From Naegleria gruberi (taxonomy: Eukaryota), in NCBI GenBank assembly GCA_000004985.1, contig GG738877.1: a stretch of 64,000 nucleotides of DNA, one strand, 5' to 3'. How positions within the stretch are numbered: the first letter of the stretch is position 1; the number at the start of each line of letters is the position of its first letter. Below are positions 1 to 64,000 of the stretch, piece by piece. The notes under the pieces are model-generated. The model had not been told where the DNA came from. It was given only the letters and a program-made list of their open reading frames with translations, and ran no database searches. The position numbers and the translations under genes were made by a program.

Positions 1-940
1 TCAACATTTCCATTTGTTCCAAACCGTATGCTACAAAGGCTGGATAGACAGGAAGACTAATATTGGGAATTGTCATTATTTTCAATTCATTCTTGTAAAA
101 GGTAAGCTCCTTTTGTTCTGTACATATTTCCATAATTATAGTATCCCCAACATCACATTTATGTTTAACTTGATCATATTTCGTCTTGTCCTCTTTTTGA
201 TAATTCCACACATATCCATTCGGAGAGTATAGATAACTACCATTCCTATGGTATGGAGAGAGGTTGAAAATTTGCTTTTCCACAATCTCTGATGAGGTAA
301 CACCAACAGCTAACCAAGTTTGGAAAGCTAAAATCCTTACTTTCAATTTAATCTTTCCTGTGAATGTTGTTCCTATTGGAGTATCAAGGAATGTGCTCGA
401 GTAGGATTTGTCAACAATCTTTTCAATTCTATTTCCAACAACCTTAAAATCCTTTGGATTGAACAAGTATTGCACATGATCTGTATTGTTCGTAACTTTG
501 GACAAACTCACTTGAGATGAGGATGTAATTGAACTTGTTCGAATGTGAGAGGCTGATGATGATTTTTCTTGTGGTATTGTGGTGGAGGCAAGATCTTGAT
601 GTTCTGGTTGTTGAAGAGTTTGATTATTATTCGTGGAAATATTGCTGCTACTCGTTGTGGATAAGGCTCCATCAGATGCTGATTTTGCAAGAGTGGAAGA
701 AGTGTTTGTGTCCTCCTTTTCAAAGCTGTACTTTAAGGATTCAAGTGGTGGTGGCTCTATTAGCTTGGATGGACATGAAAATTGTTCCAAGTAGTTTGAC
801 TTCTCAGCTTCCAATGTTGTAGTCGATGTGCTGCTATTACTACTATTTGTGCTGATTGCATCAGAGGAGTTGTTAATATTGGCTGTTGATGGAGTAGAGG
901 TTGTATCATAGATAGGAGGAGGCTTTAATTCACTATCCAT
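1..940 (-). CDS. SPRY/B30.2-domain protein; the N-terminal ~313 codons lie in the window and the gene runs off the window start
   Basis: I translated the minus strand by hand from ATG at 940-938 to position 2 and found no stop. The N-terminus is S/T/N-rich. A SPRY-like block follows (FNPKDFKVVGNRIEKIV...WNYQKEDKTKYD...DTIIMEICTEQKELTFYKNE). The ORF track omits it because there is no stop inside the window. Confidence 0.6.
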   Translation of the reverse strand, partial: MDSELKPPPIYDTTSTPSTANINNSSDAISTNSSNSSTSTTTLEAEKSNYLEQFSCPSKLIEPPPLESLKYSFEKEDTNTSSTLAKSASDGALSTTSSSNISTNNNQTLQQPEHQDLASTTIPQEKSSSASHIRTSSITSSSQVSLSKVTNNTDHVQYLFNPKDFKVVGNRIEKIVDKSYSSTFLDTPIGTTFTGKIKLKVRILAFQTWLAVGVTSSEIVEKQIFNLSPYHRNGSYLYSPNGYVWNYQKEDKTKYDQVKHKCDVGDTIIMEICTEQKELTFYKNELKIMTIPNISLPVYPAFVAYGLEQMEML

Positions 941-1316
941 TTTCAATTTTACGCTTTTTTAATGATATGTTTATGAGTGTAGAGGTGTGATGGAGGAGGG
1001 AGCGAGGAATGTATTAAGGTAGTTTTTTTTGAAGGCGATTTTCTCAAATACGGTATCAATAAAAGAATGATTTCATCCTTTTACACACTTCAATTGGCTT
1101 TTTTAAGGAAATTCAGTAAGTGCTTAACAAAAAAGATTGCTGTTAATTGTTTCATTTCACTTATTGATTTGGCTCTTTCATCACCAACTTGATTTTCACC
1201 AATTTTTCAGTTCAGGTATCAAAAGAGCCAAACAGAAAACACTTTTCTTTGGTTTTTTCTGAAATTGAATTGTGTTGGTATTTGCGGACTTTATTAATGA
1301 TTAAGATCTTTCAGAA

Positions 1317-1389
1317 GCTGGCGTAGCTCAGTCGGTAGAGCGTTGGTCTAATAAGCCATTGGTCGCCCGTTCGATCCCGTCCGTCAGCA
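1317..1389 (+). tRNA. tRNA-Ile(AAU)-like; possibly a degenerate copy
   Basis: Acceptor GCTGGCG/CGTCAGC pairs 7 of 7 with one G-U. The D-arm is canonical (GCTCAGTCGGTAGAGC). The anticodon loop is CTAATAA, reading anticodon AAT, and the T-loop is TTCGATC. By eye the T-stem pairs only 3 of 5 and the anticodon stem 4 of 5. Confidence 0.55.
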
Positions 1390-1671
1390 AATAATTTTAT
1401 AATCCAATCTTTTTATTCTGCAGTTATTAAGAAAGGTGTTTCAATTTAAGATTCTCAGTATGATCTTAAATAGGTTTCATTCTATTGCCCATTTTTTAAA
1501 ATTCATTTTACACATACCATTTCAGCCATAACATTTGACATCAACTCTCTAATATTGTGTCAACTTTCTTCAGTCACCACAAAAAAAACAAATTCAAAAC
1601 TCCCCACAGCTCTCATCCAAGAACAGGACAGAGCAACAAACAACACTTGTATTCCACTCCATTAACACAAG

Positions 1672-3384
1672 ATGACATCTTCAAGATTTTCATTAAAAGC
1701 CCTAAAAGCAACCACAAATTCATCTTCAACCCCAACTATCAGTACTACACAAAACGGTGGCAATAGTAGAAATAACAGTGCCTCCACTCCAACCCTCCCA
1801 TCAGATCAACAACAAATTCATCATCATTTAGATATTGCAACCGATCGAAGCCAAACGACTAATGGTAACAATAGAAATAGCATTCACAGTCATCAATCCT
1901 ATCAAATTAATAATAATACAACTCCTTCCTCGGCAACAACACCTCGAACACCAGCAGCAACCATAGGTGTTGCTTCTGGAGTCAGTACTTCTTCTTCATA
2001 TAATCACACAATAACTGTTGATTCAAGTTATGTTGGTGGTAATAATCACATTGATGATGACTTGAATAATTGGAAACCGATTAGTAGAAACAATTCGAAA
2101 AAATCACTTTCGTCTTCTTTCCGTAAATTGCTTTTTGGTTGTAGAAATGTAAGAGGGGATGAAGAAGTTGAACAGGAGAAGAAAATGATTAGTCGATCAT
2201 CATTGTATTTACCTGATGATCAATTATTTAAAGAAACATCAGAAACTTTGGTAGATGATGCTCATCATAATTCTGCTCACGTAATGGCATTGGTTAGTCC
2301 CAGAGGTAAATCATCACCTAGAACTAGTGCAAATCTGTCACCTGCTCGTCATGACGCTGAAATGAAAAGGAGAAGCGTTGAAAGCCCAACCATGATGTTA
2401 ATCGCAGCGAATCAATCACCATCTTCATCTCATCATCATCATACAACACCAAGTGGAGGTTCGAGTAACTACTCACTAAGAAATAAGATATTTGCTGGGG
2501 CTATTCCAGAAGAGAGAGCTGAGGAAGTAATTTTGAATAGTGACTATTCACAAAAAGTTCAATTTCATTTTGAAGGACAATTTGAAGTCAAACAGTGCCA
2601 TAATTTGGAAACTATTTCCGATTTGACTGCATTCAAGGATTGTATCACTCCATTTGTGAAAATTGAGTGGTTTGTCGAGTTTTTCAATACACAAGGTTCT
2701 TTGAAAAACAAGATGGTTCCAATGCTGAAACCAACTCCTAACACTGATACAAATACATGGAAACAAAGCAAAAAGACAACAGTAACCTGTTTGGAAGTGG
2801 GAAGAAAGGAAGTTTCTTGGAATGAAGTTTTGGATTTTTCTATAACTGTGGATGGATATTTGCATAGAAATGTTTTGGAATTTTACAAAAAGAATAGTGA
2901 ATCGTCTCTATTGGATCAAGTAACCAAACCATATGGAGAGAATGTCATAGGAATTTTGAGAGTCAAGTCTCATCTCTATGACTATGACGATTTACTCCTA
3001 CAGGAGAATATCATTTCACATCATACAATGGAATTCCCAATAACTCTTAAAACTTTAATGAAAAATTCTGGTGCTACTTCTCCTTCCCTAAAGATTGAAT
3101 CATACATTGAAAATTTTGGAAATTCAAATTCTCCACTAGGTACCGTTTCTACACCATCTCATGTTAAATTGCAATCTGTTGGAACATCTAAAGGAACAAT
3201 GTCTCCAACACCTCAAGAAAGTGCCATCTCTGGTTTTGGTGAAAATACAATCACCATGTTTGAAAAAAATCAACCAGTGAATGATTATCAAATGGTTCAA
3301 GATTCTGATTCAGAAATTATCCTCACAATAGTACCAGTTATTGAATTGTCTTACTATGTCAAAATGCTTGGTACTTCTGTATAA
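1672..3384 (+). CDS. S/T/N-rich protein with a C-terminal C2-like domain
   Basis: A 570-aa ORF starts at a real ATG. The N-terminal half is low complexity. The C-terminal region PFVKIEWF...VSWNEVLDFSITV...ILRVKSHLYDYDD resembles a C2 beta-sandwich. Confidence 0.55.
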   Translation: MTSSRFSLKALKATTNSSSTPTISTTQNGGNSRNNSASTPTLPSDQQQIHHHLDIATDRSQTTNGNNRNSIHSHQSYQINNNTTPSSATTPRTPAATIGVASGVSTSSSYNHTITVDSSYVGGNNHIDDDLNNWKPISRNNSKKSLSSSFRKLLFGCRNVRGDEEVEQEKKMISRSSLYLPDDQLFKETSETLVDDAHHNSAHVMALVSPRGKSSPRTSANLSPARHDAEMKRRSVESPTMMLIAANQSPSSSHHHHTTPSGGSSNYSLRNKIFAGAIPEERAEEVILNSDYSQKVQFHFEGQFEVKQCHNLETISDLTAFKDCITPFVKIEWFVEFFNTQGSLKNKMVPMLKPTPNTDTNTWKQSKKTTVTCLEVGRKEVSWNEVLDFSITVDGYLHRNVLEFYKKNSESSLLDQVTKPYGENVIGILRVKSHLYDYDDLLLQENIISHHTMEFPITLKTLMKNSGATSPSLKIESYIENFGNSNSPLGTVSTPSHVKLQSVGTSKGTMSPTPQESAISGFGENTITMFEKNQPVNDYQMVQDSDSEIILTIVPVIELSYYVKMLGTSV

Positions 3385-3861
3385 ATTGTACATTATAATT
3401 TATAAACTTTTCCATTCTTTTGTTTTTCAAATAGTTTTCAATTCAAAATTCATAGGATGTAAAATTGGTTTAGAACCTTAGAGAGGATGTAAATATTAAT
3501 CAGTATGCTGTTATGCTTCAAGTACTAGACGTTCAGTCCCGAAAGGTGAAAAATTTGTGTTATCATCAGATTAACAATCGAACTATCCTTGCCATATCAC
3601 TCTTCGGCTTATCAACCCGTGACACAAAACAAGTATTTATGGTTTTTAATTTTTTTAAAATATTAAATTCAAAAAGTGGCGCCAAAATCCAATACAGATA
3701 ATTAAATAGGTTCAAAACAAACCTAGCCACTCGCATTTCAATATAGTGGAAAGAACTTGAAGAAAAAATACGTTATAAAATATCGCTACAACTAACGGAA
3801 GCCCTGGAGAATAAGAATAACCTTAAAAAAAATACGTTGACAACAAACACATCAACAAGAA

Positions 3862-5577
3862 ATGAGGCATTCTAGGCCTCCCGTATATAATCACTTTCAT
3901 CATTCTAGCAACAATAATGGAGGATTAGGTCGGGATGATTTTCTTATGAATAGTAAAGATAAATTTAATGTGGATCTAAAATCATCACTTAATGATTTGC
4001 AAATAACAAATAGTTTGAGGAAAAGTATGAATAGGAGAGAATCTATGGAGGATTTGACAGTATTTTTGGAAAAGAATCAAAATAGTGGATTACTCCCTAT
4101 TCAACCAACACCACCTCCGTTGAATAGGGAAGATTCTTTGGCCAATGATGTTTTTACTTATCAGGATAGTATGAAAGAATTTTCTTTGGAAGAATTGAAA
4201 CATCATCACCTTAGACGTCTAAATGAATCTAGGAATGAATCATATAGAGCCAGTAACTATTTTGAATCGGCTGCCTCGCTCATTACCACCACAACCGAAG
4301 AGCAAAACTATTATGACGAAGATGACGAGAATATAGCTATTGAGGGTGTTGATAGAGAGAGTGACATTATGCTCCACAGTGATGATGAGGACTATCAAGA
4401 TGAGGATGATTTCGAGGGTCAAAATCATCTCCTTGGTAAAAAAAAAGTTAAGGTTTTCCCTTTCCTTGTGGATTCTCCACCTGATTTGAAAAAGAAAGGC
4501 CGAACAAAAGCATTACAAGTTGCCTACAATAAGAGAAAGGAAAAACTTCAGAGAGTTAAACAAGAGCTAGAAATGGGTAGAACAAGTCCAACACTCTTCT
4601 CTATCAATTCACAAACACCTCCTCCTTTCAGAAAGAGCCCTTGTCCTCCACTGGATATTTTCCATCAAAATAGTTTTCACAAGAAAAAGCCAGATCCTCT
4701 CCTCTCCTCAATCGAATCCCTCCTTGTACAAATACCTCACCAATCATCCTCAGCCACCTCAATATCGCAACAGAATCATCACAACCTCTCCACCTTTGTT
4801 CCAAGCAAAGAAAGACCCTCCTCAATGAAGGCAGGTCATCGAAAGAAGAATTTAACCAGCAGTGCTGATGGAACTAAAACAAGTCGTTCAGTCTCCTCAA
4901 CCAATGTAAACTTGAACTGTTTACAGAAGGATCCTATTCCTGATGATTATTTGGGGCATCACATTGCAACAACTTCATCACGAATACAGTCCAAATACAA
5001 GGAACACTTTGCAGTTTCGAAAAATCCAATAGTAGTTATTGCAAATAGAAATCAATATAAGGAGAAAAAAGCTGATAAGGAAAAAGCTTTACAAAACAAT
5101 TCTTCCAGTTCTTCCTCTCTACCACTTCCCATCTCCAACTCTCAACCATCCCAATCTCTTGCTCCTCCACACAAATCAAACAATACCACAACAACCAGTA
5201 CAGTTAAGGAGCCAATGAATAGAGCTCCACTGTATAAAATTCCCCAAGCTCCAAAGAGGAAGAAATTAACACCAGAAGATTTGGGACTAACCTATCAAGC
5301 TAGTTTAGAACTTGATAAGGGACTTCCAACATCTTGTCAAGTTGATGCAAAGAAGGTAATCATGCAAACTCTTATCAATTCTTGGATTGGTATTGGACCT
5401 TCACTAGGAGATGTAAATGTTGAAAATAGAAAACCACTCAATTTGAAACCTTCCAAGATTACCTCTTCCAATCCTGAGGAAAGAAGAAAGGAAATTTTGA
5501 AATTAATGTACAAGGACAGGCAAACAGAGGTGAAGGAGAACATTCTGAAACCAAAGCAAACAAAGAAGAATAGGTAG
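3862..5577 (+). CDS. hypothetical S/P-rich acidic/basic protein
   Basis: A 571-aa single-exon ORF with an ATG start. It is compositionally biased and I recognise no domain. Confidence 0.5.
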   Translation: MRHSRPPVYNHFHHSSNNNGGLGRDDFLMNSKDKFNVDLKSSLNDLQITNSLRKSMNRRESMEDLTVFLEKNQNSGLLPIQPTPPPLNREDSLANDVFTYQDSMKEFSLEELKHHHLRRLNESRNESYRASNYFESAASLITTTTEEQNYYDEDDENIAIEGVDRESDIMLHSDDEDYQDEDDFEGQNHLLGKKKVKVFPFLVDSPPDLKKKGRTKALQVAYNKRKEKLQRVKQELEMGRTSPTLFSINSQTPPPFRKSPCPPLDIFHQNSFHKKKPDPLLSSIESLLVQIPHQSSSATSISQQNHHNLSTFVPSKERPSSMKAGHRKKNLTSSADGTKTSRSVSSTNVNLNCLQKDPIPDDYLGHHIATTSSRIQSKYKEHFAVSKNPIVVIANRNQYKEKKADKEKALQNNSSSSSSLPLPISNSQPSQSLAPPHKSNNTTTTSTVKEPMNRAPLYKIPQAPKRKKLTPEDLGLTYQASLELDKGLPTSCQVDAKKVIMQTLINSWIGIGPSLGDVNVENRKPLNLKPSKITSSNPEERRKEILKLMYKDRQTEVKENILKPKQTKKNR

Positions 5578-5860
5578 ATCTGTTTCGAACTGATTTAAAT
5601 TTAATCAAAAGAGAGAAAGAACATACTGTCAAAATGAAAATTACACAACATGAATGTTTGAACTTAATCAAACTATTTGTAATAAGAAATCCAACAATAA
5701 TAGAAATCATTTCTTTGCTTTGTCACTTTACAACATGCTAGAAAAGAATCTTCCTCTTGTTATTGTCATTAGGAGTATTTCCTCCAAATAAATCAACAAA
5801 ACAAAAACCACGACACCTTTCTCATAATCAGTTCTTATTTATTGCCAATAACATTTTCCG

Positions 5861-8752
5861 ATGAGTCATCATCACAATAACAACCACCACCAACAGATGT
5901 TGAATCAATCATCCAATTCTCCACACCTTTCTTCCACCAGCAATGGTGCTGTTACTTCCCAACAACATCACAATACCACCACCACACCAATAACCTCCTC
6001 CACATCAACAACAACGACAAATAGTACACCCTCTAGTATTCAATCATCAACAACGACCACTCCAAATTCCTCCTCCACCAATAATAATAATACATTTCCC
6101 ATCCTCATTGGTGGAGTTTTACTTTCCAATCCTTCTCCTTCATCTTCCTCGTCAACAACAACAACAACACAAATCATCACATCACTTCATCAAATCCTCC
6201 GACAAGTAATAATACCAATAATACTACGACAATTACAACAGAATCGGCACCAAATAGTAATAATTTAAATGCTGCCACTTCATCCAATGATGGAAATATG
6301 CCTCCGAATGCAATTGTTTATAATTCACCAGTAACACTCTATACAGTGGCTTGTACCCATTGTAGAAAGCAACACAAGAAGGTTAGTATTTAAATCTTTA
6401 ATACCTTTTATTAAATAATATTGTTATTTGTAAAGTGTGTAAGTAATATTAAATACATTTGGAGAATGTTTACAATTTTAATAGGATCGTAAAATGCCAA
6501 GTTGTGACCGATGTATTCAGAAAGGAATTAAATGTGAATATAAAGAATCGAAAAGAACACCAAATGGTCAACCTGGTCAACCAATTGAAACTAGTCAACC
6601 ACAAGAAAAATCAACGAGGAAAAAGAAAAAATCAAAATCTCATTCATTTGTATTGGAATCAACAAATGGAAAGGATGAAAAAAATGATAATGAGATATCA
6701 ATTGAAGAGGAAGGATTATCAAAGAGACAAGTTATTGATTTTTACTTTAGTTTTGCAAGTGATGGATTTCCTCTAATGAATAAGGATGATCTGGAAAAGT
6801 GTCCATCTCTGTATTCAGTCTATCTCAAAGATATTGATGAGGAGAGAATGATTATCAAGGAAGATGAAACAGTAGATAATGAAAAAGTAAATAAGGAACT
6901 GGTGGCATTGTTTTTGGGAACTAAAGCTGTTTGTGAAGTGAGATGTGGAATGATGGAGGTTAGTGAAAAAACAGCCAAACTTGCCCGAGCAGCAGTTAGT
7001 AGATATTTTGATAGTCATGAAAGCTTTTTCGTTGCTACTACCTATGCTCTCTTAGCTCAATTTGAAATTTGGAACTCGAGAATTACCAATGCCAAGTTTT
7101 ACCTTCAATTCCCAGCTTTTTATCTCAGAAATAAGTATCTTCAAAAACCAGGATGTGATATTTCACCAACTTCAGGCGAACACGAAGTTGGTCAATGTAC
7201 AAAATGTATGTCAATCATGACCAAATACGAAAAGAATTTGGAAAACAATATTAATTGGGTGGAAAGATGTACCCATTCACTAAGTTCAAATAATGGAAAT
7301 AATACCAAGAGAACATTTTTTGATGTTTCCTATGCAGATGGAGGATTTATTAGCGAAATTCCTAGATACTTTACAATTTTCACTGGTTTGAAATTTCCAA
7401 CTGAATGGATTTCCTCTCTAAATCAAGAAGTTACAGTTAGTAATTGCTTTGATTATTTACAATTGTTAGATTCAATCTTTGCATTTACGACGAGAAACAT
7501 GAGAGAAAGATCAAATATTGAGCTAATCGCCTCAAAGACCAATCCAACACTAGATCTGGATAACAATTCTCCATCGTGCATCTTTCAAGGAGATTATCAA
7601 TATATTGCCTTGTATGAGAGAATGCTAGATGTCGTATTGAATGGATTAAAGATTAGAATTCTCACCAAATTGGGATGTAGTGGTAGAGATCGTGAGAGAG
7701 AAACAATTGAACAAGCAGCATTGAATATTACAATGGCAACTCAACACGAACTGTTTCCACTCTTCCTTCCATATCTAGTTCCATATATTTCAGCAGCAAC
7801 ACTTGTACATTTGAGAGTGTTAAAGATGAATATTCAATCCTATAGTTCGAGCACTTCAACAATTGTTTCACAACATAGAGCCAACAATTGGTCAACTTTA
7901 ATGTATTATGAGGATATTTTGAAAAAGGACTTGAGAGCTATGCAAATTATGGCTAAAAGATTCAAGCTAGTCAGTCTTAACTATAGCAAATTAATGAAAG
8001 AAATCGAGGACACATTTGAAAATTTAGAAAATCTGAAACGATCCACAAAACCAACAATTACAGAATATGAAACTTCTCTTCCACAACAATTCCTGACCTA
8101 TCGACATAATCCACACAATCAGCGAGCACACATGTTGCATCCTCCATCACAAATTCAATCCAATAATATGCAACAAGCCACGAATTTCAATTTTAATCCA
8201 CCACAAGTCCCTCAACCATCAGCATCTTCCTCAACAACCATGCAAAATCCTGGTCTATTCTCACAAATCATACCAAATAATTCACTTCCACTCCATATGG
8301 AATTGCAATCTGCTTCATATTTTGCTAATTTAATGAGTTCACACCAGATGGCCGGTGGTCCACCAATGAGTGGTTTTGACACAACCTCTGCATTTGGAAA
8401 TCTTTTAATGATGCAACAGAATCCTCTCATCAGTAATCCATCACTATCTTCCTCTAGCTCAGCAAATACAAACACAAATAATAATAATAATAATGGTATG
8501 GAATCATTTGGTGGTGGTTTTGGTGGTTTTGGAATGGGAGGTGTGTTTGATCCATTCTTAACTGAGGAAGATTTGGATTTAATCTTCTCAATTCAAAATA
8601 AGGAACAACAACAACAGGTCAATAATTTATCAGTCAACCAAACTGTTTCAAGTAACAATTTGGGTGATCCACTCCAATCAATTTCCCAACTTAATAGTGC
8701 AACAATTCATGATATGATTGATAAACATGTTCAACAAAATGAAAGAAGATAA
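5861..8752 (+). CDS. Zn(2)-Cys(6)-like binuclear-cluster transcription factor, two exons with an intron at about 6382-6484
   Basis: Exon 1 ends ...LYTVACTHCRKQHKK at 6381 and is followed by gttagt. The intron is AT-rich and ends atag at 6484. Exon 2 begins DRKMPSCDRCIQKGIKCEYK, a Gal4-like CX2CX6..CX2CX6C motif. Two reading frames are open across 6086-6300, so the 5' exon structure is uncertain. Confidence 0.6.
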
Positions 8753-8847
8753 ACCAATTGATATTCAAAAATTATTTATTTTCTATTGCAAAAATGTGTT
8801 TTGGTGTTTTTAATGTACATTGTTTTTGTTTCCTCAATAATAATTTG

Positions 8848-11367
8848 TTATTGTAAAAATACATGAATTGAATCTCCTTCACTCAAATTCTTATCAACAA
8901 AAAAGAATTCATCAACATCAGCAAGAATAGTATTCTTAAATCTATCTTGTGAGCTGATCTTTAAACTCAAAACTTTTGTCTCTCCACTATTGCTACTACA
9001 GGCCGAGGTAGAATCGTTGGACAACAATGAACTGGCATCAGAAGTTGAAGTAGAAGTTTTTGGATCTTCCAACTTGGATTGTTTAAAGTCTTTTGCTCTG
9101 TCTGTCAGTAATTGTTTGATATTCTCCAGTGCAAGTTTACCTTGAATAATTTGAATATTATTTGTTTGAGAAACTTCAAAATGTTTCTTATTGACCTTGA
9201 GAGCGGTTGTGTAAAATTGATGGAAATGTTTAGAAATTTCAGAATCCTTTTCGTTTGGATAAATTCCAAACATTTGTTGTTTCTGAATTCTTAATTGAGT
9301 TTGATTAAATTCGTTAATTTGGTCTAAAAGTTTTGAACTATCACTTGCAATATCATCATCCACTTGATAAAATTGGACAATGATTGATATTTCATCTGGA
9401 TTCTTGTTTCTTTTACAAAGAGTTTCTATTTCTGATGAAAATTTAGTTCTCTTACTGTCACGATCATACTTATCAGTACTACTATCAGATGGAACATGAT
9501 CACTATTATTGGCTCCATTATTATTATTATTATTAATACTGTGAACTGGAGTTGTTGCACTAAATGTAGAAACAGTAAGTGCCTTTCTCTTATGTGTTCG
9601 AGGAGAACCATTTGTTGGTGAATAATCAGTTTGAATTGCTGACACACGATTATTCAAAGGGAATGCCAATGTTGGAGTGAGTGGACTTCCAGTACTGTCT
9701 CCATCTCTCATAGATCTTTGTTTGATTCCTTCCCTTGGATTGTTTCTTCTGATTTTTGAAGGATCGTAGAGTCCACGTTGGAACCTCCACTGTTTGTTAT
9801 AACATGTGGCACATACAGGTCCAGATGTGATTTGATCAATATTTTGTGGGAATGTATTTCTATACGATTCAATATTTCCCTCATGAATTGAATAATTCTT
9901 CTTGAAACTAACTTCAGCATCTGAACGACCACAACAATGACAATTGGTTACTTCTCTATTGGGATCTTCGGTTGTGTTAAGTTTTGGTGATTCATTCACT
10001 AATTTAGTTTTCTTAGTCATATTTGGAGTTCCCATAATGTTTTGTTGTGTGGAAATTTGATTTTGCTGTTGATTCATAGGTCGTGAATACAAGTTTCCAT
10101 TCATTTGTTCATAAGTGTGAATCATTAATCCATTAGTTGACTGATTTTGATCGTGTTGATGTTGCATTACATTTTGATTATTTCTCATGACAACATCATC
10201 TAGATTTGTGCCATTTGTGTGTAAATGTTGTGAATTATCAACAACTGAAGTACTTTGTGTATGTTCCACATAAGGAGCAACACTGTCAAAGTATGTGAAA
10301 TTTACCTTGTCACCTCTCCAATCATTGTTATTTTGTGAAAGTTGTAATTGAGTTGAATTATTCATCATTAAATTATCATGATTTGATTGATCTACAAGAT
10401 TTGTATCATTTTCTTGTTGATTTCCTAAGAAATTCAAAATATTATCTTGAATACCATTTGTATAATTCGAAAGTCCAACTTGTTGTTGTAAAGTAGCAGA
10501 ATTCATTGAATGGTGTTGTAATGAAGAATGCATCATTTGATTAGGTTGCGTCAAATGATGATGATTGGCAGTTGAATGATGAACAACTGGTTGTGAAAGA
10601 CCCAAAGCAGCTGCATTTGGCATGGTTGAGTAATGATGATGGTGTGGTTGCATCATGTGTTGTGATTGTTGTTGAAGTAACATTTGTTGCATAACAAAAT
10701 CCTGATGATCAACTGGAGAATTTGCTTCATTTCCAGCACTTCCTCTCATTGCCATATTCAAAATTAAATTACTGTAATCGTTATTCGTTGAATGTGAATT
10801 CAAATTATTTGAATTTGGATCTAGACCATTATTTGAGAAGGAGGAATGTTGATGCAGTGCAGAATTATTCAATTGTGGATAATTCATTGATTGTGTTTGT
10901 AAATGTTGTTGTTGTCTAAATAATTCTTGTAAAACTTGAGTATTTCCTGTATTCGTTCCCATGCCACCAACAATATTTGAACTACCAATAGAACCACCTC
11001 CATTACCCATCATGTGTTGTTGTTGTTGATTACTTGATGAGATTGAATTGTTGTGAGCTAACTGTTGCTGTTGTGAGGAAGAAGAAACACTTGGATCCAC
11101 CATTGTATTATTGTTATTATTGGAGGACATGTTATGAAGTTGATGATGATAGGGTGAAGTTGAGGAGGAAACAAGTGAATTGCTACTTGAGGACATGCCA
11201 GCATTCACTACTGTATTATTGGCAGTATTGTTGAGATTGGGAGATAGTGGTTGTTGTTGTGATTGAGTAGTGGCAGCTGTTGTTGATGGGCTAACGTTCA
11301 TCATTAAATTATCAGCTGTCGAATAAATAGTATTAAGTGTTGCTGCTGCTGTTTGAGACATCATCAT
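8848..11367 (-). CDS. Q/N/S-rich nuclear-type protein with a Cys-pair motif near the C-terminus
   Basis: An 839-aa ORF with poly-Q, poly-N and poly-S tracts. It contains CHCCGRS...CATCYNKQWRF. The spacing does not fit a GATA finger. Confidence 0.55.
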   Translation of the reverse strand: MMMSQTAAATLNTIYSTADNLMMNVSPSTTAATTQSQQQPLSPNLNNTANNTVVNAGMSSSSNSLVSSSTSPYHHQLHNMSSNNNNNTMVDPSVSSSSQQQQLAHNNSISSSNQQQQHMMGNGGGSIGSSNIVGGMGTNTGNTQVLQELFRQQQHLQTQSMNYPQLNNSALHQHSSFSNNGLDPNSNNLNSHSTNNDYSNLILNMAMRGSAGNEANSPVDHQDFVMQQMLLQQQSQHMMQPHHHHYSTMPNAAALGLSQPVVHHSTANHHHLTQPNQMMHSSLQHHSMNSATLQQQVGLSNYTNGIQDNILNFLGNQQENDTNLVDQSNHDNLMMNNSTQLQLSQNNNDWRGDKVNFTYFDSVAPYVEHTQSTSVVDNSQHLHTNGTNLDDVVMRNNQNVMQHQHDQNQSTNGLMIHTYEQMNGNLYSRPMNQQQNQISTQQNIMGTPNMTKKTKLVNESPKLNTTEDPNREVTNCHCCGRSDAEVSFKKNYSIHEGNIESYRNTFPQNIDQITSGPVCATCYNKQWRFQRGLYDPSKIRRNNPREGIKQRSMRDGDSTGSPLTPTLAFPLNNRVSAIQTDYSPTNGSPRTHKRKALTVSTFSATTPVHSINNNNNNGANNSDHVPSDSSTDKYDRDSKRTKFSSEIETLCKRNKNPDEISIIVQFYQVDDDIASDSSKLLDQINEFNQTQLRIQKQQMFGIYPNEKDSEISKHFHQFYTTALKVNKKHFEVSQTNNIQIIQGKLALENIKQLLTDRAKDFKQSKLEDPKTSTSTSDASSLLSNDSTSACSSNSGETKVLSLKISSQDRFKNTILADVDEFFFVDKNLSEGDSIHVFLQ

Positions 11368-12071
11368 ACTGTCAACAAACGTTCTAAATCTGATTTAAAA
11401 TTAGTTACAGAAACTGTCTCTCTGTGTGAGTGTGGTTTGGTTGATTCTTAGAGAGAGTGAATGACAGTGGCAGATCCTTTCAAAGTGGCAGAATCTCTGT
11501 TTTTTTTTGTGCTGTGGAAAGGTTTCTTGTTGAAAAAACGTGCTGGAATGAGAGTTGTTTTTTAAACTCTATTCACACAAAGAAGTGTTTGACACGTGAG
11601 GTAAATTGCGCAGTTGTGCGAAAATTGAAATGCATTACCTTCGTGAAAACACTACTCAATCTGTCAGATAACAAATGGGGGCTTGGTTGTACTGCTTAGG
11701 TAAGCAATTATTAGGAAAAGCTTTTCAATTATTGAAAGATAAATACTCTGAATGTAGTGAATTTAAACCGCAAATTGAGGTGCTTGCCACTTTTGACTTA
11801 TTTACAATTGATTATTCTTTTAATAAAGACATGTCGTGCAGACGGGTTGTGTTTCTTTCAACCACACGACAAGATGGATTCTTTGTTACTGTACCTGGTT
11901 TCCTTTAGAATACATTGGGAACTTTCGTATTGAAATATTTGGAATGGTGTTGGTGACAGGTTAACAATTTAGTCTAATTACACCGAATTACCACGTGTTA
12001 AGTCTCATCACAGTGAGCTACATTGAATAGTTTTTAAATATTGGTCATCTTTTGGCGATCAGTCAACATAT

Positions 12072-13313
12072 TCAATCATCTTCCTCATCTTTGTATTGAT
12101 TCAATCCTTGCAGCAATGCAGAACAACCTGAAATTGATGATTTCGTATTAGTAAATTTGGCTCTCTGTAGAGTCCACTTTGAATTTTCACACGTCGCCGA
12201 GCTTTTGGGAGATGTTATTTCCTGTTGTGTAGAGTTGGTCAACTTTCTTTTTTTTAACTCTTTGGCCATCTTGGTTATTTCATTTGGTTTCAATGGTTGT
12301 GAGGATTTGGAAGCGTTAAATATTGAGGCGGATGATGTTCCTTCAATGTTTCTCTTTTTCACACGAGTTGACAATTCTTGTTTGGCAATAATTCCATCCT
12401 CAAGTGTTTCTTCAGGTAACAATGAACGTAGTGTATAGGAATTAACAAAGTTAGCTCCCAATCTTTGTCCCAAATTCTTGCAAGCTTCCTTCTCACTCTT
12501 TCTTAATTGTCTGTGAGAAGCTCTTAGCTGAAAATTTGACTCGAAATCGTTCTCTTGTCTCTTATTGAGTTTAATAATTGATTCCAGTTGAGGGATGGCA
12601 CTTTCTGCTTTCACTAAATCCTCTTTTTCATGATTAATTCTCTGCATTGAATCCATACTTTCCAAATCTTGTCCAATCACAATCATTTCCGAACGGGTAT
12701 CATTAACATCCAAATTAGATACATCGGCATCATTGCTAATGTTCAGTCCTTGACTCTTCCACTTTATTCCACTCACACAATCATAGGTTAATTGTTCAGG
12801 ATTGGTTCTAATCTCCAATCTTCCCGAACAATCATAACATTTCATAACAAATGAATAAATTGGCATTGTTAGAGTTTTTTCCTTCTTTTCATTGTTCATG
12901 TTAAATGTATCAGAATTAATATTATTATTACTATCATCTGTTTCTTCCAATTTTACTTTAACATGATCTAGAGTATTTGTTCCTGAATTTTCTGAATCAT
13001 TATTTAAATTTTCGGAATTATTTAAATTATTATTATTTCCTCCAAACAATCCAACTTGTTTCTTCCGAGCATTGAATCGTGTTCCTTTTGCAATGCCTTT
13101 TGAGCAATGAGTACAGATAGCATTGTATGGCATCTCGAAACGAATGACCAAAGATCCTATTCGTTCATCATCAATATCGGAAGATGAAGAGGCTTTCAAT
13201 TTACTTGCACGTTGTCTCAATGGATGAGAGTGATGATATCCATTAATTGATTTGTGTTTTTTCGGATCAAAATCTGGTGGAATGTACTTGTTTGTTGCTT
13301 TACGTTCTGCCAT
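12072..13313 (-). CDS. YJU2: splicing factor YJU2 / CCDC94-family (DUF572) protein
   Basis: The N-terminus MAERKATNKYIPPDFDPKK...VIRFEMPYNAICTHCSKGIAKGTRFNARKKQV...MKCYDCSGRLEIRTNPEQLTYDCVSG matches the conserved CCDC94/Yju2 zinc-ribbon-like N-terminus. Confidence 0.85.
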   Translation of the reverse strand: MAERKATNKYIPPDFDPKKHKSINGYHHSHPLRQRASKLKASSSSDIDDERIGSLVIRFEMPYNAICTHCSKGIAKGTRFNARKKQVGLFGGNNNNLNNSENLNNDSENSGTNTLDHVKVKLEETDDSNNNINSDTFNMNNEKKEKTLTMPIYSFVMKCYDCSGRLEIRTNPEQLTYDCVSGIKWKSQGLNISNDADVSNLDVNDTRSEMIVIGQDLESMDSMQRINHEKEDLVKAESAIPQLESIIKLNKRQENDFESNFQLRASHRQLRKSEKEACKNLGQRLGANFVNSYTLRSLLPEETLEDGIIAKQELSTRVKKRNIEGTSSASIFNASKSSQPLKPNEITKMAKELKKRKLTNSTQQEITSPKSSATCENSKWTLQRAKFTNTKSSISGCSALLQGLNQYKDEEDD

Positions 13314-13470
13314 TTTTTTTTTGAAATAGGAAATAATTGAATGTGTTGTTTACAATTTATTATTCATCTATGGAAAATTGAATGTGTTGTTTACAAGAGT
13401 TTTGAAATGGTTGAAATTAAGGACTGCCTCCATGAGAGAGGGTTCTACTGAATTTCGCTTTGTATCCTTT

Positions 13471-14661
13471 TTATTTCTTCTTCTTTTTAACATTTTTCTT
13501 AACCTTCTTTTTCTTTGTCTTCTTTTGTTTGAGAGTTTTGGAAATTTTGGTTACAAATTTAGTATGGAGCTTTTTCAGAAAGGAACTTCTTCCTCCCTTC
13601 TCCTTACACAAATCTATTGAATCAATGAATTTGTAATCACAAATCTCTTCTGTGAATTCGTACTTTTTCAGTAAATTCAACAAGCTATCCAGAAAATTAT
13701 CTTGTTGTGAAATTGTTCGAGATATTTCAACTGCATTAAATGTCATGAGCTCATTATTTTCCTTCAACTTTTTGTAATTTTTCATTAAATTCTCTACAAT
13801 AGCATCTGTCCTGTCCCATTCTACTTCATGTGCATATATGAAATTTGTTTCAAACTTTGTAAATGGTCCATTCATTACACTTTTCTCTGCATTGATTGAA
13901 TATCCATACAATTCTTCTCTCATTTCTCTTAGACAGCATTCCATACCCGACTCGGAAGGTCGTGATTTCTTTCCTCCAACAAAACTCCATGCACTTGAAT
14001 CAGTATTTTTACAAATCAAGTATTTGAATGCAAATTTCTTTCCAAGACTATTCTTTGCATAGATAATAATGAAGGAAGATTCAAATTTCATTGTTTTTCC
14101 ATTGCTACCAGTCATTAGACATTGCACTGGTTCATTGACAACACCCTCCAATCCAGTTTTTATCCAACCTTGAGCAATCTCTTCCAAACTCTCAAAAAAC
14201 AATAAATTCATCTCTTTGGATGAATCTTTCTGAATGAAAAATTGAGTATTTCCATGAATTTTTCTATGTTTAAGATTATCTTTCAAATATCCTTCAAACT
14301 TTTTCATCAACTTTTCATTAAAATTGTCCTTCATCAATTCCTTGACTTGAATTAAAATTGTTGCAATTAATTTTTCCTTCAACATGCGAATTGTATGATC
14401 ATTCTTTAATTTCCGAATGGCATCAATTTCTTTAGAACATTGAATGACGTTCTTTGAATTTCTAAAATCGAATAATATGGAATTGTGCAGTGATTGGTCT
14501 TCATTATTCCTATCATTGTCGCCTATATCTTGATTGTTGGTTTCTGTTGTTATTTCTTCATCTTTTTCCTCATCAATGTTTTCAACTTCATCTTCCGATG
14601 AATCGTCATCACTCGCAACTATTTCTTCTAATTTCCTCTTGTTTTGTTTGCGCCTAGCCAT
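13471..14661 (-). CDS. Nudix hydrolase family protein
   Basis: The Nudix box is present: GGKKSRPSESGMECCLREMREELYGY (GX5EX7REUXEEXGU). The N-terminus is acidic and the C-terminus Lys-rich. Confidence 0.7.
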   Translation of the reverse strand: MARRKQNKRKLEEIVASDDDSSEDEVENIDEEKDEEITTETNNQDIGDNDRNNEDQSLHNSILFDFRNSKNVIQCSKEIDAIRKLKNDHTIRMLKEKLIATILIQVKELMKDNFNEKLMKKFEGYLKDNLKHRKIHGNTQFFIQKDSSKEMNLLFFESLEEIAQGWIKTGLEGVVNEPVQCLMTGSNGKTMKFESSFIIIYAKNSLGKKFAFKYLICKNTDSSAWSFVGGKKSRPSESGMECCLREMREELYGYSINAEKSVMNGPFTKFETNFIYAHEVEWDRTDAIVENLMKNYKKLKENNELMTFNAVEISRTISQQDNFLDSLLNLLKKYEFTEEICDYKFIDSIDLCKEKGGRSSFLKKLHTKFVTKISKTLKQKKTKKKKVKKNVKKKKK

Positions 14662-14863
14662 TTGTTTTCAATTTTTTTAAATTATTATTTGTTTTAATAT
14701 TATTTAGAGGTAATTTTTTGTATTGACCCAGGGCTTTAAATTTCAATGAATACCTTATAAAATCTCATGAAAAAAGAGAATATCATAGAAAAATATGTCT
14801 ATATTATGAGGTGCAAAATTTAGTTCACGACATTGAATAATCATAAAAATACAAAATAATTTC

Positions 14864-14934
14864 TGCGTCGACCGGGAATTGAACCCGGGTCACGGCGATG
14901 GCAACGCCGTATTCTACCACTAAACCATCGACGC
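14864..14934 (-). tRNA. tRNA-Gly(GCC)
   Basis: Reverse complement: GCGTCGA TG GTTTAGTGGTAGAAT ACGGCG TTGCCAT CGCCGT GACCCGGGTTCAATTCCCGG TCGACGC A. It is a cloverleaf with anticodon GCC. Confidence 0.9.
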
Positions 14935-15191
14935 CTTCTTATTATTTATAATTGGTTACTCAATATGAAAATAGAGAAAATTGCTTCAAGTCACTGGAAG
15001 GAAGTGTAGCTATTAGTGTTGAACACCAATTTATGCTTTGCATTTTTGTTTATTAATAAAACCATAACAAATAAGATAACAAGGCTTATTGTTCAAAATA
15101 TTTGCCTTCTTCTAGAGAAACAACCTGGAGTTTTAAATTCCCTAATGAAATATCCAATAAATACAAATGGTTTATTATGTAAATATATGAC

Positions 15192-16246
15192 TTATTCATG
15201 ATGATCATCATCACCTCCATCGTCATCCTCGTGTTGAGAAACCAATTTATATTCACTACTGTGATCGTCATGATGACCAACATGAACAGGTCTAGCCAAG
15301 AAGATTGAAACACTGTGACCTAAAGTTATTATTATTATTCATTATTAATAATTTCCATTCAAGTAATTCAATGAACAAGTATTAAAAGAATTTCAATAAA
15401 TGGCAATTAACACACAATTTTCACACATTGAGTCAAATTTAACAATTTAAACAAGTGAATAATACTTACTGGCATGAGTGTAGTGAGTGGCCTTTTCAAA
15501 AATCACATACCACTGCACCAAAACTTCCAAAATTTCAACAGCCAAATGTTCCTCCAAACTTGCTGATTTGTTGGCAAAGTAGGCAGGATCCTTCTTTCTC
15601 TTATTGTAATTGTAATCATACTCACGACCTAAATAAACAAAGTGAATAATACCAGTGGCAAATGAATAAATGCAAAAGATGAAATAAATAATGCTTTCGA
15701 TCCAATTGATCCAGATGGTGAGTGGTTTCTTTCTCTTCACAGCAATCAATTCACGAATGTAACGGAATGTGAATAGGATTGGAATACAAATCATGGCAAT
15801 GTAGGAAGTAATTTTCAATCCGAATTGGACATCGGTTTCACCATCGACGAGATGGCCAGTTGTGATGCCCAATAAATCGTTTGCTTGAACGAAGGAAATG
15901 ACTACAATCTGTAAATGGTGATGGAATTAAATGTTTCAATGAGAAATATTTCGAATAGAGTGTTGCAAAAAGTGAGAAAATCACCAAAAACGATCAAAGC
16001 GAACATTGTCATCATAACAACAATCAACAAGGCCATTAAACATGGATACAAAGTATTGAACATTCTAATAAACAATTCGAAAGAAATTTAAAAACAAACC
16101 TTGAAAACAGACAGCAAATACATTCTCAATCTTCTATTACCAATTGTATTACGAGAGATTGTTCTGAGAACCTTCTTGGTCTTCTCCCACGAAGACAACT
16201 CTCTTCCAGCAGAACCAGAAAGTGGTTCAGTAAGTGATGTAGTCAT
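15192..16246 (-). CDS. multi-pass membrane protein with a His/Asp-rich C-terminal tail, 4 exons
   Basis: Hand-built model with exons 16246-16122, 16063-15984, 15901-15470 and 15319-15192. The donors are GTATTT, GTGATT and GTAAGT, and the acceptors are TAG or CAG. It has several hydrophobic helices and the tail ...VHVGHHDDHSSEY..HEDDDGGDDDHHE. Confidence 0.45.
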
Positions 16247-16567
16247 ATTTTTTGCTATTTTGCAAACTGAACAATACACAGAAAGGAACGAAATAGAGTG
16301 CTTGTTGTTGAAGAACGACAAAACTCATGCTGGAATAGTTCGCATTCTTGTTAGAATTGGGAAGGATAATCCAATTATGGTGCGACTGAAGTGCTTACAA
16401 TGAGAAAGAGGCTAATTATTCGAATATGTCAGTGGATGTCATGCTCATGATTGGATGTGAAATTTTAATACAAAATATTGTAAAGCAGTAAAAACAAATA
16501 GTATTCGAATTGGAGATACGTTTAGTTCAGTATATTTTAGCGGGAATATAGTACAAAGTTTAATTCT

Positions 16568-19168
16568 TTATTCAATTTCAATGCCCAAAGTTTCTAATTG
16601 ACCTTCAACAAGTCGATGCATTCTTCTGAATGTAGATTGATTCTTCTTAACACGTTTGGTCTTGTCTGATGTTTTGCTTATTCTTGTTTTGATTTTGGTG
16701 GATGGTGTTGATAAATTAGATCCTGGTGAATTGAGTGAAACAGAGTTGGTTGACTGCTGGAGTGAAATTGTTGGTTTGACTGAGAAGGTTGCTCCAACAA
16801 GTTCTTCCTCATCATCTTGTTCAGAATCTGAATCTGAATCAGAGTGGTGATCTTTGAGGATAATCTTTCCAGAGTTGACCGTTGAGTTGTTGGAAGAATT
16901 TGGTTTCACTGTTGTGGTGTTGAGTGAAATTTCCTCGTCAGAATTATCGGAATCTGATTCGATTATTCTTCTGGAACTGTTGGATTTTCTATTATCTGAA
17001 GGTGTATTGAGTGAAACTGAGGTAAATTCTCCCTTTCCATCAGAAGATGAATCAGTTTCATCGTCTGTACCTGATTCAGTTTCATAGTTTAGTTTGATAT
17101 TTTCAGTACGATTAATTAAATCATCCAAATCGTCCAAATCATCAGATTCACGTACTTGATTGGTAGTTCTAGAAACTGAGAATGAGTCCTTAATCATAAT
17201 TTCCATTGCATGATCGTCGTCATTGGATGCTTCGTGTTCAATCATTAACTTGTCCTTCTTTATCTTTTTTGTCTTTTTCTCCTTGTCAGATAATTTGATA
17301 TCTTGAATCTTGACATCAGAACTGCTTCCCATATAAGATGACAAACTGTTGCTGCTACCTGGAGTGGTTGTACCACCATTTGGTGATTGAGAATTTGGTG
17401 GAGAGATGATTGCAGAACCTGGTGAAGTTGAAATTTGCATTGGAGAAGCATGTGCAAAGAGGGAAACTCTCATGTTTTGAGAGGTGAGATCCATATCTTG
17501 GGCATGGCTTGTGAGGTTTTTCATTCCCTCTGGAAACATTAATGAAACACGGTTGGAAGCACTCATATCTCCTGAATCGTCGTGTACAGAAGAGAGCTTT
17601 GAGAGTTTTCCTTCTTGGTAGAGTTTCCTCAAACGGTCAACTGGATTGGCAATTCCTTCATTGTTGATCTTTTCAACATTTTCAGTCTTTTCCAAGAATT
17701 GATTTCTACATCTGTGGAAAGACAAACTCTTCCACATCATTGGAGAGTGAGGAGAAACTTGTTCACTCAAAATGTCATTTGCCTTTTCCTTCTTGGCTTC
17801 CTTAATTCTGTTAAGAATAAGTTGATGAATGGCAATCGATTTTTTCTGAATCAATTCACCTTCATTCAACATTTTTGTAACATTATTAATGGCATCAATC
17901 CACTCCTCTCTATCACGTTCAGACTCGGCCAAGAAGAAATATTGTCTCCCAACAGTGTGTAAAGTAATTCCACATTTGGTATTTTTAGTTGCTTCCACAC
18001 GAGTTCCCTTCAAATCAATCGAATCAATTGGTTCCATTTCCTTTTCACTCTTATAATAGGACAATGCACTGTCTTTCAAAACAAAGAATCTAGTCTTGAT
18101 ACTCTTAAAACTACCTCCCTGTTTCTTTAAAACACCCTTCTTTTCAACTCTCTTTGCTTGATCCCCACGAAGGAAATTTCTTGGATCATTGTAAACTTTT
18201 TTCAAATTTGCATAATAAACACTTGCACGAAGAGCATAAACCCATTCACTAACTTCTTCCTCCAAATCACAAACCATATAATAATTTCTATTCTTTGTTA
18301 CAATAGCAAAACAGTTCTTTTTTCCAATTTGAAATTCATCAACAAACATGACAAGACTGTCAACTTCAATTTTAACACTTCCAGCCGGATACGAATCATT
18401 TTGACTCTTATAATAGGAAAGTGTGTCATCATGAAGAACGAACCATCTCTTCTTCCAGTTCTTTCTCTTTGCCCCTTGTTTGGTAACATTTCCCTTTTTA
18501 CTTGTTAATGAAATATCAAATTCTCTCTCGAGTCTGTAATCACCATTTTCCAGAGTTGGAATGTACAACTTTTTTACATATTTATCTGTAATAAACTTTT
18601 TTCTAAATGAACTGTTTAATAATCAATGATGCAATACACACACAACAACAAGAATGTTATATCAATTCAACACAGTGTTACGTTATTAATCAATTGTCAA
18701 AAAATTCAAAATTCATCAATCATTATCCGATATTATTCGAAAGTGATCATTTTCAACAATTCATCATCAATCATCACACAGGTAACACATCAATATAATA
18801 AACATTCATAATTATTATATAAACAATACATACTACTTGTCGTGAGCAGATGGTTTTTCAAAAGGAAATAAATTACATTCCCAATATGCATTAGCTTCTA
18901 CATTTCCTACTCTATTCATTACTTCATATTGTTCTTCATCATTCCATTCATCCAATTCAACTGATTTCACTTTGGAAATGTGTGTTCCCATTGATCGGTG
19001 AACACCCGAACAATTGATACAAACAAAAACACCAAGATTAGTTGAAGCCCATGCTGTTTCTGTTGCTAAACAATCAGCACAATATTTGTTTTCTGATTTG
19101 TTTTTTATGCTGATGATTTCTTGTTTGTAGTTTTTAGAGGTCTGTGCTGTTGTGGCGATGACAGACAT
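16568..19168 (-). CDS. ADAP/centaurin-alpha-like protein: an ArfGAP domain plus two PH domains, joined across a 225-nt intron (18836-18612)
   Basis: The ArfGAP zinc finger is CADCLATETAWASTNLGVFVCINCSGVHR in exon 19168-18837. A GTAGTA donor and a TTAAACAG acceptor give an in-frame join to ...SFRKKFITDKYVKKLYIPTLENGDY. Two PH domains follow (WKKRWFVL..., KTRFFVLKD...). Confidence 0.6.
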
Positions 19169-19370
19169 TTTTTTAAAACTAACAAGTGACAGACAGGTCG
19201 GTGATATGACTTACCTTGGTGACTCTTCAAAAATGTGTTGACCATTATTAATCCTTGAACATGTTTAAATGATTCGCAACATCTCACAACAAGCAATTGA
19301 TCCTTTTTCTCCTTCTCGTAATTACGATTTTTCCAAATGATTCGACCCTCATTGTAAAAATCTCATTTAT

Positions 19371-21686
19371 TTACCAAACATCTCTACATAATCTCTTTTC
19401 ATGTTCCAATTCTTCCATCTTGAGAGTGGCTTGGTCATTGGAAAGTGATTCATGTTTGATGAAAATATTCTTGAAAGTCTCAATCACAGCAGGGCACATT
19501 GAAGATCCATCACCACAAATGTAAATGTGGGCATTTTCTTTAACAATCAAATTGTAAAGTGATTCTGAATTTTCAAGAATTAAATCTTGCACATAGACCT
19601 TCTTCTTTGGGTCTTCTCTAGAAAAGGCAGTATGTAATTCAATGGAATTATTCTTTGACCAATTTTCCAACTCGGTTCTATATAAAAAGTCCTTATTTCT
19701 ATCTCTGCAACCAAAGAAGAGAATATTTCTTCCCTTTGCCTGCAAATTTAATCGTTCTTGGATGAATCCCATGAATGGTGCAATACCTGTTCCTGGGCCA
19801 ATCATAATAATTGGTGTGCTAGTGTCTGATGGCAGCTTGAAATCTCTATTCTTCGAAATAAATATTGGTACTATGGATTGATGTTTGAGGAAGTTAGTGG
19901 CTACACCCTTTCTATTCTTATTAAGGGTATTATAAGTTACAATGGAAACAGTTATTGTTGCCTTTTCATTCTTAGTTTCAACAGCTGATGAACTGATTGA
20001 GTAATATCTTGGTACAAGCACTTTGAATTGATCGACAATGTTTTGAATAGTTATTTTAGACTTGGTGTAAGTATTCTTGTTCGATTTGTGAACGAGAGGG
20101 ATGAGGAAATCTTCCAAAACATCCTCTACCCATCTATCCTCAATGTAGGAATTAAGAGTACTTTCGTCATGCAAAATATTGTCCAATTTGGTTTTCAAAT
20201 CTTCCATGCCAGTGAAATCTTGCTTATCGTGAAGTAATTGCAGCAGTGAGGCACTGACTTGCTTAAGATCGTAGAATCTTGTAATGGCTTCCTTGAGGGT
20301 AATATATTCTGGCATACCACTATCAGCATTCTTGAATGGAGAGCTTTCTGCAGGTGAGAAATAGTTGCTTGGTGCATTAACGAGTGGGGAAGCACTAGAT
20401 CCATGCTCACAAGTAAAGAAATCACTCAAATACTTGAAGAGTGTCTCTGTAACTTGAGAATCATTCTCAGGAAGGACTCCCAGAGCGTCACCACATTCAT
20501 ATTTCAAGCTCTTATCATCCAACAAATCAAAACAAAAGTGAACACATTCTCTAATGTCTTTTGGATTGGATTCATCAATGCATATTCTTCTATTTTCTGT
20601 CACCTTAGCAAAGAATGGATTTGTTCTGTCGTACTGAGTTGTTGTTGACAATGCATTGGCAGAATCACTTTGTAAATAGTCCAAAAGAGGTGAATTAACT
20701 GTAAAATTGGCTCTTCTCTCAGTGATTTGTTGAACAACTCCGTTAAGCCACTTATTAATAGATCTCCAATCGTCTCTATCAATGTCAACTCTATCATGAA
20801 TCCTCTCCGATTGTATAAACTTGCTCTCAAACAAAGAATCAAGTGTTTTCCCTGATCTACAAAAGTGTGTATAACTCTTATCACCTAATGCAAGTACAGA
20901 GTAATAAATATTAGAGGTGGTTTCAATTGATTTGTCTTTCTTTTCTTGCATCGATTCAAAGAATGATAGGGCTGCATTTGGAGGCACTCCTTCTCCATAC
21001 GTTGAACAAACTGAAATGACACAGCTTTCTTGACTCCAATCTATCACATTGTAGTGTTTCAAATCTAATAATCTAGGAACAAAGACAAAGTCATCCTTGT
21101 TATTCAACTTTTCCACAATTTCCTCACAAATTTTCATACCAACTTGTTTTGAAAACCCGAATTCTGTACCATACAAGACCAAAATATTAATCACCTTCTT
21201 TTGCTTATCAAGTGACGAAATAATATCACTGCTGACACTCTTTGGTGTCCAAACTAGTTTTTTAACTGGTGCCTTTTTGATTTGTGTTTGTTCTTCAGCC
21301 TCGGATTCATCCAAACCTTCGAGAAATTCTCTTGTCGACTGAATTTGTTTGTACAATTTATAACCAAGTGTTGATAAGCCAACAATTGCAACAGCTGGAA
21401 GTACAATCTTGTATAAATAGGACCATTTGGATGATTTGTTCTTTGTTGATACCTTGTTAGTGACTGCTCTCGTTAAATTATGAGAAATAATTGATGAAAT
21501 TTGCTGATTATTTGAACTATTAAATTGATTGATGATATTTCTCCCTTGTGATGATGTCTTACCAAACACACTTGTAAGATACATCAAAGTATCCAACAAG
21601 AGTTGGTTATTATTATTGATCATCGATGAACCACTACTACTATGACGAGCATAACTAGGAGGAGGTGGGTAGTTGTTTCTTGTCAT
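19371..21686 (-). CDS. NADPH-cytochrome P450 reductase family diflavin oxidoreductase, membrane anchored
   Basis: It has an N-terminal TM segment and an FMN flavodoxin-like domain (INILVLYGTEFGFSKQ). The FAD motif is RYYSISSS, the NADPH motif GPGTGIAPFMGF, and the C-terminus is ...DVW. Confidence 0.85.
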   Translation of the reverse strand: MTRNNYPPPPSYARHSSSGSSMINNNNQLLLDTLMYLTSVFGKTSSQGRNIINQFNSSNNQQISSIISHNLTRAVTNKVSTKNKSSKWSYLYKIVLPAVAIVGLSTLGYKLYKQIQSTREFLEGLDESEAEEQTQIKKAPVKKLVWTPKSVSSDIISSLDKQKKVINILVLYGTEFGFSKQVGMKICEEIVEKLNNKDDFVFVPRLLDLKHYNVIDWSQESCVISVCSTYGEGVPPNAALSFFESMQEKKDKSIETTSNIYYSVLALGDKSYTHFCRSGKTLDSLFESKFIQSERIHDRVDIDRDDWRSINKWLNGVVQQITERRANFTVNSPLLDYLQSDSANALSTTTQYDRTNPFFAKVTENRRICIDESNPKDIRECVHFCFDLLDDKSLKYECGDALGVLPENDSQVTETLFKYLSDFFTCEHGSSASPLVNAPSNYFSPAESSPFKNADSGMPEYITLKEAITRFYDLKQVSASLLQLLHDKQDFTGMEDLKTKLDNILHDESTLNSYIEDRWVEDVLEDFLIPLVHKSNKNTYTKSKITIQNIVDQFKVLVPRYYSISSSAVETKNEKATITVSIVTYNTLNKNRKGVATNFLKHQSIVPIFISKNRDFKLPSDTSTPIIMIGPGTGIAPFMGFIQERLNLQAKGRNILFFGCRDRNKDFLYRTELENWSKNNSIELHTAFSREDPKKKVYVQDLILENSESLYNLIVKENAHIYICGDGSSMCPAVIETFKNIFIKHESLSNDQATLKMEELEHEKRLCRDVW

Positions 21687-22583
21687 GTGTTTTGAATTTT
21701 TACCTTCCAGATGAGACGTGGCGATTAATCTGGTTTTTTTTCAAGGCTTGTTGAACTGATTCTTAACCTTGATGGTTTTTCAAAGTTTGAATCTTGTTGT
21801 GGTGTGTTGAAGATTTTGTAATTGCAACACACTCATTGGTTCTGGTTTGTTCTGCTGTGGTGTGTGGTAGGAAAAACCAATAGAAATTGCTGGCTTATTA
21901 GCAAGCCGATTCTCCTATTTGGAAGCTTTCTCTAGAGCGAATTGTAGCCAGTCCGATTCCAAAATTTGATGATGGTGATGAGTGTGACTGGAATCAAGAC
22001 GCAAAATTTCAACTACCTAGCATGTGTTAAATTTTCACACACACGAACGAGGATCTTTTTTCAACTCCCTCGATTTACAGTATCCTCTCAATAAAGAAGT
22101 TGAACAACAATCAAGACTTGTTATTGGTTCAATTTCCATGGCCAGTATTGAATCCTTCCTGAGATGCTTTTTACTGTAATTTCTCAATTTCTCCACATGA
22201 AAATGTTGATTTCATTTGAACACATTCTCTTCCTAAACTAACATTGACACAAATTAACCTTCAATTATCCACAACTAATACACATGATCAATCTATTGAA
22301 TGAATCTTACCAAGTGAGCTTGTTCCAACTCTTCAAGATAACACCTCAGGTTTTTTAGTTCTTCGTTGTTCGAATCTTTGCAGAGAGCGCCAAGCAAGTT
22401 AACAACCTTTGAAAAAAATTCACAACACACACCTCTCGCGACAAAGATCTAAAAATCGTACAACCACGAGTCGGAGAGAAAACGTTTGATCATATCGTCA
22501 TCTATTTATCATCACACACAAAAGAATATTAACGAATATTAACAACAACAACAACAATTATATATAACTGTACAACAATAACG
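21687..22583. promoter_or_regulatory. shared divergent intergenic and 5' region between the CPR-like and GGR-like genes
   Basis: This ~0.9 kb separates two divergently oriented ATGs. It is visibly more GC-rich than typical intergenic DNA here. Confidence 0.3.
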
Positions 22584-24149
22584 ATGAGTGAATTATTAAA
22601 GACTAAATTCGATGAACTTATGTTGTTGGTTCAACAAAAGCCTTCTAAACAAGCTCTGATTAAATGGCTCTTATTCAGTGGTGGTATCTTGATTTTGATT
22701 TATGTATACAAGGCTAGTGGAATTGGAAAACTCTTCCGTAAGAAGCCTAGAGCAATCCGTGATCCAAATATCAACTCTACTCACCGTTCTAAACAATCAA
22801 CTCTTAAAGAAAACGAATATGATGTTTGTATTGTTGGTGCTGGTCCATCAGGAGCTACTTGTGCCTATTATCTTGCCAAGTTTGGATACAAAGTTTTGGT
22901 TTTGGAGCAAAAGTATTTCCCACGTGAAAAGACTTGTGGAGATGGTTGTACTGCCAAAACTCTTGCATACCTGAAGGAAATGGGTGTTTTACAAGAATTA
23001 GAAAAGGAAGGAAAGGTCGCCAGTATGGGAAGTGGAGGTATTGTTGGTCCTAATGGTTTGAGTTTCATTGAAAATTCTGGTGCTACTATTGAAAAGATCA
23101 GTGGTGACAATAATTGGACACCAAAAGCAATCAAGAGAATTCACATGGACGAAAAGGTTGCTCGTGCTTGTCAAAAGATGGGTGCCGATCTTAAGGAAGG
23201 TATGGATGTCACCAAGGTTAGTCGTAACTTTGTCGGATTGAAGGGGTGGTCTATTGTTGCTAATCACACTCCAAAGGAAGATGGTGAAACCAAGCAAGTT
23301 AAATTTTTGGCTTCAGTTCTCGTTTGTGCTGATGGTGCTCCATCTAAGCTTGCTACCTCACTCAAGATGGTCAATGAAGAACCACAAGGTATTTCTTCAA
23401 GAGTTTACGTTTCGAACCACAAGATGGAAACTAATTGCATTATCTTCTATCCTAAGCCAGTTTTGCCAGGTTATTGTTCAATGTTTTGTCACTCTGATGG
23501 TGATGTTTCTTTGTGTACTTATATTGTTCCAGGTGGTAAACCAACTAAGGATGATTTGGGTAAACTCCATGAATATTGTACAACTGAAGATCCATTGATT
23601 ACAAAGGCTCTTGGCCCAAATCCTCAATGGCAACAAATGAAGGCTGCTTATTTGAGATTGGGAGGTATTTCTAACTCATACGGTGATAATATTCTCGTTA
23701 TTGGTGATGCTTGCGGTTTGATTAATCCAATGACTGGTGAAGGTATTCACTACGCTATGGATAGGTATGTTTTATTTTTTTTAAAAATTATTTACTGACC
23801 TATTTCAAATAGTGGTAAAATGGCTGCTGAAGTTTTAGGTGATGCCATTAAGGGTGGTGATCTTTCAAAGAATAAGCTCAAACTCTATCAAGATATGTGG
23901 GAATACCAATTTGCTAATGACTTCCATTTCTCTAACGAAGCTGCTGTTCTCGTTGCTAAGTATCCACTCCTCCTTGATGCTGTTGCTTCAGCTGTCAAGA
24001 AAAAGGGTGGTAAATTCTTGGCTGAATTTGCTATGGTTTCTTCAGGTGTGAAGAGTTGGTCTTGGTTCTTGAGACCTGATGTTGCTTTGCCACTTCTTCT
24101 TGAAGTTGTTCTTCTTTCAATCTTTGGTACTCCAAAAAGACAAAAATAA
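22584..24149 (+). CDS. FAD-dependent geranylgeranyl reductase family (ChlP/GGR-like) oxidoreductase, 2 exons with an intron at 23765-23812
   Basis: FAD fingerprint YDVCIVGAGPSGATCAYYLAK..LVLE and family signature GDACGLINPMTGEGIHYAMD. The signature is split by an intron running GTATGT...AAATAG. There is an N-terminal TM segment. Confidence 0.75.
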
Positions 24150-24255
24150 ATTAATTTATTAGTCCTTAATTGTTATTAGAGATTAATTTGAATTATTTCG
24201 TTTAAGCTGGATGGATTATCGTATTATTATTAAAAAAAATTAGTTTATGAAATAA

Positions 24256-25185
24256 TCAAATATCTAATTGCAAATCCAACTCTGAAAAGTAAGGTAAATC
24301 ATCTAGCAGCGTTTCATATTCAGAAAGTTTCCTTGTTATAAACATATTAGAATTCAATTCTCTTTTCAATTCACTTGGTATTAGTATGGGAGAGGTCGAA
24401 TATTTGGTATTGGAAAGAAATTGAGAGAATATAGCATTTGAATACTGATGCCACAATTCTTCCAATTGTTTTGGGCTCACACTAAAAGCAACCTTAGATA
24501 GAACACTGTAAAATGGAAAATCATTCTCAAACTCCTCTCTCAATAGTCCTACATCTTGTGGAAAATCTCGATTGAAAAATATTCTATAATCTGTCGTTGA
24601 CACATTATTCTGGTCCTTAATTGAATTAGCTCCACTGAATTTCATCATTAAATTCCAAAATTCAATATAAACATACATGAAAAAATCGAAAATTTCTGAA
24701 GTTACTTCTTCTGAAAATATATTTCTAATTTCCTTGATAATTTCCAAATCCGACGATGATACTCTACTCAAAATATTTGCTATTGAAAATGTGTAAATTA
24801 CACAAACTATCACTCTGGCGTTGGTTGAATCATTCTCATCCAAAATCATACTATTTACAACACTCGATAATTCTAATTTAATTTCATTAATAAATTCTAT
24901 AGCCTCTCCGACTGATGACAATTCTCCTCCTCCATTATTTTCATCTTCATCACAGCTGTTATCCAATATTACTATTTCATGATTTTGTTCATCGTCATCG
25001 GATGATGATTTATGTTCATTCCGATTAGAGTAAAAGTATTTGTAAATTCCATAACATGACACAGCCACTCCTGTAACAATACTCGATCCTATCAGCAAAT
25101 TTCTCTTCTTTCTACGGTCTACTTGTTGAAATTTCTGCCAATACTTGGTTAATGATGAAGTTTGAAAGAAGAGATCATGAAACAT
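24256..25185 (-). CDS. single-pass membrane protein, unknown; the N-terminus is reminiscent of peroxin PEX3
   Basis: The N-terminus is a basic cluster followed by a hydrophobic helix and G.Y..YKYF (RRKKRNLLIGSSIVTGVAVSCYGIYKYF). The rest is acidic and unassigned. Confidence 0.45.
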   Translation of the reverse strand: MFHDLFFQTSSLTKYWQKFQQVDRRKKRNLLIGSSIVTGVAVSCYGIYKYFYSNRNEHKSSSDDDEQNHEIVILDNSCDEDENNGGGELSSVGEAIEFINEIKLELSSVVNSMILDENDSTNARVIVCVIYTFSIANILSRVSSSDLEIIKEIRNIFSEEVTSEIFDFFMYVYIEFWNLMMKFSGANSIKDQNNVSTTDYRIFFNRDFPQDVGLLREEFENDFPFYSVLSKVAFSVSPKQLEELWHQYSNAIFSQFLSNTKYSTSPILIPSELKRELNSNMFITRKLSEYETLLDDLPYFSELDLQLDI

Positions 25186-25243
25186 TTTTTTTTAATAATA
25201 CTTATTTCCAAATTTAATTTGGGATGTTAAAAAAGATAAAAGA

Positions 25244-25317
25244 TGCCTCCCTTGGGAATCGAACCCAAGACCTCTGTCTTACTAGGACAGCGCTACTGCC
25301 AACTGAGCTAGGAAGGC
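25244..25317 (-). tRNA. tRNA-Thr(AGU)
   Basis: Reverse complement: GCCTTCC TA GCTCAGTTGGCAGTAGC G CTGTC CTAGTAA GACAG AGGTC TTGGG TTCGATT CCCAA GGGAGGC A. The anticodon is AGT. Confidence 0.9.
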
Positions 25318-25416
25318 TTTCTTCAAAGATTTTTCGTACACAATCTAGTGTAAAACGAAAACAGTTCTTTGAACACAGAACCATAGCATGCAAGTTCCCA
25401 CAAATTAGGCTAAAAA

Positions 25417-26358
25417 ATGTCGTTAAAGCTGTGTGATCTGTCTTCCGATTTGCTGAATGAAATTTTGTTGTTGCTGGATAATTTGTTGGGCTACGATAGG
25501 AATATCATAAATTTATGCTTGGTTTGCAAAACTCTCTATTCAGAGATATCTAAAATTAATAATTTTTGGAATGATAAAATTCATAGAGCCTTCATTCCTT
25601 CGTGTTTTGACACAATTTCCATCAAACAATTGAAAGATTTGGAAAATGAAAACAAACTCATGACAGCTTACTTTAATTTGGAATATTTCTGTATTAATGA
25701 TTCCAAACTTCCAGTGGAAGATCTTGTGAAAATTGAAAACTTTGAAAAAAAACAATTATCAATCTCAACAATTGGAAATGATTGTGACAAGTTCTACACG
25801 GGAGCTGGATTTGGGACTTGGTTTCAAGATGGATTTTATAACCACGAGTACATTTATAGAAAAGGACGGTTTGAATATAGTGGATTGGTCAATTTTGCAG
25901 TCAACCATAAAATATGTTGTAACTTTGACAGTGGTTATCTCTACATTGGTGACGAGTTTCCAAACAATATTTTTGATGGTTTTATTTGGTTGACAAGCTT
26001 GTGGGAATTGACAGATTGGACTGAAATTGAAAGGAGGTGCTTGATCATTAATGACTTTTATGAAGGAAAGGTCAAGATTGATGAACCTGAAAAGCCATTC
26101 TTTATTTGCCTGGTTGCGAAACATTTTGATAGAGAAACATTTGAAAAGATTGTTTATTTATTGAATGGATATATTAAGAGGAGAGGAATGACAGTTTCTC
26201 GACTCATGTATTGTAATTTATTAACGATAGAGCCAAAAGCTGTCATGCTCAGTTTACTAAGCAGAATTTCCAAGAGTTTCTTTTCACAACTATTGAACCA
26301 TCTCCACACAAAGTTTGTCCCTCTTGGCAGACAAAAGAAAAAGTGTTTCCTTATGTAA
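25417..26358 (+). CDS. hypothetical protein with an F-box-like N-terminus
   Basis: A 313-aa ORF. The N-terminus LCDLSSDLLNEILLLLDNL is F-box-like. I recognise no other domain. Confidence 0.45.
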   Translation: MSLKLCDLSSDLLNEILLLLDNLLGYDRNIINLCLVCKTLYSEISKINNFWNDKIHRAFIPSCFDTISIKQLKDLENENKLMTAYFNLEYFCINDSKLPVEDLVKIENFEKKQLSISTIGNDCDKFYTGAGFGTWFQDGFYNHEYIYRKGRFEYSGLVNFAVNHKICCNFDSGYLYIGDEFPNNIFDGFIWLTSLWELTDWTEIERRCLIINDFYEGKVKIDEPEKPFFICLVAKHFDRETFEKIVYLLNGYIKRRGMTVSRLMYCNLLTIEPKAVMLSLLSRISKSFFSQLLNHLHTKFVPLGRQKKKCFLM

Positions 26359-26390
26359 TTATCTCTTACTAGTTCCAAATAATATTTTAT

Positions 26391-27713
26391 TTAAAAGAAT
26401 TTACCAACAATGTTTGAATCTTGTTCCCAATCAGATGACAAATTACCATTCGGATGGAAAATTAGCTTATTAACAACATTAGGATACTTATCAAATGAAC
26501 TAGCTAGTGCATCATAGGAACTAGTCTCAAAAATCACATCAATGGAATCCTTATATCTGTAACTCTCATTCATGTAATAATATCCAATTGTTGTGAACAT
26601 GTAATTGAAATTCTTTCTCACATTTGAGAATGTAGGAGCTACTTGAGAGAGCACTGATGAAATAGTAACTCTATTCTCATCAATCCAACGTTTGGTCTTA
26701 TTTTGATTATCATATCCTTCCTCTCCAATCACTGACAATTCTCTAAAGACAACTCTTTTTACACCCAAATTAATGGCCCATTCCAAATATTGTTCCACTT
26801 GTTCAATATTAGAGATACCTGCCTTAGTGAGAATGCATGAATTCTTCACAACTTTGAATAATGGAGGAAGTACATTCTTGGTGACATTTTCATAAATATC
26901 ATTCAATCGAATTGGTTGTACCTTTTCAAATCTCATAATCTTCTGATTAACTTGTTCATCAAAATGTTGTCTACTCAATTCAATTCTATCAAAATTAAGA
27001 TTTTTCAAACTGTCAACAACCTCTTGAGCATAAAGAGCAAATCCACTTCCATTCGAATACAAAACCTTTTCATCAAATAAATCTGGATATCTTTCCAATA
27101 ATTCACAAAATCTCTGAAACCAATTAGGTTCACTTGTTGCTTCCAATCCAGAAAGTGACAATCCCATATTTAACTTTCCCTTTTCTTTTTGAATGTTATC
27201 AAGAATTTGGAAGGATTTTTCAAGCCCTTTAAAATACTGATCATAATCTTTGATTCTTTTAGTAGGATATGAATTCATCTTCTTTTTAGAACTAGGATTC
27301 TCATCTTGCATTCTTTCTAAATTTTCACTGCAGAAATGACAGTTGGCATTGCAAATCCTTGCAAAAGCATACGGTGTGAAAGTCAACCCATTTCTAACGT
27401 GTAAAATTTTGTTTTTTTCAGATGCATCCGATCCTTGCCAATTAAATATCTCTGATGATAGAGGTGTCATTAATTTAGGTTCATAGAGTGATGATTTCAA
27501 TTGTCTCATGCGAATCAGCTCTTCATCACTTGTTGCTGTCATTACTTGATTTCTGTATGCGTGATGATGTAGAGAAGCAGTGGCGACAGTACATGTGTGA
27601 AAGGATCGGGAGAGGCCAAATTCTCCCACCATGTTCAAGTTTGAACTTTTAAATGATGACGACAAAAAACTCTTTGATGATGTTACTACTGCACAGAGTT
27701 TCATTTTTTTCAC
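26391..27713 (-). CDS. radical SAM domain protein with a presequence-like N-terminus, unclassified
   Basis: It has CX3CX2C (ICNANCHFCSE) and a GGE-like motif (LSLSGLEATSEP). The N-terminus is rich in S, K and R without acidic residues. It matches none of the usual eukaryotic radical-SAM enzymes that I can recall. Confidence 0.7.
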   Translation of the reverse strand: MKKMKLCAVVTSSKSFLSSSFKSSNLNMVGEFGLSRSFHTCTVATASLHHHAYRNQVMTATSDEELIRMRQLKSSLYEPKLMTPLSSEIFNWQGSDASEKNKILHVRNGLTFTPYAFARICNANCHFCSENLERMQDENPSSKKKMNSYPTKRIKDYDQYFKGLEKSFQILDNIQKEKGKLNMGLSLSGLEATSEPNWFQRFCELLERYPDLFDEKVLYSNGSGFALYAQEVVDSLKNLNFDRIELSRQHFDEQVNQKIMRFEKVQPIRLNDIYENVTKNVLPPLFKVVKNSCILTKAGISNIEQVEQYLEWAINLGVKRVVFRELSVIGEEGYDNQNKTKRWIDENRVTISSVLSQVAPTFSNVRKNFNYMFTTIGYYYMNESYRYKDSIDVIFETSSYDALASSFDKYPNVVNKLIFHPNGNLSSDWEQDSNIVGKFF

Positions 27714-27877
27714 TTTGGATTGTTCGAGAGTTCGCGAGAGTTCAACTGTAAATGAAAGTCAAAGGATCCCTTTTCGAAGGTGACAAGGATTAATTTCACA
27801 CATTTCTCAATCCTTCCATTTGTTAATTCCTTACTACTATCAAAAGAGAATTACATGACACTGATTAAGTCTTTTTA

Positions 27878-30800
27878 TTAATAAAAATTGAGAGTGAATC
27901 TGAGCTTTGAGAGTGGAGTAAGGATGGTCAAAATATGATCCTGTTGCACAGGATCACACATAATAGAGTCTGGTCTATAATTCTTTTCCAGGATCATAAT
28001 GTTTTTGAAAATGAACTTCAAAGCATCTGTCAAAATTTGATAATTGAGACAATACACCACAAAACTAAAGAATTTGTCATCAAGTAATTGTTGTTTGGTT
28101 GTTTGATTCTTCTTTTTTACAGTAGAATCTATCGTTAATACTATGCTGTCGAATGAATAACCTGTCTTTACATTCATACCAACTTTGGATAACTCACCCT
28201 TAGCACAGGCAGTAATTAAATGCCATGGATGAGAAATAAGAGTACCAGCAAAATTCTTCCATTTTGACTCAGAAATTAACTTGTCCATTAAGATTGACTT
28301 TAAAATGTACATTATTAAACTTCTGACAACTTTTCCAATGTTATGATTTTTTGACTCGTCTGTAATTGCATTGATTGGAATTTTTTCATTCTTTCCAATT
28401 TCAATAATGTATTGTAAAAGCGTCTTAATGTTACCTTGCAAGGTTGCGATTAGAGTACCTTCCTCTTTTGAACCGCCTGCTTGTTGAGACAATTCAAATT
28501 CAAACTTGAGTTCAAAATTGAAATGTTTCTTCAATAAATTCAAAACAGCAAAAATGGTTGGTGAGTATTCTTCCAAATTCATTATGGATGTTTCTTCGAA
28601 ACACATTGCTGTGTATTTTTGATTGAGAGCGAGCTCATATGTACAAACTGCTAATAACTTGCTTTGTAAAAGGTATTGAATAAAGAGTAAGTCCCTCTCT
28701 TTCAATTTCTTAGGGTCAAGAATTCTCACTTCCTTAAAAGCAAGAAAATCTTGAACAATCTTTTCCTTTTTTACAATATCAAGTTTTGAAAAAATGGTAC
28801 ATAAATCCCTATCAGATTTGAATATTGTCGGTTTGGTTCTGTTAGTAAGTATAGAGTAAATCGAGTGAACTAAAGGTGCCAATAAAGGAGAGGTTCTGTT
28901 AATATTTACAATTCCAGACACTCTTGTTTCCTCAGTCATTGAACTAGTCAACAAATCAATAATGTTTCTTCTCAACTTATCAAGAAGAGGATGTTCCATG
29001 AGAGGTTTTTCTGTATAGAGAAAAGTGTATGGTTTTTCCCATCCCTTTGGAAAAGTGGAAGGATCCACAAAGTTCTCAAACATTTTTTCTTTTCTTTTTG
29101 GTGTAATTGGAGAGTAAAGGTCGTACAGACTCTTGGGAGTGCAAGAAAGAGGCGTTGTTTCGTTGTGAGCACTGTCTGATCTGGAAGGACTTGGATGAGT
29201 GAGAGTATTTGATGTTGTAGTATTTGTTTCAGAAATTGTTGACAAAAGGGCGCAATCTTCTCCAATGAAATCTTCAAGAACTGCATGCTCAACAGTTACC
29301 TCCTGAGCCAATTCTTGTGTGGCTTCTTTCTTTGTGCTACTTGATCTTGAGGAAGGATTAGAATCAAGAAACTCTTGAAGTAGCAAAGCTCCTGCTTCTT
29401 GTTGATGAGGAGAAGAACCTGTTTTCTTTCTATTGGCTCTTTTTGACTTTCTTGAATCAGATCTTTCTCCACTACTGGAATGGCTATCTGTTGTTGATGT
29501 TATTGATACTTTTCTTCCTTCACTGCCTTTTTCCATAGCCTGCTTCTCTAATACAGAAACTAAAACATCAACGCTGCTGGACGGCTCCTCTTCATGGGTA
29601 GAAATGATGTCAGATATCTTTTCCTCTTCAATTATATCTTCCTTTTCTGATTTTGGAACTGATTGTGGGTCAATATTTGATTCTGGCTCACCTTCTGATA
29701 AAAAATCATCAATGTTTACAACAGAATGTTCTGTTGTTTCATCATCACTTTCTTCGCCTTCCTTAATTGATTCTTCTTTCACCATTTTTGCAATGGCTGG
29801 AAGAGGTTTGGCGATTGGTGTTTCTATTTCTTTTATCTCGAGTGGTGACACTTTTGGATCTGGTTTTTTTGGAGTCTTGGAAAGAAATGAGGAAAAATAT
29901 GATCTTATTGATGCAGTTCTGGAGATGGTTGGCTCAGATGCCTTTTTCTCAAAAACTGGATCTGGTTTTGTTTCTACAACTGTAGTTGGTGTTGACTCTG
30001 GTTCTACTGGTGTTATTGGTTCTGAATCGACAGGTGAAGTGGACGCTTGAACTTCAAACACATCCTTTGCAACTTCTATTGGTTTTGGTGATACCACTGG
30101 TAGAGCCTTCACTGGCTTCTTTGGAACAAGAGGCAGAGGTTTTGTTGGAGAATCAACAACAGGCAGACTTGGCTGTTGAGGCAATGCTTTCAAGATAGGC
30201 AGAGGTTTAATTTCGACGATTGGTTTGATTGGTTGAACGGTTTCCTTTTCAATCTGTTTCTCTGGTTCTGTTATCAGCTTAACTTCCACTGTGGTTGTAG
30301 TTTCTTTTTGAGTATTCAAAATTGTAAATGACGTACTTGTTTGAGAATTTGTTTCAACCTTTGGAGTTTCCACAACCACTTGTTTTGGCTCAACTGGAAC
30401 AGGAAGAGCTTTTGGCTCAGAACTCTCAACAACTTTTGGAATCTCTGCTAGTTTATCTTTGGTAACAATTGGAAGAGGTTTCACAGTTGTTTGTTTTGGT
30501 TCTTCAACTTTGATTGGAACTGATGGATCTAGCAATTTTTCCTCTTTTACCACAACTGGTTTTAAAGAAATCAGGGTTGTTTCTTTGCTTTCATGTACAT
30601 TAGGAGTTGAGACAATTGATTGTTTTTCAGGAGATTTCTCAATGGTTTTAGTAGTTTTGGGAGAAGTTTTCTCTTCTAATTTGGGAGAAGATGGTGCTTT
30701 TTCATCAATACGTGATGACTTTAAGGTAATGGTGGTGATTTCCTTTTCCACAATTTCCAAAGAATTTACGTCAATTGGTTGTTCTACAAATACAGGTTGT

Positions 30801-31888
30801 TGTTGAAGAGGAGTTTTATCCTCAATCGAAGGAGAAACAATTTCTTTTTCTACTATAGTGGGTGTTGAATTTGTTTTGACCTCCTCACTACATGGTGTTG
30901 TGGCATTTTCCTCGTTATATGCAGGTTCAAGACTTGGTGATGATGTAGTCTCTTGAATTGATTCGATGGTATTTGAAGTTTGGAACACCTCATCAGTTAC
31001 AATTGTTGGTGATAATGGGGTATGGTCCACAACATGTGATTCCTCAATATCATATTCTTCAAAGGTTTCCAAATAATCCTCTTCTTCAAACTCAACAACA
31101 TGGTCCTCAGGCTCTGAACTTGTTGGCAGTGTTGTGGTTGTTATTTCAACACTATTTGGAGTAGTATCAATGATCTGCTCTTCTTTGGAAGTAATGATGG
31201 GAAGTTCGGAGCTTTTATATTCTTCTACAGTGTCAATAAGGGATGATTCTGGAAGTGCCTCAATATTACTATTATCTGATATTATTGTTTTAGTTACATC
31301 TATTGGTGAAGTAGAGACTACTGGATGTTCTTCATACTCTTCATATTCCTCGTAAAATTCATCATCGTCAATCTCTTCTGGAGTTAACTCTTCGGTTGTA
31401 AGTTGTTTTTCATGGACTTCGACAAAAGTTGTTGAAGGCTCAGCAAGTTCTTCTTGTTCTTCATCTACCACTTTCTCATTATTTTCCTCAATTATAGGAT
31501 GAATAGGAGTGTAAGAGAAAAAGAAGGAGCTATGATCAGCCTTAAACCTCTTAAAATGAATCTGTGGAGTAGAAGTGGTAATTTTCGACTCAACTTGAGA
31601 GCGAAGTTTTGAGTACCTTTTGGAAATTCTATCCAATGCTTGTATCGGTGATTTGTTCTTTTGCATATCATTACTAGTCTCTTTTAAAATTGCTTGATAA
31701 TTCCTTTCCAAGCTATTTAACTCTTCCTCATTCGAAAATATATCCTGGTTCCTATTTCTATAGAGAAATACACCAAGCTTGGATGGATTTTGTGATTGAA
31801 GGGATTTTAATTCATTCTTGCCGTCTTGTTGATGATTTTCATTGAGTTTTTCAAATCGCGCTCTCAATGACTTCCACCCTTCCGTCAT
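27878..31888 (-). CDS. large (1336-aa) repeat-rich protein with an acidic EEYEE region, PEVK-like P/K/V/T tandem repeats and a C-terminal globular domain
   Basis: One uninterrupted ORF. Repeats are of the form KPLP..KALPVV.PKP. I cannot assign a family to the C-terminal ~500 aa. Confidence 0.65.
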   Translation of the reverse strand: MTEGWKSLRARFEKLNENHQQDGKNELKSLQSQNPSKLGVFLYRNRNQDIFSNEEELNSLERNYQAILKETSNDMQKNKSPIQALDRISKRYSKLRSQVESKITTSTPQIHFKRFKADHSSFFFSYTPIHPIIEENNEKVVDEEQEELAEPSTTFVEVHEKQLTTEELTPEEIDDDEFYEEYEEYEEHPVVSTSPIDVTKTIISDNSNIEALPESSLIDTVEEYKSSELPIITSKEEQIIDTTPNSVEITTTTLPTSSEPEDHVVEFEEEDYLETFEEYDIEESHVVDHTPLSPTIVTDEVFQTSNTIESIQETTSSPSLEPAYNEENATTPCSEEVKTNSTPTIVEKEIVSPSIEDKTPLQQQPVFVEQPIDVNSLEIVEKEITTITLKSSRIDEKAPSSPKLEEKTSPKTTKTIEKSPEKQSIVSTPNVHESKETTLISLKPVVVKEEKLLDPSVPIKVEEPKQTTVKPLPIVTKDKLAEIPKVVESSEPKALPVPVEPKQVVVETPKVETNSQTSTSFTILNTQKETTTTVEVKLITEPEKQIEKETVQPIKPIVEIKPLPILKALPQQPSLPVVDSPTKPLPLVPKKPVKALPVVSPKPIEVAKDVFEVQASTSPVDSEPITPVEPESTPTTVVETKPDPVFEKKASEPTISRTASIRSYFSSFLSKTPKKPDPKVSPLEIKEIETPIAKPLPAIAKMVKEESIKEGEESDDETTEHSVVNIDDFLSEGEPESNIDPQSVPKSEKEDIIEEEKISDIISTHEEEPSSSVDVLVSVLEKQAMEKGSEGRKVSITSTTDSHSSSGERSDSRKSKRANRKKTGSSPHQQEAGALLLQEFLDSNPSSRSSSTKKEATQELAQEVTVEHAVLEDFIGEDCALLSTISETNTTTSNTLTHPSPSRSDSAHNETTPLSCTPKSLYDLYSPITPKRKEKMFENFVDPSTFPKGWEKPYTFLYTEKPLMEHPLLDKLRRNIIDLLTSSMTEETRVSGIVNINRTSPLLAPLVHSIYSILTNRTKPTIFKSDRDLCTIFSKLDIVKKEKIVQDFLAFKEVRILDPKKLKERDLLFIQYLLQSKLLAVCTYELALNQKYTAMCFEETSIMNLEEYSPTIFAVLNLLKKHFNFELKFEFELSQQAGGSKEEGTLIATLQGNIKTLLQYIIEIGKNEKIPINAITDESKNHNIGKVVRSLIMYILKSILMDKLISESKWKNFAGTLISHPWHLITACAKGELSKVGMNVKTGYSFDSIVLTIDSTVKKKNQTTKQQLLDDKFFSFVVYCLNYQILTDALKFIFKNIMILEKNYRPDSIMCDPVQQDHILTILTPLSKLRFTLNFY

Positions 31889-32141
31889 TTTTTAACTAAA
31901 TGTTTTTACACCTCAATCAGCCGTTTTGAAAACAAATAGAGGAGAGCGAGAGCAGCAGAAGCTTTCATCTCACATGACTGCTTGGTGAATAGAGTGAAAG
32001 AGCATATTGAATGAGCGGTTAGTACCACCAGCAAGTTAGTTCCTTCTGTTACCAAAATATTGTAATCTTCAAGAAAAAAAATTTGGTACTTTGTTGCTGA
32101 AGTGGATGACTGTTTCATAATGGCCATATATTGTTGTTCCC

Positions 32142-32745
32142 TTAGTGATATGAATCTTCATGGAGATAACCTCTGTACAAATCACCATGTCTTTTAATGA
32201 ATTCAACTGAGTTCATTACTAATTTGTATAATGATTTCAAAGTAATAGATTCATGATAAAAGTTTCTCAATTCTTCAAATTGATAGTTAATATATTCATT
32301 CCAATCTTCAATTATAAGTCTTTCATCAGTTGTTAGATCAATATTATCATTCATTGGAATTAAGTATTTGTATGTTGAATGATCATTTTCAAACTTCATT
32401 ATTTTTCTTCTAATTGAATCATTAATTCCAGATTGCAGTATTGACAGAAACATAAGGAGCATCTTTAGTTTTGAAATTTGAAAATGTTGAATTAGAATCA
32501 TCTCCTTCAGAAACAAGAATATTCCTTTGATGTTAATTTACAACAATTATTATGTTCAACAAATTAGTACCACTATCTTTAGTATATTTCACAAATTCAT
32601 CAACTCCAGAGAATTCATTCAATTTATCAATTAGTGGAAAATCCTCACGCTTTTCAGATGGATATTTGGATCCAAATACATCCGCAAAGTCAAAATACTG
32701 TGAGATGTTGTGGATCCTGTTTGGCGGAATCCCCTCTAATTAGTT
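32142..32745 (-). CDS. hypothetical small spliced gene, tentative
   Basis: The minus strand at 32745-32545 reads LEGIPPNRIHNISQYFDFADVFGSKYPSEKREDFPLIDKLNEF... The downstream ORF ends ...NEYINYQFEELRNFYHESITLKSLYKLVMNSVEFIKRHGDLYRGYLHEDSYH. The junction between the two is unresolved. Confidence 0.25.
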
Positions 32746-33361
32746 TTTTACAAATTAAATCATTTATTTTTTCTTGGCTGGATTCAAATTCCTTCTTGAG
32801 TGCTTAGGTAAAGGAATTCCTTTAATCTGTGATTTTCTTTCTTCTTTTGGAATTTCATTAATTTTAGGTGTTCTGTTGTTTCTATTGGTTCAGTTAGTTT
32901 CTGGTTTTTCAGATTGAGATGAAGATGGAATAGAATTAGAAGAATATGGTTCAGATGAGTAGTTGTTACATTGCAAATTAATAAAAACAAGATTGAGAAC
33001 AAGTAATTATACTAATGGGTATTAAAGCTTAGGGACTGTTTCATCTTTAAGGTGATTCAGCCTTGAGACCTGCTTTAATGGATATAAATCTTTATTAGCA
33101 TTGGCTGTTTCGAATCGAAGAAGCGAGAGCAGAAGCACCTTGTGAACCAACCTTGGCGTTGTTTGAGTCTTTGCCAGGTGATATCTTTTGCTAATTGTTC
33201 TTCTTGTTCTTCTTCGTGTCTTGAACAGGAGGTGAAGGCATAACAGAACTATCAGATGAATTAGGTTATTGTGGTGATAATTTTTGAGCATGGAAAAATA
33301 CTCAACTTATATTTTATTAAGTTTACAATGAAAACAAGTTAATTCTTCACTTCGCTCAGAA

Positions 33362-33637
33362 TTAGACACCAGTGGCTGCTAATCCAACACGTCTTAAATA
33401 TCGTTTCTTGGATTTAGAATTAAGCACCCAATTACCCGCTGTAGCAATAATCACCTCAGAAACTCCCTTAGAAGCCAACTCGGTGGCTGTACCTATACGA
33501 AAGCTATGTCCAGAGACATGATTAGTTCCTACGGACATTGCATTCTTAATAATATATGATAGATCAGTTGTTTCTAAATACAGGTCGTCGAACAAAGAGA
33601 ATAATGGAGAATCTCCAGACTTGAAATGTTTAACCAT
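33362..33637 (-). pseudogene. tyrosine recombinase C-terminal catalytic fragment (box II)
   Basis: GHSFRIGTATELASKGVSEVIIATAGNW...KRYLRR. This is the H-x-x-R...G-N-W...Y tyrosine-recombinase signature. Confidence 0.65.
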
Positions 33638-33747
33638 TATCGAAGTTTACTGTGATAAATGGAATACCTAGGAGTTTTGTTAGACTTCCATCAAGGTTTG
33701 GTAAAAATTCCAGAAGACAAAAAGATTACAGCTTTAGAATTCATAGA

Positions 33748-33972
33748 TCAAGAAACAATTGGATGGATGGACAGGTTCTGATTATTTATATTCCATAAAA
33801 TGGGAGTATGTCAATGCACTAAGCCGCAGCAATAAGCTTGCAGAGTATCGAGTATTGCTTAGAACTTTTGCTGTTAACTAAAAAACTTACCAATTATCAG
33901 ACATTACAAGAAATTTCACAATTAATTACGAAGAACTAGATTGTTTTCTGTTAAAGCAACAATGTATTACTT
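33748..33972. repeat. left copy of a ~225-bp inverted repeat pair; partner at 37972-38207
   Basis: I aligned it by hand against the reverse complement of 37972-38207. The match is near-identical, with a few substitutions and one ~6-nt indel. It covers caagaaacaattggatggatggacaggttctgattatttatattccataaaatgggag... Confidence 0.8.
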
Positions 33973-35939
33973 AATTATTAATAAATTTATTTTTAAAAAA
34001 TCCTTGTGTTGAATCTATCGGATAATCCGGATCCAGGATTCACGTTTTTATTGGAATCTTGGATCCAACTGATCCGTGTGGGATTTGGATCAAGGATTTT
34101 CCATCCCCTAGGTGTAGGGAATACTTGTTGTGCATTATGTTGTGGAGGTCTAGTATTAATTAAAAGATTGATTCTGTTTATTGGTTTTATCTTTTTATCT
34201 TTATTCATCATCTCTTTTGGGGTTTTCTTTGGAATGATTGTTTACTATTTTGAAACAGAAGACATTCTAGAATTAGATATAGATTAATAGACTTCCGGAA
34301 AAAGTTTTGCTAAAAGTCGACTTTTTTAAGGTACTTTCACGCTAATTTGCAAAAAGGCGCCTAAAAGGTGCCTTTTTTACTAAAAACTACTTGAAACACA
34401 TCCAAAGTTTGTTCAAGAAAATCTTGAGCAACTTTCAAACTGTTTTCAAATAATTCCTCAAAACGTTCAAGTATTTGCTGAAAAAACCCCAAGGGCCTTC
34501 AAACTTCTGAACTCACTCTCTTTCTTAACTATATCCCATCCAAAAAATCCACCAATTCCTTAAGAGATCCAAGGTTTTTGAATGTCACCTGGTAATTGTT
34601 CTATAATGTCCTTTAACTCGGCACTCATAATTGCAGAGTAGAGGTCACCATCAGATTTTTTAAATAGATTAAAAATATTTTTTGCCCATAGTAGATTGCA
34701 TTTTTGTATTTTGGGCGTAAGTTCCTCTATAGTTGAAAATAAAGTTGTGTTTTCCATTCCGTCAATACTACTCAGTGCTGATGCTAACGTGAAAAGAGCC
34801 ATATCAGAGTTGGAGGCTGAATTAGTTGGACAGGAGGCAAAAGAGCTTTGTGATAGGGATCTGGTGAGAATCATAATGTATTTTTTTTTAAGTCTAAAAT
34901 TATTGGTTGCCAAGACTCCAAGTTTGCAATGTCGATAATGGCTGAAAATGCAAAAAATCAAAGAACTGAAGAAGGGAATTCGCTGTGGGTTTAATCAATT
35001 TTTTGAAATTAGGCAACATACAAGACTCCACCAACAGAGTATTTTGTTCAATTCCATACGGTGATTGGGTCAAAGTGCTTACTGGAATGTTATCAAAGAA
35101 TACCACATTTCCATTTAGTTTTACTTTACGAGAGTGGATAGATATAATTGAGATACTAAAAATGTTCGAATTACCTTTCCATTATTGGAAATATTTGACT
35201 ATGCAATCCCCATACGCTCTATTAGCCCTTCATCTACATTTATCCATATCTGAAAACTTGAGTTGTGAACATAATTATTTATTGGGATTAAAACCTGATA
35301 TGTATTGGTTTTCAAGTTGAAAAAATAACAAAACAAGGAGATTTGTTGGATCAGGCATTCACAAACCTATGGAAAAACTCTTTACATATCTTTTTCGGGA
35401 CTGATACTGAAGCTGTGAAATGGTTTGTTCAAAATGACAAGGATAATTTCTTTTCTTGGAACACAACAATCACTTCTTTACGCAAATGTTTACGTTAAGG
35501 TATTGAGAACTGCCTAGAGAAATTTAAAACTATTAAAAACAAATGTGTTACGTTCTGTTACTTATATTGTAGGAAACAACAACGAGATTATGGGCAAAGA
35601 TTAATCAATTCCTTACTACCAATCTTATTTACTGTTTTGCTTGGTGTTGTTGATTTTTGTGCCTTTCAGGGTAATTCTATTATCCTAGATTCTACTGCTT
35701 TTGCTGTAGACACTGGTTTATCAATTGCTAATGCTATACTTTCACTCGCCTCTTCGATAGGGAATGCAGTCCTCCCAATGCAGCAAGTGTTTATAACTCA
35801 ATCGTGAAAGCACTTGTTGATGCTGTTGATTCAGGAGGTGGTTTGTTTACAAAGTTCCCTCCTTCAAGTATTGAAAAAGATTGTCCTTCATAGAGTATAA
35901 TGAAGGGCAATCTTTCTTGGATAATCTACTTTGATACTA

Positions 35940-36639
35940 GATTACGATAAATTATAGAGGTCTCCAGGTCTTGCTAATAATCTGAAACCAATAATTAAAA
36001 TGGCTGTAGTTAAATTAAATGTGAATTCATCGTGGGAAGCCACGGAATCAATATAATTCTTAATATCATAAGCTGAAACTCCATTTCTTTTTAGTTTCTT
36101 TCTATCAACAATGTAAGTATACCTTAAGTCCTTTCTTTAGTCTAGCAAAACTATTGGGAACATTAAGTTTCCAACCTTCAACGTTGAAGAACGAGAAAGA
36201 ATTGAAGAGCTGGCTTCAAATTGTTTAAATCATACCCTTTCTTATTAACTGAAAGGTAAGCTGCAAAGCATTCTATTGCATAAGGATTAGATCTTGGAAT
36301 ATTGTGAATCACTAAGAACCATTGGAAAGCTCCATAAACTTTGGAATATTTCTGAATGGTTGAATTGGCTAGAGAAATTGATAGGTAATTTCTCATCAGT
36401 AATATAGTTGACCGTTCACTTGAGCTACCAGGAATGTTTGATCTTCGAAGTTGTTGAATAATTCGGTGTACGGATCCACGATAAGCATTCTTCTTGGAAC
36501 CTTTCTTACTTTTAAGGATATCCTTAATAGTATTGGGAACCAATGAGAAGTTGGCCACTCCGGCACTACAAAAGTTCCCTTCGCTCTCTAATTTGATTAG
36601 ATGGAAAAGTGCTTGGGGAATCAGACCTAAAGGAGGCAC
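35940..36639 (-). pseudogene. tyrosine recombinase N-terminal core-binding domain and box I; ends at a stop
   Basis: Core-binding-like block: STIQKYSKVYGAFQWFLVIHNIPRSNPYAIECFAAYLSVNKKG. A second frame reads ...AILIIGFRLLARPGDLYNLS*, which is box I with the Arg. Confidence 0.55.
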
Positions 36640-36651
36640 GCAATAATTCAG

Positions 36652-37817
36652 TTAGTCTTTCTCCCAGGGTTGACCGAATGCATCGGTTTCCATCCAACTG
36701 TTGTATGTTATTGTCACGGCGAATGGGTCTACTGTATGGTGACCGAATTCTTCTACCAAATCTATCAATTCTTGCGAAGATTTCCAATCTCCTAATCTGC
36801 TTAGTCTGTCTGCAATCTTGTTTTCTCTTGATGGGATGTTGACTACTTTGCTGATGTGCCAATCTTCTTTGATTAAGATTATCCAAATGTCTCTTGCAAT
36901 TTCGGATAAATGACTGAGATAGCCGTAACCTTTTGCTACATAAGATAGAGCTGTAGAGTTGTCCCCTCTTATTTCAATGTGAGTATCTTTGGGAAACAAT
37001 CTCAATCAGCTTGCTTCTTTGAAGAATTGAAATATCGCTATCAATTCTTTCACGTTGAATGATGAATCTATTTCGAACTTGCCTACGACGATAGTTTTTG
37101 AGGAGTGGATTGCAAATCCTTCCAGAGATGCATCTGAATTGATTATTATTGACTCTGGAGCGTCGAGTATTAACCAAGAGCCTTTGGATGATTGGATAAT
37201 TTTTCGTAATACCCTCAAATCTTTGGCAGGGCCTCGATTCACTAGCATACTTCCTTTTGAATCTACTCTTATTGTCATTTGCTTTCTTAAACTATCCAGA
37301 AATGGTCTGATCGCCGGATCTGCCAGAGATAGAAATTCCATCTTTCCAATAAACTTGGCTATGAATCTTGTTTGTGCTTAAACCGAACGGAAGGCATTGA
37401 AAGTGGTATGTTTTGCCTTCGAAGATGAATCCTAATAGGACTTTGTTGTTTCCTTACTGGAACTTGAAAACAACCTTTCTTTAAATCCAACTTGCATGCC
37501 CACATCCCTTTTCTTATGAATTTCATAACTTTTTGAATGGATTCCATCTTGAGTGAGTCTGTGCTTTTGCCATCGTTTATCTTTCTTAGGTCCAAGATAA
37601 ACCTCTATTCGGCTGAACCTTTCTTTGGGACAACGTTGATAGGATTTAGAACTGGATTTAAAGAATAGGTTATAATTTGGTTTTGTAACATGGAGTCAAT
37701 CTCTCTCCTTATCCATGCTTTCTCTTTCTGAGAGAACTCCTCTGGTGGTAGTTTTTCCATTGGCTGGAATCTGAATCGCTTCAAAACCACCAGAACCGGC
37801 ACCCAATTTAATGGCAA
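36652..37817 (-). pseudogene. reverse transcriptase plus RNase H of the YR-retroelement; frameshifted
   Basis: RT blocks: LNPINVVPKKGS, KLDLKKGCFQVPV, YHFQCLPFGLS. RNase H blocks: NSDASLEGFAIHS, GDNSTALSYVAKGYGY, HISKVVNIPSRENKIADRLSR. The pieces are spread over at least three frames. Confidence 0.75.
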
Positions 37818-37971
37818 TATAATTTAAGTCAGCAATATTCTGGATGAATTCAATAGCTTGAAGCCATTCAACTAAATCAAAAGAGTACCATTTCTCAATC
37901 TTTTACAAACTTGTACAATAATGTGAGATTGGGCTAGTAGTAAAGGATAACCTTTACTTCTAAATTCTTTT

Positions 37972-38207
37972 GAAGTAATACATTGTTGTTTACACTTGCT
38001 TTAACTGGAAAACAATCTAGTTCTTCGTAATTAATTGTGAAATTTCTTGTAATGTCTGATAATTGGTAAGTTTCTTCGTTGACAGCAAAAGTTCTAAGCA
38101 AAACTCGATACTCTGCAAGCTTATTGCTGCGGCTTAGTGCATTGACATACTCCCATTTTATGGAATATAAATAATCAGAACCTGTCCATCCATCCAATTG
38201 TTTCTTG
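37972..38207. repeat. right copy of the inverted repeat pair, lying immediately 5' of the RT fragment
   Basis: Reverse-complement match to 33748-33972. Identity decays at both ends (about 37970 and 38210). Confidence 0.8.
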
Positions 38208-38904
38208 TTCTTCTTTAATTTCCTCTCTTTGATTCTTTTAATTTGCCTAATTTGACATATCAGTCTAGTGCCTTTTTGTCAAATTGTAAAAAATAATCAC
38301 CTTGTTTCAATATTGTCAGTTCATCATTTAAATTAATATCTTCTGATTCATTAAATTGAGAAAGTATTTGGAAGATAATTGACTTGTTTCTGAGCAAAGT
38401 TGTAATTGTTTTTGTTTGTCAAATCTTCTAGCTCTTGCAACATCACACGAGTACTTATTTGCAAAAGTAAGATGTCATCTTTATCCATAAACATAGATAC
38501 AAGTCTTGATTTCAATTCTTTAACATCTTTACCAATTCCTGAGAATGTTTATTTATTAACGTTTGAAATTGTTCCATTAAAAATTGGAAGTGCAATACAC
38601 AAATGTTTATTCATATGATTTTACATTGAAAAGTGTCGAGAAACATTAATAAGGCAAGCCCGTATTCTTTACCGTACTAAAAGACCATCCAAGATTTAAA
38701 CATTCATTTAGATTTTTTTCAAAATCTAAAGAAAGTGTTTCAGAATTTTTCCTTCTGAAACTTTCATCAAATAGAGTAAACTAGTTTGATAATAATAAGC
38801 ACGTATTCTCTTAATTACTAAATTATAAACATGCCTATCTTATCTCGAATACTTGCTTTTTTTAAATTAATTGTTCAAGAATTTAAGGAATTAGGCGGGA
38901 AAAA

Positions 38905-40245
38905 ATGAGCACAAATACAACAACATGGCAATCATCCACAAATAAACAACAATACAAGCACCTCCATCGATCGGCAACACAGATACAGGTATGTTGTTGT
39001 GTAATTTTCTTATTGTTATAATGAATTAGAGCCAATGGAGAGGTCATAAAACAAGGAAACAGATCACAGATTGGGCAATGAAGGAATTTGAAAATATTGT
39101 GATGGAGATCGAAGGAAAGGATTCGGAAATATCTTGGAATTCATCGAAGTTGCATTCCTTACCAATGCCATCTGTTTCAAATACAAAATTGAGGTAATTT
39201 TCAAAGAATTTAAATATTTGAATTAAAAATCGGAAATTGATAATCAAATAATGTAGTGAGGATGAAAATGATTTGGATAGGATTCTATCAAACTTTGTAA
39301 ATAGGAATGATGCTTCACCTTCATCGTCATCAAATGAACCATCTAATCAACCAATATTCATGAAGAATGCTCAGAAATTATTCGAGGAAAAACTGAAAGA
39401 AGCATTTCAGGAACCCTCGGTTCAAACCCCAGAACCTCAAACTCTAAATACTGGTATGAATACATCCGTAATGAACATTCCTAAAATTACAAAAGAACAG
39501 GAAATTCAAACAGAAACACTCAGAACCTCAATAATATCTAAAGAACCTCTGCAAGCAATAACTCCTCAAAATAGAAGACTTGTGACAGTTTCCACAAACA
39601 CCAGTATTGCATTTGATGGAATTCCAAAAATTCAAGAACAAAAAACTCAAGATTTATCTATTGAAATACCTCTCGAAGATACTTCATCAGTTCAATCACA
39701 AGAAGATTTGTCAGACATGTTAGATGAAAGTGCCATAATGATGTCTAATTTGGACATGCTTAAAAGTTTTGATTTCTCAGAAATGAAGAAATCATCAGAT
39801 AGCACCATTTCAACCCAGGCACCAACCAAATCAAAGGAGCCATTCATGCCTCAACAACCAATTCAATCAAAACAAAATGTTTCAAACGATTTCAGTACAA
39901 CTAGATTGAAACAGAGCCAAGAAATTCCACCATCCAAAAACAACTCTATCCTTTCCAATAATAATACTACCAACAATTCTATCAAGTCCAATTTGACTGC
40001 CTCTGTAAATCAAACCACTCCCTCACCTAGCTCATCACAAACTAGTGAAAAATTGCAACAACAGCAAAAACAAGCCAAACAAGAATTACAACAACAAATG
40101 AACATGCTACGATATGAAATTCAATTGGCTGAGGAAGCCTATTCGAGGAGAAAAAAGGTAAGTTGTCTATTTTCATATTTCGAGATTTGTTTACATTTTC
40201 AATGAATAGGAACTTGTTGAAGAAAGGAAGAGGCACATTAGGTAA
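38905..40245 (+). CDS. IQ-motif-containing S/T/N-rich coiled-coil protein, 4 exons
   Basis: Exons are 38905-38988, 39030-39193, 39257-40157 and 40210-40245, with GTATGT, GTAATT and GTAAGT donors and TAG acceptors. Exons 1 and 2 read MSTNTTTWQSS...ATQIQ|SQWRGHKTRKQ, which is an IQxxxRGxxxR motif. Exon 3 carries a C-terminal coiled coil. Confidence 0.55.
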
Positions 40246-40345
40246 ATAGTAATTGACATGATATCATCATTTAGCACTGCGAGTATAATTCCACAATAAA
40301 CAATACATCTATTTAATCCAAAAGCCAATAATTCCTTATTGTTAT

Positions 40346-40849
40346 TTATTGTTGTGCTGACTTGGCAGCAATATATTCCTCGATTAATGACTTCATACTC
40401 TTCTTTTCTCTCATAGCCTTCAACTTTAATTCGTGCTTTTCCTTCATTGTGAGACGAACGTGTTGTGGTAAATGTTGAGTACCTTCAGGGAACAATTCAG
40501 CGGTGGAGACTGATTTGACTGAAAGTAAAAGTCTACATTTATAAATTAAACCTCTAATTTGTGGAGAGTCCTTATGTACTTGAATTTGATGAACTTTCTT
40601 TAATTTGAGTACCTTTATCGAGTCTTGAACATCTTCGGTTTGATGGAATGGACTTTTTACCAAAGTAATAAAGAACAATCTGCCTCGAGCAACTTCCTCG
40701 GATGCTTGTTGTTGTTGTTCAAAATTGCAAGCAGAAGTGGAGAAGAGACGAGGTGTTGTTGAGAGTGAGTTTAAGAGTGAGCAATTAATGTTTTGTGTTT
40801 TGGTAATATTTCGGACGACGCCGCATGATGATGAGATGAAGCTTTTCAT
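40346..40849 (-). CDS. mitochondrial ribosomal protein L30 (uL30m)
   Basis: It has a presequence-like N-terminus. The L30 ferredoxin-like core is LFFITLVKSPFHQTEDVQDSIKVLKLKKVHQIQVHKDSPQIRGLIYKCRLLLSV. Confidence 0.65.
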   Translation of the reverse strand: MKSFISSSCGVVRNITKTQNINCSLLNSLSTTPRLFSTSACNFEQQQQASEEVARGRLFFITLVKSPFHQTEDVQDSIKVLKLKKVHQIQVHKDSPQIRGLIYKCRLLLSVKSVSTAELFPEGTQHLPQHVRLTMKEKHELKLKAMREKKSMKSLIEEYIAAKSAQQ

Positions 40850-40953
40850 TTTTTTGAATTTGTAAAAGAATAAAAATTTAATTTTATTATTTTCTAGTCT
40901 AATTGCTAAAGAGTAAAAGAATACCTAAATATTATATTCGAATACCTACTTGC

Positions 40954-42087
40954 TTATCTTCTTCTATAATCATGTTGAGATCTACTATAGGAATCAGAGT
41001 GATGTCTATCACGGTAATCATCACGATGATAGGAAGAGGATGACGAAGAATGATGATTGTCAAAGTCTCTTCTATCTCCTCTGTCTCTGTATCCTCCACC
41101 TCCACCATTGTAAGATGATGATCGTCCACCACCTCCAGATGAATATCTATCATCATGACCTCCTCTATTATCCCTTCTATTGTCATGTGAGGAACTTCTA
41201 TTATCGTGTGAATAGTATGAAGATGAGCTACTACTGCTTGGAGCGTAGCTAGCTGGTTCTGAAGGTTGTGGAACTGGTTCATTTTCTGGCCTCTTTCTTT
41301 TCAGTTCATAGTAGTCATTGTAATCATTTCCTTTCATTTGTTTATAGTGATCTCTGTCAGCAATTAATTGTCTCTTGTCATTAAAAGTTCTATTTTCTCT
41401 TAATTCTTTCAATTTTTCTCTAACTTTTTGGAAACCCAAGTGAGCCTTACCAGCAAAGTGATCAGCCAATCTCTGGTCACTTTCATTTACACTCAATAAG
41501 GCACCACAAATTTCACAGACAATAAGTTCTTGTGTATCTCCGATTTTTTGTGTTGGGGCTTTAGCTTCCACAGTTTCCTTTTCCTTCTTTAAACTATCCA
41601 ATCTTTCCATGAGTTTGTGTGCTTCTTCATATTCTCCTTCCGTTGTTAATTCTTCAATTTGTTTTGTTACTTTATCAATTTCCTTCTTGATATTTTGTAA
41701 TTCCAATGGTTCGTTATTCTTATTTAAATCCTTTTTATGTTGTACATCCAATCTCGATTGTGCTTTAGCAATTTTTTCATCGCAATTATCTTGTATTTGT
41801 GCTAATATTTGTTCCAATTTATGTTCATAATCAAAGTTGAGAGTTTTCTTTTCCTCTTCGAATTGTTTTTTAAATTTCGGAGGAACAGGACAACAAAGAA
41901 ATGGACAAGGTCCCAAGTCGAATTTTGTATTTGGAAATAATTTATATGGACACAAGCCTAGTAGATCATATTTACAAACTCTTGGATCGGTAAAATGTTC
42001 AATGATTAAATCCTGTCGATCTCCATTCCTATTTACGCCCATCAATTCGTCCAACAAGGCGGAAAAGTTTCTAGTTGCTGTGATCAT
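40954..42087 (-). CDS. LUC7: LUC7-like U1 snRNP protein
   Basis: ALLDELMGVNRNGDRQDLIIEHFTDPRVCKYDLLGLCPYKLFPNTKFDLGPC matches the LUC7 N-terminal zinc-finger region. It has a coiled coil and an RD/RS/RY-rich C-terminus. Confidence 0.85.
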   Translation of the reverse strand: MITATRNFSALLDELMGVNRNGDRQDLIIEHFTDPRVCKYDLLGLCPYKLFPNTKFDLGPCPFLCCPVPPKFKKQFEEEKKTLNFDYEHKLEQILAQIQDNCDEKIAKAQSRLDVQHKKDLNKNNEPLELQNIKKEIDKVTKQIEELTTEGEYEEAHKLMERLDSLKKEKETVEAKAPTQKIGDTQELIVCEICGALLSVNESDQRLADHFAGKAHLGFQKVREKLKELRENRTFNDKRQLIADRDHYKQMKGNDYNDYYELKRKRPENEPVPQPSEPASYAPSSSSSSSYYSHDNRSSSHDNRRDNRGGHDDRYSSGGGGRSSSYNGGGGGYRDRGDRRDFDNHHSSSSSSYHRDDYRDRHHSDSYSRSQHDYRRR

Positions 42088-42298
42088 TTTTTTTATTAAT
42101 TTTTATTTTGGATTTATTGATATTTGAATGTGTATCGTTGTGTTCTAATAATATTATTATATTTATTGAATCAAAGCAAGATATTGGATATTGTTATCAT
42201 GATGATACCTATTGGTTTAAACACAATGGAACAAGATTACCATAAGAATTATGTAACGGTTCCCGCGCTAAGAGATTCATGAACAAATTGGAAAAAAA

Positions 42299-44727
42299 AT
42301 GAAGAGGAGTTTAGCTTCTTCATCTTCTTCATCTTCACCTCCAACAAACGCTAGAACAACAACAGAAAGCTGTTCATCAACACCTCCCAAGCAAAATGTT
42401 TCAGAGAGTAATAATAGTAATAATCCTCAACAATGTAGAACTCCAAAGAGAAAGATGATATCTCTGAAATCTTTGATGTCCAGTCTGCATTGCTCTCCGA
42501 TTAAACCAATCAATACCAACAACAATATTTCTGGATTGTATGATAGTAATGAAGATCATGTTGTGGCTTCTTCAAATAATTGTACAAGAATCACCACATC
42601 AATTAGTAATGCTGATAATAACCAGATTAGTAACAGAAATCAAGAGACTCACCTTACACCACCTTTATTCCCTGTTAGTGACGAATTAGATAGAAAGTTA
42701 ATGCCATCACCAAGGAAGAAAATCACACTTCGAGTTAAATCTTCCCCTAAGAATAGTACTAGTAGTAGTTCAGGAACAACAACACCAGCAGCAAAACATC
42801 ACGACAATACCAAAACACCCCTCACCATTTACAGCACGAGAGTAGCAGACTCTTGTTCATCATCTGATTACCACAGATCATCCACAGCAGTCGAATCACC
42901 ATGCCCATCACAACCAGTTGTTGAAAATATTCCCATGGATCAAGTAGTTGGTTTCTTCTTTTTATACGAAAGTCATGAAAGTTTGAAACAAGCAACTTAT
43001 TGTCAGGTTGTGCCATTAAGGAAAGGTAAAAGTTTGATATCAAGAAAGGGGGCTGATGAAGTAATTAGAAATAAGAAATTACCATCCTTTGATCATTGGA
43101 TTTGTATAGATAGGACTTATATTTCAAGAGTACATGCTCTAGTAGAGGTATCGAATGGAGAGTTTGTATTTGTAGAGGATCTCTCATCCTCAAATAGTAC
43201 TCACATTGTGGAAAAAACTGAAAAGAGGAAGATTAATGTAAATATTGAATCTAACAAGTTATACCAATTGAGGGATTGTAATTATATTCTTTTTGGAAAG
43301 TTATTATGTCAGTATAGAGAAAATTCAGAATTGAGTGAACAATCAGTATCTGAAGCTATGCAGGTTTATTACAAATCTTGTAATGCAACCAAGACACCAC
43401 AAAAACCAAAGAAAACTCCACAGCTTACCGCTTCTAGAGATGGATCTCAGAGACAGAGAATGTCAACAATACCTGAGACTCCTGAATTTAACAGACCTTC
43501 AAAACTTCCTTCAATAAGGGATAAAATTGTACCACCAACAGTTTATGCTGACAGAACATCCAAAACATCGGCATTGGCATTCGAAACACCAAAACGTATT
43601 CAAGAGTGTTTGAAAACTCAACAATCAGAAAATCCAATCCTCTCCATTGAACAAACCCCTCCATCCATATCTAAGCCATCCTCGAGCACATCGAGTGGTT
43701 TTGTAACACCATCCAATGTTGTAATAGTAGAAACTCCAAGCAATGGTTCATCAAATGATAAGAAAGACTCTCCCCAAGCTAGTGATCAGAGTGATCATCT
43801 CAACCTTACAGACATTGATCTTTCTTCTTTAAGCTTACCTGATGAATTATTTGAGGACATTGAAGAACATGAGGAAAAGAAACAGGAATCAACCTTAGAG
43901 GATGAAATGTTGGAGGATGAAATAGTTTTAACCGATTATGACGATGAAGAAGAAAATGAAAGGAAAAGATCGTTTGAGGATGAAGAGGAATCTTTTATTG
44001 CTCCAAAGAAAAAGAAGCTAAAGACAAAGAAGAGCGATCATCAAAGTCCACATATTTTATTTACTGGAATTTCACCAACAGAGGAAAATATTAAAGCTAT
44101 AGAAAGGTTAGGAGGCGTTCTAGTCGAAGAACCAGAGGCAGAGTTGTTAGCTTCAAGATTGACTCACCTCATAACAGACAAGATCAGAAGGTTTGTATTT
44201 TGCTTTTAATTATACGAAAACATTTCAAAATAAGAACTGTAAAATTCTTGTGTGCTTTGGGCAGTTGTCCAAATATTGTGACAGTGGAATGGTTGGAAAA
44301 GAGTGCCAGATCGAAATACTTTATTGATGAAGAAGGATACTATTTACAAGACTTGGAAGGTGAACAAAAATTCAACATGTCACTCATTGAGGTAATGAAC
44401 AGAAGGGATAGACTTTCCCGTAAGCTTTTTCACAAAATGAGTTTCTTCCTCACTAGCAATATTCAACCACGAGTGGAAGAAATGAAATTAATTATTGAAT
44501 GCAATGGTGGAACAACTATACCAACTCTGAACGGTCTCAAATCTGAACTTGGAATCCATAACAGAGTTTTTGTAATCACTACTGAAAATGATGTAAGTGT
44601 TCGAAAATTTCTTTTTTTACTAAATTTTAAAAGAGAGCTTATTGTACCAAGAGCCTATTTCCAATATTTTCTGATTTTGGAGTGGAAAATTTGGAAAATC
44701 ATTTCTTTACCAACGAATTTATTCTAA
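42299..44727 (+). CDS. FHA-domain plus C-terminal BRCT-domain protein (DNA-damage-response mediator-like), with at least 2 exons and an intron at 44191-44234
   Basis: The FHA-like core is VVPLRKGKSLISRKGADEVI...DRTYISRVHALVEVSNGEFVFVEDLSSSNSTHI. The BRCT domain spans the splice: ILFTGISPTEENIKAIERLGGVL...THLITDKIRR|TVKFLCALGSCPNIVTVEWLEKS. Confidence 0.65.
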
Positions 44728-44839
44728 CCTCTGTCATCAATCAAAATATTATTAAGAACAGTATTACAAAGTTTAACATTCACCCAACACAAAATAATGG
44801 ATCTAACTTTTCCAAGCTGGTAATTAAAAGAAAATAATT

Positions 44840-46648
44840 TTATGCCATATCAGATATTTCCTTATCCTGTCTCAATCTTGAGAGGCTATAGGCTGGGGAG
44901 GCTTTTTTAGTAGGCAGAGATCTACCAACAATTGAGGCTCTAATATTCCATTCATCCTCTGAATCGGACAATTGAGCCGGAGATGCTGATCTAAGAGTCT
45001 TCTTATCAGCATTACCAAATCTGTAAATCTTTGCATCAGAACCAACAAGATTGACTTCACCATCTTCGTCTTCTCTGAATTCCATAGCACTCACTGATCT
45101 TTGATTGGCAATCTTATCAATTATACTGAGGGCACTTAGAGTTTGATTTGAAAGTGGTCTACTACCTGCATTACTGACATCTGTTGCACTCTTCTTATTT
45201 GGAACGTTACCCTTTTGCATCTTGTGGTATGCACTGTTACCGAAAATATGAGGCATTCTTTCCTTTGGTGGAGAGGTAGTGCTTCTATTAACAATATTCA
45301 GTGGATCATCCTGCGTAGATTTGATCTTCTTGGCCGATGGACGAGCTTCTTCACGAACAATTGAATTGGCCATGTTTTGGCTATTTGAGAGAGGAATGCT
45401 TTGACGCCTCGAAGGGCTACCATTAGAGGAAGCAAATGAAAAATTGGCTGTTGGTGGATTTTCCTTAAGTTGCAGAACTTCCTTATCCAATTTGGCATAC
45501 ATTGACATGATGAATTCATAGTCTGCCTTAATCTTTTCCAATTCCTTAACATTTGATTTGAATCCTAGCAAGTGATAGACATCCTTCTTTTCCATTTTGG
45601 TATTAATTTTATCCTCCAAATCCTTCTTTGTGGCATGAATATTCAAGTTGAAATCTTCCCTCAAATCTTGCTTTACAGCAGCAATTCTATGTTGAAGAGT
45701 ATCCTTAAGAGTGTCTACATAATCCTTGAGCTCATTAACCTTTGTTTGGATTTTAGTTAATGTTAAATCGCCCATATTTAGTCTGAGTGGAGCTGAAAGA
45801 TCTGAAAGACTGTTCACACTTTGAGAACTTTCTTGAGATTCTAATGGGTAATGTCTTTCAAGTGGTGATCCACTTTCTTTAGCTGTATTTGGTTCTGAAA
45901 GTTTCCTCAAGTCAAAATTATCTGGCGTAGTATATACATTTTCTTCCCTAGAAAGCTTTCTCTTAGATTTCTTCTTGTCTACAAGTGGAGTTGATTCTCC
46001 TTTGGATTTTTTATCGTCCTCCAGTATGTCATCAATTTCTATTTCTGCATCTAGTGTAATGTTTGTTCCATTATTCTTATTGAGAGACTGATTAATTCTG
46101 GAAAGTCTTGATTGTAACTTTTTAAAGTTTTCAGAATATTCACGAATAGAATCTTCCATCCTAATAGTTCTGTATTCCAATCTGTCAACCAATTGTTGGA
46201 GTGATGATGTTTTTCTGTCAGCCTTATTAGACAATTCTATCGTTGTTTTTAAGTTGTCGGTTATGGCACTATCCACTTCTTTCATTTTGTCTGCATACCT
46301 AGTTTTAAAATCTATAATATCAGCCGTTATGGAAGACACTTCTCTATCGACTGATGTTTTTACACTTGTATGAATATCTCTTCTGACACTATCAACAAGA
46401 GCTTCGTGACTTTCTTTCAGAGAGTCTCCAAACTGTATTTTAACGTCTTCCTTGACCTGATTTAGTTGTTTCCTTAATTCTGCCTGTGTAACAAATGTTT
46501 GTTCTAGTGCTGCAATACGAACGGAATTGTTTTCCGCCGTGTTGAGAATTTCCTTCAGCACTAGAATCAAATTACTCATATTAATGTTCGTATGAACATT
46601 AATAAGGTTTTCTAGTAGCAGGGAGGCATCTCCCGTTTGATTTACCAT
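44840..46648 (-). CDS. long coiled-coil protein, unknown
   Basis: A 602-aa ORF. The N-terminal two-thirds is heptad-rich (LKD...LQHRIAAVKQDL...) and the C-terminus is S/P-rich. Confidence 0.55.
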   Translation of the reverse strand: MVNQTGDASLLLENLINVHTNINMSNLILVLKEILNTAENNSVRIAALEQTFVTQAELRKQLNQVKEDVKIQFGDSLKESHEALVDSVRRDIHTSVKTSVDREVSSITADIIDFKTRYADKMKEVDSAITDNLKTTIELSNKADRKTSSLQQLVDRLEYRTIRMEDSIREYSENFKKLQSRLSRINQSLNKNNGTNITLDAEIEIDDILEDDKKSKGESTPLVDKKKSKRKLSREENVYTTPDNFDLRKLSEPNTAKESGSPLERHYPLESQESSQSVNSLSDLSAPLRLNMGDLTLTKIQTKVNELKDYVDTLKDTLQHRIAAVKQDLREDFNLNIHATKKDLEDKINTKMEKKDVYHLLGFKSNVKELEKIKADYEFIMSMYAKLDKEVLQLKENPPTANFSFASSNGSPSRRQSIPLSNSQNMANSIVREEARPSAKKIKSTQDDPLNIVNRSTTSPPKERMPHIFGNSAYHKMQKGNVPNKKSATDVSNAGSRPLSNQTLSALSIIDKIANQRSVSAMEFREDEDGEVNLVGSDAKIYRFGNADKKTLRSASPAQLSDSEDEWNIRASIVGRSLPTKKASPAYSLSRLRQDKEISDMA

Positions 46649-47118
46649 TCTCTCTGCTACAATATTCTTTGATCAATATTATATGATGATGATGATAATA
46701 CTTTAATGATTAGTTATTTTCAATCACACCAACCGACACAAAATGACGATGGTAAGGTATTAATGTCCAATGATTGTTCTATTTTTTTTCAATAGTGTAA
46801 CGTCTTTTTTTTTCGTTGACAACATCAAACAACAACTGTAAGCGTAGATTTTCTGGTGGGTTTTAAATTTGATAACAACAAGAATATAAGGGAGATATTT
46901 TTTCAACACAGCATTTCCTTAATTGTATAAAACAATGTTGAATGGAAACAATGGGTTTTCTCCAAAGAATTATCCAATGTTTGACCTAATTGTTATTATA
47001 TTCACAGCACCTATGATGATAGATTGTTTCAAGGCAGTACTATTGATAAACCGATTAATAAAAAGTGATGAATAGATGAAACCTTCATGATAAATAATTT
47101 AATGGTTGTTGTTACTGT

Positions 47119-49272
47119 TTATTTAACTTGCTTCTTACCAACCTTATCAGAGGCTGTTTGCTTTTGTTCTGGATAAGCTTGTTTAATATCTTCCCATAAC
47201 TTAATACGGTCAATCAAATCATTAAGGACAGTGATGAGATCAGAAATTGGAACAATAACTTGTTCACATGAGTCACGTTCTCTGATGGTAACAGTACCAG
47301 CTGTCACACTGTTGTCATCAATAGTGATGGCAAATGGAATACCAATATCATCAGCACGAGCATACTTCTTACCAATGTTTTGGTTACCAGCATCAACACG
47401 ATGGCTGATACCATATCTAGCCAAAGATTGTTGCAACTTCTTGACAATTTGATCTTGGTCAGCCTTGATTGGTAAAAGGGCAACCTTGTATGGAGCAATT
47501 GCTGGTGGGAGAGACAAAACAGCTCTTTGAATCTTATCTTCTTCCTTTTCATGTTCTTGCTTTGGTCTGACCCAGTAAGAATGTTCAAGGAGACAATAAA
47601 TAATACGACCAATACCGAATGATGGTTCAATAACACCAGGAGTATAATTACGACCAAGGATCTTCTTTTCACGCTTAGGGAAAGCAATGAGATCTTTGGT
47701 GAGTTCAATGGTCTTATCGATAGATTCAACTCTGAAAGAAATCTTACCAGTTTCGTCTAATTGTTTTTGTAAATCAAGTCTTTCTTGGTCAGTGAGGGAA
47801 TTCAAATAAGTCATAACTGGTTCGACATCACCCTTCAAAATCTTACCAATCTTTTGTTTGACTGGTTCGACAGCAACGAATTCTTCAACAGTTGGAGTTT
47901 CGAATGATTCATAAGCAACGAGTTCGTTCTTTGAGTATTTAGAGTGGTTTTCCAAATCGAAGCATGATCTGTTGGCAATACCAACAACTTCAATCCAACC
48001 ATATGAAGTCAACAATTCACAATCCCAACAATCACGAGCATAGTGAGCCATTTCGTTAGCCAAATGTTGACGGAATCTGATAGCAGTTGGCAAAACACCA
48101 CATTCATCCATAAACAATTTAACTCTAGCAATATAGTAGGCATGAGTCTTGTTTGTAAGCCATCCTTTTTCCATAGCTTCAGCAATAGTCAAGTCAACTG
48201 GGTTCAAACCTTGAGTTTGATTTTCACGAGAGAAGAATGGAACTCTAATAGATGAGATAGTGTCCAACTTTGGATGTTCATCAACATCTGGATTGAGGAA
48301 GTGTTCAATTTCGGCGAGAGTGAATTCTCTAACTCTGAGCAAACCAGATCTTGGTGAAATTTCATTTCTGAAAGCTTGACCAATTTGTGCAGAGGCAAAT
48401 GGCATTTGCTTACCATTATATTCCAACAAACGCTTAAAGTTGACAAAAATACCTTGGGCAGTTTCTGGACGGAGGTAACCCTTCAATTTACCAGTTGGAC
48501 CAATTGGAGTGGAGAACATCAAATTGAATGGATATGAGGCAGACAATTCATTACCAGTAGTTGGACTCTTAATACCATATTTTTGGATGAGTTCATCAAG
48601 ACCCTTTCCATCATAGTCATCAATCTTCTTCTTAACCAAAGCATATTCTTCAGTCTTTTCTTGTGTCAATTCAGAGTTTTCTTCCAACTCGGTATCAATA
48701 AATTCACCAACCAATTTATCGGCACGGAAACAGTCATTGGTAACAACATCTTTAACCATCCAATCGGCAAATCTTTGAACGTGACCAGAGGCAACAAAAA
48801 CAGTTTCAGGGGTCAAGGAAGAACAATCAACTTCGAGCATATTTTCTTCATTAACAAAGTGTCTTCTCCACAAATCCAAAATATTAGCCTTGATAGCACA
48901 AGCTGGAGGACCATAGTCATACAAACCAGCAACACCACCATAAATTTCAAAGGAAGGAATGACAAAGAATCTTCTTGTGAGCAATTCGTTGAATTCTTCT
49001 GGGTTGATGTGAAGTTTATCAGGGTTTGCTCTGTTCCATTCCTTGGTGATTTGATTAATTTCCTTCTTCATGGTATCAATTTCTTTACCCTTTTGTTTGA
49101 TGAGTTCCTTATCACCTGCTGAATTCTTCAAATTAGTAATTTCGTCCTTTAATAAACCCATTTGAACTTTCTTTTCTTGGAGTTTTCTTCCAATTTCTTC
49201 ATATGCTTCTTGAGTAGAAGTCTTTCCTCTAGCCTTGCTTTGGGAGGCCTCAGCTGATGAGTTGTTGATCAT
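47119..49272 (-). CDS. GARS: glycyl-tRNA synthetase (class II, eukaryotic type) with an N-terminal WHEP-like helix-turn-helix
   Basis: Class-II motifs are present: FRNEISPRSGLLRVREFTLAEIEHF, FFVIPSFEIYGGVAGLYDYGPP and an anticodon-binding C-terminus. The N-terminus AYEEIGRKLQEKKVQMGLLKDEITNLK is WHEP-like. Confidence 0.9.
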   Translation of the reverse strand: MINNSSAEASQSKARGKTSTQEAYEEIGRKLQEKKVQMGLLKDEITNLKNSAGDKELIKQKGKEIDTMKKEINQITKEWNRANPDKLHINPEEFNELLTRRFFVIPSFEIYGGVAGLYDYGPPACAIKANILDLWRRHFVNEENMLEVDCSSLTPETVFVASGHVQRFADWMVKDVVTNDCFRADKLVGEFIDTELEENSELTQEKTEEYALVKKKIDDYDGKGLDELIQKYGIKSPTTGNELSASYPFNLMFSTPIGPTGKLKGYLRPETAQGIFVNFKRLLEYNGKQMPFASAQIGQAFRNEISPRSGLLRVREFTLAEIEHFLNPDVDEHPKLDTISSIRVPFFSRENQTQGLNPVDLTIAEAMEKGWLTNKTHAYYIARVKLFMDECGVLPTAIRFRQHLANEMAHYARDCWDCELLTSYGWIEVVGIANRSCFDLENHSKYSKNELVAYESFETPTVEEFVAVEPVKQKIGKILKGDVEPVMTYLNSLTDQERLDLQKQLDETGKISFRVESIDKTIELTKDLIAFPKREKKILGRNYTPGVIEPSFGIGRIIYCLLEHSYWVRPKQEHEKEEDKIQRAVLSLPPAIAPYKVALLPIKADQDQIVKKLQQSLARYGISHRVDAGNQNIGKKYARADDIGIPFAITIDDNSVTAGTVTIRERDSCEQVIVPISDLITVLNDLIDRIKLWEDIKQAYPEQKQTASDKVGKKQVK

Positions 49273-49489
49273 TTTTGTTTTTTATTTTTTTTGAAAGTGT
49301 TATTCATTTTTAATTCGTTTTATTTTTGGATTTATACAATAGATGTCTATGATGTTGAAGGTGTGTAAGAATTTCGGAAAGAATGGTCAAAATGAGCAAT
49401 GCACCAGTTGAGGAGAATTTCATTATCATTCGTGCATTGAGAGAGATGTATGGAAATTCAAATTGTAAGTTTATGAAGAGGTTGAAGAG

Positions 49490-51356
49490 TTATTCATCTC
49501 GTTGGTTATTTGATTCGGTTGCCGTTTCGGTGGTTTCTTCCTTATTCTCAATCTTGTTATCCTCAATGTTATTTGTATTCTCCAACTTTTCTTCGACCAT
49601 AGGTTCTTCAGCGACTTCTAAAATATGAGGAGATTCAGGAATTGAAGGCAAATCCACAATAACAGGAATATCTTCAGGCAATTTTGGTTTTTGCTCAACT
49701 TCCTTGATTTCTTCATTATTTGAATCAGTATTGTTTCCTTCTTCTTTTAGTTCAGTTTGCTTTTGTTCAACAACTGGTTGGAACACTTGTCCCATCAAAT
49801 CCTTATAACTTTGAGGAGTTTCAACAACTTCCGAATAAATTATTGGAACTGAACTCTCAGTATAGGATGGTGGAGTAGTAAATTCCTTGGCCATTAAGGT
49901 CCTATTGCTTTCAATTAGGCTTTCAACTTGGGCAGAGAAGAGCTTTTGCTTTAACAACATTGTGTTCAATTCTTCATATTGCTTGATGTTTTCTTCTGTC
50001 AGCTGATCAAAGATGTTCTTGTAAAGCACAACATCCTTTAAATCAAAATTTGGTTTGTTAAACATTTCCTCAGAGAGTTGCTATAAGATGTCAGGTTATT
50101 TACAATAAAAGTTAGAAACTAACCTTCTCATCTAAATCTAAAATAATTTCCTCTATGTCCTTCTTTTCTTTTGGTTTTTCAGTTTCAACAGGTACTTCAG
50201 CGCAATTATTCATGTTGATTTTGAGAATGGCTTCTTGGTTATTGAATAAATGGTTTTTTCCTCCAAATATTAAGACTGACCCATCCAGATAAACACTAGC
50301 ATGCCCAAATCTCTTTGAATCTTTTTCAGTCTCGAGATTATGTGAATACTTCTTCCATTCAAATGTTGCTAAATTGAGGGAGTATAAATCATTCTTTGGG
50401 CCTCCAATGTTCCATCCACCATAAATAATCATGCTATCATTACAAACAACAGAACTATGATTTTCTCTTCCGCATGGTATATTTCCAGTGGTGCTCATTG
50501 AGGTCCAACTCAATTCGGAAAGAGAAAGCGACCAAACTTCATTGGAATATGAACCACCAACTTTACCTCCAAAAATTACTAAACTATCAGTTTGCTGATT
50601 GTAAACCATTGTGTGACCAGATCGAGGGGTAGGAGAATCACCATTCACCATTACCTTACTCCACAACTTGGTTTCATTGTCAAAAACAAATACATCGTTG
50701 AAAACACTCTCTGATCCAACTTGAGAAGAAATGCCTCCAAAGATGTACATCTTGTTGGCAACAGCTGCTGTTGAGTGTTGCTTCCTTCCTTGTGGGACTA
50801 GAGTTGTGTCTTGATCAGCATTTTCTGGAGCAACAGCCCACTCTAATTTTTCCAAGTCTAAACAATAGATACAATTATTTCCACCATTAATCCATTGATT
50901 ATCAGTTCCTCCAAAGATGATCATATTATTTTCAAATACTACTAAGGAATGACTGTCTGTTTTAGGAGGGAAATCAAAACATCTTGGCTTCTTCCATGAG
51001 ATACGCTTATTTGATTCTCCTTCAAGTATTGTAAGGCTGTTCGTCCAAAATCCACTAGAATTTTCCCCTCCATAAATGTAAACCTTATTAGCGACTGCAA
51101 TTGCTCTTTGCAAAAAATTGGCTGGTCCTTCCCCTTCAACATTAATCACAACTATATTGGAATCAGAAGATGTTGTTTCTGTTGTTCTTGTTGGAATATT
51201 ATCAATGGAAACAGTGGTAGAATCTGATATTTCGCAAGTAGTAGTGGATGGTACTTCCTCAGTAACAATGGATGTTGTTGCCGATGATGATTGCAACATT
51301 GTTGTTGATTCTTCAGGTAATACTGAAACTGGGGCTTCCTCTGATACAACAGACAT
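49490..51356 (-). CDS. Kelch-repeat beta-propeller protein with an acidic C-terminal extension; 2 exons with an intron at 50123-50081
   Basis: There are about 6 kelch blades (YIYGG.., IIFGG.., YIFGG.., VIFGG.., IIYGG.., LIFGG..). The GTTAGT donor and TATAG acceptor join ...LDLDEK|QLSEEMFNKPNF in frame. Confidence 0.7.
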
Positions 51357-51725
51357 TTTTTATTTTAATTTTTACAGTTTAAATTTGGGCGCCAATTCTG
51401 TCTTAACTGAAAACTCATTAAAATTATATTATTTGTACATTTATAACTATTTAGCAAACATTTTAGTTTGAATTAGTTTGGACGATAAGTTTTTAAAGAT
51501 TTTTCAAGAAAACATTAAAAAATCTATTGTAAACTCTAGCTAACATTATAATGTTACTCAAAGATTGTGATTCGACAATTGGGCTCAACCAGTTCACTCT
51601 TAAACCTTCACAATTAACTCATGTGGATAAATTTCCTTAACTGGATCCTATCACATTGAGACAATCCAAGACTTTTAACATCACCCTTCGTCTGTTTCAT
51701 CGATCAAAAAACTCCTACAAAAAAA

Positions 51726-53490
51726 ATGCTCAACCACTCTCGTTCCGATTTGTGGTCAGGAAAATCTTCTCGGATCATCACGAGTTATTCATCACCATCT
51801 TCATGGATGATGGTTATTGTATTGGTGTTGTTGATGATTTTTAATGTGATGATATCTTTTACTAGTGCACAATATGCACCAAATCCAATTTTATATGAAG
51901 TTTCAACTCGTCCATGGTTATATGAATTATCACAAAAGTATGGTTATCAAATTCGTTTGAACAATATTCCAATGAAGGAATTTCAAGCATTGAAAAATCA
52001 AGGAGTTCAATATATTTGGATGATGGGAATGTGGACTATTGGAAACTATGGTAGATGTAGAGCTACTGATCTTGCTATGAGAGCTACTGATTATGCAGTT
52101 AATTTACCTGATTATCAAATGAGTGATATTATTGCATCTCCATATCAAGTTTTGGAATATACTGTCAATCAACAAGAAATAGGAACTGATAATGATTTGA
52201 TTAATTTGAGACAACAATTGAATGCTATGGGATTAAAATTAATGCTCGATTTTGTTCCAAATCACAGTGCAGTTGATAATCCACTCGTTGAAACAAATTC
52301 ATCCATGTTTATTTTGGCTCCACCAAATCTTTCACCACCTTATGATGCTTATTCCTATCTTCCAAATGGAGTTGCATACGGAAAGGATGGTTATTTTCCT
52401 GCTTGGACTGATACTGCTCAATTGTAAGTGTTGAAATATATTGGTCAATATTAACTTGAAATAATTCAATAGCAATTATTGGAATCAACAGACTAGAAAT
52501 TACCAATTAGGAAATCTAATGAAAGTTGCCAGCATGGCTGATGCAATCAGATGTGACATGGCTATGTTGCCACTCAATTCTCAAATTACCAGAATCTGGG
52601 GACAACAACTCAATCAAAGAGGATACACTCAACCATCGACTGAATTTTGGCAATGGGCAATTTCAACTGTTAAGTCCAAATTCCCAAATACTATCCTTTT
52701 AGCTGAGGTTTATTGGGGTTTGAATGGAGAATTACAACAACTTGGATTTGATTTTACCTACGATAAGGATTTATATGATGCCTTGACAGCTAACAGTAAT
52801 ACTGCTAATATTCATACTTATTTCCTCAACCAACCTTTGTCTTATTTGGCTCACTCTGCTCACTTTGTAGAAAACCACGATCAATCAAGAGCTGTTGCTA
52901 ACTTTGGTTCTGTTGATAGAGCTAATGCTGGTATGTTCAAATTTTTTGCATTTTAACACGAGTTATAATTGACCAAAATAGCCTGTGCCATTTCCTTCTC
53001 TGTACCTGGTATGAAATTTAGTTATTTCGGCCAATGGGTTGGTAAGAAGAATCCACTCGTTGTTCAATTGAGAAGAAGTACCACTGAACCAGTTCAACCA
53101 GATGCTATTAATTTCTATACTGCTTTCATTCCAATTGTTGCCAACTTTACAGTTCCTGGATCAGTATTCTCATACAAGACTGTTGGTCAAAGCAATATTG
53201 CCTATCGTGTATTCGCTTTCCATTGGAGAGTTCCATCCACTGGCTACAGCTATTTGGTTACTGTTAATTATAGTGCTAATCAAGGAAATGGTGCAATCAT
53301 TCTCGATGATGTACCAAATACTAATACTGATATTATTTTTGTTGAGCTCTTCTCTGGAACTCAATATTCCAGAAATGCTCAACAAGTAAGACAAAGTGGT
53401 TTGTTTGTGGTTTTGGATAGTTATCAAGTTCAGATTTTTAAATACCAATCCACCACTCCTTCCTTTAAATTTAATATTAAAAAACATTAA
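51726..53490 (+). CDS. glycoside hydrolase family 13 (alpha-amylase-like) secreted enzyme, 3 exons
   Basis: Exons are 51726-52423, 52497-52930 and 52982-53490. It has a signal/TM N-terminus. GH13 blocks are LMLDFVPNHSAVDNP, AIRCDMAM (an R-x-D region) and FVENHDQSR. The donors are GTAAGT and GTATGT. Confidence 0.75.
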
Positions 53491-53587
53491 TTTATTCCGA
53501 ATAAATAGATACAATTTCTTTTCACATAATTATTCAAATCATCAATAAACTCCGATATCAAATCAAAATAATATTATCATCATTAAA

Positions 53588-53758
53588 TTATTTTTCGGCA
53601 CGTTTAAAAGCTTCAGTAGTTCTAAGTTGTTCTCTCTTTTGCAATTGTTGTAATTCTTGTCTGACATCTCTCTTTGGAAGACTAATTTACAAAATAATTA
53701 TTAAATATATTATTCTCATCCACACTTACTAAACAGGTGTTGCAACACCAGCAACCAT
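53588..53758 (-). CDS. tentative 2-exon micro-gene encoding a ~40-aa tail-type small protein
   Basis: The minus strand reads ATG MVAGVATPV, then a GTAAGT...AATTAG intron, then YLPKRDVRQELQQLQKREQLRTTEAFKRAEK*. A hydrophobic stretch lies upstream in the same frame. This is speculative. Confidence 0.25.
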
Positions 53759-54321
53759 GACAGCAAGAGCCAAAGTTGATAATGTGGCCACTCTCTTTCC
53801 AGGATGTCTATTCCGATGATCATTAAATTATTTTCCACAATAAAACAAACCTCCAAATATCCTTGATTAAGTCCAATGCACTTTTAACCATTTTTTAAAT
53901 TTATTAAAAATAAATGCAATGTAATCATTCATTCATAATTATTAATTCAGATTTGAAAGCCCTATTTTCTTGTGAGAGTGTAGATACCTTAGTTACTTAG
54001 TAGACGCCTTGATAGAAATAATACCAGTGGCTCATTACAGCTGCAGTAAGCCGATACGGATATGTTAAAGATAATGAAGCTCCATTTAGCTGGCTTTACG
54101 GATCCTCCTTATTGAACAAACTGTTCAAACAATTCGAAAAAAACTGAAAAAACACACTGCTTATCCAACACAGAGTTGTAGCAGAAGGAAGTTTGTTATC
54201 AAGGAAAATTGTCTTGCGCCGAAGGGTTCTCATTGAGGATTTTAATTGAGGAGGAATAAGCGTTATCATATCATCATCATAAATTGTATTATATTAACAA
54301 CGAAAAAACATATAGAGCAGT

Positions 54322-55227
54322 ATGCAAGCTAAACAACAATTGTATTATTTTGTAGATATTCAGGAACATAATTATGATTTAAAAGTTTTAGCAAGTACAT
54401 ACTTTCCTCACAGCAATATTAACGTGAGGAATATTCATCAGAGTTATGGAGTCAAGAAACGACAAGTTGAAATGTTAAAACAATATGGAGGAAACAATTA
54501 TATAGAACCTCCTGTGGAATCGTCGTTTCTCTGCTTTAAGAACAAGCTTAATCCGAGGGATAAGTTTTTAAAAACCTTCCTCGATGCCCTCCCTCAGGAA
54601 CATCCAGTTATTAGAGATGGAAAGTTGGAAATCATTCCCACAAGGGACATTGTCTATGGTGATATTATCATGTTGGAGGAAGGAAACATATGCCCAGCCG
54701 ATTGCCGATTTTTGTGGATTGATAAGGAGAAGGAGCTCCTTGTTGACATTACTTCAATTAAGGGAAAGCAGTTTCCTCCTGTACATGCCTCTCTCTTTGC
54801 AACTGATTCTCTCCCATTGAAAACTCAAAATTTAATCTTCTCAGGATGTAAAGTATTACAAGGAAAGGCAATTGCCTTGGTGATTGCAGTTGGATCTAGG
54901 TGTGTACAGGTGAGATTAATTGATTACTTGTTGAAAGAGGCTGCTATGGCGGAAGGGAAAACAATTCCAGAGGAACCAAATGAAAACACAGCAGTTCCAC
55001 TCAGTACAAGGGCTAGGTCACACAGTATGCAATATACAGCTGGTGGTCGGTCGAGTACAGATAGTAAGAGCAGTAAGGGTGACAGTTTGACAGAGAAAAA
55101 GCCACGACAAATTAATAGAGCTGCATCACTATTCAAAGCTAAACAAAGCTCACCTGTTAAAACATATAATCGAAAGTACTCTCTCACTAAGTCTTCTCCG
55201 TCCTCTTCACCACCAACGTTTGTGTAA
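54322..55227 (+). CDS. truncated P-type ATPase N-terminal-like protein, with cation-ATPase-N and actuator-domain homology only; possibly a decaying paralog
   Basis: Cation-ATPase-N block: VKKRQVEMLKQYGGNNYIEPPVESSFLCFKNKLNPRDKFL. Actuator block: VIRDGKLEIIPTRDIVYGDIIMLEEGNICPADCRFL. I see no TM1/TM2, no DKTGT motif and no N/P domains. A stop follows an S-rich tail at 301 aa. Confidence 0.55.
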   Translation: MQAKQQLYYFVDIQEHNYDLKVLASTYFPHSNINVRNIHQSYGVKKRQVEMLKQYGGNNYIEPPVESSFLCFKNKLNPRDKFLKTFLDALPQEHPVIRDGKLEIIPTRDIVYGDIIMLEEGNICPADCRFLWIDKEKELLVDITSIKGKQFPPVHASLFATDSLPLKTQNLIFSGCKVLQGKAIALVIAVGSRCVQVRLIDYLLKEAAMAEGKTIPEEPNENTAVPLSTRARSHSMQYTAGGRSSTDSKSSKGDSLTEKKPRQINRAASLFKAKQSSPVKTYNRKYSLTKSSPSSSPPTFV

Positions 55228-55313
55228 ATAAAGCTGAATGAATAATTTAACTTTCTCTACGTATTTAAAATGGTATGAGACGCTAAATGATTGTTTGAAT
55301 GAAACTAGGTTAT

Positions 55314-56231
55314 TTATTTACTCAATTGAGCAATGTAGACATAGTATGGGATTTTAACTCTACCCAAAGTGAGTTTTGAAACAAGTGGAATCTTACCCAT
55401 GTTTTCTTCAACATGAACAGAATCGAAATGACCTTCAAGGTATGGCAAGTGATCGGCAGAAACATTCAATCCAAAGACCAAATTCAAAAGGGTTTGCCAA
55501 AAGACACGAGTGATAATGTTGTGTTGTTTGGCTCCCTTAGTACTCTTTCTGGAAACATAATAGTCAGTAACGGCCAAAACACCATTCTTACTCAAAAGTT
55601 CATTCTTGATCTTTTCCAACAATTCAATCCAATTTGGAACACTTGTCAAGGAATAACTAATTGTGACAAGGTCAACCTTTGATTGCAAAGCAACTTGTTG
55701 AAGTTCTTCAACAGTAATAACTTCAACTAAATCACCCAATTCTTCAACAGATTTGAGTGTAGATTGACAAGCCTTGGTATTGACAAGATAAATCTTCTTG
55801 AAGTTATTCTTCAATTCTCCATCTTTACATTGAGAAGCCATTTCCTTCAAGTCAGCTTGAGCTCCAAGATCGAGCCAAAACAATTTGGATGCACCTTTGG
55901 ATTGGACAACCTTTTCGTAAGCGAGACTTGACAATCCTTGTCTACCATGTTGGAATTGTCTGATCACTACCAAAATATAATGTAATAACAATTGTTGCAC
56001 TAAACCCCATACATATTGCAACTGTTCCTTGTAAGTCTTTGAACCGGAAATAACAGGTTCTAACAATTGACCATAGAGTGACTTTAATTGCACAATAACT
56101 AGCAAACTGTACTTGTAAATGAGAGAGGCAAGAGTCGATTCTACAACCTTGTTATAATATTCATTCTTCTTTACCTTTCCGTACAACTCACTATTCTCAA
56201 TCTTGTTCAGCACTTGATTAAATTGCTCCAT
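55314..56231 (-). CDS. class-I SAM-methyltransferase-fold-like protein, with a degenerate motif I
   Basis: Motif-like blocks are LFWLDLGAQADL (motif I-like), VDLVTISYSL (motif II-like) and LLSKNGVLAVTDY (motif III-like). The assignment is tentative. Confidence 0.4.
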   Translation of the reverse strand: MEQFNQVLNKIENSELYGKVKKNEYYNKVVESTLASLIYKYSLLVIVQLKSLYGQLLEPVISGSKTYKEQLQYVWGLVQQLLLHYILVVIRQFQHGRQGLSSLAYEKVVQSKGASKLFWLDLGAQADLKEMASQCKDGELKNNFKKIYLVNTKACQSTLKSVEELGDLVEVITVEELQQVALQSKVDLVTISYSLTSVPNWIELLEKIKNELLSKNGVLAVTDYYVSRKSTKGAKQHNIITRVFWQTLLNLVFGLNVSADHLPYLEGHFDSVHVEENMGKIPLVSKLTLGRVKIPYYVYIAQLSK

Positions 56232-56594
56232 TTTCTTCTTCTTTGATACGGACTAGTCTTAGCGTTTAAAACGTGATGTTTGTTTTTTTTAGATGTGATT
56301 AATTTGAAATGAAGGGAGAATTTCTTCGTGGTGACTTTAAAGGTCCCAACACTGCATTCACTCCATAATTCCGCGCTCGCTTGTAGATTTTTCCGTTTCC
56401 TTATTTTGAGAATTAGGAAAATCGAATAAATGATTTACGTGGAAACACGTTTCTTGGAAAATTTAATGAGATCAATTTAACGAGAGATTGAAATATTAAA
56501 CAGTAAAAATACTATTTATGTGTTTTATTAATTGCAAATCTACAGTTTATTTTGTGTAGAGTTGACTATTTGGAAGACTACAGTTTGTTTAGTG

Positions 56595-58307
56595 TTAATT
56601 GGCAGAATTGGAGGCATTCTTAAACTTTTTGATAGTATCAGGATTCAAATCAAGGTCTTCCAAATCTCTCACAATTTCAGCTTGGTTAATTTTTTGCCTT
56701 CTCGTTTGTTCTTCTATAAATTCGAGGGCTTTAGGTTCTAAGGATCGTTGCCACTTCTTTCGTTCCATTTCAATGGAGAGTTTGTACAATTCGAACAAGT
56801 TTCCATCCCTTGATGTGGTATTTTCACATAAAAACTGTTCGCATTTGTCAGAAAGAGATGACAATCCGTATAAATCTGAAATGTGCATCAGTTCAACTGC
56901 ATTTGACTTTGTAATCTCTGCCTTTTCACAATATATATATCTTAATAGAGTTTGAAGTGTGGATTCTAAAGAGAATTGTTGTAGTTCCATAACTGGTAAC
57001 TCATGTGTGGCTTCTTGCTGTTTGAATTTCAAACCATCTTCAAAATCACAATTTCCAAGTACATCAAAGAAAGCACATCTAGACATTGCAATACTCTTGT
57101 GGCATAGCAAAATCTTTCCATCAGTAGAGTTGACCATCTTTAGTCCCATGTTGCAACTCGTTTTTTTCAAGGAATCAATCTTTGACTTGCAATCTTTAAA
57201 GAGATAATTAATAGGATCCAAATCATTCAATAGAACATCCTCTTGTTGGTTATCATTTGCCTCTCTTAGCATATTGAATATGTGGTCAACCATACTTTTC
57301 ATATTGAGCATAACTCCAAGTTCCATCAAACAGTAAATATCATACTTATCACTAATTGGTGGTATTTTGGTAGTGTAGAGATAGGTAAGAGCCAACTCAA
57401 AATGTTCCTTATTGGCGTTAATAGATCCAAAATCAATACACTTAAGATTTGTCTGCGCCATTTCGAAATTTTCCTTTGCTAATGCTTGATTGCACATATC
57501 TAAATTAGGTATTCCAAGTATCATACTATACCTAGATTTCAATTCTTTCAATTTGTTTTTTTCCTGAGTAATAATCCTTGTTAGTCTCTGCTGAATAACA
57601 TTAGTATTATTTCTTTTCACATAATTTTCAAAATCTTGAGCACTCAATTTACATAAATTCATTTCATGCTTATCAAGAGTTGGTAAATTAATCACTTTTT
57701 CTAGTTGAACTTTCTTCAAAGCAAATAATACAATTTGAGGCCATCTCGAGAGAATTATCCAACTTTGACATTTGAACTCTGTTGGCTGATTTTGATCCTT
57801 AAATTTAAATCTCAATATCATATCCTCTCCACTATTTGATTCTCTCAATAATTGATCACTACTTGAATTATTTAAATCATTGTGTAGACATTTCATTAAT
57901 AATTTATGCATCACTGAAAGTACATTGCTTTCCGTATTCATTCCAGAACTGGTCGATGGAATATTCTTGTAATCATTGAATAATTTCAAAACCGATCTTG
58001 TTTGTAATGAAAGGGCATTCCACCAACATCTTCTATACTCATCGTCACGTAAACCCAACTCGGAGAGATACTTTACCAATGAAATTCTCCCACACAGTGA
58101 AGCATAATAGAGGAGAGAATTTCCATGTGCATCTTTGGCATGTAAAAGTTGTCTGGTTTGGTCATTGGTTAGGAGGTTTTTAACACCATGCAAATCACCT
58201 GTTTTGCACATTGAAAATATGGGAGAATCAGAGTGTTCCATTTTTTTTGTTCGAATGAGTTCACTTACAATTATTCGAATTCGGTTGAGAATGAAAAGAA
58301 GAAACAA
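56595..58307 (-). CDS. ankyrin-repeat plus BTB/POZ domain protein
   Basis: N-terminal ankyrin repeat: LLHAKDAHGNSLLYYASLCGRISLVKYLSELG. C-terminal BTB-like: KILLCHKSIAMSRCAFFDVLGNCDF...ELPVMELQQFSLESTLQTLLRYIYCEKAEI... Confidence 0.65.
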   Translation of the reverse strand: MFLLFILNRIRIIVSELIRTKKMEHSDSPIFSMCKTGDLHGVKNLLTNDQTRQLLHAKDAHGNSLLYYASLCGRISLVKYLSELGLRDDEYRRCWWNALSLQTRSVLKLFNDYKNIPSTSSGMNTESNVLSVMHKLLMKCLHNDLNNSSSDQLLRESNSGEDMILRFKFKDQNQPTEFKCQSWIILSRWPQIVLFALKKVQLEKVINLPTLDKHEMNLCKLSAQDFENYVKRNNTNVIQQRLTRIITQEKNKLKELKSRYSMILGIPNLDMCNQALAKENFEMAQTNLKCIDFGSINANKEHFELALTYLYTTKIPPISDKYDIYCLMELGVMLNMKSMVDHIFNMLREANDNQQEDVLLNDLDPINYLFKDCKSKIDSLKKTSCNMGLKMVNSTDGKILLCHKSIAMSRCAFFDVLGNCDFEDGLKFKQQEATHELPVMELQQFSLESTLQTLLRYIYCEKAEITKSNAVELMHISDLYGLSSLSDKCEQFLCENTTSRDGNLFELYKLSIEMERKKWQRSLEPKALEFIEEQTRRQKINQAEIVRDLEDLDLNPDTIKKFKNASNSAN

Positions 58308-58591
58308 TGCTAAGAAAACAAGAGATTCAATTCTGTATTACTACATAATTCAAAGCTTCATAAAAATAGTAAGCTAAATGACTCCGAAGTTACTGAAGAA
58401 AAATCAATAGAAGAGAAAAACGTAAATTAAGAGGTTAACATTATTTGTAAATAATTGAAACCATGGTTGGGATGTATTCATTAATAGAATCATAAGAATC
58501 AACAGATTAAATTTCAGTATATCAAATAAAGCACTAAATCCTCATACCCTTACTTTGATATGCCACGTGTTATTACTACCTTCATTAAAAA

Positions 58592-61500
58592 ATGCCCAAA
58601 CATAAAAATCATCCCACGCATACCACCACATCAACAACGACTACTTCTCAACAACAACCAAACAATAATAATAATATTACTAAACAATCGAGTACAACAG
58701 CATCAACAGCACGTCGTGGAAGTACAACAACAGCTACAACAACAGCACCTGTAATAAAAAAGGAAACAGAGGTGAAAAAAGATGATCCGACTAGTAATAA
58801 TTCGAGGAATATTCATGAAGAATTGAGAAATGAATTATTTGCGGAAGCTATGGTTTTTCCGGATTCGATATCTTTTTATTATGTGAATGAACCTGTTAAA
58901 AAACCAACACAACAATTATCATATTTGGATGTTGTGAACAAACCTAACACTACCAAAGAACCCGAGAAGAAAATTCCCAGATTGGAAGAATTTACAATCG
59001 ATGACCCCGAGAAAATTGATTGTACTAGGAAAATACAAATGATTTATATTTGTACAGTAAATTATACGGACGAAAATTCACCAATGTATAAACAATATGT
59101 TGATCACTTTTCGGAGGAAATTAAGAGGCCAGAAAATAAGCAATCATCTGTAAAATTAATAGTTACGTAAGTAATTAATTTCAGAAATTGAAATACAATT
59201 TCAAATAGTATTCCAGTTGGATATCCAATTCTTCCACCAGAAGTTTCAATAGAAAATATGTCTACTATTTCCAAAGAAGCTATCAATTATGTTTATCAGA
59301 AAGTAATGGTAAGTTGACCTCAATTATTTGTATTTTACTATTAACGCAATAGACGAAATGTGAAGAAGGCAAAGGTTTCCAACTACTTCACGACATTATT
59401 ACCACCTGTACAGACTCACTTAAAGAGTATGCTGATAGATTAGAGGAAAGTTATTTAAAGGAAATAGATAGACTAAGAGAAGAGAAGGAAAGGAGACAGC
59501 AATTGGATAAACAAATGGAAAAGGAAATTAATGAAATGGGTGCCAAAAGAAAAAAGTTGATCAAAGAGGAAAAAACTAGAAAAATTGAACAGAGAATGAA
59601 ATACTTGAATGATAATTCACCAACACCTATTACTAAAGTGACTGAGGATATTTTCAATTATCAAAAAAGTGTTAGTGGAACACCAACAAAAGTAGGGAAA
59701 TCAAGCTTCTTTGTTCATGAAGAGCAGCAAACTGATAGTGAGGAAGAAGAGGAAGATGAAGAGGAAGACGAAGATTACTTTGATAATGGAGAAGATGAAG
59801 AGGAGGAAGATGAAGAAGATGAGGAAGATGAGGAAGAAGAAGAGGAAACATCTGATGAGGAAGATGGAAAACCATCAAAGTTTTTCAAGCGTTCTGGACT
59901 TGTTGACACAAGTGAGGAGGAGGAAAGCGATCAAGAAGAGGAGGAGGAAGAAGAAGAAATCATTGTAACAGAAGATGATGAGGATGAAAGATCTTCCACT
60001 TCTAAAAAGAAGGCTACCAAGAAGAGCCATGCCAAATCCTCATCCTCTCCAATCAATATTTCATCTGCCTATGATAATAGCTCATCTAGTAACAACTCGA
60101 GTCCAAGTGTAGGAGTTGCCTCCTCAAGTCCTTCTAAAAACTTTATGCACTACTACCTTAATTCAAAGAAGAAAAAACAAGATGAGGAAGATGTTGAAGA
60201 ATCCACAAATGGTGACAGAACTCAAATTCTTCTTATACACATGCTTAGAATGTTTTGCAATAGGCTCTCTAAAAATCAACAAACTGCCTTTACAGATCTT
60301 TCTGATCAGCTAATGAAAATAGGAGTACTGAACTCTGGTATGAGAAGGTACACAGAAAACTTTGCAGATCTAAAGGACCAATTCAAATTATTATTTAACG
60401 AGCAAATCAAATCTTCGAGTGAAAATCCATCAGAGCCATTCTCTTTCTTTTGGAAGGAACCAACTGATCAAATTGACTCTTCATCAAACCATGCTTCCAG
60501 ATACAAATCTGATTTCGAAGAATTGGAAAAGCTTGGAGAGGGAGGTTTTGGTTCAGTGACAAAGGTTAAGAATATGCTCGATCAAAGAATTTATGCCATT
60601 AAGAAAATCAAGTTCCATACACAAAGGGACGAAAAAGAGGAAAAGACAATTCTCAGAGAAGTTAATCTTCTGTCAAGGCTGAATCACAGTTACATTGTCA
60701 GATATTTTAATGCATGGAGAGAAGAAAACAATGAGACTATTGATAGTGAATCTGATTTCCTGAGCACACCTGAAGACAGTGAAGCTTTCTACGATTATTC
60801 ATTCTCTTCCTCTGTTCATTCAGAATTGAGAACCAAAACATATTCCGAGATGAAATCAGCCAACACTTTTAATAAGAATTTGCCTACTCGTATACTTTAC
60901 ATTCAGATGGAGTACTGTCAGCAAATTCTTTCCGATCTGATCAACAATGCCGAACTTTCCAAGGAAGAGGCTTGGAGATATTTCAGACAAACTGTGGAAG
61001 CTTTAGATTACCTTCACAAAAATGATATTATTCACAGAGATTTGAAACCTTCGAATCTTTTCATCAGTGTTGATAAGACTATCAAAGTTGGTGACTTTGG
61101 TTTGTCTGTGGCTGTAAGAGGAAAGAGCTACCAGCAATCTAGGCAATTAAGCAGGGGAGCTTCAGAACATTCATTTTCTCTTTCCAATTCGTCAGATTTG
61201 TCAACTGGTGTAGGTACTATCATGTATGCTGCCCCAGAAGTTTTAACTTCACCTCATTACACATCCAAAGTTGACATTTATTCACTAGGAATAATATTTT
61301 TCGAAATGCTTCATCCAAGATTTTCAACAGGCTCAGAAAGATTGGCTGTTCTCAGCAAACTTAGAGAATCTGGAAAAGTTCCAAATACTTTCCCAGCCAT
61401 TTACGAGAAGGAAAAGGAATTGATAGAGTGGATGCTTAACTCAGACCCCGAAAAACGACCAACAGCTGAACAACTCTTAACCTCCGAATATATGCCAATA

Positions 61501-63327
61501 TCTACAACTGAGGAAAAGTTGGCAATATTATTCAACAGAAAAGAGAAGGATTTTTCTATAAGTACAACTTTCAATCTTTCCAGAGTCTATGCTAGAGAAA
61601 GAGCCATATTGAGGTTACAATCTGTTTTCCAATTACATGCTGCTGTTGAATTTGATGTCGAGTCCTATTTCCCAAATACTGACCAAATCGAGGGTGTACT
61701 TGAAAAGAAAAATCTTTGTCCAGTCATGTTTGAATCTGGTAAATTAATGAATATTGCAAGAGATGGTTCCATATCACTTGCTAGATACCTTGCCAGACTT
61801 CCAAAAGATGGCTACATCAAGTTCCTGAAGAGATATTCATTCCTTACTATTGCAAAACCTTCTACTAAAGAAGGTATGGGAATAGAAACCAGACAAATTT
61901 GTTCTGTAGACATTGTTGGTTCTCGCTTTGGAATGATAACAGATGCTGAAATCATCAAGATGATGTCCAGGGTTGTCTCTTTCTTTACACCAAATGCTGG
62001 TTACTGGGTGCTGAGAATCAATCACTCAGGAATCATTTATTCTATATTGGACTATTGTGATATTCCAAAGAGTGAGCGTGATTACGTCTGTGCATTTGCC
62101 TCCAAACTTAAGAAACATAACTATTCTTGGGACAAGGAGAAATTCATATTAGATAGAGGTAAACCAATTATCAAAGATTTATTCCGTCTTCATGAAGCAG
62201 TAGATGTTACCAGACAAAAGTTGGCAAACATTTTCACTAATATTGGAGCTAGAGAGGCACTAAATGATATATCCACACTTTTGGACAACTTTAGAATATG
62301 GGGAATTGATAAGTCGAACTTTAAAGTTGAATTCGATACAAGCTTGACCAATAACTACCAAAGATATAGTGGTTTAATATTCCAATTTGGTATTCAAAAA
62401 GGAACGATGTACATACCAATAATTAATGGTGGTAGATACGACAAGCTCGTTAGTAATTTCACACTCTTTGATAAATTGCCTCATAACGTAGTTGGAGCAA
62501 ATATCAAATTGGATAAACTTTTCAAATACACAACTATGGTTGAGCATCCTCCAAAATTAGAGTCCCCTACCGAGGAAGGAGAAGAGAATTCAACCATTCC
62601 TCCATTTGATAGTGGTGTACCTCAGGTTTTAGTTTTCTCTGAGAATAGAGATATCAAAGAAGAAAGAATGAAAGTTGCTGATTTATTGTGGGAAGCTGGT
62701 ATTCGTGCCGATTTGACCTATGACGATAATTGTGATTATGAATTTGTAAAGAATTATTGCAAGCAACACAAGGTCAAATATATAGTTGTGACAAAATCAA
62801 ACTTGATTTCAAAGAATTTGGTAAGAATTAGATTGAGTGATCAGAAAGCAGAAAATGGTGTAAAGAAAGCCAAAGTATACGAAATTGATAAGAGAACCCT
62901 TGTACAATACATTACTAGTGACGGTAAAGTGAAGAAGCCAACTATGCCAACAACTTCTTCTACTGGTAATCTTCAAACACTTTCCAGCTCATCAGATAGT
63001 ATACTGCCAGGTAGTGCATCTATGGAGAATAGACTAGATGTTCGATTCCTACAACCAAAGAACAAACCTAAACACCAAAGCACTGCTACAATTGCAATGA
63101 AAAAGTGTAATTTACTCATCAACTCAATGGTTGAAGACAGTATCCTTCTAGTTTCACTCTCAATGACATCACAAGAAGTTAAGGAAGTCACTCCAAAGGT
63201 TTCAATTCGTGGCAATCCAGAATCTGAGCTTCTTGCTCGCTTCCTCAAGGAACATGATGGAAAGACCAATGTTTTTATCTATACATCCAAAGATGATAAG
63301 GTTTCCATTCTATTCTTTAAAAAGTAA
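58592..63327 (+). CDS. GCN2: GCN2-like eIF2alpha kinase with an RWD domain, a protein kinase domain and a HisRS-like anticodon-binding domain, 3 exons
   Basis: Exons are 58592-59166, 59209-59308 and 59353-63327, with GTAAGT donors and ATAG acceptors. The RWD domain is YPILPPEVSIENM...KCEEGKGFQLLHDII, the kinase domain LGEGGFGSVTKVKN..YAIKKI...HRDLKPSNLF...DFGLS, and the HisRS-like domain VLVFSENRDIKEERMKVADLLWEAGIRADL. Confidence 0.85.
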
Positions 63328-63351
63328 AGAGAAGTTGTACTAATTGGAAAT

Positions 63352-63957
63352 TTATTCCTTCTTCTTACAACAACAACAACAGAGGGTTGTAATAGGCCAA
63401 TACACAAACTCATAAACATCCATCACAGTTCTATTATCGTAAAGAATGTAGAGTAATAAGCCCACATTACACAGCAAGAAGAACTCAACAATGAGCATCA
63501 ACCAAACAGCCAATCCTTGTGAAATAATTGTGGTGTAGGTAATCTTTTGAATGGCAGTCAGTAAGAAGAAAATACATGTCAAAAGGAAAGTTACATTGGC
63601 CATAAACATGAATTTGGTAAACTTGAGTGAGGTGAATGAAATCTTTTGCTCTTGCTTAACTCTGGTAACATCATAGTACAATTTAGAACCAAAAACGAAT
63701 AGAGATAGGGCAATTCCAATAAAAATAACAATCACAACTATCAATACAATACCAGATGCGAAAGTATCTTCCACATCCACTTGAGAAGCAATAATCCAAC
63801 CAACAGCAATCAATAATAAAAATCCACCAATAGTAAATAGGACAACTCTCAAAGGCATCAACAAGACATCTGCTGAACCCTTTCTTCTATTTGAAAAGGC
63901 AATATTACTCCACAAGACAACAATCAAGAAGAAACTGACACACATGGCAAAGAACAT
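63352..63957 (-). CDS. multi-pass membrane protein with a C-terminal CCCCC-KKKE tail
   Basis: A 201-aa ORF with at least 5 predicted hydrophobic helices. A stop lies just upstream of the ATG. It ends TTLCCCCCKKKE. Confidence 0.55.
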   Translation of the reverse strand: MFFAMCVSFFLIVVLWSNIAFSNRRKGSADVLLMPLRVVLFTIGGFLLLIAVGWIIASQVDVEDTFASGIVLIVVIVIFIGIALSLFVFGSKLYYDVTRVKQEQKISFTSLKFTKFMFMANVTFLLTCIFFLLTAIQKITYTTIISQGLAVWLMLIVEFFLLCNVGLLLYILYDNRTVMDVYEFVYWPITTLCCCCCKKKE

Positions 63958-64000
63958 TAATGTGAAAAATACATCAATAACAGTAAAGATGGAAGATGGT

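Follow-up and report, generated by a model that had tools for sequence, protein, structure and literature searches.

Three neighbouring oxidoreductase genes in Naegleria gruberi, including a candidate sterol side-chain reductase of the geranylgeranyl reductase family

Three oxidoreductase genes lie within 8.3 kb of nuclear DNA of Naegleria gruberi. They were analysed in a stretch of 64 kb (the window), which is part of a 395-kb N. gruberi scaffold. The genes encode a diflavin reductase, a protein of the geranylgeranyl reductase (GGR) superfamily and a radical-SAM protein, and the predicted products match N. gruberi proteins at 100% identity. We favour the explanation that the three genes have separate histories and are adjacent by chance, and that they do not form a conserved module. 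Under this explanation, the GGR-like protein is most likely a sterol side-chain C=C reductase, the diflavin protein an anchored electron donor and the radical-SAM protein a single-[4Fe-4S] enzyme of a mainly bacterial family.

The GGR-like protein and its sterol-linked relatives

The GGR-like gene is located on the plus strand and consists of two exons (22584..23764, encoding aa 1-394, and 23813..24149, encoding aa 395-505) separated by a 48-nt GT..AG intron (23765..23812). The intron is supported by the sequence and by the gapless alignment of the spliced product of 505 aa, in which the junction between GEGIHYAMD and SGKMAAE aligns gap-free with homologs from N. lovaniensis, Acytostelium and cyanobacteria. 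The first-pass annotation had placed a FAD-dependent GGR-family gene with an N-terminal membrane segment at 22584-24149 (plus strand), and both the gene and the segment are present. The protein scored 164.8 bits against the GGR superfamily model TIGR02032 (cutoff 158.8), and the hydrophobic segment spans aa 23-47 (Kyte-Doolittle 1.94). Exon 1 also encodes the FAD motif VGAGPSG (aa 84-90, nt 22833-22853), the conserved active-site cysteine equivalent to Cys47 of the Sulfolobus enzyme (KTCGDG, aa 118, nt 22929-22946) and the motif GDACG (aa 374-378, nt 23703-23717), which is followed by GEGIHYAMDSG (aa 385-395). In the same exon, the YxWxFP substrate-positioning site reads GYCSMF (nt 23469-23486), so that the Y and F alone are kept. 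Exon 2 contains the C-terminal extension FLAEF...FLRPDV, which is a marker of the subfamily. In the Willaertia ortholog, Gly replaces the conserved Cys.

The GGR-like clade was found in Heterolobosea, Amoebozoa, green algae and glaucophytes, where the source annotation is 'conditioned medium factor receptor 1'. An earlier description of both the GGR-like and the radical-SAM proteins as prokaryote-like in architecture holds for the latter but matches the GGR-like protein only in a loose sense, given that its clade occurs in four eukaryotic groups. The nearest bacterial relatives of the GGR-like protein (42-44% identity) are encoded in sterol biosynthesis clusters. On a contig judged to be cyanobacterial by its HIP1 sites, the gene for one homolog (P0137; 43-44% identity) sits between genes encoding a Rieske oxygenase and a Sterol_MT_C methyltransferase, and the cluster further includes an oxidosqualene cyclase gene and two 3-beta-HSD genes. 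For a second homolog (P0152), a sterol methyltransferase is encoded two genes away. In a scan of metagenomes, genes for a sterol methyltransferase, an oxidosqualene cyclase, a Rieske protein or a 3-beta-HSD were adjacent in 14 of 37 subfamily loci, compared with 0 of 37 control GGR loci (Fisher p = 1.3e-5). Since none of the control loci has a sterol neighbour, the sterol context is specific to this GGR clade. The neighbour in the bacterial loci was often a directly adjoining sterol C-24 methyltransferase. About 60% of the subfamily loci were without a sterol neighbour, many of them on contigs that are short or may be eukaryotic.

The trees, all built by neighbour joining, placed the eukaryotic sequences with the sterol-linked bacterial ones, separate from MenJ-like GGRs, in 76 of 100 replicates, which is moderate support for this key clade. 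The Naegleria gene itself was not clustered with sterol genes in the window searched, and the 64 kb hold no further sterol or lipid gene; such clustering would be unexpected in a eukaryote. The sterol link of the unclustered eukaryotic members therefore rests on bacterial sisters at only 42-44% identity. The embedding of these sisters in sterol biosynthesis clusters supports the earlier suggestion of an isoprenoid lipid as the substrate of the GGR-like enzyme.

A sterol-reducing member of the GGR family has been described in bacteria. Bsr, a GGR-family flavoenzyme, is the sterol C-24 reductase of Sandaracinus amylolyticus (AKF09143; Lee and Welander, 2025; PMC12004948). Bsr converts zymosterol and desmosterol to C-24-saturated products and was stated to be absent from eukaryotes (PMC12004948). 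Like Bsr, the GGR-like protein is a member of the GGR superfamily with FAD motifs and the conserved Cys, and both have bacterial relatives whose genes lie among those for sterol biosynthesis. Bsr has been shown to reduce an isolated C=C bond in the side chain of sterols, and this type of reaction is proposed here for the GGR-like protein. However, the latter is eukaryotic and carries an N-terminal membrane anchor and a C-terminal extension of ~60 aa. Its bacterial sisters, compared by length, are 414-445 aa long and have the C-terminal extension, whereas the Bsr homologs given in Table S2 of PMC12004948 are 351-387 aa long. These differences in length and extension suggest that the sister clade may be a separate, uncharacterised sterol-linked clade with another bond specificity. 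A further difference is the position of the sister genes beside those for sterol methyltransferases, which suggests that their substrates have alkylated side chains.

The GGR-like protein is probably a reductase of C=C bonds in the sterol side chain that is anchored through its N-terminus. It would transfer hydride from reduced FAD to a double bond of the side chain (delta-24(25), delta-24(28) or delta-25(27)), in parallel to the reaction of bacterial Bsr at C-24. More tentatively, this gene could, together with the 'CMF receptor 1' genes related to it in Amoebozoa, green algae and glaucophytes, represent an unrecognised eukaryotic sterol side-chain reductase. Such an enzyme would act on delta-24(25) and/or delta-25(27) and would be sister to the sterol-methyltransferase-linked bacterial GGR clade. 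If true, GGR-type sterol reduction, so far reported from bacteria only, would not be confined to them, and the Dictyostelium 'receptor' would be a sterol enzyme. Heterolobosea, Amoebozoa, green algae and glaucophytes produce sterols via cycloartenol, and to our knowledge several of these lineages are without an assigned reductase. In Naegleria, an ERG4 homolog is present and a DHCR24 homolog is absent (PMC6136796). Naegleria was shown to make cholesta-5,7-dienol partly de novo (PMC6136796), which requires delta-24 reduction. Green algae and Acanthamoeba use a methylation route through a delta-25(27)-olefin (PMC6495176), and no C-24(28) reductase was identified in Chlorella variabilis (PMC8453531).

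The name of the eukaryotic clade points to a different function. The CMFR1/cmfB family of Dictyostelium belongs to the same clade (39-46% identity, equal length) and shares both the N-terminal membrane segment and the C-terminal extension. Its Dictyostelium member was reportedly described in experiments as a CMF-binding receptor, and the family name is said to derive from a ligand-binding study and not from enzymology. In contrast, the evidence presented here points to a flavoenzyme in sterol metabolism. We regard it as rather unlikely that the GGR-like protein is a non-enzymatic receptor of this kind or that it acts as a reductase of non-sterol prenyl chains, for example of a MenJ-type quinone side chain, of polyprenol/dolichol or of phytol. 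Among the NCBIfam models, MenJ ranks second (E 2e-33), the sources name family members as receptors, and the YxWxFP motif is divergent; yet identity to MenJ-like proteins reaches only 27-29%, compared with 42-44% for the proteins of sterol clusters, and the control GGR loci are devoid of sterol neighbours. In addition, the FAD-binding and GDAxG/GEGI motifs are strictly conserved throughout the clade, which argues for catalysis over a pure receptor role.

The diflavin reductase and the radical-SAM protein

The diflavin reductase gene was found on the minus strand as first annotated (19371..21686). It encodes 771 aa that are 100% identical to the NCBI entry 'predicted protein [Naegleria gruberi]' (P0241). 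Three Pfam domains were identified: Flavodoxin_1 (aa 170-292, nt 20811-21179), FAD_binding_1 (aa 352-599, nt 19890-20633) and NAD_binding_1 (aa 628-731, nt 19494-19805). This order of FMN, FAD and NADPH domains is identical to that of CPR and CysJ. As in CPR, the domains are preceded by a hydrophobic anchor-like segment (aa ~91-112, nt 21351-21416), which is kept in three Naegleria species (Kyte-Doolittle 1.6-2.0). The protein differs from CPR and CysJ in the ~90 low-complexity residues ahead of the anchor. The best match in the PDB is CysJ (218 bits), followed by CPRs (200-206 bits), and the score against the CysJ model TIGR01931 (371.6 bits) is under its cutoff of 668. Outside Naegleria, the diflavin protein is most closely related to 'sulfite reductase flavoprotein'-like proteins of green algae (32-36% identity). 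It is a reductase of the CPR/CysJ type and carries a hydrophobic anchor in its N-terminal part. Anchored in the membrane, it would pass electrons from NADPH via FAD to FMN and could reduce partners in the ER, for example sterol P450s. Conceivably, these partners include the GGR-like flavoenzyme, for which it may serve as a putative electron donor.

The radical-SAM gene (ORF 26391-27713, minus strand) encodes 437 aa from a likely ATG at 27704 (26391..27704), and the NCBI model begins at M55 (nt 27542). Membership in the radical SAM superfamily was established by PF04055 (32.4 bits, cutoff 29.5) and by the motif CNANCHFC (CX3CX2C; aa 118-125, nt 27330-27353). Among 60 homologs, the invariant cysteines are C118, C122 and C125, with C290 (within nt 26826-26843) as the only addition. 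A housekeeping identity such as lipoyl synthase, biotin synthase or TYW1 had been considered in the first-pass annotation; HMM classification gave no clean profile match to such a family, and no curated family model matches the protein. Viperin was rejected (NF038283, 16.8 bits against a cutoff of 180; a PADLOC pVip match of E 2e-5 only). An assignment to the SPASM, twitch or MoaA types was also rejected, as C290 is the sole extra invariant cysteine and the C-terminal part lacks cysteines that could bind an auxiliary Fe-S cluster. The protein is 13-14% identical to MoaA, viperin and SPASM-type enzymes and is distinguished from them by a helix with RN...W near the N-terminus and a beta domain with GYYYxNE / ETSSY near the C-terminus. 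It is a single-[4Fe-4S] orphan of an uncharacterised, mainly bacterial family.

Apart from a few protist sequences, the nearest relatives of the radical-SAM protein outside Naegleria are bacterial, mostly from Bacteroidota and Myxococcota (38-46% identity), as would be expected of bacterial contamination or of a very recent non-functional transfer. The genomic context refutes such an origin, and we give it next to no credence. The gene is flanked by eukaryotic genes on the 395-kb scaffold, and its GC3 (0.28) is like that of its neighbours. N. fowleri and one further Naegleria have orthologs, and this clade was recovered in 50 of 50 replicates; related genes are also present on a separate contig of eukaryotic origin (L010) and among the transcripts of two protists. 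Residues 1-50 of the protein form a eukaryote-type extension, rich in Ser and Lys and missing in the bacterial homologs, which may be an organellar presequence.

Arrangement of the three genes

The first-pass annotation had raised the possibility that the three genes form one co-regulated module for the modification of isoprenoids or lipids, with a special spacer between two of them. The proximity of the genes and the probable isoprenoid substrate of the GGR-like enzyme are consistent with this idea, but we consider it very improbable. The adjacency was absent in N. fowleri, N. lovaniensis, Willaertia magna and a fourth Naegleria-like contig, a comparison that covered the radical-SAM locus of N. 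fowleri and the GGR loci of N. lovaniensis, Willaertia and the ENA contig. A tblastn search of these heterolobosean loci with all ORFs of the window revealed no common neighbour. The first-pass annotation had itself named conserved adjacency as a test of the module, and the module fails it. The radical-SAM gene does lie 2.2 kb from the GGR-like gene, yet the interval is occupied by unrelated genes: a 309-aa ORF without a family match and outside any redox function (24256-25185, minus strand), a pol III-transcribed tRNA-Thr(AGT) gene (25244-25317, minus strand) and a 313-aa ORF without a family match (25417-26358, plus strand). In bacteria, the radical-SAM gene was paired with a different partner, a protein of ~160 aa encoded downstream of it, in 54 of 67 loci, and in none of the 67 with a GGR or diflavin gene. 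This partner is absent at the Naegleria radical-SAM locus. The radical-SAM gene shows no link to the diflavin or GGR-like gene and has its own evolutionary history.

A narrower association, in which the diflavin protein serves the GGR-like reductase as its dedicated electron donor and both genes are driven by one bidirectional promoter in N. gruberi, is rather unlikely. GGR enzymes depend on an external reductant, both proteins carry an N-terminal hydrophobic anchor, and the genes are arranged head-to-head, as described earlier, across 897 bp (21687..22583). Green algae are among the closest non-Naegleria homologs of both proteins, and Bryopsis carries both. However, the two genes are unlinked in Willaertia and in N. 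lovaniensis, where the orthologs are on different contigs. Amoebozoan species with the GGR-like gene were absent among the diflavin matches, and the bacterial sterol clusters have no flavodoxin or diflavin gene beside the GGR gene. Chance adjacency remains our preferred explanation for this pair as well. The spacer contains mirrored motifs, each sense-oriented to its own flanking gene, which would suit a shared promoter. Its weak inverted repeat (21686-21761 and 22392-22429) is marginal (P 0.02-0.07), and neither the repeat nor the motifs are kept upstream of the N. lovaniensis ortholog. The composition of the spacer, which had been described as unusually GC-rich, proved to be ordinary: its GC content of 0.358 compares with a window mean of 0.346 and falls at the 66th percentile of stretches of the same length. 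This value is close to that of long ORFs (0.355), whereas sequence outside long ORFs has a mean of 0.328; the spacer contains no convincing ORF. Its left side is GT-rich and its right side CA-rich.

The GGR-like gene and its bacterial relatives

The valuable part of the neighbourhood is the GGR-like gene, which is probably, judging from its sequence relatives, a eukaryotic member of the sterol-reducing GGR branch. The gene lies on the plus strand as two exons (22584-23764 and 23813-24149) separated by a 48-nt GT..AG intron. In alignment, its 505-aa product was colinear over the splice junction with homologs from Naegleria lovaniensis, Willaertia, Acytostelium and cyanobacteria. Eukaryotic homologs (39-46% identity, approximately 480-510 aa) were found in Acytostelium, Balamuthia, Soliformovum, many green algae and two glaucophytes, and several carry the source name "conditioned medium factor receptor 1". 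Bacterial homologs of 414-445 aa, which have no N-terminal anchor, were equally similar (42-44%). Comparison with PDB sequences gave only non-specific matches (FixC, halogenases and archaeal GGR).

In a neighbor-joining tree, 76 of 100 replicates joined the eukaryotic with the sterol-linked bacterial GGRs in a single clade and kept MenJ-like and other GGR types outside it. In 96 of 100 replicates, the named eukaryotes grouped together with the sterol-linked bacteria outside. The YxWxFP position is divergent in the Naegleria protein, where it reads GYCSMF. The conserved GGR cysteine (KTCGDG in Naegleria) reads RIGGNT in the Willaertia magna ortholog (locus L008, protein P0124), meaning that either the gene model is faulty or the catalytic cysteine has truly been lost.

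Several of the bacterial homologs lie among genes of sterol metabolism. The contig that carries the bacterial GGR P0137 is cyanobacterial (10 HIP1 sites within 13 kb), and the gene is part of a sterol cluster of textbook bacterial type. This cluster contains two 3-beta-HSD-type genes, an FMO-like gene, a Rieske/VanA_C oxygenase, the GGR, a Sterol_MT_C methyltransferase located 20 bp downstream of it, a Rieske/KshA_C oxygenase and an oxidosqualene cyclase. A second bacterial GGR, P0152, is two genes away from a sterol methyltransferase. A metagenome scan covered 80 GGR loci, and those with at least 44% identity to P0137 and at least 500 bp of flank were assigned to its subfamily. Homologs of SMT, OSC, Rieske or 3-beta-HSD genes were found beside the GGR at 14 of 37 subfamily loci, against 0 of 37 for the other GGR types (Fisher p = 1.3e-5), with SMT as the immediate neighbour at eight of the 14.

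Proposed role in sterol side-chain reduction

Saturation of the double bond at sterol C-24 was shown for Bsr, a GGR homolog of Sandaracinus amylolyticus (Lee and Welander, 2025; PMC12004948). Bsr was stated to be confined to sterol-producing bacteria and not to occur in eukaryotes (PMC12004948). Compared by length, without the Bsr sequence itself, the Bsr homologs of that study (351-387 aa) are shorter than the 414-445-aa clade found here, and this clade has a C-terminal extension in common with the eukaryotic GGR-like proteins. Thus, the 414-445-aa bacterial proteins may form a second, uncharacterised sterol-linked GGR clade that is distinct from Bsr.

From these comparisons, we infer that the Naegleria protein would be a membrane-anchored sterol side-chain reductase. 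The bond reduced would be delta-24(25), delta-24(28) or delta-25(27). In Naegleria, an ERG4 homolog has been found and a DHCR24-type enzyme has not (Zhou et al., 2018; PMC6136796). Part of the cholesta-5,7-dienol of N. gruberi was shown to come from de novo synthesis, and C-24 methylation and delta-24 reduction were proposed to be alternatives between which the organism switches (PMC6136796). In green algae and Acanthamoeba, methylation proceeds via delta-25(27) olefins (PMC6495176), and in Chlorella variabilis a C-24(28) reductase was not found (PMC8453531). Among the papers searched, none tied the eukaryotic CMFR1-like family to sterols.

The sterol-reductase hypothesis for the GGR-like gene is directly testable. 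If true, GGR-type reduction of the sterol side chain would no longer be purely bacterial, which bears on the debate over sterol gene exchange between bacteria and eukaryotes. The gene would then offer a candidate enzyme for the delta-24 reduction that is so far unexplained in the Naegleria "cholesterol arm" and, in green algae and amoebae, for delta-25(27) reduction; the Dictyostelium CMF receptor would merit re-examination. Sterol synthesis already serves as a drug target in Naegleria fowleri, Balamuthia and Acanthamoeba. Since there was no animal homolog among the matches listed, the GGR-like enzyme might be a selective target in these organisms.

The diflavin reductase and the proposed module

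The neighbouring diflavin gene (19371-21686, minus strand) is a single ORF encoding a 771-aa protein with flavodoxin, FAD and NADPH domains, and its earlier designation as CPR-type is fair as an architectural description. The protein scored about equally against E. coli CysJ (218 bits) and CPRs (200-206 bits) and fell below the CysJ equivalog cutoff. Its closest relatives outside Naegleria are green-algal "sulfite reductase flavoprotein"-like proteins (32-36% identity), and its hydrophobic segment is conserved across three Naegleria species. GGRs need a reductant. Since the diflavin and GGR-like proteins are both anchored, it is possible that the former acts as electron donor to the latter; synteny and the bacterial GGR clusters gave no support for this role.

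The first-pass annotation had joined the diflavin, GGR-like and radical-SAM genes into a possible co-regulated module. The genes and their orientations were confirmed, as was the membrane segment at the N-terminus of the GGR-like protein. The radical-SAM gene does lie nearby, but the gap between it and the GGR-like gene is filled by two long ORFs, both without a family match, and by a tRNA-Thr(AGT) gene (25244-25317, minus strand) inside the claimed neighbourhood. Flanks of ±10 kb were fetched for four orthologs: that of the radical-SAM gene in N. fowleri (59% identity) and those of the GGR-like gene in N. lovaniensis (77%), W. magna (52%) and an ENA contig of Naegleria type (70%). None of these four flanks contained a diflavin, GGR or radical-SAM neighbour or a homolog of the remaining window ORFs. 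In N. lovaniensis, the diflavin and GGR orthologs are on separate contigs. The radical-SAM gene showed no tie to either of the other two. Non-conserved adjacency had been named at the outset, together with unrelated expression, as grounds for rejecting the module, and judged by adjacency the three-gene neighbourhood is not real as a module.

The 897-bp spacer between the head-to-head diflavin and GGR-like genes (21687-22583) had been described as unusually GC-rich. This did not hold: its GC content (0.358) is equal to that of coding sequence and falls at the 66th percentile of windows of the same length. A hidden gene was rejected: all ORFs in six-frame translation were 53 aa or shorter, and no convincing spliced model was obtained. 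Rfam and tRNA scans of the spacer gave no match. The motifs CAAsCyTTGAAAAA and AAAATTCAmAACACA are mirrored at the spacer ends (21686-21761 and 22392-22429), in sense orientation to the respective genes. A shared promoter element was also rejected. The inverted repeat and the CACACAC enrichment (five of the six heptamers in the whole 64-kb window) are real, but the repeat reaches only marginal significance in block-shuffle tests (P 0.02-0.07) and has no conserved counterpart upstream of the N. lovaniensis ortholog.

The radical-SAM gene and bystander genes

The radical-SAM gene (26391-27704, minus strand) is a single exon encoding 437 aa from the first ATG at 27704; the ORF as listed begins with GTG at 27713. 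Both this ORF and the diflavin ORF match, at 100% identity, NCBI entries titled "predicted protein [Naegleria gruberi]" from a scaffold of 394.7 kb. The NCBI radical-SAM model, P0001, begins at M55 (383 aa), and the ORF runs 54 Ser-/Lys-rich codons farther upstream. Since N-terminal extensions are also present in the proteins of N. fowleri (447 aa) and a third Naegleria (428 aa), the public model may be truncated at its N-terminus.

A single CX3CX2C cluster is present in the protein, and cysteines for an auxiliary cluster are lacking. The proposed family classification failed, as Pfam, NCBIfam, PADLOC, PDB sequence and PDB profile searches returned generic or sub-threshold matches and neither a curated family nor a PDB sequence was matched. 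The family is mostly bacterial (Bacteroidota, Myxococcota, Blastocatellia, Calditrichia and Nocardia). The three Naegleria sequences were monophyletic in 50 of 50 replicates and were placed near sequences from Telonema, an MMETSP transcriptome and L010, a eukaryotic contig with TRAPP and RCC1 genes and intron-split genes. The host-like composition (GC3 0.28) and the basic, Ser-rich N-terminal extension in all three Naegleria proteins fit an old transfer, with organellar targeting of the product as a possibility. The N-terminus of the transcript-derived Telonema subtile protein (P0050, EukProt) contains SDVYKRQ, which resembles translated sequencing adapter and makes its 5' end unreliable. An RCC1-repeat gene adjoins the radical-SAM gene in N. 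fowleri (L001, 8015-9382) and in L010 (10340-11461) in differing orientations; this adjacency is probably chance, because RCC1-repeat genes are abundant.

In bacteria, the radical-SAM gene marks an uncharacterised and widespread two-gene system. At 54 of 67 bacterial loci, it is followed within approximately 100 bp or less, often with overlap, by an ORF of approximately 160 aa without a known domain (L003 9086-9580, L004 9200-9685, L005 1439-1909 and 51 others). This partner is fused to the radical-SAM domain at one Polyangiaceae locus (L071) and had no match in Pfam, PADLOC or PDB profile searches. Among its invariant residues is a GT..L...DCD pattern reminiscent of small nucleotidyltransferases. 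At many Myxococcota loci, a tandem-duplicated TauD/TfdA-family dioxygenase (approximately 620-720 aa) lies directly upstream of the radical-SAM gene on the same strand (L046 4019-5881 and the matching position at about two dozen loci), which suggests a three-gene small-molecule pathway. The partner was absent near the eukaryotic copies in the window, the N. fowleri locus and L010 (tblastn and HMM searches of six-frame translations); a few protists have taken up only the enzyme half.

The window consists of AT-rich nuclear DNA (GC 0.346) with typical eukaryotic genes encoding Yju2, LUC7, PH-domain, RUN-domain, Kelch, class II tRNA synthetase and GCN2-like kinase proteins. It also holds tRNA-Gly(GCC) (14864-14934, minus strand) and tRNA-Ile(AAT) (1317-1389, plus strand). 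At 16568-19168 (minus strand), directly downstream of the diflavin gene, two ORFs look like exons of a single centaurin-like ArfGAP gene: one (16568-18568) encodes a PH domain, and the other, which is short (18833-19168), encodes a CxxC...CxxC zinc finger of ArfGAP-like type. The 7.5 kb at 31889-39359 lack any ORF of at least 150 aa on both strands, which is unusual in so gene-dense a window, and may hold intron-rich genes or non-coding sequence. At 59515-63327 (plus strand), the protein kinase domain of the GCN2-like protein precedes its HisRS-like and anticodon-binding domains.

Follow-up and report, generated by a model that had tools for sequence, protein, structure and literature searches.

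The count of radical-SAM families in eukaryotes is commonly put at only about a dozen, and a minus-strand ORF in a 64,000-nucleotide stretch of Naegleria gruberi DNA (contig GG738877.1, hereafter the window) raised the question of whether this protist carries yet another, and if so, where the enzyme came from, where in the cell it may reside and on what kind of molecule it may act. The initial annotation, made from the sequence of the window, had read the ORF as a radical-SAM enzyme lying outside the usual eukaryotic families and bearing a presequence-like N-terminus.

Gene model and catalytic motifs

The listed ORF (Table 1) runs without interruption and is 100% identical to a public 383-residue "predicted protein" (P0001). 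Since a eukaryotic start codon must, to our knowledge, be ATG, the GTG start of the listed ORF was corrected to the ATG at 27704. The public model begins further downstream, at M58, and because a start at that position would remove R54-N55, a pair that is nearly invariant throughout the family, bacteria included, this model is probably truncated at its N-terminus.

Table 1 Features of the N. gruberi radical-SAM gene, with positions in the window.
Feature	Position	Strand	Remarks
Complete listed ORF of 440 aa, from a GTG to the stop	26391..27713	(-)	N. gruberi XP_002675602.1 / NAEGRDRAFT_69217
Probable true CDS, 437 aa plus stop	26391..27704	(-)	First in-frame ATG, context aaaaaaATGa
N-terminal extension, aa 4-53, candidate organelle presequence	27555..27704	(-)	Lacking in bacterial homologues; basic, S/T-rich, disordered
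Conserved segment N-terminal to the barrel, aa 54-105	27399..27554	(-)	R54, N55, R70 and W74 invariant or nearly so
ATG of M58, start in the public 383-aa model	27540..27542	(-)	Probably too far downstream
Radical-SAM core, aa 117-261	26931..27365	(-)	Pfam PF04055 match
CX3CX2C [4Fe-4S] cluster motif, C121-N-A-N-C125-H-F-C128	27330..27353	(-)	Invariant
Segment from the third cluster Cys to invariant Y160-F161	27237..27329	(-)	Holds the eukaryote-specific insertion; aa 143-151 disordered
GGE-like SAM-binding motif GLSLSGLEATSEP, aa 184-196	27126..27164	(-)	From sequence and family alignment
C-terminal beta-rich domain, aa 330-440	26394..26726	(-)	Invariant GYYY.NE, E.SSY and K416/H420/W429

The assignment to the radical-SAM enzymes was confirmed by several lines of evidence. 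Among Pfam models, only the generic Radical_SAM one matched, with 32.4 bits, just above its gathering threshold of 29.5 bits (E = 1.3e-7), and AlphaFold, given the alignment of the family, produced a confident radical-SAM barrel (pLDDT 85.2, pTM 0.84), with disorder at residues 1-46 (pLDDT < 50) and 143-151. Both the partial TIM-barrel fold and a GGE-type SAM-binding motif are present in the Naegleria protein. The stretch C-NAN-C-HF-C had been recognized early on as CX3CX2C, and its three cysteines (C121, C125 and C128) are indeed unchanged across an alignment of 59 family sequences; the GGE-like motif proposed alongside was likewise recovered, its core S188-G189-L190-E191 (SGLE) being invariant in the 59 members. 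With this Pfam score and the 341 homologues described below, the match goes far beyond what chance would give, and the gene encodes an intact radical-SAM enzyme.

On the strength of these motifs and of the fold, the protein is predicted, with near certainty for the family, to bind one [4Fe-4S] cluster and to cleave SAM to a 5'-deoxyadenosyl radical. In the mechanism that we propose, the cluster held by C121, C125 and C128 would cleave SAM reductively, and the radical so generated would abstract a hydrogen atom from the substrate. Besides the cluster cysteines, C293 is the sole conserved cysteine in the 59-sequence alignment, so no auxiliary cluster is expected; the C-terminal domain (residues 330-440) matched no Pfam model and contains no auxiliary-cluster cysteines.

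Bacterial relatives, the eukaryotic branch and its N-terminal extensions

Whether the nearest homologues are bacterial was a question left by the initial annotation, and the answer is that they are, outside a tiny eukaryotic clade. At E ≤ 1e-3, 341 homologues were retrieved, the best of those not from Naegleria with an E value of 4.5e-91. The approximately 340 relatives outside Naegleria share 38-47% identity with the query, mostly over about 88% of its length, and are for the most part bacterial proteins of 360-370 residues from Bacteroidota and Myxococcota, with further members in Acidobacteriota and other phyla. The motifs RxGLTFTP, CNAHCxFCSE, GYYYYNE and ETSSY are common to the Naegleria protein and these relatives and, judged by its sequence, the former belongs to an uncharacterised and otherwise bacterial radical-SAM family. 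A search of 2.9 million viral contigs brought up no relatives.

With bacterial proteins as its closest relatives outside the small eukaryotic clade, the gene might be taken for a bacterial contaminant or for the dead relic of a transfer, a reading that is effectively refuted. Eukaryotic genes flank the gene on a scaffold of 394.7 kb, its upstream neighbour on the same strand encoding a 1336-residue RUN-domain protein that ends 173 nt away, and its composition (GC 33.3%, GC3 27.9%) is like that of the host (27.0% GC3 in this neighbour). The N. fowleri orthologue is placed on a 723-kb contig with eukaryotic flanking genes, and the N. gruberi ORF is intact with all its catalytic motifs conserved. 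Given its eukaryotic neighbours and host-like composition, the gene is resident and no contaminant.

A profile built from eukaryote-type and Naegleria sequences recovered about ten eukaryote-type sequences among 5.8 billion, with scores of 571-637 bits against at most 459 bits for bacterial proteins. The clade is composed of three Naegleria-clade sequences, one from Telonema (P0052, whose source is a Telonema subtile transcriptome) and others from environmental eukaryotes (unidentified flagellates). P0031 (locus L063) is found on a 998-kb contig together with TRAPP, RCC1, SIR2 and F-box LRR genes and with intron-split genes, and P0115 (L069) adjoins an Enkurin gene. The 1.6-kb contigs of P0002 had been considered as transcripts, an interpretation withdrawn on finding telomere-like repeats, of the form (GGGGATT)n, at both ends.

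In a simple neighbour-joining tree (43 sequences, 358 columns, 200 bootstraps), the Naegleria clade was recovered in all 200 replicates, the other eukaryotes in 193 and all eukaryote-type sequences together in 169. A character independent of the tree points the same way: the third cluster cysteine and the invariant Y-F pair are spaced by precisely 24 residues in all 121 bacterial members and by 29-37 residues in every eukaryote-type sequence (32 in N. gruberi), which corresponds to an insertion of 5-13 residues. At the level of sequence, these comparisons show the gene to belong to a single small eukaryote-type branch marked by an insertion after the cluster motif. A direct transfer from Bacteroidota to Naegleria, private to the latter, was rejected because of the shared clade in the tree and the shared insertion. 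The patchy distribution fits either an old acquisition followed by losses or a later spread between eukaryotes.

The presequence-like character attributed to the N-terminus was upheld. Upstream of R54, the three Naegleria-clade proteins carry extensions of 47-54 residues beyond the bacterial homologues, with a net charge of +3 to +5, at most one acidic residue in the first 20 positions, little conservation of sequence and no transmembrane or hydrophobic segment (KD19 at most 0.58). That of N. gruberi is rich in Ser/Thr, its first 57 residues comprising seven K/R, four H, 15 S/T and the acidic E31; the earlier description of this region as free of acidic residues is therefore not entirely correct.

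Presequences usually keep their length and positive charge while their sequence diverges. From these features we infer that the Naegleria extension may direct the protein to the mitochondrion, a proposition for which we hold the chances to be evenly balanced. Somewhat doubtful in our view is the alternative that the extension is a mere disordered tail on a cytosolic enzyme, which would obtain its cluster from the cytosolic assembly pathway. Such a tail would suit the weak hydrophobic moment of the N. gruberi extension (0.36), and XP_002675602.1 is also not listed in the examined part of the N. gruberi mitochondrial proteome table (supplement of PMC8134430). Against it, the three Naegleria-clade sequences retain similar length and positive charge despite their divergence, and the N. 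fowleri protein starts with MRKVLLRTIRKNRDWLLF, a typical basic amphipathic start with a moment of 0.86 (0.61 in P0002).

Outside the Naegleria group, five members of the branch start with a genuine transmembrane helix (KD19 2.3-3.0; the Telonema N-terminus, clipped by adapter sequence, was left out of this judgement) and continue with basic residues, and all six sequences end in tryptophan. No membrane segment was found in the bacterial family proteins. Because the sister eukaryotes use a transmembrane helix instead, localisation may not be conserved across the eukaryotic branch. The eukaryotic proteins have gained N-terminal localisation-type sequences, soluble and presequence-like, with basic residues, in Naegleria and in the form of a transmembrane anchor in the sister group.

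The bacterial gene partner and the substrate

Gene neighbourhoods were examined at 54 bacterial loci, from Hymenobacter, other Cytophagales and Bacteroidota, Blastocatellia and many Myxococcota, including Archangium minus. At 45 of these loci, a gene for a nucleotidyltransferase-fold protein of about 160 residues is located within 6 kb of the radical-SAM gene, in 43 of the 54 at no more than 150 nt downstream on the same strand; at the other nine a nearby partner is missing. In Rhodocytophaga the two genes share 4 nt, and in a Myxococcales operon their stop and start codons overlap. The partner gene of Rhodocytophaga rosea is GXP67_13985. An exhaustive profile search for the partner yielded 280 members, several of them fusions. 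In P0277 and P0288, a radical-SAM domain of the same family is fused to the nucleotidyltransferase domain; in about a dozen proteins, an N6/N4 amino-methyltransferase-like domain (resembling DNA/tRNA amino-methyltransferases) stands ahead of the nucleotidyltransferase, and in one the nucleotidyltransferase is joined to a DprE1-like FAD oxidase (of the ribose oxidase type). At locus L066, a methyltransferase-nucleotidyltransferase fusion overlaps an upstream radical-SAM gene of the same family (hhalign probability 100%). Neighbourhood, translational coupling and fusion thus all speak for the pairing, and the bacterial radical-SAM enzyme normally works with a minimal nucleotidyltransferase encoded adjacently downstream or fused to it. 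At 23 loci, mostly of Myxococcota, a 720-residue tandem TauD-type dioxygenase is encoded directly upstream.

The partner belongs among the soluble, NTP-using nucleotidyltransferases of the antibiotic- or tRNA-modifying type, and its catalytic pattern (G27, D45-x-D47 and D103) is invariant. No Pfam or NCBIfam model matched it at threshold, and no match was obtained in the defence library. Its identity to the minimal nucleotidyltransferases TM1012, the MenT toxins, LnuA and ANT(2'') is 13-16%, and it is found dedicated to the radical-SAM enzyme rather than in an antitoxin or antibiotic-resistance context.

In Naegleria, no partner was detected in the 64-kb window by tblastn with 28 partner and two TauD sequences, and a word-indexed profile search returned no eukaryotic partner among its 30 hits. 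From the 280 hits of the exhaustive search, the AT-rich and long candidates were traced, none of them to a named eukaryotic source. One partner hit, P0255, looks eukaryote-like. In L063, the gene that follows the eukaryotic homologue was also examined as a candidate and is not the partner. Because these searches found no partner, and because nine bacterial loci are also without one, the eukaryotic enzyme may do something that does not need a nucleotidyltransferase partner.

The bacterial pair probably makes or modifies a metabolite or nucleic-acid mark. As to the nature of the substrate, we lean tentatively, and on indirect evidence, toward a nucleotide or another ribose- or phosphate-bearing molecule, possibly an RNA end; on this reading, the radical step in bacteria would alter either a product or a substrate of the nucleotidyltransferase. 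This lean is founded on the nearest folds and HMM similarities (the latter weak and, in this argument, restricted to MoaA/viperin-type models), which are those of MoaA and viperin, enzymes that use GTP and CTP, respectively; on the dedicated partner being of an NTP-using type; on accessory domains of kinds that act on nucleobase amino groups or ribose hydroxyls; and on seven basic residues that are fully or almost fully conserved, located in the barrel and C-terminal domain (R107, R243, R248, K290, R324, R348 and K416). Counting against it, the scores of MoaA and viperin are roughly equalled by those of peptide maturases and of GDGT-MAS, a lipid enzyme, and the closest resemblance of the TauD partner is to hydroxylases of amino acids and betaine. 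A peptide, a lipid or a molecule of the amino-acid type may also be the substrate.

The enzyme could also be a peptide or protein modifier of the RiPP-maturase type, with the nucleotidyltransferase as a second tailoring enzyme or as the modified protein itself. We consider this improbable, given the lack of auxiliary-cluster cysteines (C293 being the one extra conserved cysteine), the failure of Pfam and NCBIfam models to detect a SPASM/twitch or peptide-recognition domain, and the tight packing of the cassettes in Hymenobacter and Myxococcales, which leaves a precursor gene no room between or beside the two genes. A lipid or other membrane-associated substrate, as in GDGT-MAS, appears very unlikely, since the extra clusters of GDGT-MAS are missing, the bacterial and Naegleria proteins are devoid of a membrane segment and the partner is a soluble enzyme.

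The explanation that we favour, by a slight balance of probability when taken as a whole, is that of a functional enzyme of a bacterial family, forming a eukaryotic branch, provided with localisation sequences and acting on what may be a nucleotide-type substrate. It would add one more eukaryotic radical-SAM family, unnamed in the curated libraries searched and distinguished by its clear bacterial ancestry, diagnostic insertion and lineage-specific targeting devices. On the bacterial side, it brings to attention a tight pair of radical-SAM enzyme and minimal nucleotidyltransferase that is spread over at least three phyla and also occurs in fused form. The gene is present in N. fowleri and we know of no such gene in the usual animal repertoire; if essential, its product would be a parasite-specific enzyme. 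A bolder and, in our estimation, improbable extension would see here a second eukaryotic lineage of localised nucleotide- or RNA-modifying radical-SAM enzymes, independent of viperin, in which a single inheritance from the bacterial pair was later equipped with a localisation signal particular to each protist group, a mitochondrial presequence in Naegleria and a membrane anchor in Telonema-like flagellates, and whose product would be an undescribed modified nucleotide. On present evidence, the gene offers a lead for enzymology and protist evolution and no field-changing surprise.

Comparison with known radical-SAM families

The placement of the protein outside the usual eukaryotic families, as first proposed, withstood comparison with specific models, all of which scored far below threshold. 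Neither Pfam nor NCBIfam searches gave a clear hit to a housekeeping radical-SAM family, and no specific NCBIfam family was above threshold for the Naegleria protein. The PqqE model scored 21 bits (cut-off 381) and the viperin model NF038283 16.8 bits (at most 33 for bacterial homologues; cut-off 180); in PADLOC nothing was above threshold, pVip reaching 22 bits. The MoaA model TIGR02666 did not hit the Naegleria protein and gave 16.3 bits for the bacterial homologue P0073 (cut-off 284). Sequence searches of the PDB returned zero matches, whether started from the Naegleria protein alone, from a bacterial homologue or from the 59-sequence profile, and the best structural matches of the predicted fold, with MoaA, viperin, GDGT-MAS and peptide maturases scoring about equally, are approximately 14% identical. 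A literature search found no paper on the gene, on this radical-SAM family or on the radical-SAM/nucleotidyltransferase pair.

Among the known systems, viperin (RSAD2) invites the most specific alternative, namely an antiviral enzyme that would convert an NTP into a chain-terminating analogue and, like viperin at the ER, be tethered to a membrane or an organelle. Viperin is among the best fold matches, but it shares that place almost evenly with MoaA, GDGT-MAS and the peptide maturases, and the scores lie far under the 180-bit family cut-off. The bacterial cassettes sit among housekeeping genes and not in obvious defence islands, the partner is without a match in the defence library and the viral contig collection holds no relatives, all of which makes an antiviral role of this kind distinctly improbable. 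In comparison with viperin and the prokaryotic viperins, moreover, the C-terminal domain is unrelated, and the gene pairs in bacteria with a minimal nucleotidyltransferase instead of a nucleotide kinase.

The identity of the Naegleria protein to MoaA/MOCS1A (GTP 3',8-cyclase) is 14%. Near its C-terminus MoaA possesses three cysteines that hold a second [4Fe-4S] cluster, a site that the Naegleria protein lacks, and the two proteins differ in both C-terminal domain and gene partner. Unlike the SPASM/twitch maturases (SuiB, SkfB, anSME and PqqE), the Naegleria protein has neither auxiliary Fe-S cysteines nor a peptide-recognition domain, and it is likewise without the extra clusters of GDGT-MAS. 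Since every feature of membership tested differed from those of the MoaA, viperin and SPASM families, the enzyme, as judged from its sequence, resembles this neighbourhood mechanistically, yet is a member of none of these families; it is a genuine enzyme of ordinary appearance, and its family is unstudied.

Gene model and neighbours in the N. gruberi window

The public N. gruberi model of the radical-SAM protein (383 aa) starts at M58, which affects positions 27540-27704 (-) of the window and omits 54 codons. Because these include R54-N55, conserved family-wide, the start codon of that model is probably mis-annotated. The 1336-aa product of the upstream gene is mostly low-complexity and rich in Ser/Thr/Pro/Glu, with a RUN domain at its extreme C-terminus (aa 1257-1334). 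The listed 70-aa ORF that overlaps a tRNA gene downstream is surely spurious.

Coordinates of features in the window and in loci carrying homologues of the radical-SAM gene
Feature	Locus	Position	Strand	Remark
tRNA-Ile(AAT)	window	1317-1389		
tRNA-Gly(GCC)	window	14864-14934		
Listed 70-aa ORF	window	25224-25436	+	opposite strand, overlaps tRNA-Thr(AGT) gene
tRNA-Thr(AGT) gene	window	25244-25317	-	~1 kb downstream of radical-SAM gene
1336-aa protein	window	27878-31888	-	upstream neighbour
RCC1-repeat gene	L068	6015-7382		N. fowleri
RCC1-repeat gene	L063	10340-11461		unidentified eukaryote
NrtR-type regulator	L066	956-1708	-	NUDIX + winged helix
Ergothioneine-type genes	L062	1-1316	-	DinB_2/FGE-sulfatase, Methyltransf_33
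Terminal repeats	L059	1600-1621		P0002 contig
Terminal repeats	L060	3' end		P0002 contig
Terminal repeats	L061	1-24		P0002 contig

Neighbours in other genomes

An RCC1-repeat gene adjoins the radical-SAM gene in N. fowleri and in an unidentified eukaryote, whereas the gene in the N. gruberi window has no such neighbour. Protists carry many RCC1-repeat genes, so the adjacency is probably a coincidence. In one locus (L066), a divergently oriented NrtR-type regulator adjoins the cassette of the radical-SAM gene and a methyltransferase-nucleotidyltransferase fusion. Regulators of this type sense ADP-ribose-like ligands, and this single locus offers a possible nucleotide-related hint. The ergothioneine-type genes about 8 kb upstream of a TauD-radical-SAM-nucleotidyltransferase operon in Myxococcales are probably unrelated to it.

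Eukaryote-type homologues and a candidate partner

The predicted N-terminus of the Telonema subtile (EP00656) homologue P0052 reads ...SSAASDVYKRQ and contains a translated Nextera adapter (GATGTGTATAAGAGACAG, giving DVYKRQ); its first ~28 residues are therefore artefactual. The leftover stretch, VLALATVAW-KR, may correspond to the last part of a membrane helix. P0255, a 301-aa nucleotidyltransferase of the partner family from a 3.1-kb contig (JGI metagenome 3300059473), has Ala/Ser low-complexity inserts and a hydrophobic, tail-anchor-like helix at its C-terminal end; it is possibly the partner's eukaryotic counterpart.

The contigs bearing P0002, a Naegleria-clade radical-SAM protein, measure 1.5-1.6 kb, have a GC content of 25% and are 76% identical in nucleotide sequence to the radical-SAM gene of the window. 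They open with a (CAATCCC)n array and finish in (GGGGATT)n, the 3' repeat beginning at either of two positions ~35 nt apart. These repeats give the single-gene molecule a telomere-like polarity at both ends. This molecule could be a nanochromosome-like element, derive from an unknown Naegleria relative or be a library artefact. Its repeat was ruled out as the candidate telomere of N. gruberi because the published candidate is TTTGGG.

Follow-up and report, generated by a model that had tools for sequence, protein, structure and literature searches.

In a 64,000-nucleotide stretch of the Naegleria gruberi nuclear genome (the window, contig GG738877.1), a tyrosine-recombinase (YR) gene lies in two pieces with inverted DNA from the same locus between them, which raises the question of what kind of element is preserved here and how it came to be broken up. 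Ten long ORFs of the window were tested for the source, and seven of them proved identical to proteins encoded by an N. gruberi scaffold of 394.7 kb. The earlier note had described the remnant of a tyrosine-recombinase retrotransposon, in which one copy had inserted in inverted orientation into the recombinase gene of another. The first part of this description is borne out by our analysis: with a probability of roughly 60%, we read the region from 33.1 to 38.2 kb as what is left of a DIRS-order tyrosine-recombinase retrotransposon, rearranged and no longer functional. As such it is a copy of a known element type: degenerate DIRS1-like copies in N. gruberi were already published in 2011. The locus is made up of the following parts, given in minus-strand order:

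37973–38211, minus strand: repeat R, one arm of an inverted pair, adjoining the conserved gag C-terminal domain; probably a poorly conserved middle part of gag.
37699–37970, minus strand: conserved C-terminal domain of gag (about residues 197–270 of relatives), frameshifted (tblastn, gag profile HMM).
37373–37777, minus strand: N-terminal RT part of pol (residues 86–221 of L001 pol) in three frame segments with one in-frame stop (tblastn).
37369–37372, minus strand: deletion junction at which RT residues 222–335 are gone (tblastn, blastn).
36399–37368, minus strand: RT thumb, RNase H and Dam-like methyltransferase (MT) region of pol (residues 336–667), with two in-frame stops and one frameshift; 65–76% identical to L001 pol.
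35891–36396, minus strand: YR N-terminal domain and box I (YR-N, residues 1–168), with two frameshifts and a TAA stop (tblastn with L001 YR).
33973–35907, no strand assigned: segment U, the bulk of the YR interruption: 1.94 kb of DNA that could not be assigned and is apparently non-coding.
33745–33972, plus strand: R', the inverted copy of R, with four mismatches in the first 204 nt followed by an 11-nt deletion.
33659–33748, plus strand: RT fragment EYLGVLLDFHQGLVKIPEDKKITALEFIDQ (about residues 292–321 of pol; tblastn, tblastx).
33362–33637, minus strand: YR C-terminal catalytic block (YR-C, residues 205–295; HxxR and catalytic tyrosine region), an intact ORF of 91 residues.
33113–33369, minus strand: remnant of the YR–gag spacer and N-terminal region of gag (gag-N), abutting the end of YR.

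Three of these features had been overlooked in the earlier reading: the 342-nt deletion of the RT catalytic segment, the plus-strand RT fragment abutting R' and the gag N-terminus that follows the YR C-terminus.

To map the domains, the window was searched by tblastn with ORFs from metagenome contig L001, an intact relative. Along the minus strand, this gave the order mid/C-terminal gag, RT, RNase H, methyltransferase-like domain and YR, in which the previously proposed succession of RT, RNase H and YR N-terminal domain with box I and a stop is reproduced. A single family accounts for the RT, the RNase H and the two parts of YR, since all of them match the same relative, L001, at 65–76% amino acid and 70–73% nucleotide identity; the same matches settle whether the RT/RNase H and YR fragments belong together, on which the earlier description depended. 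Taken together, the minus-strand pieces sum to approximately one element unit in circularly permuted form (mid/C-terminal gag, pol, YR, spacer remnant, N-terminal gag). In this element type, gag precedes a pol ORF that encodes RT, RNase H and a putative Dam-like methyltransferase region, and a separate YR ORF of about 300 residues comes last.

The C-terminal gag domain was detected both by tblastn with residues 199–263 of L004 gag (E = 9e-9 and 2.6e-6) and by the gag profile HMM (38000–37875, E = 8e-7; 37902–37699, E = 5e-9). In the case of pol, the window translation is 65–86% identical to the pol of relatives by tblastn. The RVT_1 profile matches relatives' pol with E = 1e-19 to 1e-24 and the window translation with E = 0.02, a weak score because the RT catalytic segment is deleted. 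The RVT_3 matches of relatives are weak; together with the Dam matches (E = 7e-6 to 6e-4), they fall on residues that correspond to window positions 36399–37368. Dam (PF05869) is found in three relatives at the same position, the C-terminus of pol, with 20–26 bits and thus below the curated cutoff of 28.1; the MT segment of the window has no Pfam match itself, but aligns to the Dam-like region of relatives by tblastn. The two YR pieces are 69–74% identical to L001 YR, with the RxxxxxHxxR...Y blocks visible: box I reads LLARPGDLYNLS, with the TAA stop directly after ARPGDLYNLS, and the box II block that had been noted at 33637–33362 was reproduced, its ORF carrying GHSFRIG...GNW...KRYLRR and showing 69% identity to L001 YR (33637–33368, E = 1.5e-34). 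On its own this fragment matches Pfam Phage_integrase at E = 0.003, whilst full-length relatives score 28.6–44 bits, above the Pfam cutoff of 27.1. The locus accordingly displays both features of the DIRS order: RT and RNase H of the Ty3/gypsy-related type, recognised through similarity to relatives' pol, and a tyrosine recombinase instead of a DDE integrase, recognised through YR-N and YR-C.

The copy is dead: it can make neither RT nor YR and has no present function. The damage totals at least six frameshifts and four in-frame stops, with pol broken into several frame segments (three stops) and YR-N spread over three frames (one stop). About 342 nt of RT (residues 222–335) are deleted, and the YIDD catalytic motif of relatives sits in this segment: tblastn HSPs stop at residue 221 (37373) and restart at residue 336 (37368), with a blastn gap at the same place (L001 nt 1471 to 1824).

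The split of the recombinase gene by about 2.3 kb was likewise confirmed. YR residues 1–168 end at 35891 and residues 205–295 restart at 33637–33368, with approximately 120 nt (residues 169–204) missing; the nucleotide homology of YR-N reaches 35908, and the intervening block spans 33641–35907 (2,267 bp). As had been claimed, this block carries element-derived DNA in inverted orientation, namely the RT fragment and R', which together account for 314 of the 2,267 bp and are joined in the order RT then mid-gag; the remainder is U. The plus-strand RT fragment (tblastn with L003 pol residues 262–291, 60% identity, E = 2.7e-6; tblastx, E = 1e-7) falls inside the RT segment that is deleted from the main copy and joins the beginning of R' without a gap. 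When the 104 nt that separate YR-C from R' were read as minus-strand YR residues 169–204, the match was not significant, whereas the plus-strand RT reading was. A 16-nt hairpin at the YR break (35876–35915) was rejected as a fold-back junction: its complementarity stops there and its bases still align to L001 YR.

Segment U was considered as a host gene, as a structured RNA or tRNA locus and as a diverged part of the element, and all three were rejected. Its longest start-to-stop ORF has 133 residues, its codon-usage score of at most 0.051 lies in the range of spurious ORFs (5th percentile of host genes: 0.101), and neither a Pfam domain in six frames nor a protein homologue was found; the earlier note had named a host gene in the 2.3-kb middle as an outcome that would overturn its interpretation, and these tests speak against it. 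No Rfam family or tRNA was detected in U, and in comparisons by blastn, tblastx and the gag profile U resembled neither the remainder of the window nor the element or its relatives; two weak gag-like matches inside U (E = 0.28–0.5) were dropped when the gag profile did not confirm them. The first 227 nt beside YR (35907–35681) are shared with metagenome contig L002, and U is otherwise without a relative.

This composition bears directly on the proposal that a second copy of the element entered the first one's YR gene in inverted orientation, as is common among DIRS elements, and decayed later. The presence of family DNA on the opposite strand of the insert, the 98% identity of R and R' and the arrangement of YR-N and YR-C, which share their orientation and are nearly contiguous (residues 168 and 205) as in a single interrupted gene, all argue for such an event. 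However, the element-derived share is just ~0.33 of 2.27 kb, the fusion of RT residues 292–321 to mid-gag is colinear with no element order, and R' is followed by the unrelated U and not by the gag C-terminus and pol. U moreover retains no similarity in tblastx and profile comparisons, though the host copy is still 65–76% identical to relatives. Finally, the loss of ~120 nt from the target YR is not what we would expect from the DIRS1 integration model, in which recombination takes place at a 3-bp sequence without target-site duplication (PMC3266345). What stands of the nested inverted self-insertion is therefore the inverted family DNA within a split YR; a colinear element copy in an otherwise intact target gene was not found, and we regard this origin as rather doubtful.

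Self-comparison of 32.5–39 kb with the whole window, which served as the self-dot-plot suggested previously, returned R/R' as the only repeat. The arms at 33745–33948 and 38008–38211 are 98% complementary over 204 nt, far beyond chance, and blastn extends the pair to 239 nt at 93% (E = 2e-99; R' 33745–33972, R 38211–37973): the inverted copy of ~225 bp reported from just 5' of the RT is thus real and measures 228 bp. Its interpretation as the element's own 5' end did not hold, as R is contiguous with gag residue 199 at 37967–37970 and continues unbroken into the gag C-terminal domain. R alone has no significant similarity to relatives' gag; its contiguity with the conserved C-terminal domain, together with the spacing, leads us to infer that it represents the poorly conserved middle of gag.

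R and R' start at exactly the same nucleotide, which is unpredicted by random rearrangement and would fit the termini of a mobile unit or a site-specific crossover. In the former case, R and R' could be the ITRs of a DIRS1-like non-autonomous element of 4.47 kb (33745–38211) with U as interior, mobilised in trans and placed beside an older family remnant composed of the RT scrap, YR-C and gag-N. Apart from the outer ends of the arms coinciding to the nucleotide, this could draw on the contrast between arms of 98% identity and heavily decayed coding parts, as ITRs renewed at transposition would look, on the presence of the YR-N/U junction in a second copy (L002) and on the placement of N. gruberi copies in the ITR-bearing DIRS1-like superfamily (PMC3266345). 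Yet the repeat ends have no matching internal complementary region (ICR), R passes into gag coding sequence without a break, and ITRs were seen in none of the relatives: the circle L006 is free of repeats, and the N. fowleri copy has nothing beyond an inverted match of 28 nt at 75%. In addition, the same-strand, near-adjacent YR-N and YR-C would be a coincidence, estimated at ~1–2% by chance, and the plus-strand RT target does not resume beyond the element, from 38212 onward. Such an element is therefore improbable.

The metagenome contig L002 (1.6 kb) is 94% identical to the window across 37264–35681 (99.5% in its last 400 nt, ~92% upstream), a stretch that takes in the TAA stop behind box I together with 227 nt of U; its 5' flank is unrelated. 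Because L002 shares the YR/insert junction and the stop but has a different 5' boundary, the composite appears to predate the window copy, although L002 could also be a chimeric contig or, instead of a paralogue, an allelic or orthologous locus of a related strain. When JGI metagenomes were scanned for exact matches to a 24-mer of R and a 25-mer of the U junction, none appeared. L002 also bears on whether the draft Sanger assembly might have joined reads of different degenerate copies and so produced an apparent insertion and inverted repeat. N. gruberi does hold several divergent copies (PMC3266345), and three of the four internal junctions (33641, 33745 and 33972) are present in this draft assembly alone and have no independent support; but the window contains no N runs, the YR-N/U junction was independently assembled in L002, and U is unique and not the repeat DNA that attracts misjoins. 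We hold an artefact of this kind to be very unlikely.

For the rearranged relic that we favour, the starting point would have been a tandem copy, or one containing a circle junction, that was defective already. YR may then have undergone a complex rearrangement, either through insertion of a rearranged second copy that then decayed or through break repair with filler DNA, and microhomology at AGA(A/T)CAAG may have taken part in it. The resulting composite would then have been duplicated or mobilised in trans and would have decayed further since.

With regard to the group within the DIRS order, DIRS-1 of Dictyostelium discoideum is the type element of DIRS1-like retrotransposons, PAT-like elements (Pat1, Toc3, Kangaroo) are an MT-bearing sister group with split direct repeats, and VIPER is found in the supergroup Discoba, to which Naegleria belongs as well. 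The locus has the same coding set as DIRS1-like elements (gag, pol with RT, RNase H and Dam-like MT region, YR catalytic part 3' of pol), contains a long inverted repeat pair and comes from a listed host. It differs in that no further match of at least 20 nt to the repeat ends, as an ICR would provide, exists in 31.5–40 kb, and in that the inverted pair of 204–239 nt is present but one of its arms lies within the divided YR gene, and the YR C-terminus and gag-N fall outside it; the relatives show no ITRs, and their intact pol and YR ORFs only abut (4-nt overlap) without extensive overlap. With PAT-like elements, it has in common the MT-like region and the separate, consecutive gag, pol and YR ORFs, and the partial 5' copy after the 3' end (YR, gag N-terminus) superficially resembles A2 of an A1...B1-A2-B2 arrangement; however, direct pairs in 31.5–40 kb reach only 20–24 nt at 75–85%, which is chance level, there is no A1 matching gag-N, and the termini of relatives are not visible. 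Ngaro and VIPER elements likewise have RT and RNase H followed by YR with little ORF overlap, and the hosts of VIPER are related to Naegleria, but they are without an MT domain (PMC3266345, PMC4157794). Ngaro/VIPER is argued against because the relatives appear to carry a Dam-like MT region, seen as consistent sub-threshold matches at the pol C-terminus, a region that the window retains at 65–76% identity. The suggestion that the RT-RNase H-YR order resembles PAT/Ngaro rather than DIRS-1 was not sustained: this order fits DIRS1 too, where the YR catalytic part is likewise 3' of pol (PMC3266345).

Seven degenerate, frameshifted DIRS1-like copies in six families have been described from N. gruberi by Piednoel et al. 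2011, assigned by TBLASTX as closer to DIRS1-like than to PAT references (PMC3266345), and DIRS elements are annotated in N. lovaniensis (PMC6125883). Since broken copies of the element type were already reported in this genome, the locus is an ordinary one, and as the remains of a dead transposon among the densely packed genes of a protist it has little importance alone. It does aid annotation, in that 5.1 kb at 33.1–38.2 kb should be masked as DIRS-derived and not gene-modelled, and it leads to intact relatives (metagenome contigs, N. fowleri locus) that could serve to define a consensus and the termini of heterolobosean YR retrotransposons and to place them with DIRS1 or with PAT, matters beyond the resolution of the 2011 survey.

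These relatives form an uncharacterised Naegleria/metagenome clade (L001, L003–L008 and N. fowleri FDP41_013244, here P0042) whose ORF order and sizes match the window copy at ~4.1 kb per unit. The gag, pol and YR ORFs abut in L001 and L003–L006, with pol identities of 49–73% among these contigs and of 43–50% between the N. fowleri copy and L001/L006. Clade copies mostly have open ORFs (the N. fowleri copy is partly degenerate), whereas the window copy is permuted, internally deleted and interrupted.

The permutation is seen at the gag N-terminus, which adjoins the YR C-terminus at 33369–33277, away from R (tblastn with L004 gag residues 1–31: E = 9e-6 for the whole window, 7e-8 for the subregion); a colinear weak match to gag residues 61–106 was also obtained (E = 0.08). 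Spacer comparison with L003, L004 and L006 shows that a conserved post-YR motif and ~85 nt are absent between YR and gag-N, and the L003 post-YR spacer is homologous to the start of gag-N in the window. No counterpart of this piece exists upstream of R; an overlap of its 3' end with the sequence there was rejected, amounting only to a 20-nt purine-rich match (z ~1.9). YR followed by gag is the native adjacency of circular or tandem forms in the clade: L006, L007 and L008 represent a single 4,097-bp unit, 100% identical and circularly permuted among the three contigs (L006 end overlap 30 nt), whilst the chromosomal N. fowleri copy is plain gag-pol-YR without gag after YR. It is conceivable, albeit quite improbable, that the clade persists or replicates as repeat-free ~4.1-kb circles or head-to-tail tandems, without ITR/ICR or split direct repeats; on this view, the copy in the window would represent the fossil of such a circle or tandem that had broken or integrated at a non-canonical mid-gag site, and the AGA(A/T)CAAG|AAACAATTGG boundary of R/R' would be a recombinase crossover site. 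That circular contigs might be a generic assembly artefact of DIRS termini was rejected by means of a second family, L009–L013, comprising linear contigs whose longest members have the same ends and no terminal repeats: as this family assembles linear, circularity is specific to the L006 family.

The window is gene-dense with a G+C content of ~35%. Of ten long ORFs tested, seven correspond exactly to annotated Naegleria gruberi proteins encoded on a single 394.7-kb scaffold; the element lies in a gap of ~7 kb, flanked on one side by host ORFs that end at 31888/32516 and on the other by the next one, which starts at 39273. When the minus strand was translated conceptually with stops masked and used as a query, 32 proteins were found, the best matches being 57-71% identical and encoded on short metagenome or SRA contigs. 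On the contigs fetched from these matches, intact relatives consist of three abutting ORFs: gag (~350-400 aa), pol (596-668 aa; RVT_1 E=1e-19 to 1e-24, with weak RNase H matches and with Dam methyltransferase (MT) matches that are sub-threshold, yet position-consistent) and a tyrosine recombinase (YR, ~300 aa) whose Phage_integrase score lies above the Pfam cutoff. The proteins of these relatives were placed on the window by tblastn:

Pieces of the window copy matched by relatives' proteins (tblastn)
37967-37771, minus strand: gag aa 199-263
37777-37373, minus strand: pol aa 86-221
37368-36399, minus strand: pol aa 336-667
36396-35891, minus strand: YR aa 1-168
33637-33368, minus strand: YR aa 205-295

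All pol and YR pieces match L001, an intact relative, at similar identity (65-76% aa, 70-73% nt), so the suspicion that the RT/RNase H and YR fragments stem from different families fails and their assignment to one family stands. The window copy is dead and non-functional: pol lacks aa 222-335, the block bearing the YIDD motif in relatives, at a junction that is a clean 4-nt gap (37369-37372), and what remains of it is broken up into several reading-frame segments and carries three in-frame stops; YR aa 1-168 is spread over three frames with a TAA directly after box I, leaving the 91 aa of the C-terminal YR piece as the sole block still open. A 26-nt near-perfect palindrome (92%; 36507-36532) within the MT-like/pol C-terminal coding region, also present in the similar metagenome contig L002, is probably incidental.

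Judged by its coding set (gag, a pol with RT, RNase H and MT-like regions, and a YR whose catalytic part follows pol on the 3' side), the element would be placed in the DIRS group; Ngaro and VIPER, in contrast, lack the MT domain (PMC3266345, PMC4157794). The earlier note had taken the domain order as pointing to PAT/Ngaro rather than DIRS-1, an argument that fails since the catalytic YR domain of DIRS1 likewise lies downstream of pol (PMC3266345). DIRS1-like and PAT elements are separated by their termini, inverted terminal repeats (ITRs) plus an internal complementary region (ICR) versus split direct repeats, and neither pattern was found in the window copy. Piednoel et al. 2011 reported seven N. 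gruberi copies in six families, "with too many frameshifts or indels" for phylogeny, and put them in DIRS1-like by TBLASTX (PMC3266345); DIRS elements have been annotated in N. lovaniensis as well (PMC6125883). The observation is real and its biology ordinary: a known kind of element, with degenerate copies already on record in N. gruberi.

The recombinase gene is split as had been described, with 2,267 bp (33641-35907) between YR aa 1-168 and 205-295 and ~120 nt (aa 169-204) absent. The interruption is composed as follows, R being the repeat arm at 37973-38211 (minus strand):

Composition of the YR interruption
Plus-strand start of the interruption, before the RT fragment: ~18 nt of unassigned sequence
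33659-33748, plus strand: 90-nt RT fragment, 60% identity to pol aa 262-291 of the related contig L003 (E=2.7e-6; tblastx E=1e-7)
33745-33972, plus strand: R', inverted copy of R, beginning immediately after the RT fragment
33973-35907: U, the remaining 1,935 bp

The RT fragment falls within the pol segment deleted from the main copy. U contains no ORF >133 aa, no Rfam family and no tRNA, and translation in all six frames gave no Pfam domain; its ORFs had no homologue among 5.8 billion proteins, and neither blastn nor tblastx matched it to other parts of the window or to any relative. The codon-usage score of these ORFs is at most 0.051 (host-gene 5th percentile 0.101; spurious-ORF 95th percentile 0.087). 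Accordingly, U can be recognised neither as a copy of the element nor as a host gene, and the alternative named in the earlier note, a 2.3-kb middle consisting of a single-copy host gene instead of repeat DNA, is neither borne out nor cleanly dismissed. Exactly at the end of YR homology lies a hairpin (35876-35915; 16 nt, 94% complementary, 8-nt loop), whose complementarity was found to go no further.

R and R' are 98% identical over 204 nt, or 93% over 239 nt (E=2e-99), bearing out the reported inverted copy within the interruption, and comparison of 32.5-39 kb with the whole window revealed no other repeat. A simple nested inverted copy of the element within YR, as the earlier note proposed, accounts for this inverted family DNA and for the same-strand, near-contiguous YR halves, but is less favoured: it leaves unexplained that just 14% of the insert is element-derived, that RT aa 321 is fused to mid-gag, that R' leads into U instead of gag-C and pol, and that 120 nt were lost from the target YR. 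The repeated segment also does not appear to be the element's own 5' end, as had been supposed. R (38211-37973) continues unbroken into the conserved gag C-terminal domain, which begins '...KEFRSKGYPLLLAQ', and we infer from this that R, itself with no significant similarity to relatives, is the poorly conserved middle of gag. The gag N-terminus is found elsewhere: aa 1-31 of gag from the related contig L004 match 33369-33277, directly past the YR C-terminus (E=9e-6 in the whole window; E=7e-8 when the search is confined to the subregion), followed by a weak colinear match to gag aa 61-106 reaching 33113. Thus, the minus-strand pieces together make up approximately one unit of the element, permuted so that it reads mid/C-terminal gag, pol, YR, N-terminal gag. 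An ITR-bounded DIRS1-like unit (33745-38211) would account for the identical outer ends of R/R' and their 98% identity; it is likewise less favoured, as it has no ICR and no support from relatives, and turns the alignment of the two YR halves into coincidence. The sequence AGA(A/T)CAAG precedes both R and R', as would fit joining at microhomology or the core of a crossover.

YR followed by gag is a natural order within this clade, though not in a canonical integrated copy. Three contigs, each from a different run, represent a single 4,097-bp unit, circularly permuted and 100% identical:

Circularly permuted Logan contigs
L006 1-4127: run ERR2815209
L007 1-4079: run ERR2815274
L008 1-3821: run ERR2815266

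The unit reads gag, pol (49% identical to that of L001), YR, a 138-nt spacer and then gag again, with neither ITRs nor split direct repeats; L006 self-closes with a 30-nt end overlap, and going by the coordinates, L008 would be a 3,792-bp form in which ~305 nt of YR are missing. Such contigs suggest that a DIRS-type element exists here in tandem arrays or as extrachromosomal circles; since the contigs of a more distant family are linear, the longest members having the same ends, circularity cannot be put down to assembly artefact in general. A chromosomal copy of the same clade in N. fowleri (P0042, ~8440-12670 of the locus in VFQX01000017.1), by comparison, is a plain gag-pol-YR among host genes: it is flanked by genes for a P-type ATPase and a coiled-coil protein, with no gag past YR and no long terminal repeats. 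Its gag lies at 8623-9801, its pol is frameshifted, its RT carries the annotation of a hypothetical protein (FDP41_013244) and its YR is truncated after GHSMRIGSATK. A 28-nt inverted match (8440-8467/12642-12669; 75%, TGT...ACA) may mark the ends of this copy. In L003, the 150 nt past the YR stop share homology with the head of L004 as well as with the start of N-terminal gag in the window. Given this homology and the YR-then-gag order of the circular contigs, the window copy seems to be what is left of a tandem or circle-junction form. Missing from it are the final YR codons and ~85 nt of spacer, a stretch that includes the YR-stop motif TCTCGNAAC...ACCCATTNGT. This motif of ~25 nt, TCTCG(G/T)(A/G)AC...ACCCATT(T/A)GT, lies at or just past the YR stop in L001 (3722-3745), L003 (3960-3985) and L006 (3851-3875), representing three subfamilies otherwise just 49-58% identical in pol, and is a candidate cis element, e.g. 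a recombination core, primer site or promoter.

Given the shortfalls of the nested and ITR-bounded models, we favour a history in which an already defective tandem or circle-derived copy would have undergone complex rearrangement, with the rearranged composite duplicated afterwards, an order of events that we infer. L002 (1,622 bp) would date the composite to before the window copy: it is 94% identical to window 37264-35681 and has the same TAA after box I, followed by 227 nt of U, while its first 50 nt have no match in the window. At least the YR/U junction would thus have been present in the ancestor of two differently bounded copies; instead of reflecting such an older composite, L002 may represent this locus as found in a divergent strain, or be chimeric. 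Its identity to the window is 99.5% in the last ~400 nt (L002 1220-1622, window 36100-35681) and ~92% with several indels upstream, a mosaic that could come from gene conversion between copies or from chimeric assembly.

Follow-up and report, generated by a model that had tools for sequence, protein, structure and literature searches.

A 228-bp inverted repeat among DIRS-type retrotransposon remnants in Naegleria gruberi that probably duplicates the 3' coding end of a DNA transposon gene

Results

Location and measurement of the inverted repeat

The window analysed here is the whole 64-kb stretch of Naegleria gruberi NEG-M DNA; seven of its long ORFs are identical to annotated NEG-M proteins encoded on a single scaffold of 394.7 kb. 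The repeat region is intergenic, with the annotated gene EFC42859 (27878-31888) on one side and EFC42860 (40346-40849) on the other, and the two arms of the repeat sit within a nest of about 5.5 kb of dead mobile-element pieces. The window contains no runs of N, and there are no gaps in or near the repeat region. None of the region's ORFs was present in the protein collection, and exact look-ups of the window's proteins did not retrieve the locus from another assembly. A plus-strand gene that follows the nest on its right (39030-40205) shows an apparent IQ-like motif (...WRGHKTRKQI...) in a short upstream exon, followed by a 310-aa ORF; the stretch at 38475-38900, between this gene and the rightmost mobile-element fragment, which derives from the gene named T below, was without a match to anything tried. 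Elsewhere in the window, the ORF at 22584-23798 is identical to protein P0038 (contig of 5185 nt) from the ENA metagenome assemblies, which also hold a cluster mate of the ORF at 40346-40849 (P0046, at least 90% identical, contig of 3376 nt), and run ERR1078381 (PRJEB11402) contains copies of a DIRS-type element that are 85-95% identical to that of the window. Together, these matches indicate that public 'metagenome' data include DNA of N. gruberi or of a species very close to it.

A repeat search found an ungapped inverted repeat of 204 nt (33745-33948 versus 38008-38211), the arms of which are 98% complementary and separated by a spacer of 4059 nt. It is the sole direct or inverted repeat of at least 60 nt anywhere in the 64 kb, and its longest exact inverted match reaches 105 nt, compared to 16-20 nt in 10 shuffles. 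By gapped local alignment, the left arm extends over 33745-33972 (plus strand) and the right arm over 38211-37973 (minus strand), with 222 of the 228 aligned bases matching, 6 mismatches and two indels, one of 1 nt and one of 10 nt. The initial annotation, which had placed an inverted pair of ~225 bp at 33748-33972 and 37972-38207 with a few substitutions and one small indel, was essentially right, and the precise pairwise alignment that it proposed yields ~97% identity in aligned columns. The first mismatch (33748) falls within the microhomology of a junction described below, and therefore the duplicated block may start at 33749.

Both arms correspond to the tail of gene T

An ORF of 114 aa running through the right arm matched, in an exhaustive HMMER/phmmer search, the extreme C-terminus of protein P0028 (aa 689-787, E 6.6e-23), together with the C-termini of P0030 and P0031 and the 344-aa protein P0029; P0028, P0030 and P0031 are 769-817 aa long. 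We refer to the gene encoding these proteins as T. With the same four proteins as queries, tblastn mapped both arms, the left one with E 4e-12 to 2e-6, placing P0028 aa 712-775 at 33753-33947 with an in-frame stop, and aa 626-787 at 38474-37973 with frameshifts. The left arm (33745-33972, plus strand) thus covers the last ~77 codons of the T gene, P0028 aa 712-775 and slightly beyond; it has an in-frame TAA and, compared with the right arm, lacks bases at two small deletions. The right arm (37973-38211, minus strand) carries the same segment with its reading frame open and ends 2 codons before the expected T stop; the T homologues terminate within 1-4 residues of the arm's inner edge.

T sequence continues upstream of this arm on the minus strand, at 38212-38474 (P0028 aa 626-709, with frameshifts; three linked tblastn HSPs, E 2e-32), and no T sequence upstream of aa 626 is present in the window. 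At the DNA level, blastn matched window 37965-38450 to positions 11278-10780 of L007, a Naegleria lovaniensis locus, and the arms are 62% identical to the N. lovaniensis T gene. These data indicate that the arms are very probably inverted copies of the 3' coding end of T, both of them pseudogene sequence, and the copied segment encodes a putative BAH-like C-terminal domain.

Beyond the left arm, the plus strand continues (33973-34120) with two codons, a TAA, an AT-rich stretch and a dense cluster of GGAT/ATCC motifs, which together form a putative native 3' end of T. The motifs number 13 in 142 nt (33979-34120) against 1.07 expected, and 6 each lie in the 3' ends of L007 (11284-11398) and of L006 (3024-3143), a copy of T from a metagenome. 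Alignment of 33973-34120 to the 3' regions of L006 and L007 was not significant (z about 2). The GGAT/ATCC motifs could be subterminal transposase-binding repeats. The terminus of T in the window is estimated to lie near 34120, taking the distance of ~150 nt from stop to terminus in the relatives as a guide.

Ends defined in N. lovaniensis mark T as a DNA transposon

The T family comprises proteins of ~770-1070 aa, with one gene per unit. N. lovaniensis contributes two members that fall in one cluster, P0029 and the 1072-aa P0041, and P0042 occurs on 6 contigs. In L007 (N. lovaniensis PYSW02000066.1), the T gene (8001-11283) lies in a unit of 3.67 kb (7765-11435) that has a 37-bp terminal inverted repeat at each end, the two being perfect copies (7765-7801 and 11399-11435; GAGGGCCCTTTCAAACC...), and is flanked on both sides by the 8-bp target duplication GCAATATA; the distance from its stop codon to the terminus is 152 nt. 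A leucine-rich repeat (LRR) gene array with a repeat period of 81 nt reaches the left terminal repeat and resumes past the right one. The terminal inverted repeats (TIRs), the 8-bp target site duplication (TSD) and the interrupted LRR array of L007 mark T as a DNA transposon, with its TIRs and TSD seen in N. lovaniensis only and the window holding only a 3' fragment. Target duplications of 8 bp are known from the P and hAT superfamilies.

The metagenome copy L006 (~600-3143) ends with ...GGGGCCCTC about 120 nt past the stop codon and adjoins LRR genes, so both T loci with readable DNA lie inside or beside such genes. No further T loci were confirmed in the JGI metagenomes. Transposase activity of T is predicted from its TIR/TSD structure. 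Searches of Pfam, NCBIfam and PDB, including a PDB profile search, gave no significant match to a transposase domain, and the C-terminal RNase H model of P/THAP9-type transposases (TNP-like_RNaseH_C) matched T weakly, below the Pfam threshold (E 0.039). A structure model of full-length T had a pLDDT of 43, too poor for a fold search. T is apparently a previously uncharacterised family of heteroloboseans. The initial annotation had regarded genome-wide recurrence of the repeat apart from reverse transcriptase (RT) and recombinase sequences as evidence against its DIRS-based reading; in spirit, this is what is seen, as the homologues of the arms are the C-termini of T in L006 and L007, neither of which gave any DIRS protein match.

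A scrambled DIRS-type element surrounds the arms

Conceptual translation of the minus strand identified a DIRS-type element with relatives P0001-P0004 at 46-66% identity, and the contigs of the relatives (L001-L003) carry gag first, RT/RNase H/methyltransferase next and tyrosine recombinase last. The window has only a C-terminal part of gag next to the right arm (37633-37971, minus strand); it begins at aa ~197 of the L002 gag and adjoins the arm with one extra base. The pol region follows on the minus strand (36399-37777; RT, RNase H and Dam-like methyltransferase region) with frameshifts and an in-frame stop, and P0001-P0004 matched it by tblastn over 37777-36568 with E values down to 2e-133 (P0001). 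Its RT/RNase H is related to the Ty3/gypsy type, and the relatives carry RVT_1. Residues 151-263 of P0001, including the YxDD motif, are missing from the window pol as the result of a 339-bp deletion at about 37373-37382 with CACA microhomology. For the Dam-like domain (PF05869), P0004 scored above the cut-off (36.8 bits) and P0001 and P0003 below it; the window aligns over this region through P0001 aa 264-595, its own translation giving no Pfam match. A Dam-like methyltransferase after RNase H occurs in DIRS1 and PAT elements and is absent from Ngaro elements.

The tyrosine recombinase gene is split into two parts lying 2.3 kb apart, with aa ~160-189 missing. The N-terminal part (35918-36384, minus strand) covers aa 6-159 of the relatives and includes box I (...LLARPGDL), with tblastn E values of 8e-33 for the L003 recombinase (L003_YR) and 5e-28 for that of L001 (L001_YR). 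The C-terminal part (33377-33646, minus strand; aa ~190-290) includes box II (HSFRIGTATE...) and was detected by tblastn (E 3e-16) and by Phage_integrase (E 0.0031), a model that matched the L001 homologue with E 4.7e-10. This part lies outside the left arm, where the initial annotation had noticed it.

Directly after the recombinase stop, a stretch resembling a gag N-terminus (33113-33369, minus strand, possibly reaching ~33020) matches L002 gag aa 1-31 and 61-106, its start being 80% identical to L002 nt 3-88. Finally, an isolated RT fragment of 93 bp (33659-33751, plus strand; P0001 aa 221-251; 78% identical to L002 over 51 nt) lies antisense to the main DIRS body and represents a surviving inverted piece of the stretch deleted from the main pol, 3.6 kb away. 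The DIRS fragments are mutually non-overlapping on the gag-pol-recombinase map, as would be expected of one scrambled copy rather than of two. From its sequence, the element looks like a single dead DIRS1/PAT-type retrotransposon, degenerate and scrambled.

No inverted terminal repeats bound the element, the sole inverted repeat being foreign T gene sequence. An internal complementary region is likewise absent: when 31900-39400 was compared with itself at high sensitivity (word 7, E up to 1), no further copy of either arm end appeared. Inverted terminal repeats with internal complementary regions were reportedly described for DIRS1 by Cappello et al. in 1985. PAT-like elements have split direct repeats, in which the 5'-end sequence is repeated in direct orientation after the recombinase gene. 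In the window, gag-start-like sequence stands right after the recombinase stop (33369-33277); in L001 it is degenerate (3981-4131), and the metagenome contigs L002 (1-90) and L003 (1-15) open no more than 10 nt from the gag ATG. No complete element was seen, and these arrangements are hints that the family may have direct terminal redundancy of the PAT type, or circular or tandem forms, rather than DIRS1-style inverted ends. We considered a circular permutation in which the DIRS copy starts and ends at gag aa ~197 and rejected it: L002 against 33368-32819 was convincing only to about aa 106-125, its alignment beyond that point was not above noise, and L005, a short contig of ERR1078381, gave no match in this region.

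For L005 (85% identical) and L004 (95%), another short contig of ERR1078381, homology to the window starts at 37971 and extends to the left only. In place of the arm, L005 holds genuine gag (...EVDAPVPDVYGGKEFRSKG) and L004 holds unrelated DNA. That the arm might be mid-gag coding sequence, as suggested by the adjoining gag C-terminus, was likewise rejected, because the L004/L005 homology ends at the arm edge and the ORF of the arm matches T. In L004 (1-135), gag is cut ~20 nt from the cut in the window (aa ~190 versus ~197), which may be a coincidence or reflect a fragile or preferred site. In an earlier survey, about 7 DIRS1-like copies in six families were counted in the N. gruberi genome, too frameshifted for phylogeny (Piednoel et al. 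2011, PMC3266345).

Each arm appears to have one native and one novel side

The outer side of the right arm is native, because T coding sequence runs on from it to aa 626. Its inner side is a novel junction, J1, at which T breaks off 2 codons short of its stop and is followed by one extra C and then by DIRS gag from aa ~197. For the left arm, the inner side is apparently native, judging from the stop codon in its expected place and the motif enrichment, and the outer side is a novel junction, J2, at which the RT fragment is joined through CAA / AGA-CAA microhomology. The junctions are all clean and show 0-3 nt of microhomology. This arrangement of one native side per arm, complementary between the two (pattern A-b-C'-b'-E), is a signature of inversion by staggered breaks or of template-switch repair.

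Between the putative T terminus and the N-terminal recombinase fragment lies a segment, X (34121-35917), without a homologue, without long ORFs that match a family and unrepeated in the window. Comparison of X with Pfam, with proteins and with L007 yielded no Pfam match, chance-level protein matches only and no L007 match. Two gag-like matches inside X (35740-35699 and 34486-34436), with E about 1, were taken as chance. We presume that X is the DNA that once lay downstream of the T fragment, its old flank. Exactly at the junction of X and the recombinase fragment stands a palindrome (35879-35912), GATTGTCCTTCAT-AGAGTATA-ATGAAGGGCAATC, with two 13-nt arms around 8 nt. Its arm bears a loose likeness to the terminal repeat of N. 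lovaniensis T (about 10/13 bases), and the window contains no other good copies of it. A partner of the T terminal repeat was not found anywhere in the window.

Discussion

Proposed origin of the inverted duplication

We propose that the arms are the tail of T within a nest of dead elements, duplicated by an event that inverted the ~4 kb between them, and assign this whole account a probability of roughly 0.6. At one breakpoint, the T fragment would have been cut by a pair of staggered breaks at a distance of 228 bp, and the stretch between them would have come to lie, as two copies, at either end of the inverted segment. The other breakpoint would have fallen within the DIRS copy, with an RT fragment on one side and gag codon ~197 on the other. 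Replicative (two-step) template-switch repair is an alternative route that would give an equal product, and we regard the chances of the staggered-break mechanism specifically as even. Staggered breaks have been proposed for the inverted duplications found at inversion breakpoints in Drosophila (Ranz et al. 2007, PLoS Biol, PMC1885836).

The inversion as such we infer from the order of the fragments. Were it undone, T (aa 626-787) would run into its stop, the subterminal region and X, which is a normal 3' fragment of T with its flank, followed by the DIRS remains. The order reconstructed in this way is still untidy, as RT aa 221-251 would stand beside gag aa ~197 and the recombinase C-terminus would be opposite to the rest of the DIRS element, which calls for at least one further rearrangement or for one complex multi-step event. 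A second inversion, with breakpoints between X and the RT fragment and inside the recombinase gene, would align all DIRS parts.

Alternative explanations

The reading favoured by the initial annotation, two DIRS copies in opposite orientation, finds no support, since the repeat is T and not DIRS, the DIRS fragments do not overlap and L004 and L005 stop at the inner edge of the right arm. In its favour, the 93-bp RT fragment by the left arm opposes the main DIRS body. Its argument against simple DIRS terminal repeats is borne out, as the element is not bounded by the arms, has no internal complementary region and extends with part of its recombinase beyond the left arm. The idea that the initial annotation had raised first, namely that the arms serve a DIRS1-type retrotransposon of ~4.46 kb as its inverted terminal repeats, would fit with the DIRS1/PAT-type gag-pol-recombinase element lying between and around them, and with the few hundred base pairs that DIRS1 inverted terminal repeats span (PMC3266345). 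We consider this practically negligible, however, given that the arms belong to the coding region of an unrelated gene, that related DIRS copies exist without them, that the recombinase C-terminus and the gag N-terminus lie outside them, with no internal complementary region, and that a target duplication is absent at both 33745 and 38211. An assembly artefact, in which a draft scaffold joined reads of two haplotypes or loci, would be conceivable for a shotgun draft whose nest ORFs occur in no other assembly of the protein collection. Against it stand the absence of gaps and the clean junctions with 0-3 nt of microhomology; moreover, the 6 substitutions and 2 indels between the arms and their four different flanks indicate distinct sequences rather than one sequence used twice, which makes an artefact very improbable.

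The arms could also descend from two independent T copies in opposite orientation, each truncated later, with DIRS inserted or rearranged between them and the repeat being the part that both retain. T is indeed a mobile multi-copy family, as evidenced by the TIRs and TSD of L007, the 6 contigs with P0042 and the two N. lovaniensis members, and nests of transposon fragments are common. Yet both ends of the shared block coincide exactly with the novel DIRS junctions, and the complementary arms, one keeping upstream sequence only and the other downstream sequence only, would need two coincident truncations at the same 228 bp. Considering also that the arms are 97% identical though both are pseudogenes, and that the terminal repeat partner was found nowhere in the window, we judge two T copies unlikely. 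Somewhat less likely again is a chimeric cDNA, for which the DIRS RT would have switched from DIRS RNA to T mRNA and back, leaving a patch of RT fragment, T tail and gag197 in a defective DIRS copy, this copy landing beside a resident T fragment and recombination between the two T stretches then flipping the 4 kb spacer. The flipped isomer would show the left arm as a 228-bp T island amid DIRS sequence of one orientation, with the resident T fragment fully native, and the microhomologies at the internal RT deletion (CACA) and at J2 (CAA) are as in template jumps. This route nonetheless needs a chance landing within 2-4 kb of a genomic T fragment with the same codons, and the T piece stops 2 codons before the stop rather than at the 3' end of an mRNA; besides, L004 and L005 carry other sequence at the junction site, and no other copy with the junction was seen.

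Consequences and significance

In DIRS replication the repeat plays no part, nor is any function indicated for it. Its likely effects are passive, in that it offers a substrate on which the 4 kb spacer can flip and, once transcribed, could fold into a hairpin. By analogy with Mu killer of maize, read-through transcription might produce a 228-bp double-stranded stem, processed by RNAi into small RNAs that would silence T transposons in trans; we hold this to be a long shot. The repeat is ordinary transposon debris, to be placed among the breakpoint-associated inverted duplications.

It can serve as a worked example of how a rearrangement by-product beside RT and recombinase sequences can be mistaken for DIRS terminal repeats. 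Annotators of transposons will gain more from the T family, with its defined ends in N. lovaniensis, an 8-bp duplication, a putative BAH-like domain and insertions at LRR genes, and from the map of a degenerate DIRS-type copy, of which N. gruberi has few.

Comparison with known systems

Mu killer is an inverted duplication of part of a transposase gene in maize, the hairpin RNA of which silences the MuDR family. The N. gruberi locus is similar in being a partial inverted duplication of a transposase gene away from intact copies, and differs in that its arms are only 228 bp and its spacer is 4 kb; we know of no active T copy in N. gruberi. As in cut-and-paste TIR transposons of the P and hAT kinds, T of N. 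lovaniensis consists of a single long gene between 37-bp TIRs, is flanked by an 8-bp duplication and interrupts a gene. Unlike them, T has no significant transposase match in Pfam, NCBIfam or PDB and has a putative BAH-like C-terminal domain, which to our knowledge is not a standard part of P/hAT-type transposases.

In DIRS1, the inverted terminal repeats are accompanied by internal complementary regions (Piednoel et al. 2011, PMC3266345). These regions match the extremities of the repeats and lie beside the 3' repeat. The N. gruberi locus shares with DIRS1 an inverted repeat of a few hundred base pairs associated with an element encoding gag, RT-RNase H-methyltransferase and tyrosine recombinase. 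In contrast to DIRS1, the arms here are foreign to the element and do not form its boundaries, an internal complementary region is absent and related copies are without arms.

A close counterpart is found in the Drosophila breakpoints of Ranz et al. (PMC1885836). Those cases are of chromosome scale and were checked against outgroup genomes, while here an inversion of 4 kb in transposon debris is inferred, and the N. gruberi locus shows, unlike them, extra scrambling of DIRS beyond one inversion. In both, a non-repetitive breakpoint stretch is present twice, inverted, at the ends of the inverted segment, each duplicate keeps its original neighbour on one side only, and substitutions and small deletions have accumulated later (PMC1885836). 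Read in this way, the locus would provide a small-scale inverted duplication at an inversion breakpoint outside animals.

What the first reader, a model, noticed from the sequence alone, without database searches (positions are those of the whole stretch)
54322..55227. Stand-alone ORF that is only the N-terminal tenth of a P-type ATPase
The cation-ATPase-N segment (LKQYGGNNYIEPPVESSF...) is followed directly by an actuator-domain block (VIRDGKLEIIPTRDIVYGDIIMLEEGNICPADCRFL). There are no TM1/TM2 helices between them. There is no TGES-quality motif (only ITSIKGKQFPPV), no DKTGT and no nucleotide-binding domain. A stop follows an S-rich tail at 301 aa. Neighbouring genes on both sides are on the opposite strand. 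No downstream exons are available. It is either a decaying duplicate of a Ca-ATPase-like gene or a retained soluble fragment.
Basis: seen in the sequence. Interest (0 to 1): 0.5.

Follow-up and report, generated by a model that had tools for sequence, protein, structure and literature searches.

The report
Soluble stand-alone pump actuator-domain protein
This Naegleria gruberi gene is not a decaying pump fragment but a conserved small soluble protein made only of the "actuator" domain of a Na,K/H,K-type ion pump, with its catalytic motif replaced; similar membrane-less actuator-domain proteins occur in diatoms, Hydra and rotifers and I found no paper describing them.

Summary
The ORF at 54322-55227(+) is real. 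It is NAEGRDRAFT_69227, 301 aa, from Naegleria gruberi. It holds both halves of a P2C-type (Na,K/H,K-ATPase-like) actuator (A) domain, joined by about 11 residues where the M1-M2 hairpin should be. It stops before M3 and ends in a disordered, basic, Ser-rich tail. TGES reads IKGK. No DKTGT or other pump remainder lies anywhere in the 64-kb window.

Membrane-less A-domain proteins also occur in diatoms (more than 120 clusters), Hydra and a rotifer. There is no phylogenetic support for a common origin.

The most likely function is non-catalytic binding. My leading guess, which is inferred and not shown, is regulation of P-type pumps in trans. This is a new variant of a known kind, of moderate interest.

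The parts
54322..55227 (+). Complete intronless gene NAEGRDRAFT_69227 (301 codons plus stop): a stand-alone actuator-domain protein
   Evidence: ORF. Identical to XP_002675523.1. Start (MQAKQQLYYF) and C-terminal end are collinear with the orthologues.
54322..54363 (+). aa 1-14: N-terminal extension specific to the heterolobosean proteins (QLYYFVDIQ), predicted helix 2-10
   Evidence: Strongly conserved in the 4 orthologues. pN is 0.23 over aa 1-42. Helix in the AF2 model.
54364..54519 (+). aa 15-66: the N-terminal half of the A domain (the Cation_ATPase_N-like segment EHxYDL...GxN..EPP)
   Evidence: 39% identity to residues 41-95 of the nematode P2C pump P0026, E=5e-9. E15, H16, L20, L23, G43, N59 and P64 are invariant in alignment A5. 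pLDDT 93-98.
54520..54552 (+). aa 67-77: short linker (SSFLCFKNKLN) in the place of the M1-M2 transmembrane hairpin; contains the invariant Cys71
   Evidence: GxN-to-VxRxG spacing is 39-41 aa in the 4 orthologues against 89-94 aa in relatives with the hairpin. Cys71 is invariant. Modelled as a small beta-hairpin, pLDDT 87.
54553..54903 (+). aa 78-194: stub of the cytoplasmic end of M2 (helix 78-89) plus the beta-rich core of the A domain
54757..54768 (+). aa 146-149: IKGK at the position of the catalytic TGES loop (Thr to Lys, Glu to Lys)
   Evidence: Alignments. The orthologues read IKGK, IKGK and LRGR. 95% of relatives with the hairpin read TGE[SAVT..].
54904..54966 (+). aa 195-215: helix equivalent to the A-to-M3 linker; homology to pumps ends here, just before M3
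   Evidence: Helix 195-210 in the model. The alignment to pumps runs to about aa 200-220.
54967..55224 (+). aa 216-301: disordered, basic, Ser/Thr-rich tail with seven [RK]xx[ST] sites
   Evidence: pLDDT below 50 for aa 224-294. Measured from aa 203: 27% S+T and 17% K+R, with the same composition but almost no sequence conservation in the orthologues; pN 0.58-0.75.
55314..56231 (-). Convergent neighbour: a class-I SAM-dependent methyltransferase. Context only, not shown to be functionally linked.
   Evidence: Weak Pfam Methyltransf_23/31/12/11 hits. Orthologous and tail-to-tail with the A-domain gene in all four genomes.

Best explanation
The gene encodes a soluble, selectively maintained protein whose folded part (aa 1 to about 215) is a complete actuator (A) domain of a P2C-type (Na,K/H,K-ATPase-like) P-type ATPase. 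The two halves of the domain are normally separated by the M1-M2 membrane hairpin. Here a linker of about 11 residues joins them directly. The chain leaves the pump homology just before M3 and ends in a disordered, basic, Ser-rich tail. In a pump, the TGES loop of the A domain positions the water that hydrolyses the aspartyl-phosphate. Here, and in all orthologues, that loop reads [KR]-G-[KR], so the protein cannot do that chemistry. The steps up to this point are shown. The following steps are inferred. The protein acts as a non-catalytic binding module. I think the most likely mechanism is that it keeps the ancestral ability of an A domain to dock on the P/N domains of P-type pumps and modulates a pump in trans, in the manner of a microProtein or decoy. 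The charge-reversed loop would face the acidic phosphorylation site, and the tail, rich in [RK]xx[ST] sites, would act as a phospho-regulated handle. The truncation is old: it predates the split between Naegleria and Willaertia.
Against: No interaction, expression or localisation data for the Naegleria protein could be obtained. I could not establish that Naegleria encodes a P2C pump; the literature I could read mentions only ENA/P2D genes and ouabain insensitivity. A trans A domain would have to compete with the pump's own tethered A domain. The loss of Thr and Glu in TGES, and a second acid-to-base change (PLETRN to PLKTQN), may equally mean that the pump-facing surface has been re-purposed for another anionic ligand. 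dS is saturated, so omega is only bounded (about 0.15 or less), not measured.
Confidence: 0.55

Rival explanations
1. Neofunctionalised module unrelated to pumps. The A-domain beta-barrel survives only as a scaffold. Its now basic loop (KGK, PLKTQN) and basic Ser-rich tail bind another anionic partner, such as a phosphoprotein, an acidic lipid or a nucleic acid.
For: There are charge reversals at two positions that are acidic in pumps. The tail is basic, and the W. magna tail has KKKQKLTKKKSR-type runs. An N-terminal helix specific to the heterolobosean proteins is conserved. No Naegleria P2C pump was identified.
Against: This reading does not explain why the same excision architecture is found in several eukaryotic lineages. 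About half of the diatom proteins keep TGE, which suggests the pump-facing loop can stay under ancestral constraint.
Confidence: 0.33
2. Decaying duplicate (pseudogene) of a pump gene that happens to keep an open frame.
For: Catalytic motifs are lost. The tail is low-complexity and evolves almost neutrally.
Against: Four lineages keep 267-327-codon open frames although synonymous sites are saturated. Body pN is 0.28-0.33 against pS 0.73-0.81. The start, the domain boundaries and the [KR]G[KR] loop are conserved. The model is confidently folded.
Confidence: 0.02
3. Mis-delimited gene: further exons encoding M1-M2, DKTGT and the rest of a pump exist and were missed.
For: N. gruberi does have introns; the neighbouring amylase-like gene is split. 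A GTGAGA occurs at 54910.
Against: No DKTG, TGDGxND or TGESxP motif in any frame of 64 kb. The next gene is convergent, 86 bp away. The frame is collinear with three orthologues through the putative donor site and to the stop. The M1-M2 deletion lies inside one continuous ORF.
Confidence: 0.02
4. Split pump: the protein supplies the A domain in trans to a pump that lacks its own.
For: It is a complete A domain, with both halves and the M2/M3 stubs.
Against: The TGES Thr and Glu needed for dephosphorylation are replaced by Lys or Arg in every orthologue. No A-less pump is known to me (own knowledge), and none could be searched for here.
Confidence: 0.03

Closest known systems
Actuator (A) domain of P2C-type P-type ATPases (Na,K-ATPase and H,K-ATPase alpha subunits; TIGR01106; e.g. 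PDB 8ijl, 9kcj, 2xzb)
   Different: No M1-M10, no P domain and no N domain. The TGES loop reads [KR]G[KR]. PLETRN reads PLKTQN. The protein is soluble, about 215 folded residues plus a disordered tail, and is encoded by its own intronless gene.
Membrane-less A-domain proteins of diatoms (e.g. Nitzschia inconspicua KAG7341577.1, Fistulifera solaris FisN_5Hh518, Pseudo-nitzschia, MMETSP transcripts), Hydra vulgaris XP_065645570.1 and the rotifer Didymodactylos carnosus CAF0863591.1
   Same: Same architecture: the N-terminal half and the A core are joined by a short linker in place of M1-M2, and the chain is truncated before M3. Lengths are 175-325 aa and Pfam finds PF00122 only, sometimes with PF00690. 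The two genes whose loci I inspected, one diatom and one rotifer, are isolated single-exon genes.
   Different: Only about 25-40% identical to the Naegleria protein. There is no bootstrap support for a common membrane-less ancestor (10% or less). The one diatom member scanned (P0043) scores best against the P3A H+-ATPase model. The diatom proteins carry a Cys-rich linker, CPxWLCxxLPCI, and about half keep TGE. None has a described function.
microProteins: small single-domain proteins derived from multi-domain proteins, which regulate those proteins by non-productive binding (PMC4807768, PMC9638782)
   Same: A single domain excised from a larger ancestor. It is catalytically inert and could retain the ancestral docking surface.
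   Different: The concept comes from transcription factors and photoreceptors. Here the protein is larger (34 kDa, with a folded part of about 24 kDa), and no interaction with a parent pump has been shown.
Atx1/CopZ metallochaperones in relation to the metal-binding domains of P1B Cu-ATPases (own knowledge)
   Same: A precedent for a soluble stand-alone paralogue of a cytosolic domain of a P-type pump that works with the pump in trans.
   Different: A different domain (ferredoxin-like MBD, not the A domain), a different pump class, and a known ligand (Cu+).

Membership tests
Functional P-type ATPase (ion pump) | DKTGT phosphorylation motif and a HAD-type P domain | tested here: not met
   Absent from the ORF. 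No DKTG or TGDGxND motif in any frame of the 64-kb window. Pfam finds only PF00122.
Functional P-type ATPase (ion pump) | Transmembrane helices M1-M6 or more, forming the ion path | tested here: not met
   The highest 19-residue hydropathy is 1.66, on a conserved beta-strand. The M1-M2 segment is deleted (39 aa against 89-94 aa). The chain ends before M3.
Functional P-type ATPase (ion pump) | TGES dephosphorylation loop in the A domain | tested here: not met
   IKGK at aa 146-149. The orthologues read IKGK, IKGK and LRGR.
Pfam PF00122 (E1-E2_ATPase): the A-domain fold | HMM score above the gathering threshold, and the A-domain three-dimensional fold | tested here: met
P2C subfamily (Na,K/H,K-ATPase alpha, TIGR01106) | Best-scoring subfamily model, with the whole-protein score above the curated cut-off | tested here: inconclusive
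   TIGR01106 is the top model for all four orthologues (51-73 bits). This is far below the cut-off of 946 bits because only the A domain is present. The top PDB sequence and fold hits are P2C. No maximum-likelihood phylogeny was made.
Pfam PF00690 (Cation_ATPase_N) | HMM match to the N-terminal segment | tested here: not met
   No hit at E of 0.1 or below. Homology of this segment rests instead on a pairwise alignment to a P2C pump (E=5e-9) and on the structural alignment.
microProtein | A single domain related to a larger multi-domain protein | tested here: met
   An A domain only.
microProtein | Small size (below about 20 kDa) and binding to or sequestering the related large protein | not testable with these tools
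   At 301 aa (a folded part of about 215 aa) it exceeds the usual size limit. Binding cannot be tested here.

The most novel reading that the evidence does not exclude
Soluble, catalytically altered A domains are a class of trans-acting regulators of P-type pumps that has arisen repeatedly in eukaryotes: Heterolobosea, diatoms, cnidarians and rotifers. The Naegleria protein would be one such decoy. Its charge-reversed [KR]G[KR] loop would plug the phosphorylation site of a pump, and its phosphorylatable tail would tune that binding.
Probability: 0.3. Interest if true: 0.8.

Novelty: new variant of a known kind. Interest (0 to 1): 0.58.

Why it matters
All known soluble or small regulators of P-type pumps are unrelated to the pump's own domains, or are membrane peptides such as phospholamban, sarcolipin and FXYD (own knowledge). 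An exception is the copper chaperones, which resemble the metal-binding domains of Cu pumps.

A conserved stand-alone A domain would be a new kind of pump-derived protein. The same architecture in four or more distant lineages suggests a general and easily reached function.

It also offers a natural soluble A domain for biochemistry, one that is predicted to fold without the membrane part. And it warns annotators that short proteins labelled 'Na,K-ATPase alpha' or 'Mg-transporting ATPase' in protist, diatom and Hydra data may be real genes rather than fragments.

Tried and rejected
1. I looked for a parent or second copy in the window. tblastn of the ORF found only itself, and the pump-motif scan found nothing.

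2. I looked for a close full-length parent anywhere. An exhaustive profile search of 1.84 billion representatives gave three orthologues with E of 1e-79 or better, then a gap to 4e-19. So this is not a recent duplication. The organisms of the best pump hits are mostly unnamed metagenome sequences, a nematode and a bacterium. No Naegleria pump was identified.

3. I tested a single origin for all membrane-less A-domain proteins. BLAST nearest neighbours of each group are sequences with the hairpin or pump fragments, not other membrane-less groups. NJ bootstrap support for any union of groups is 10% or less. Heterolobosea and Hydra are sisters in the point tree, with only 10% support. I treat this as unresolved and possibly long-branch attraction.

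4. I considered that the conserved Cys71 marks a new lipidation site. It aligns with the FC of the P2C motif (K)FCRQLF at the start of M1, a motif I recalled from memory (own knowledge), so it may simply be inherited. I left this as speculation.

5. I checked the methyltransferase neighbour as a functional clue. Only generic class-I SAM methyltransferase similarity was found (best PDB E=2.6e-4).

6. Literature: nothing on stand-alone A-domain proteins, and nothing for the gene identifiers.

7. The AlphaFold-database fold search (afdb50) was not available.

8. It was rewritten and ran.

Full report
**What is there**

The window is nuclear DNA of Naegleria gruberi. The ORF at 54322-55227(+) is 100% identical over its full length to the annotated 'predicted protein' XP_002675523.1 / NAEGRDRAFT_69227 / UniProt D2VK07. 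Pfam finds one domain, PF00122 (E1-E2_ATPase), on aa 91-195 with E=7.9e-13. phmmer against all PDB chains ranks Na,K-ATPase and H,K-ATPase alpha subunits first (E about 2e-11 to 1e-9, aa 71-200). MgtA, SPCA and SERCA follow at 1e-7 to 1e-5.

**The N-terminal segment**

Pfam PF00690 does not call it. It is nevertheless homologous: aa 15-70 align with residues 41-95 of a full-length P2C pump of the nematode Ditylenchus (P0026) at 39% identity, pairwise E=5e-9. The alignment includes the motif EHxxDLxxL...PxSNIxxxN...G....E.L...GxN..PP.

**What is missing**

- In relatives that carry M1 and M2, the conserved GxN and VxRxG positions are 89-94 residues apart and include a strongly hydrophobic stretch. 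Here the distance is 39 residues, and the highest hydropathy in the protein lies on a conserved A-domain beta-strand.
- Compared with the Na,K-ATPase sequence printed, and with the motif (K)FCRQLF at the start of M1 that I recall from memory, the deletion appears to run from just after that motif to just before the '...SKIMESFKNMVP' end of M2. About 11 linking residues remain (SSFLCFKNKLN).
- Homology to pumps ends at about aa 200-220, just before M3.
- The TGES loop reads IKGK (nt 54757-54768).
- No DKTG, TGDGxND or TGESxP motif occurs in any reading frame of the 64-kb window, and tblastn finds no second copy.

The piece is the whole A domain, roughly the first quarter of a pump minus M1-M2. 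The parent type is Na,K/H,K-like (P2C), not Ca-ATPase.

**It is a gene under selection, not a wreck**

A word-indexed search and an exhaustive HMM search of 1.84 billion cluster representatives found three orthologues:
- P0002, 267 aa, from an environmental contig
- P0006, N. fowleri FDP41_008876, 327 aa
- P0007, Willaertia magna ABK040_013856, 274 aa

These score E=5.8e-149, 3e-85 and 1.8e-79. The next hit, a pump, scores 4e-19. So there is no recent parent, and the truncation predates the Naegleria-Willaertia split.

All four genes are uninterrupted ORFs with the same start (M[QL]xK.QLY.F[VI]DI.EH) and the same domain boundaries. Nei-Gojobori proportions for the six pairs are as follows:
- Synonymous sites are saturated, with pS 0.73-0.81.
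- The folded body (aa 1-203) has pN 0.28-0.33 and 50-58% identity. This gives an omega of about 0.13-0.16 from the Jukes-Cantor-corrected values that could be computed.
- The tail has pN 0.58-0.75, which is almost free in sequence.

The body is more conserved than the neighbouring methyltransferase, which is 34-47% identical.

**Synteny**

The environmental contig repeats the N. gruberi order: kelch(-), amylase(+), small gene(-), A-domain gene(+), methyltransferase(-). N. fowleri keeps the kelch gene, the A-domain gene and the methyltransferase. W. magna keeps only the tail-to-tail pair of the A-domain gene and the methyltransferase.

**Structure**

The model contains both halves of the A domain, a small hairpin at the linker, and two helices (78-89 and 195-210). 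From their position in the alignment to pumps I take these helices to be the cytoplasmic stubs of M2 and M3. The protein is thus predicted to be a self-contained soluble A domain with a disordered tail. That tail is 27% Ser+Thr and 17% Lys+Arg and carries seven [RK]xx[ST] sites. Its composition and such sites recur in all orthologues, but its sequence does not.

**What changed on the functional face**

Of 108 fetched relatives with the hairpin, about 95% read TGE[SAVT..]. The four heterolobosean proteins read IKGK, IKGK, IKGK and LRGR. Both Thr and the catalytic Glu have become basic residues, and K/R exchanges preserve the charge. A second position that is acidic in the full-length pumps aligned here, and in the human Na,K-ATPase (PLETRN), reads PLKT[QHK]N.

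The protein therefore cannot carry out the known catalytic role of the A domain, which is to position water for hydrolysis of the aspartyl-phosphate (established knowledge of P-type ATPases). Yet this loop is constrained.

**Wider context**

A profile of 11 hairpin-less sequences recovered 173 proteins at E of 1e-8 or below. The 120 listed are almost all 190-300 aa with PF00122, sometimes with PF00690, and nothing else. The named ones are diatoms: Nitzschia, Pseudo-nitzschia, Fistulifera, Skeletonema and Craspedostauros. Several are MMETSP transcripts marked complete.

In the fetched set, 138 sequences lack the hairpin. In 123 of them the GxN-VxRxG spacing is exactly 40. Other examples are:
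- Hydra vulgaris XP_065645570.1
- the rotifer Didymodactylos carnosus
- an unnamed group with two such units in tandem

The Fistulifera and rotifer genes are isolated single-exon genes with no pump remainder nearby.

In the one diatom member scanned (P0043), NCBIfam prefers the P3A H+-ATPase model. The heterolobosean, rotifer and Hydra proteins prefer P2C. For each group, the best BLAST neighbour outside the group is a sequence with the hairpin or a pump fragment. In an NJ bootstrap analysis (113 columns, 72 taxa), each group is monophyletic (Heterolobosea 95%, Hydra type 92%, tandem type 97%, diatoms 99%, rotifer type 57%). Any union of two groups gets 10% or less, and all groups together get 0%. 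Independent origins are therefore the better reading, but with so few columns this is not proven.

I found no paper on stand-alone A-domain proteins or on these gene identifiers.

**How it most likely works**

Shown: the protein is a conserved, soluble, foldable A domain of P2C ancestry that lacks the catalytic loop and carries a disordered basic Ser-rich tail.

Inferred: it acts by binding. I favour, at about 0.3-0.4, a microProtein-like model (concept: PMC4807768, PMC9638782). In this model it docks on the P/N domains of a P-type pump in trans and modulates the phosphoenzyme cycle. The basic loop would face the acidic phosphorylation site, and the tail would be the target of basophilic kinases.

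The main argument is that the same fragment architecture occurs in several lineages. If it arose repeatedly, that is easiest to explain if the partner already exists at birth. Against this, a trans domain must compete with the tethered one, and I could not show that Naegleria has a P2C pump. The literature I read mentions only ENA-type genes and ouabain insensitivity.

The main rival, at about 0.33, is a re-purposed scaffold that binds another anionic ligand. Pseudogene, missed exons and split pump are each at about 0.02-0.03, for the reasons given above.

**Verdict**

The finding is real and is more interesting than a gene fragment. It is a new variant of a known kind: a P-type ATPase A domain living as an independent, conserved protein. 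It is annotated only as 'predicted protein' or 'A domain-containing protein', its function is untested, and it has apparently convergent counterparts elsewhere in eukaryotes.

Noticed in passing
window 54322-55227(+) / 55314-56231(-); L001 3034-3837 / 3915-4850; L003 8001-8984 / 9136-10209; L004 8001-8825 / 8842-9747: The tail-to-tail pair of the A-domain gene and a class-I SAM methyltransferase is the only adjacency kept in all four heterolobosean genomes. The intergenic gap is 16-151 bp. The methyltransferase has no specific family assignment (best PDB hit is isoaspartate O-methyltransferase, E=2.6e-4). A functional link is possible but untested.
   Followed up: partly
window about 53582-53809 (minus strand); L001 2704-2952(-): A short region between the amylase-like gene and the A-domain gene is 68.5% identical at the nucleotide level to a called 82-aa minus-strand gene in the metagenome contig. 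In N. gruberi it is broken into small ORFs, so it may contain an intron. It has no family hit.
   Followed up: no
window 51726-53490(+): An alpha-amylase-like gene is split into three ORFs (51726-52427, 52519-52956, 52969-53490), which implies two short introns. It is 71% identical at the nucleotide level over 1.6 kb to the metagenome contig and is missing at this position in N. fowleri.
   Followed up: no
related proteins P0041, P0043, P0163-P0277; locus L005 6001-6627: Diatoms hold a large family (more than 120 clusters at 90% identity) of 190-300-aa hairpin-less A-domain proteins. They carry a conserved Cys-rich linker, CPxW[LIV]C[CIV][ILV]LPCI, in place of M1-M2. The TGES position is mixed (TGEE, TGED, TGQS, TGQT). 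They are expressed, as shown by complete MMETSP transcripts. I found no description of them in the literature I could search.
   Followed up: partly
related proteins P0055 and P0097 (Hydra type), P0012 and P0015 (rotifer type; L007 1587-2189), P0011 and P0036: Hairpin-less A-domain ORFs also occur in Hydra vulgaris, where one is auto-named 'Na/K-ATPase alpha-4' (229 aa, ITGN). One occurs in the rotifer Didymodactylos (200 aa, single exon, LTSKD). An unnamed group has two such units in tandem (P0011, 375 aa).
   Followed up: partly
window 1317-1389(+), 14864-14934(-), 25244-25317(-): Three tRNA genes: Ile-AAT, Gly-GCC and Thr-AGT. The only tandem repeat scoring 80 or more is a GAA-rich 18-mer array at 59739-59840.
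   Followed up: no
window 50112-51356(-) and 56595-58307(-): The flanking genes encode a six-blade kelch-repeat protein with a Ser/Thr-rich N-terminus and an ankyrin plus BTB/POZ protein. Both are ordinary for Naegleria.
   Followed up: no
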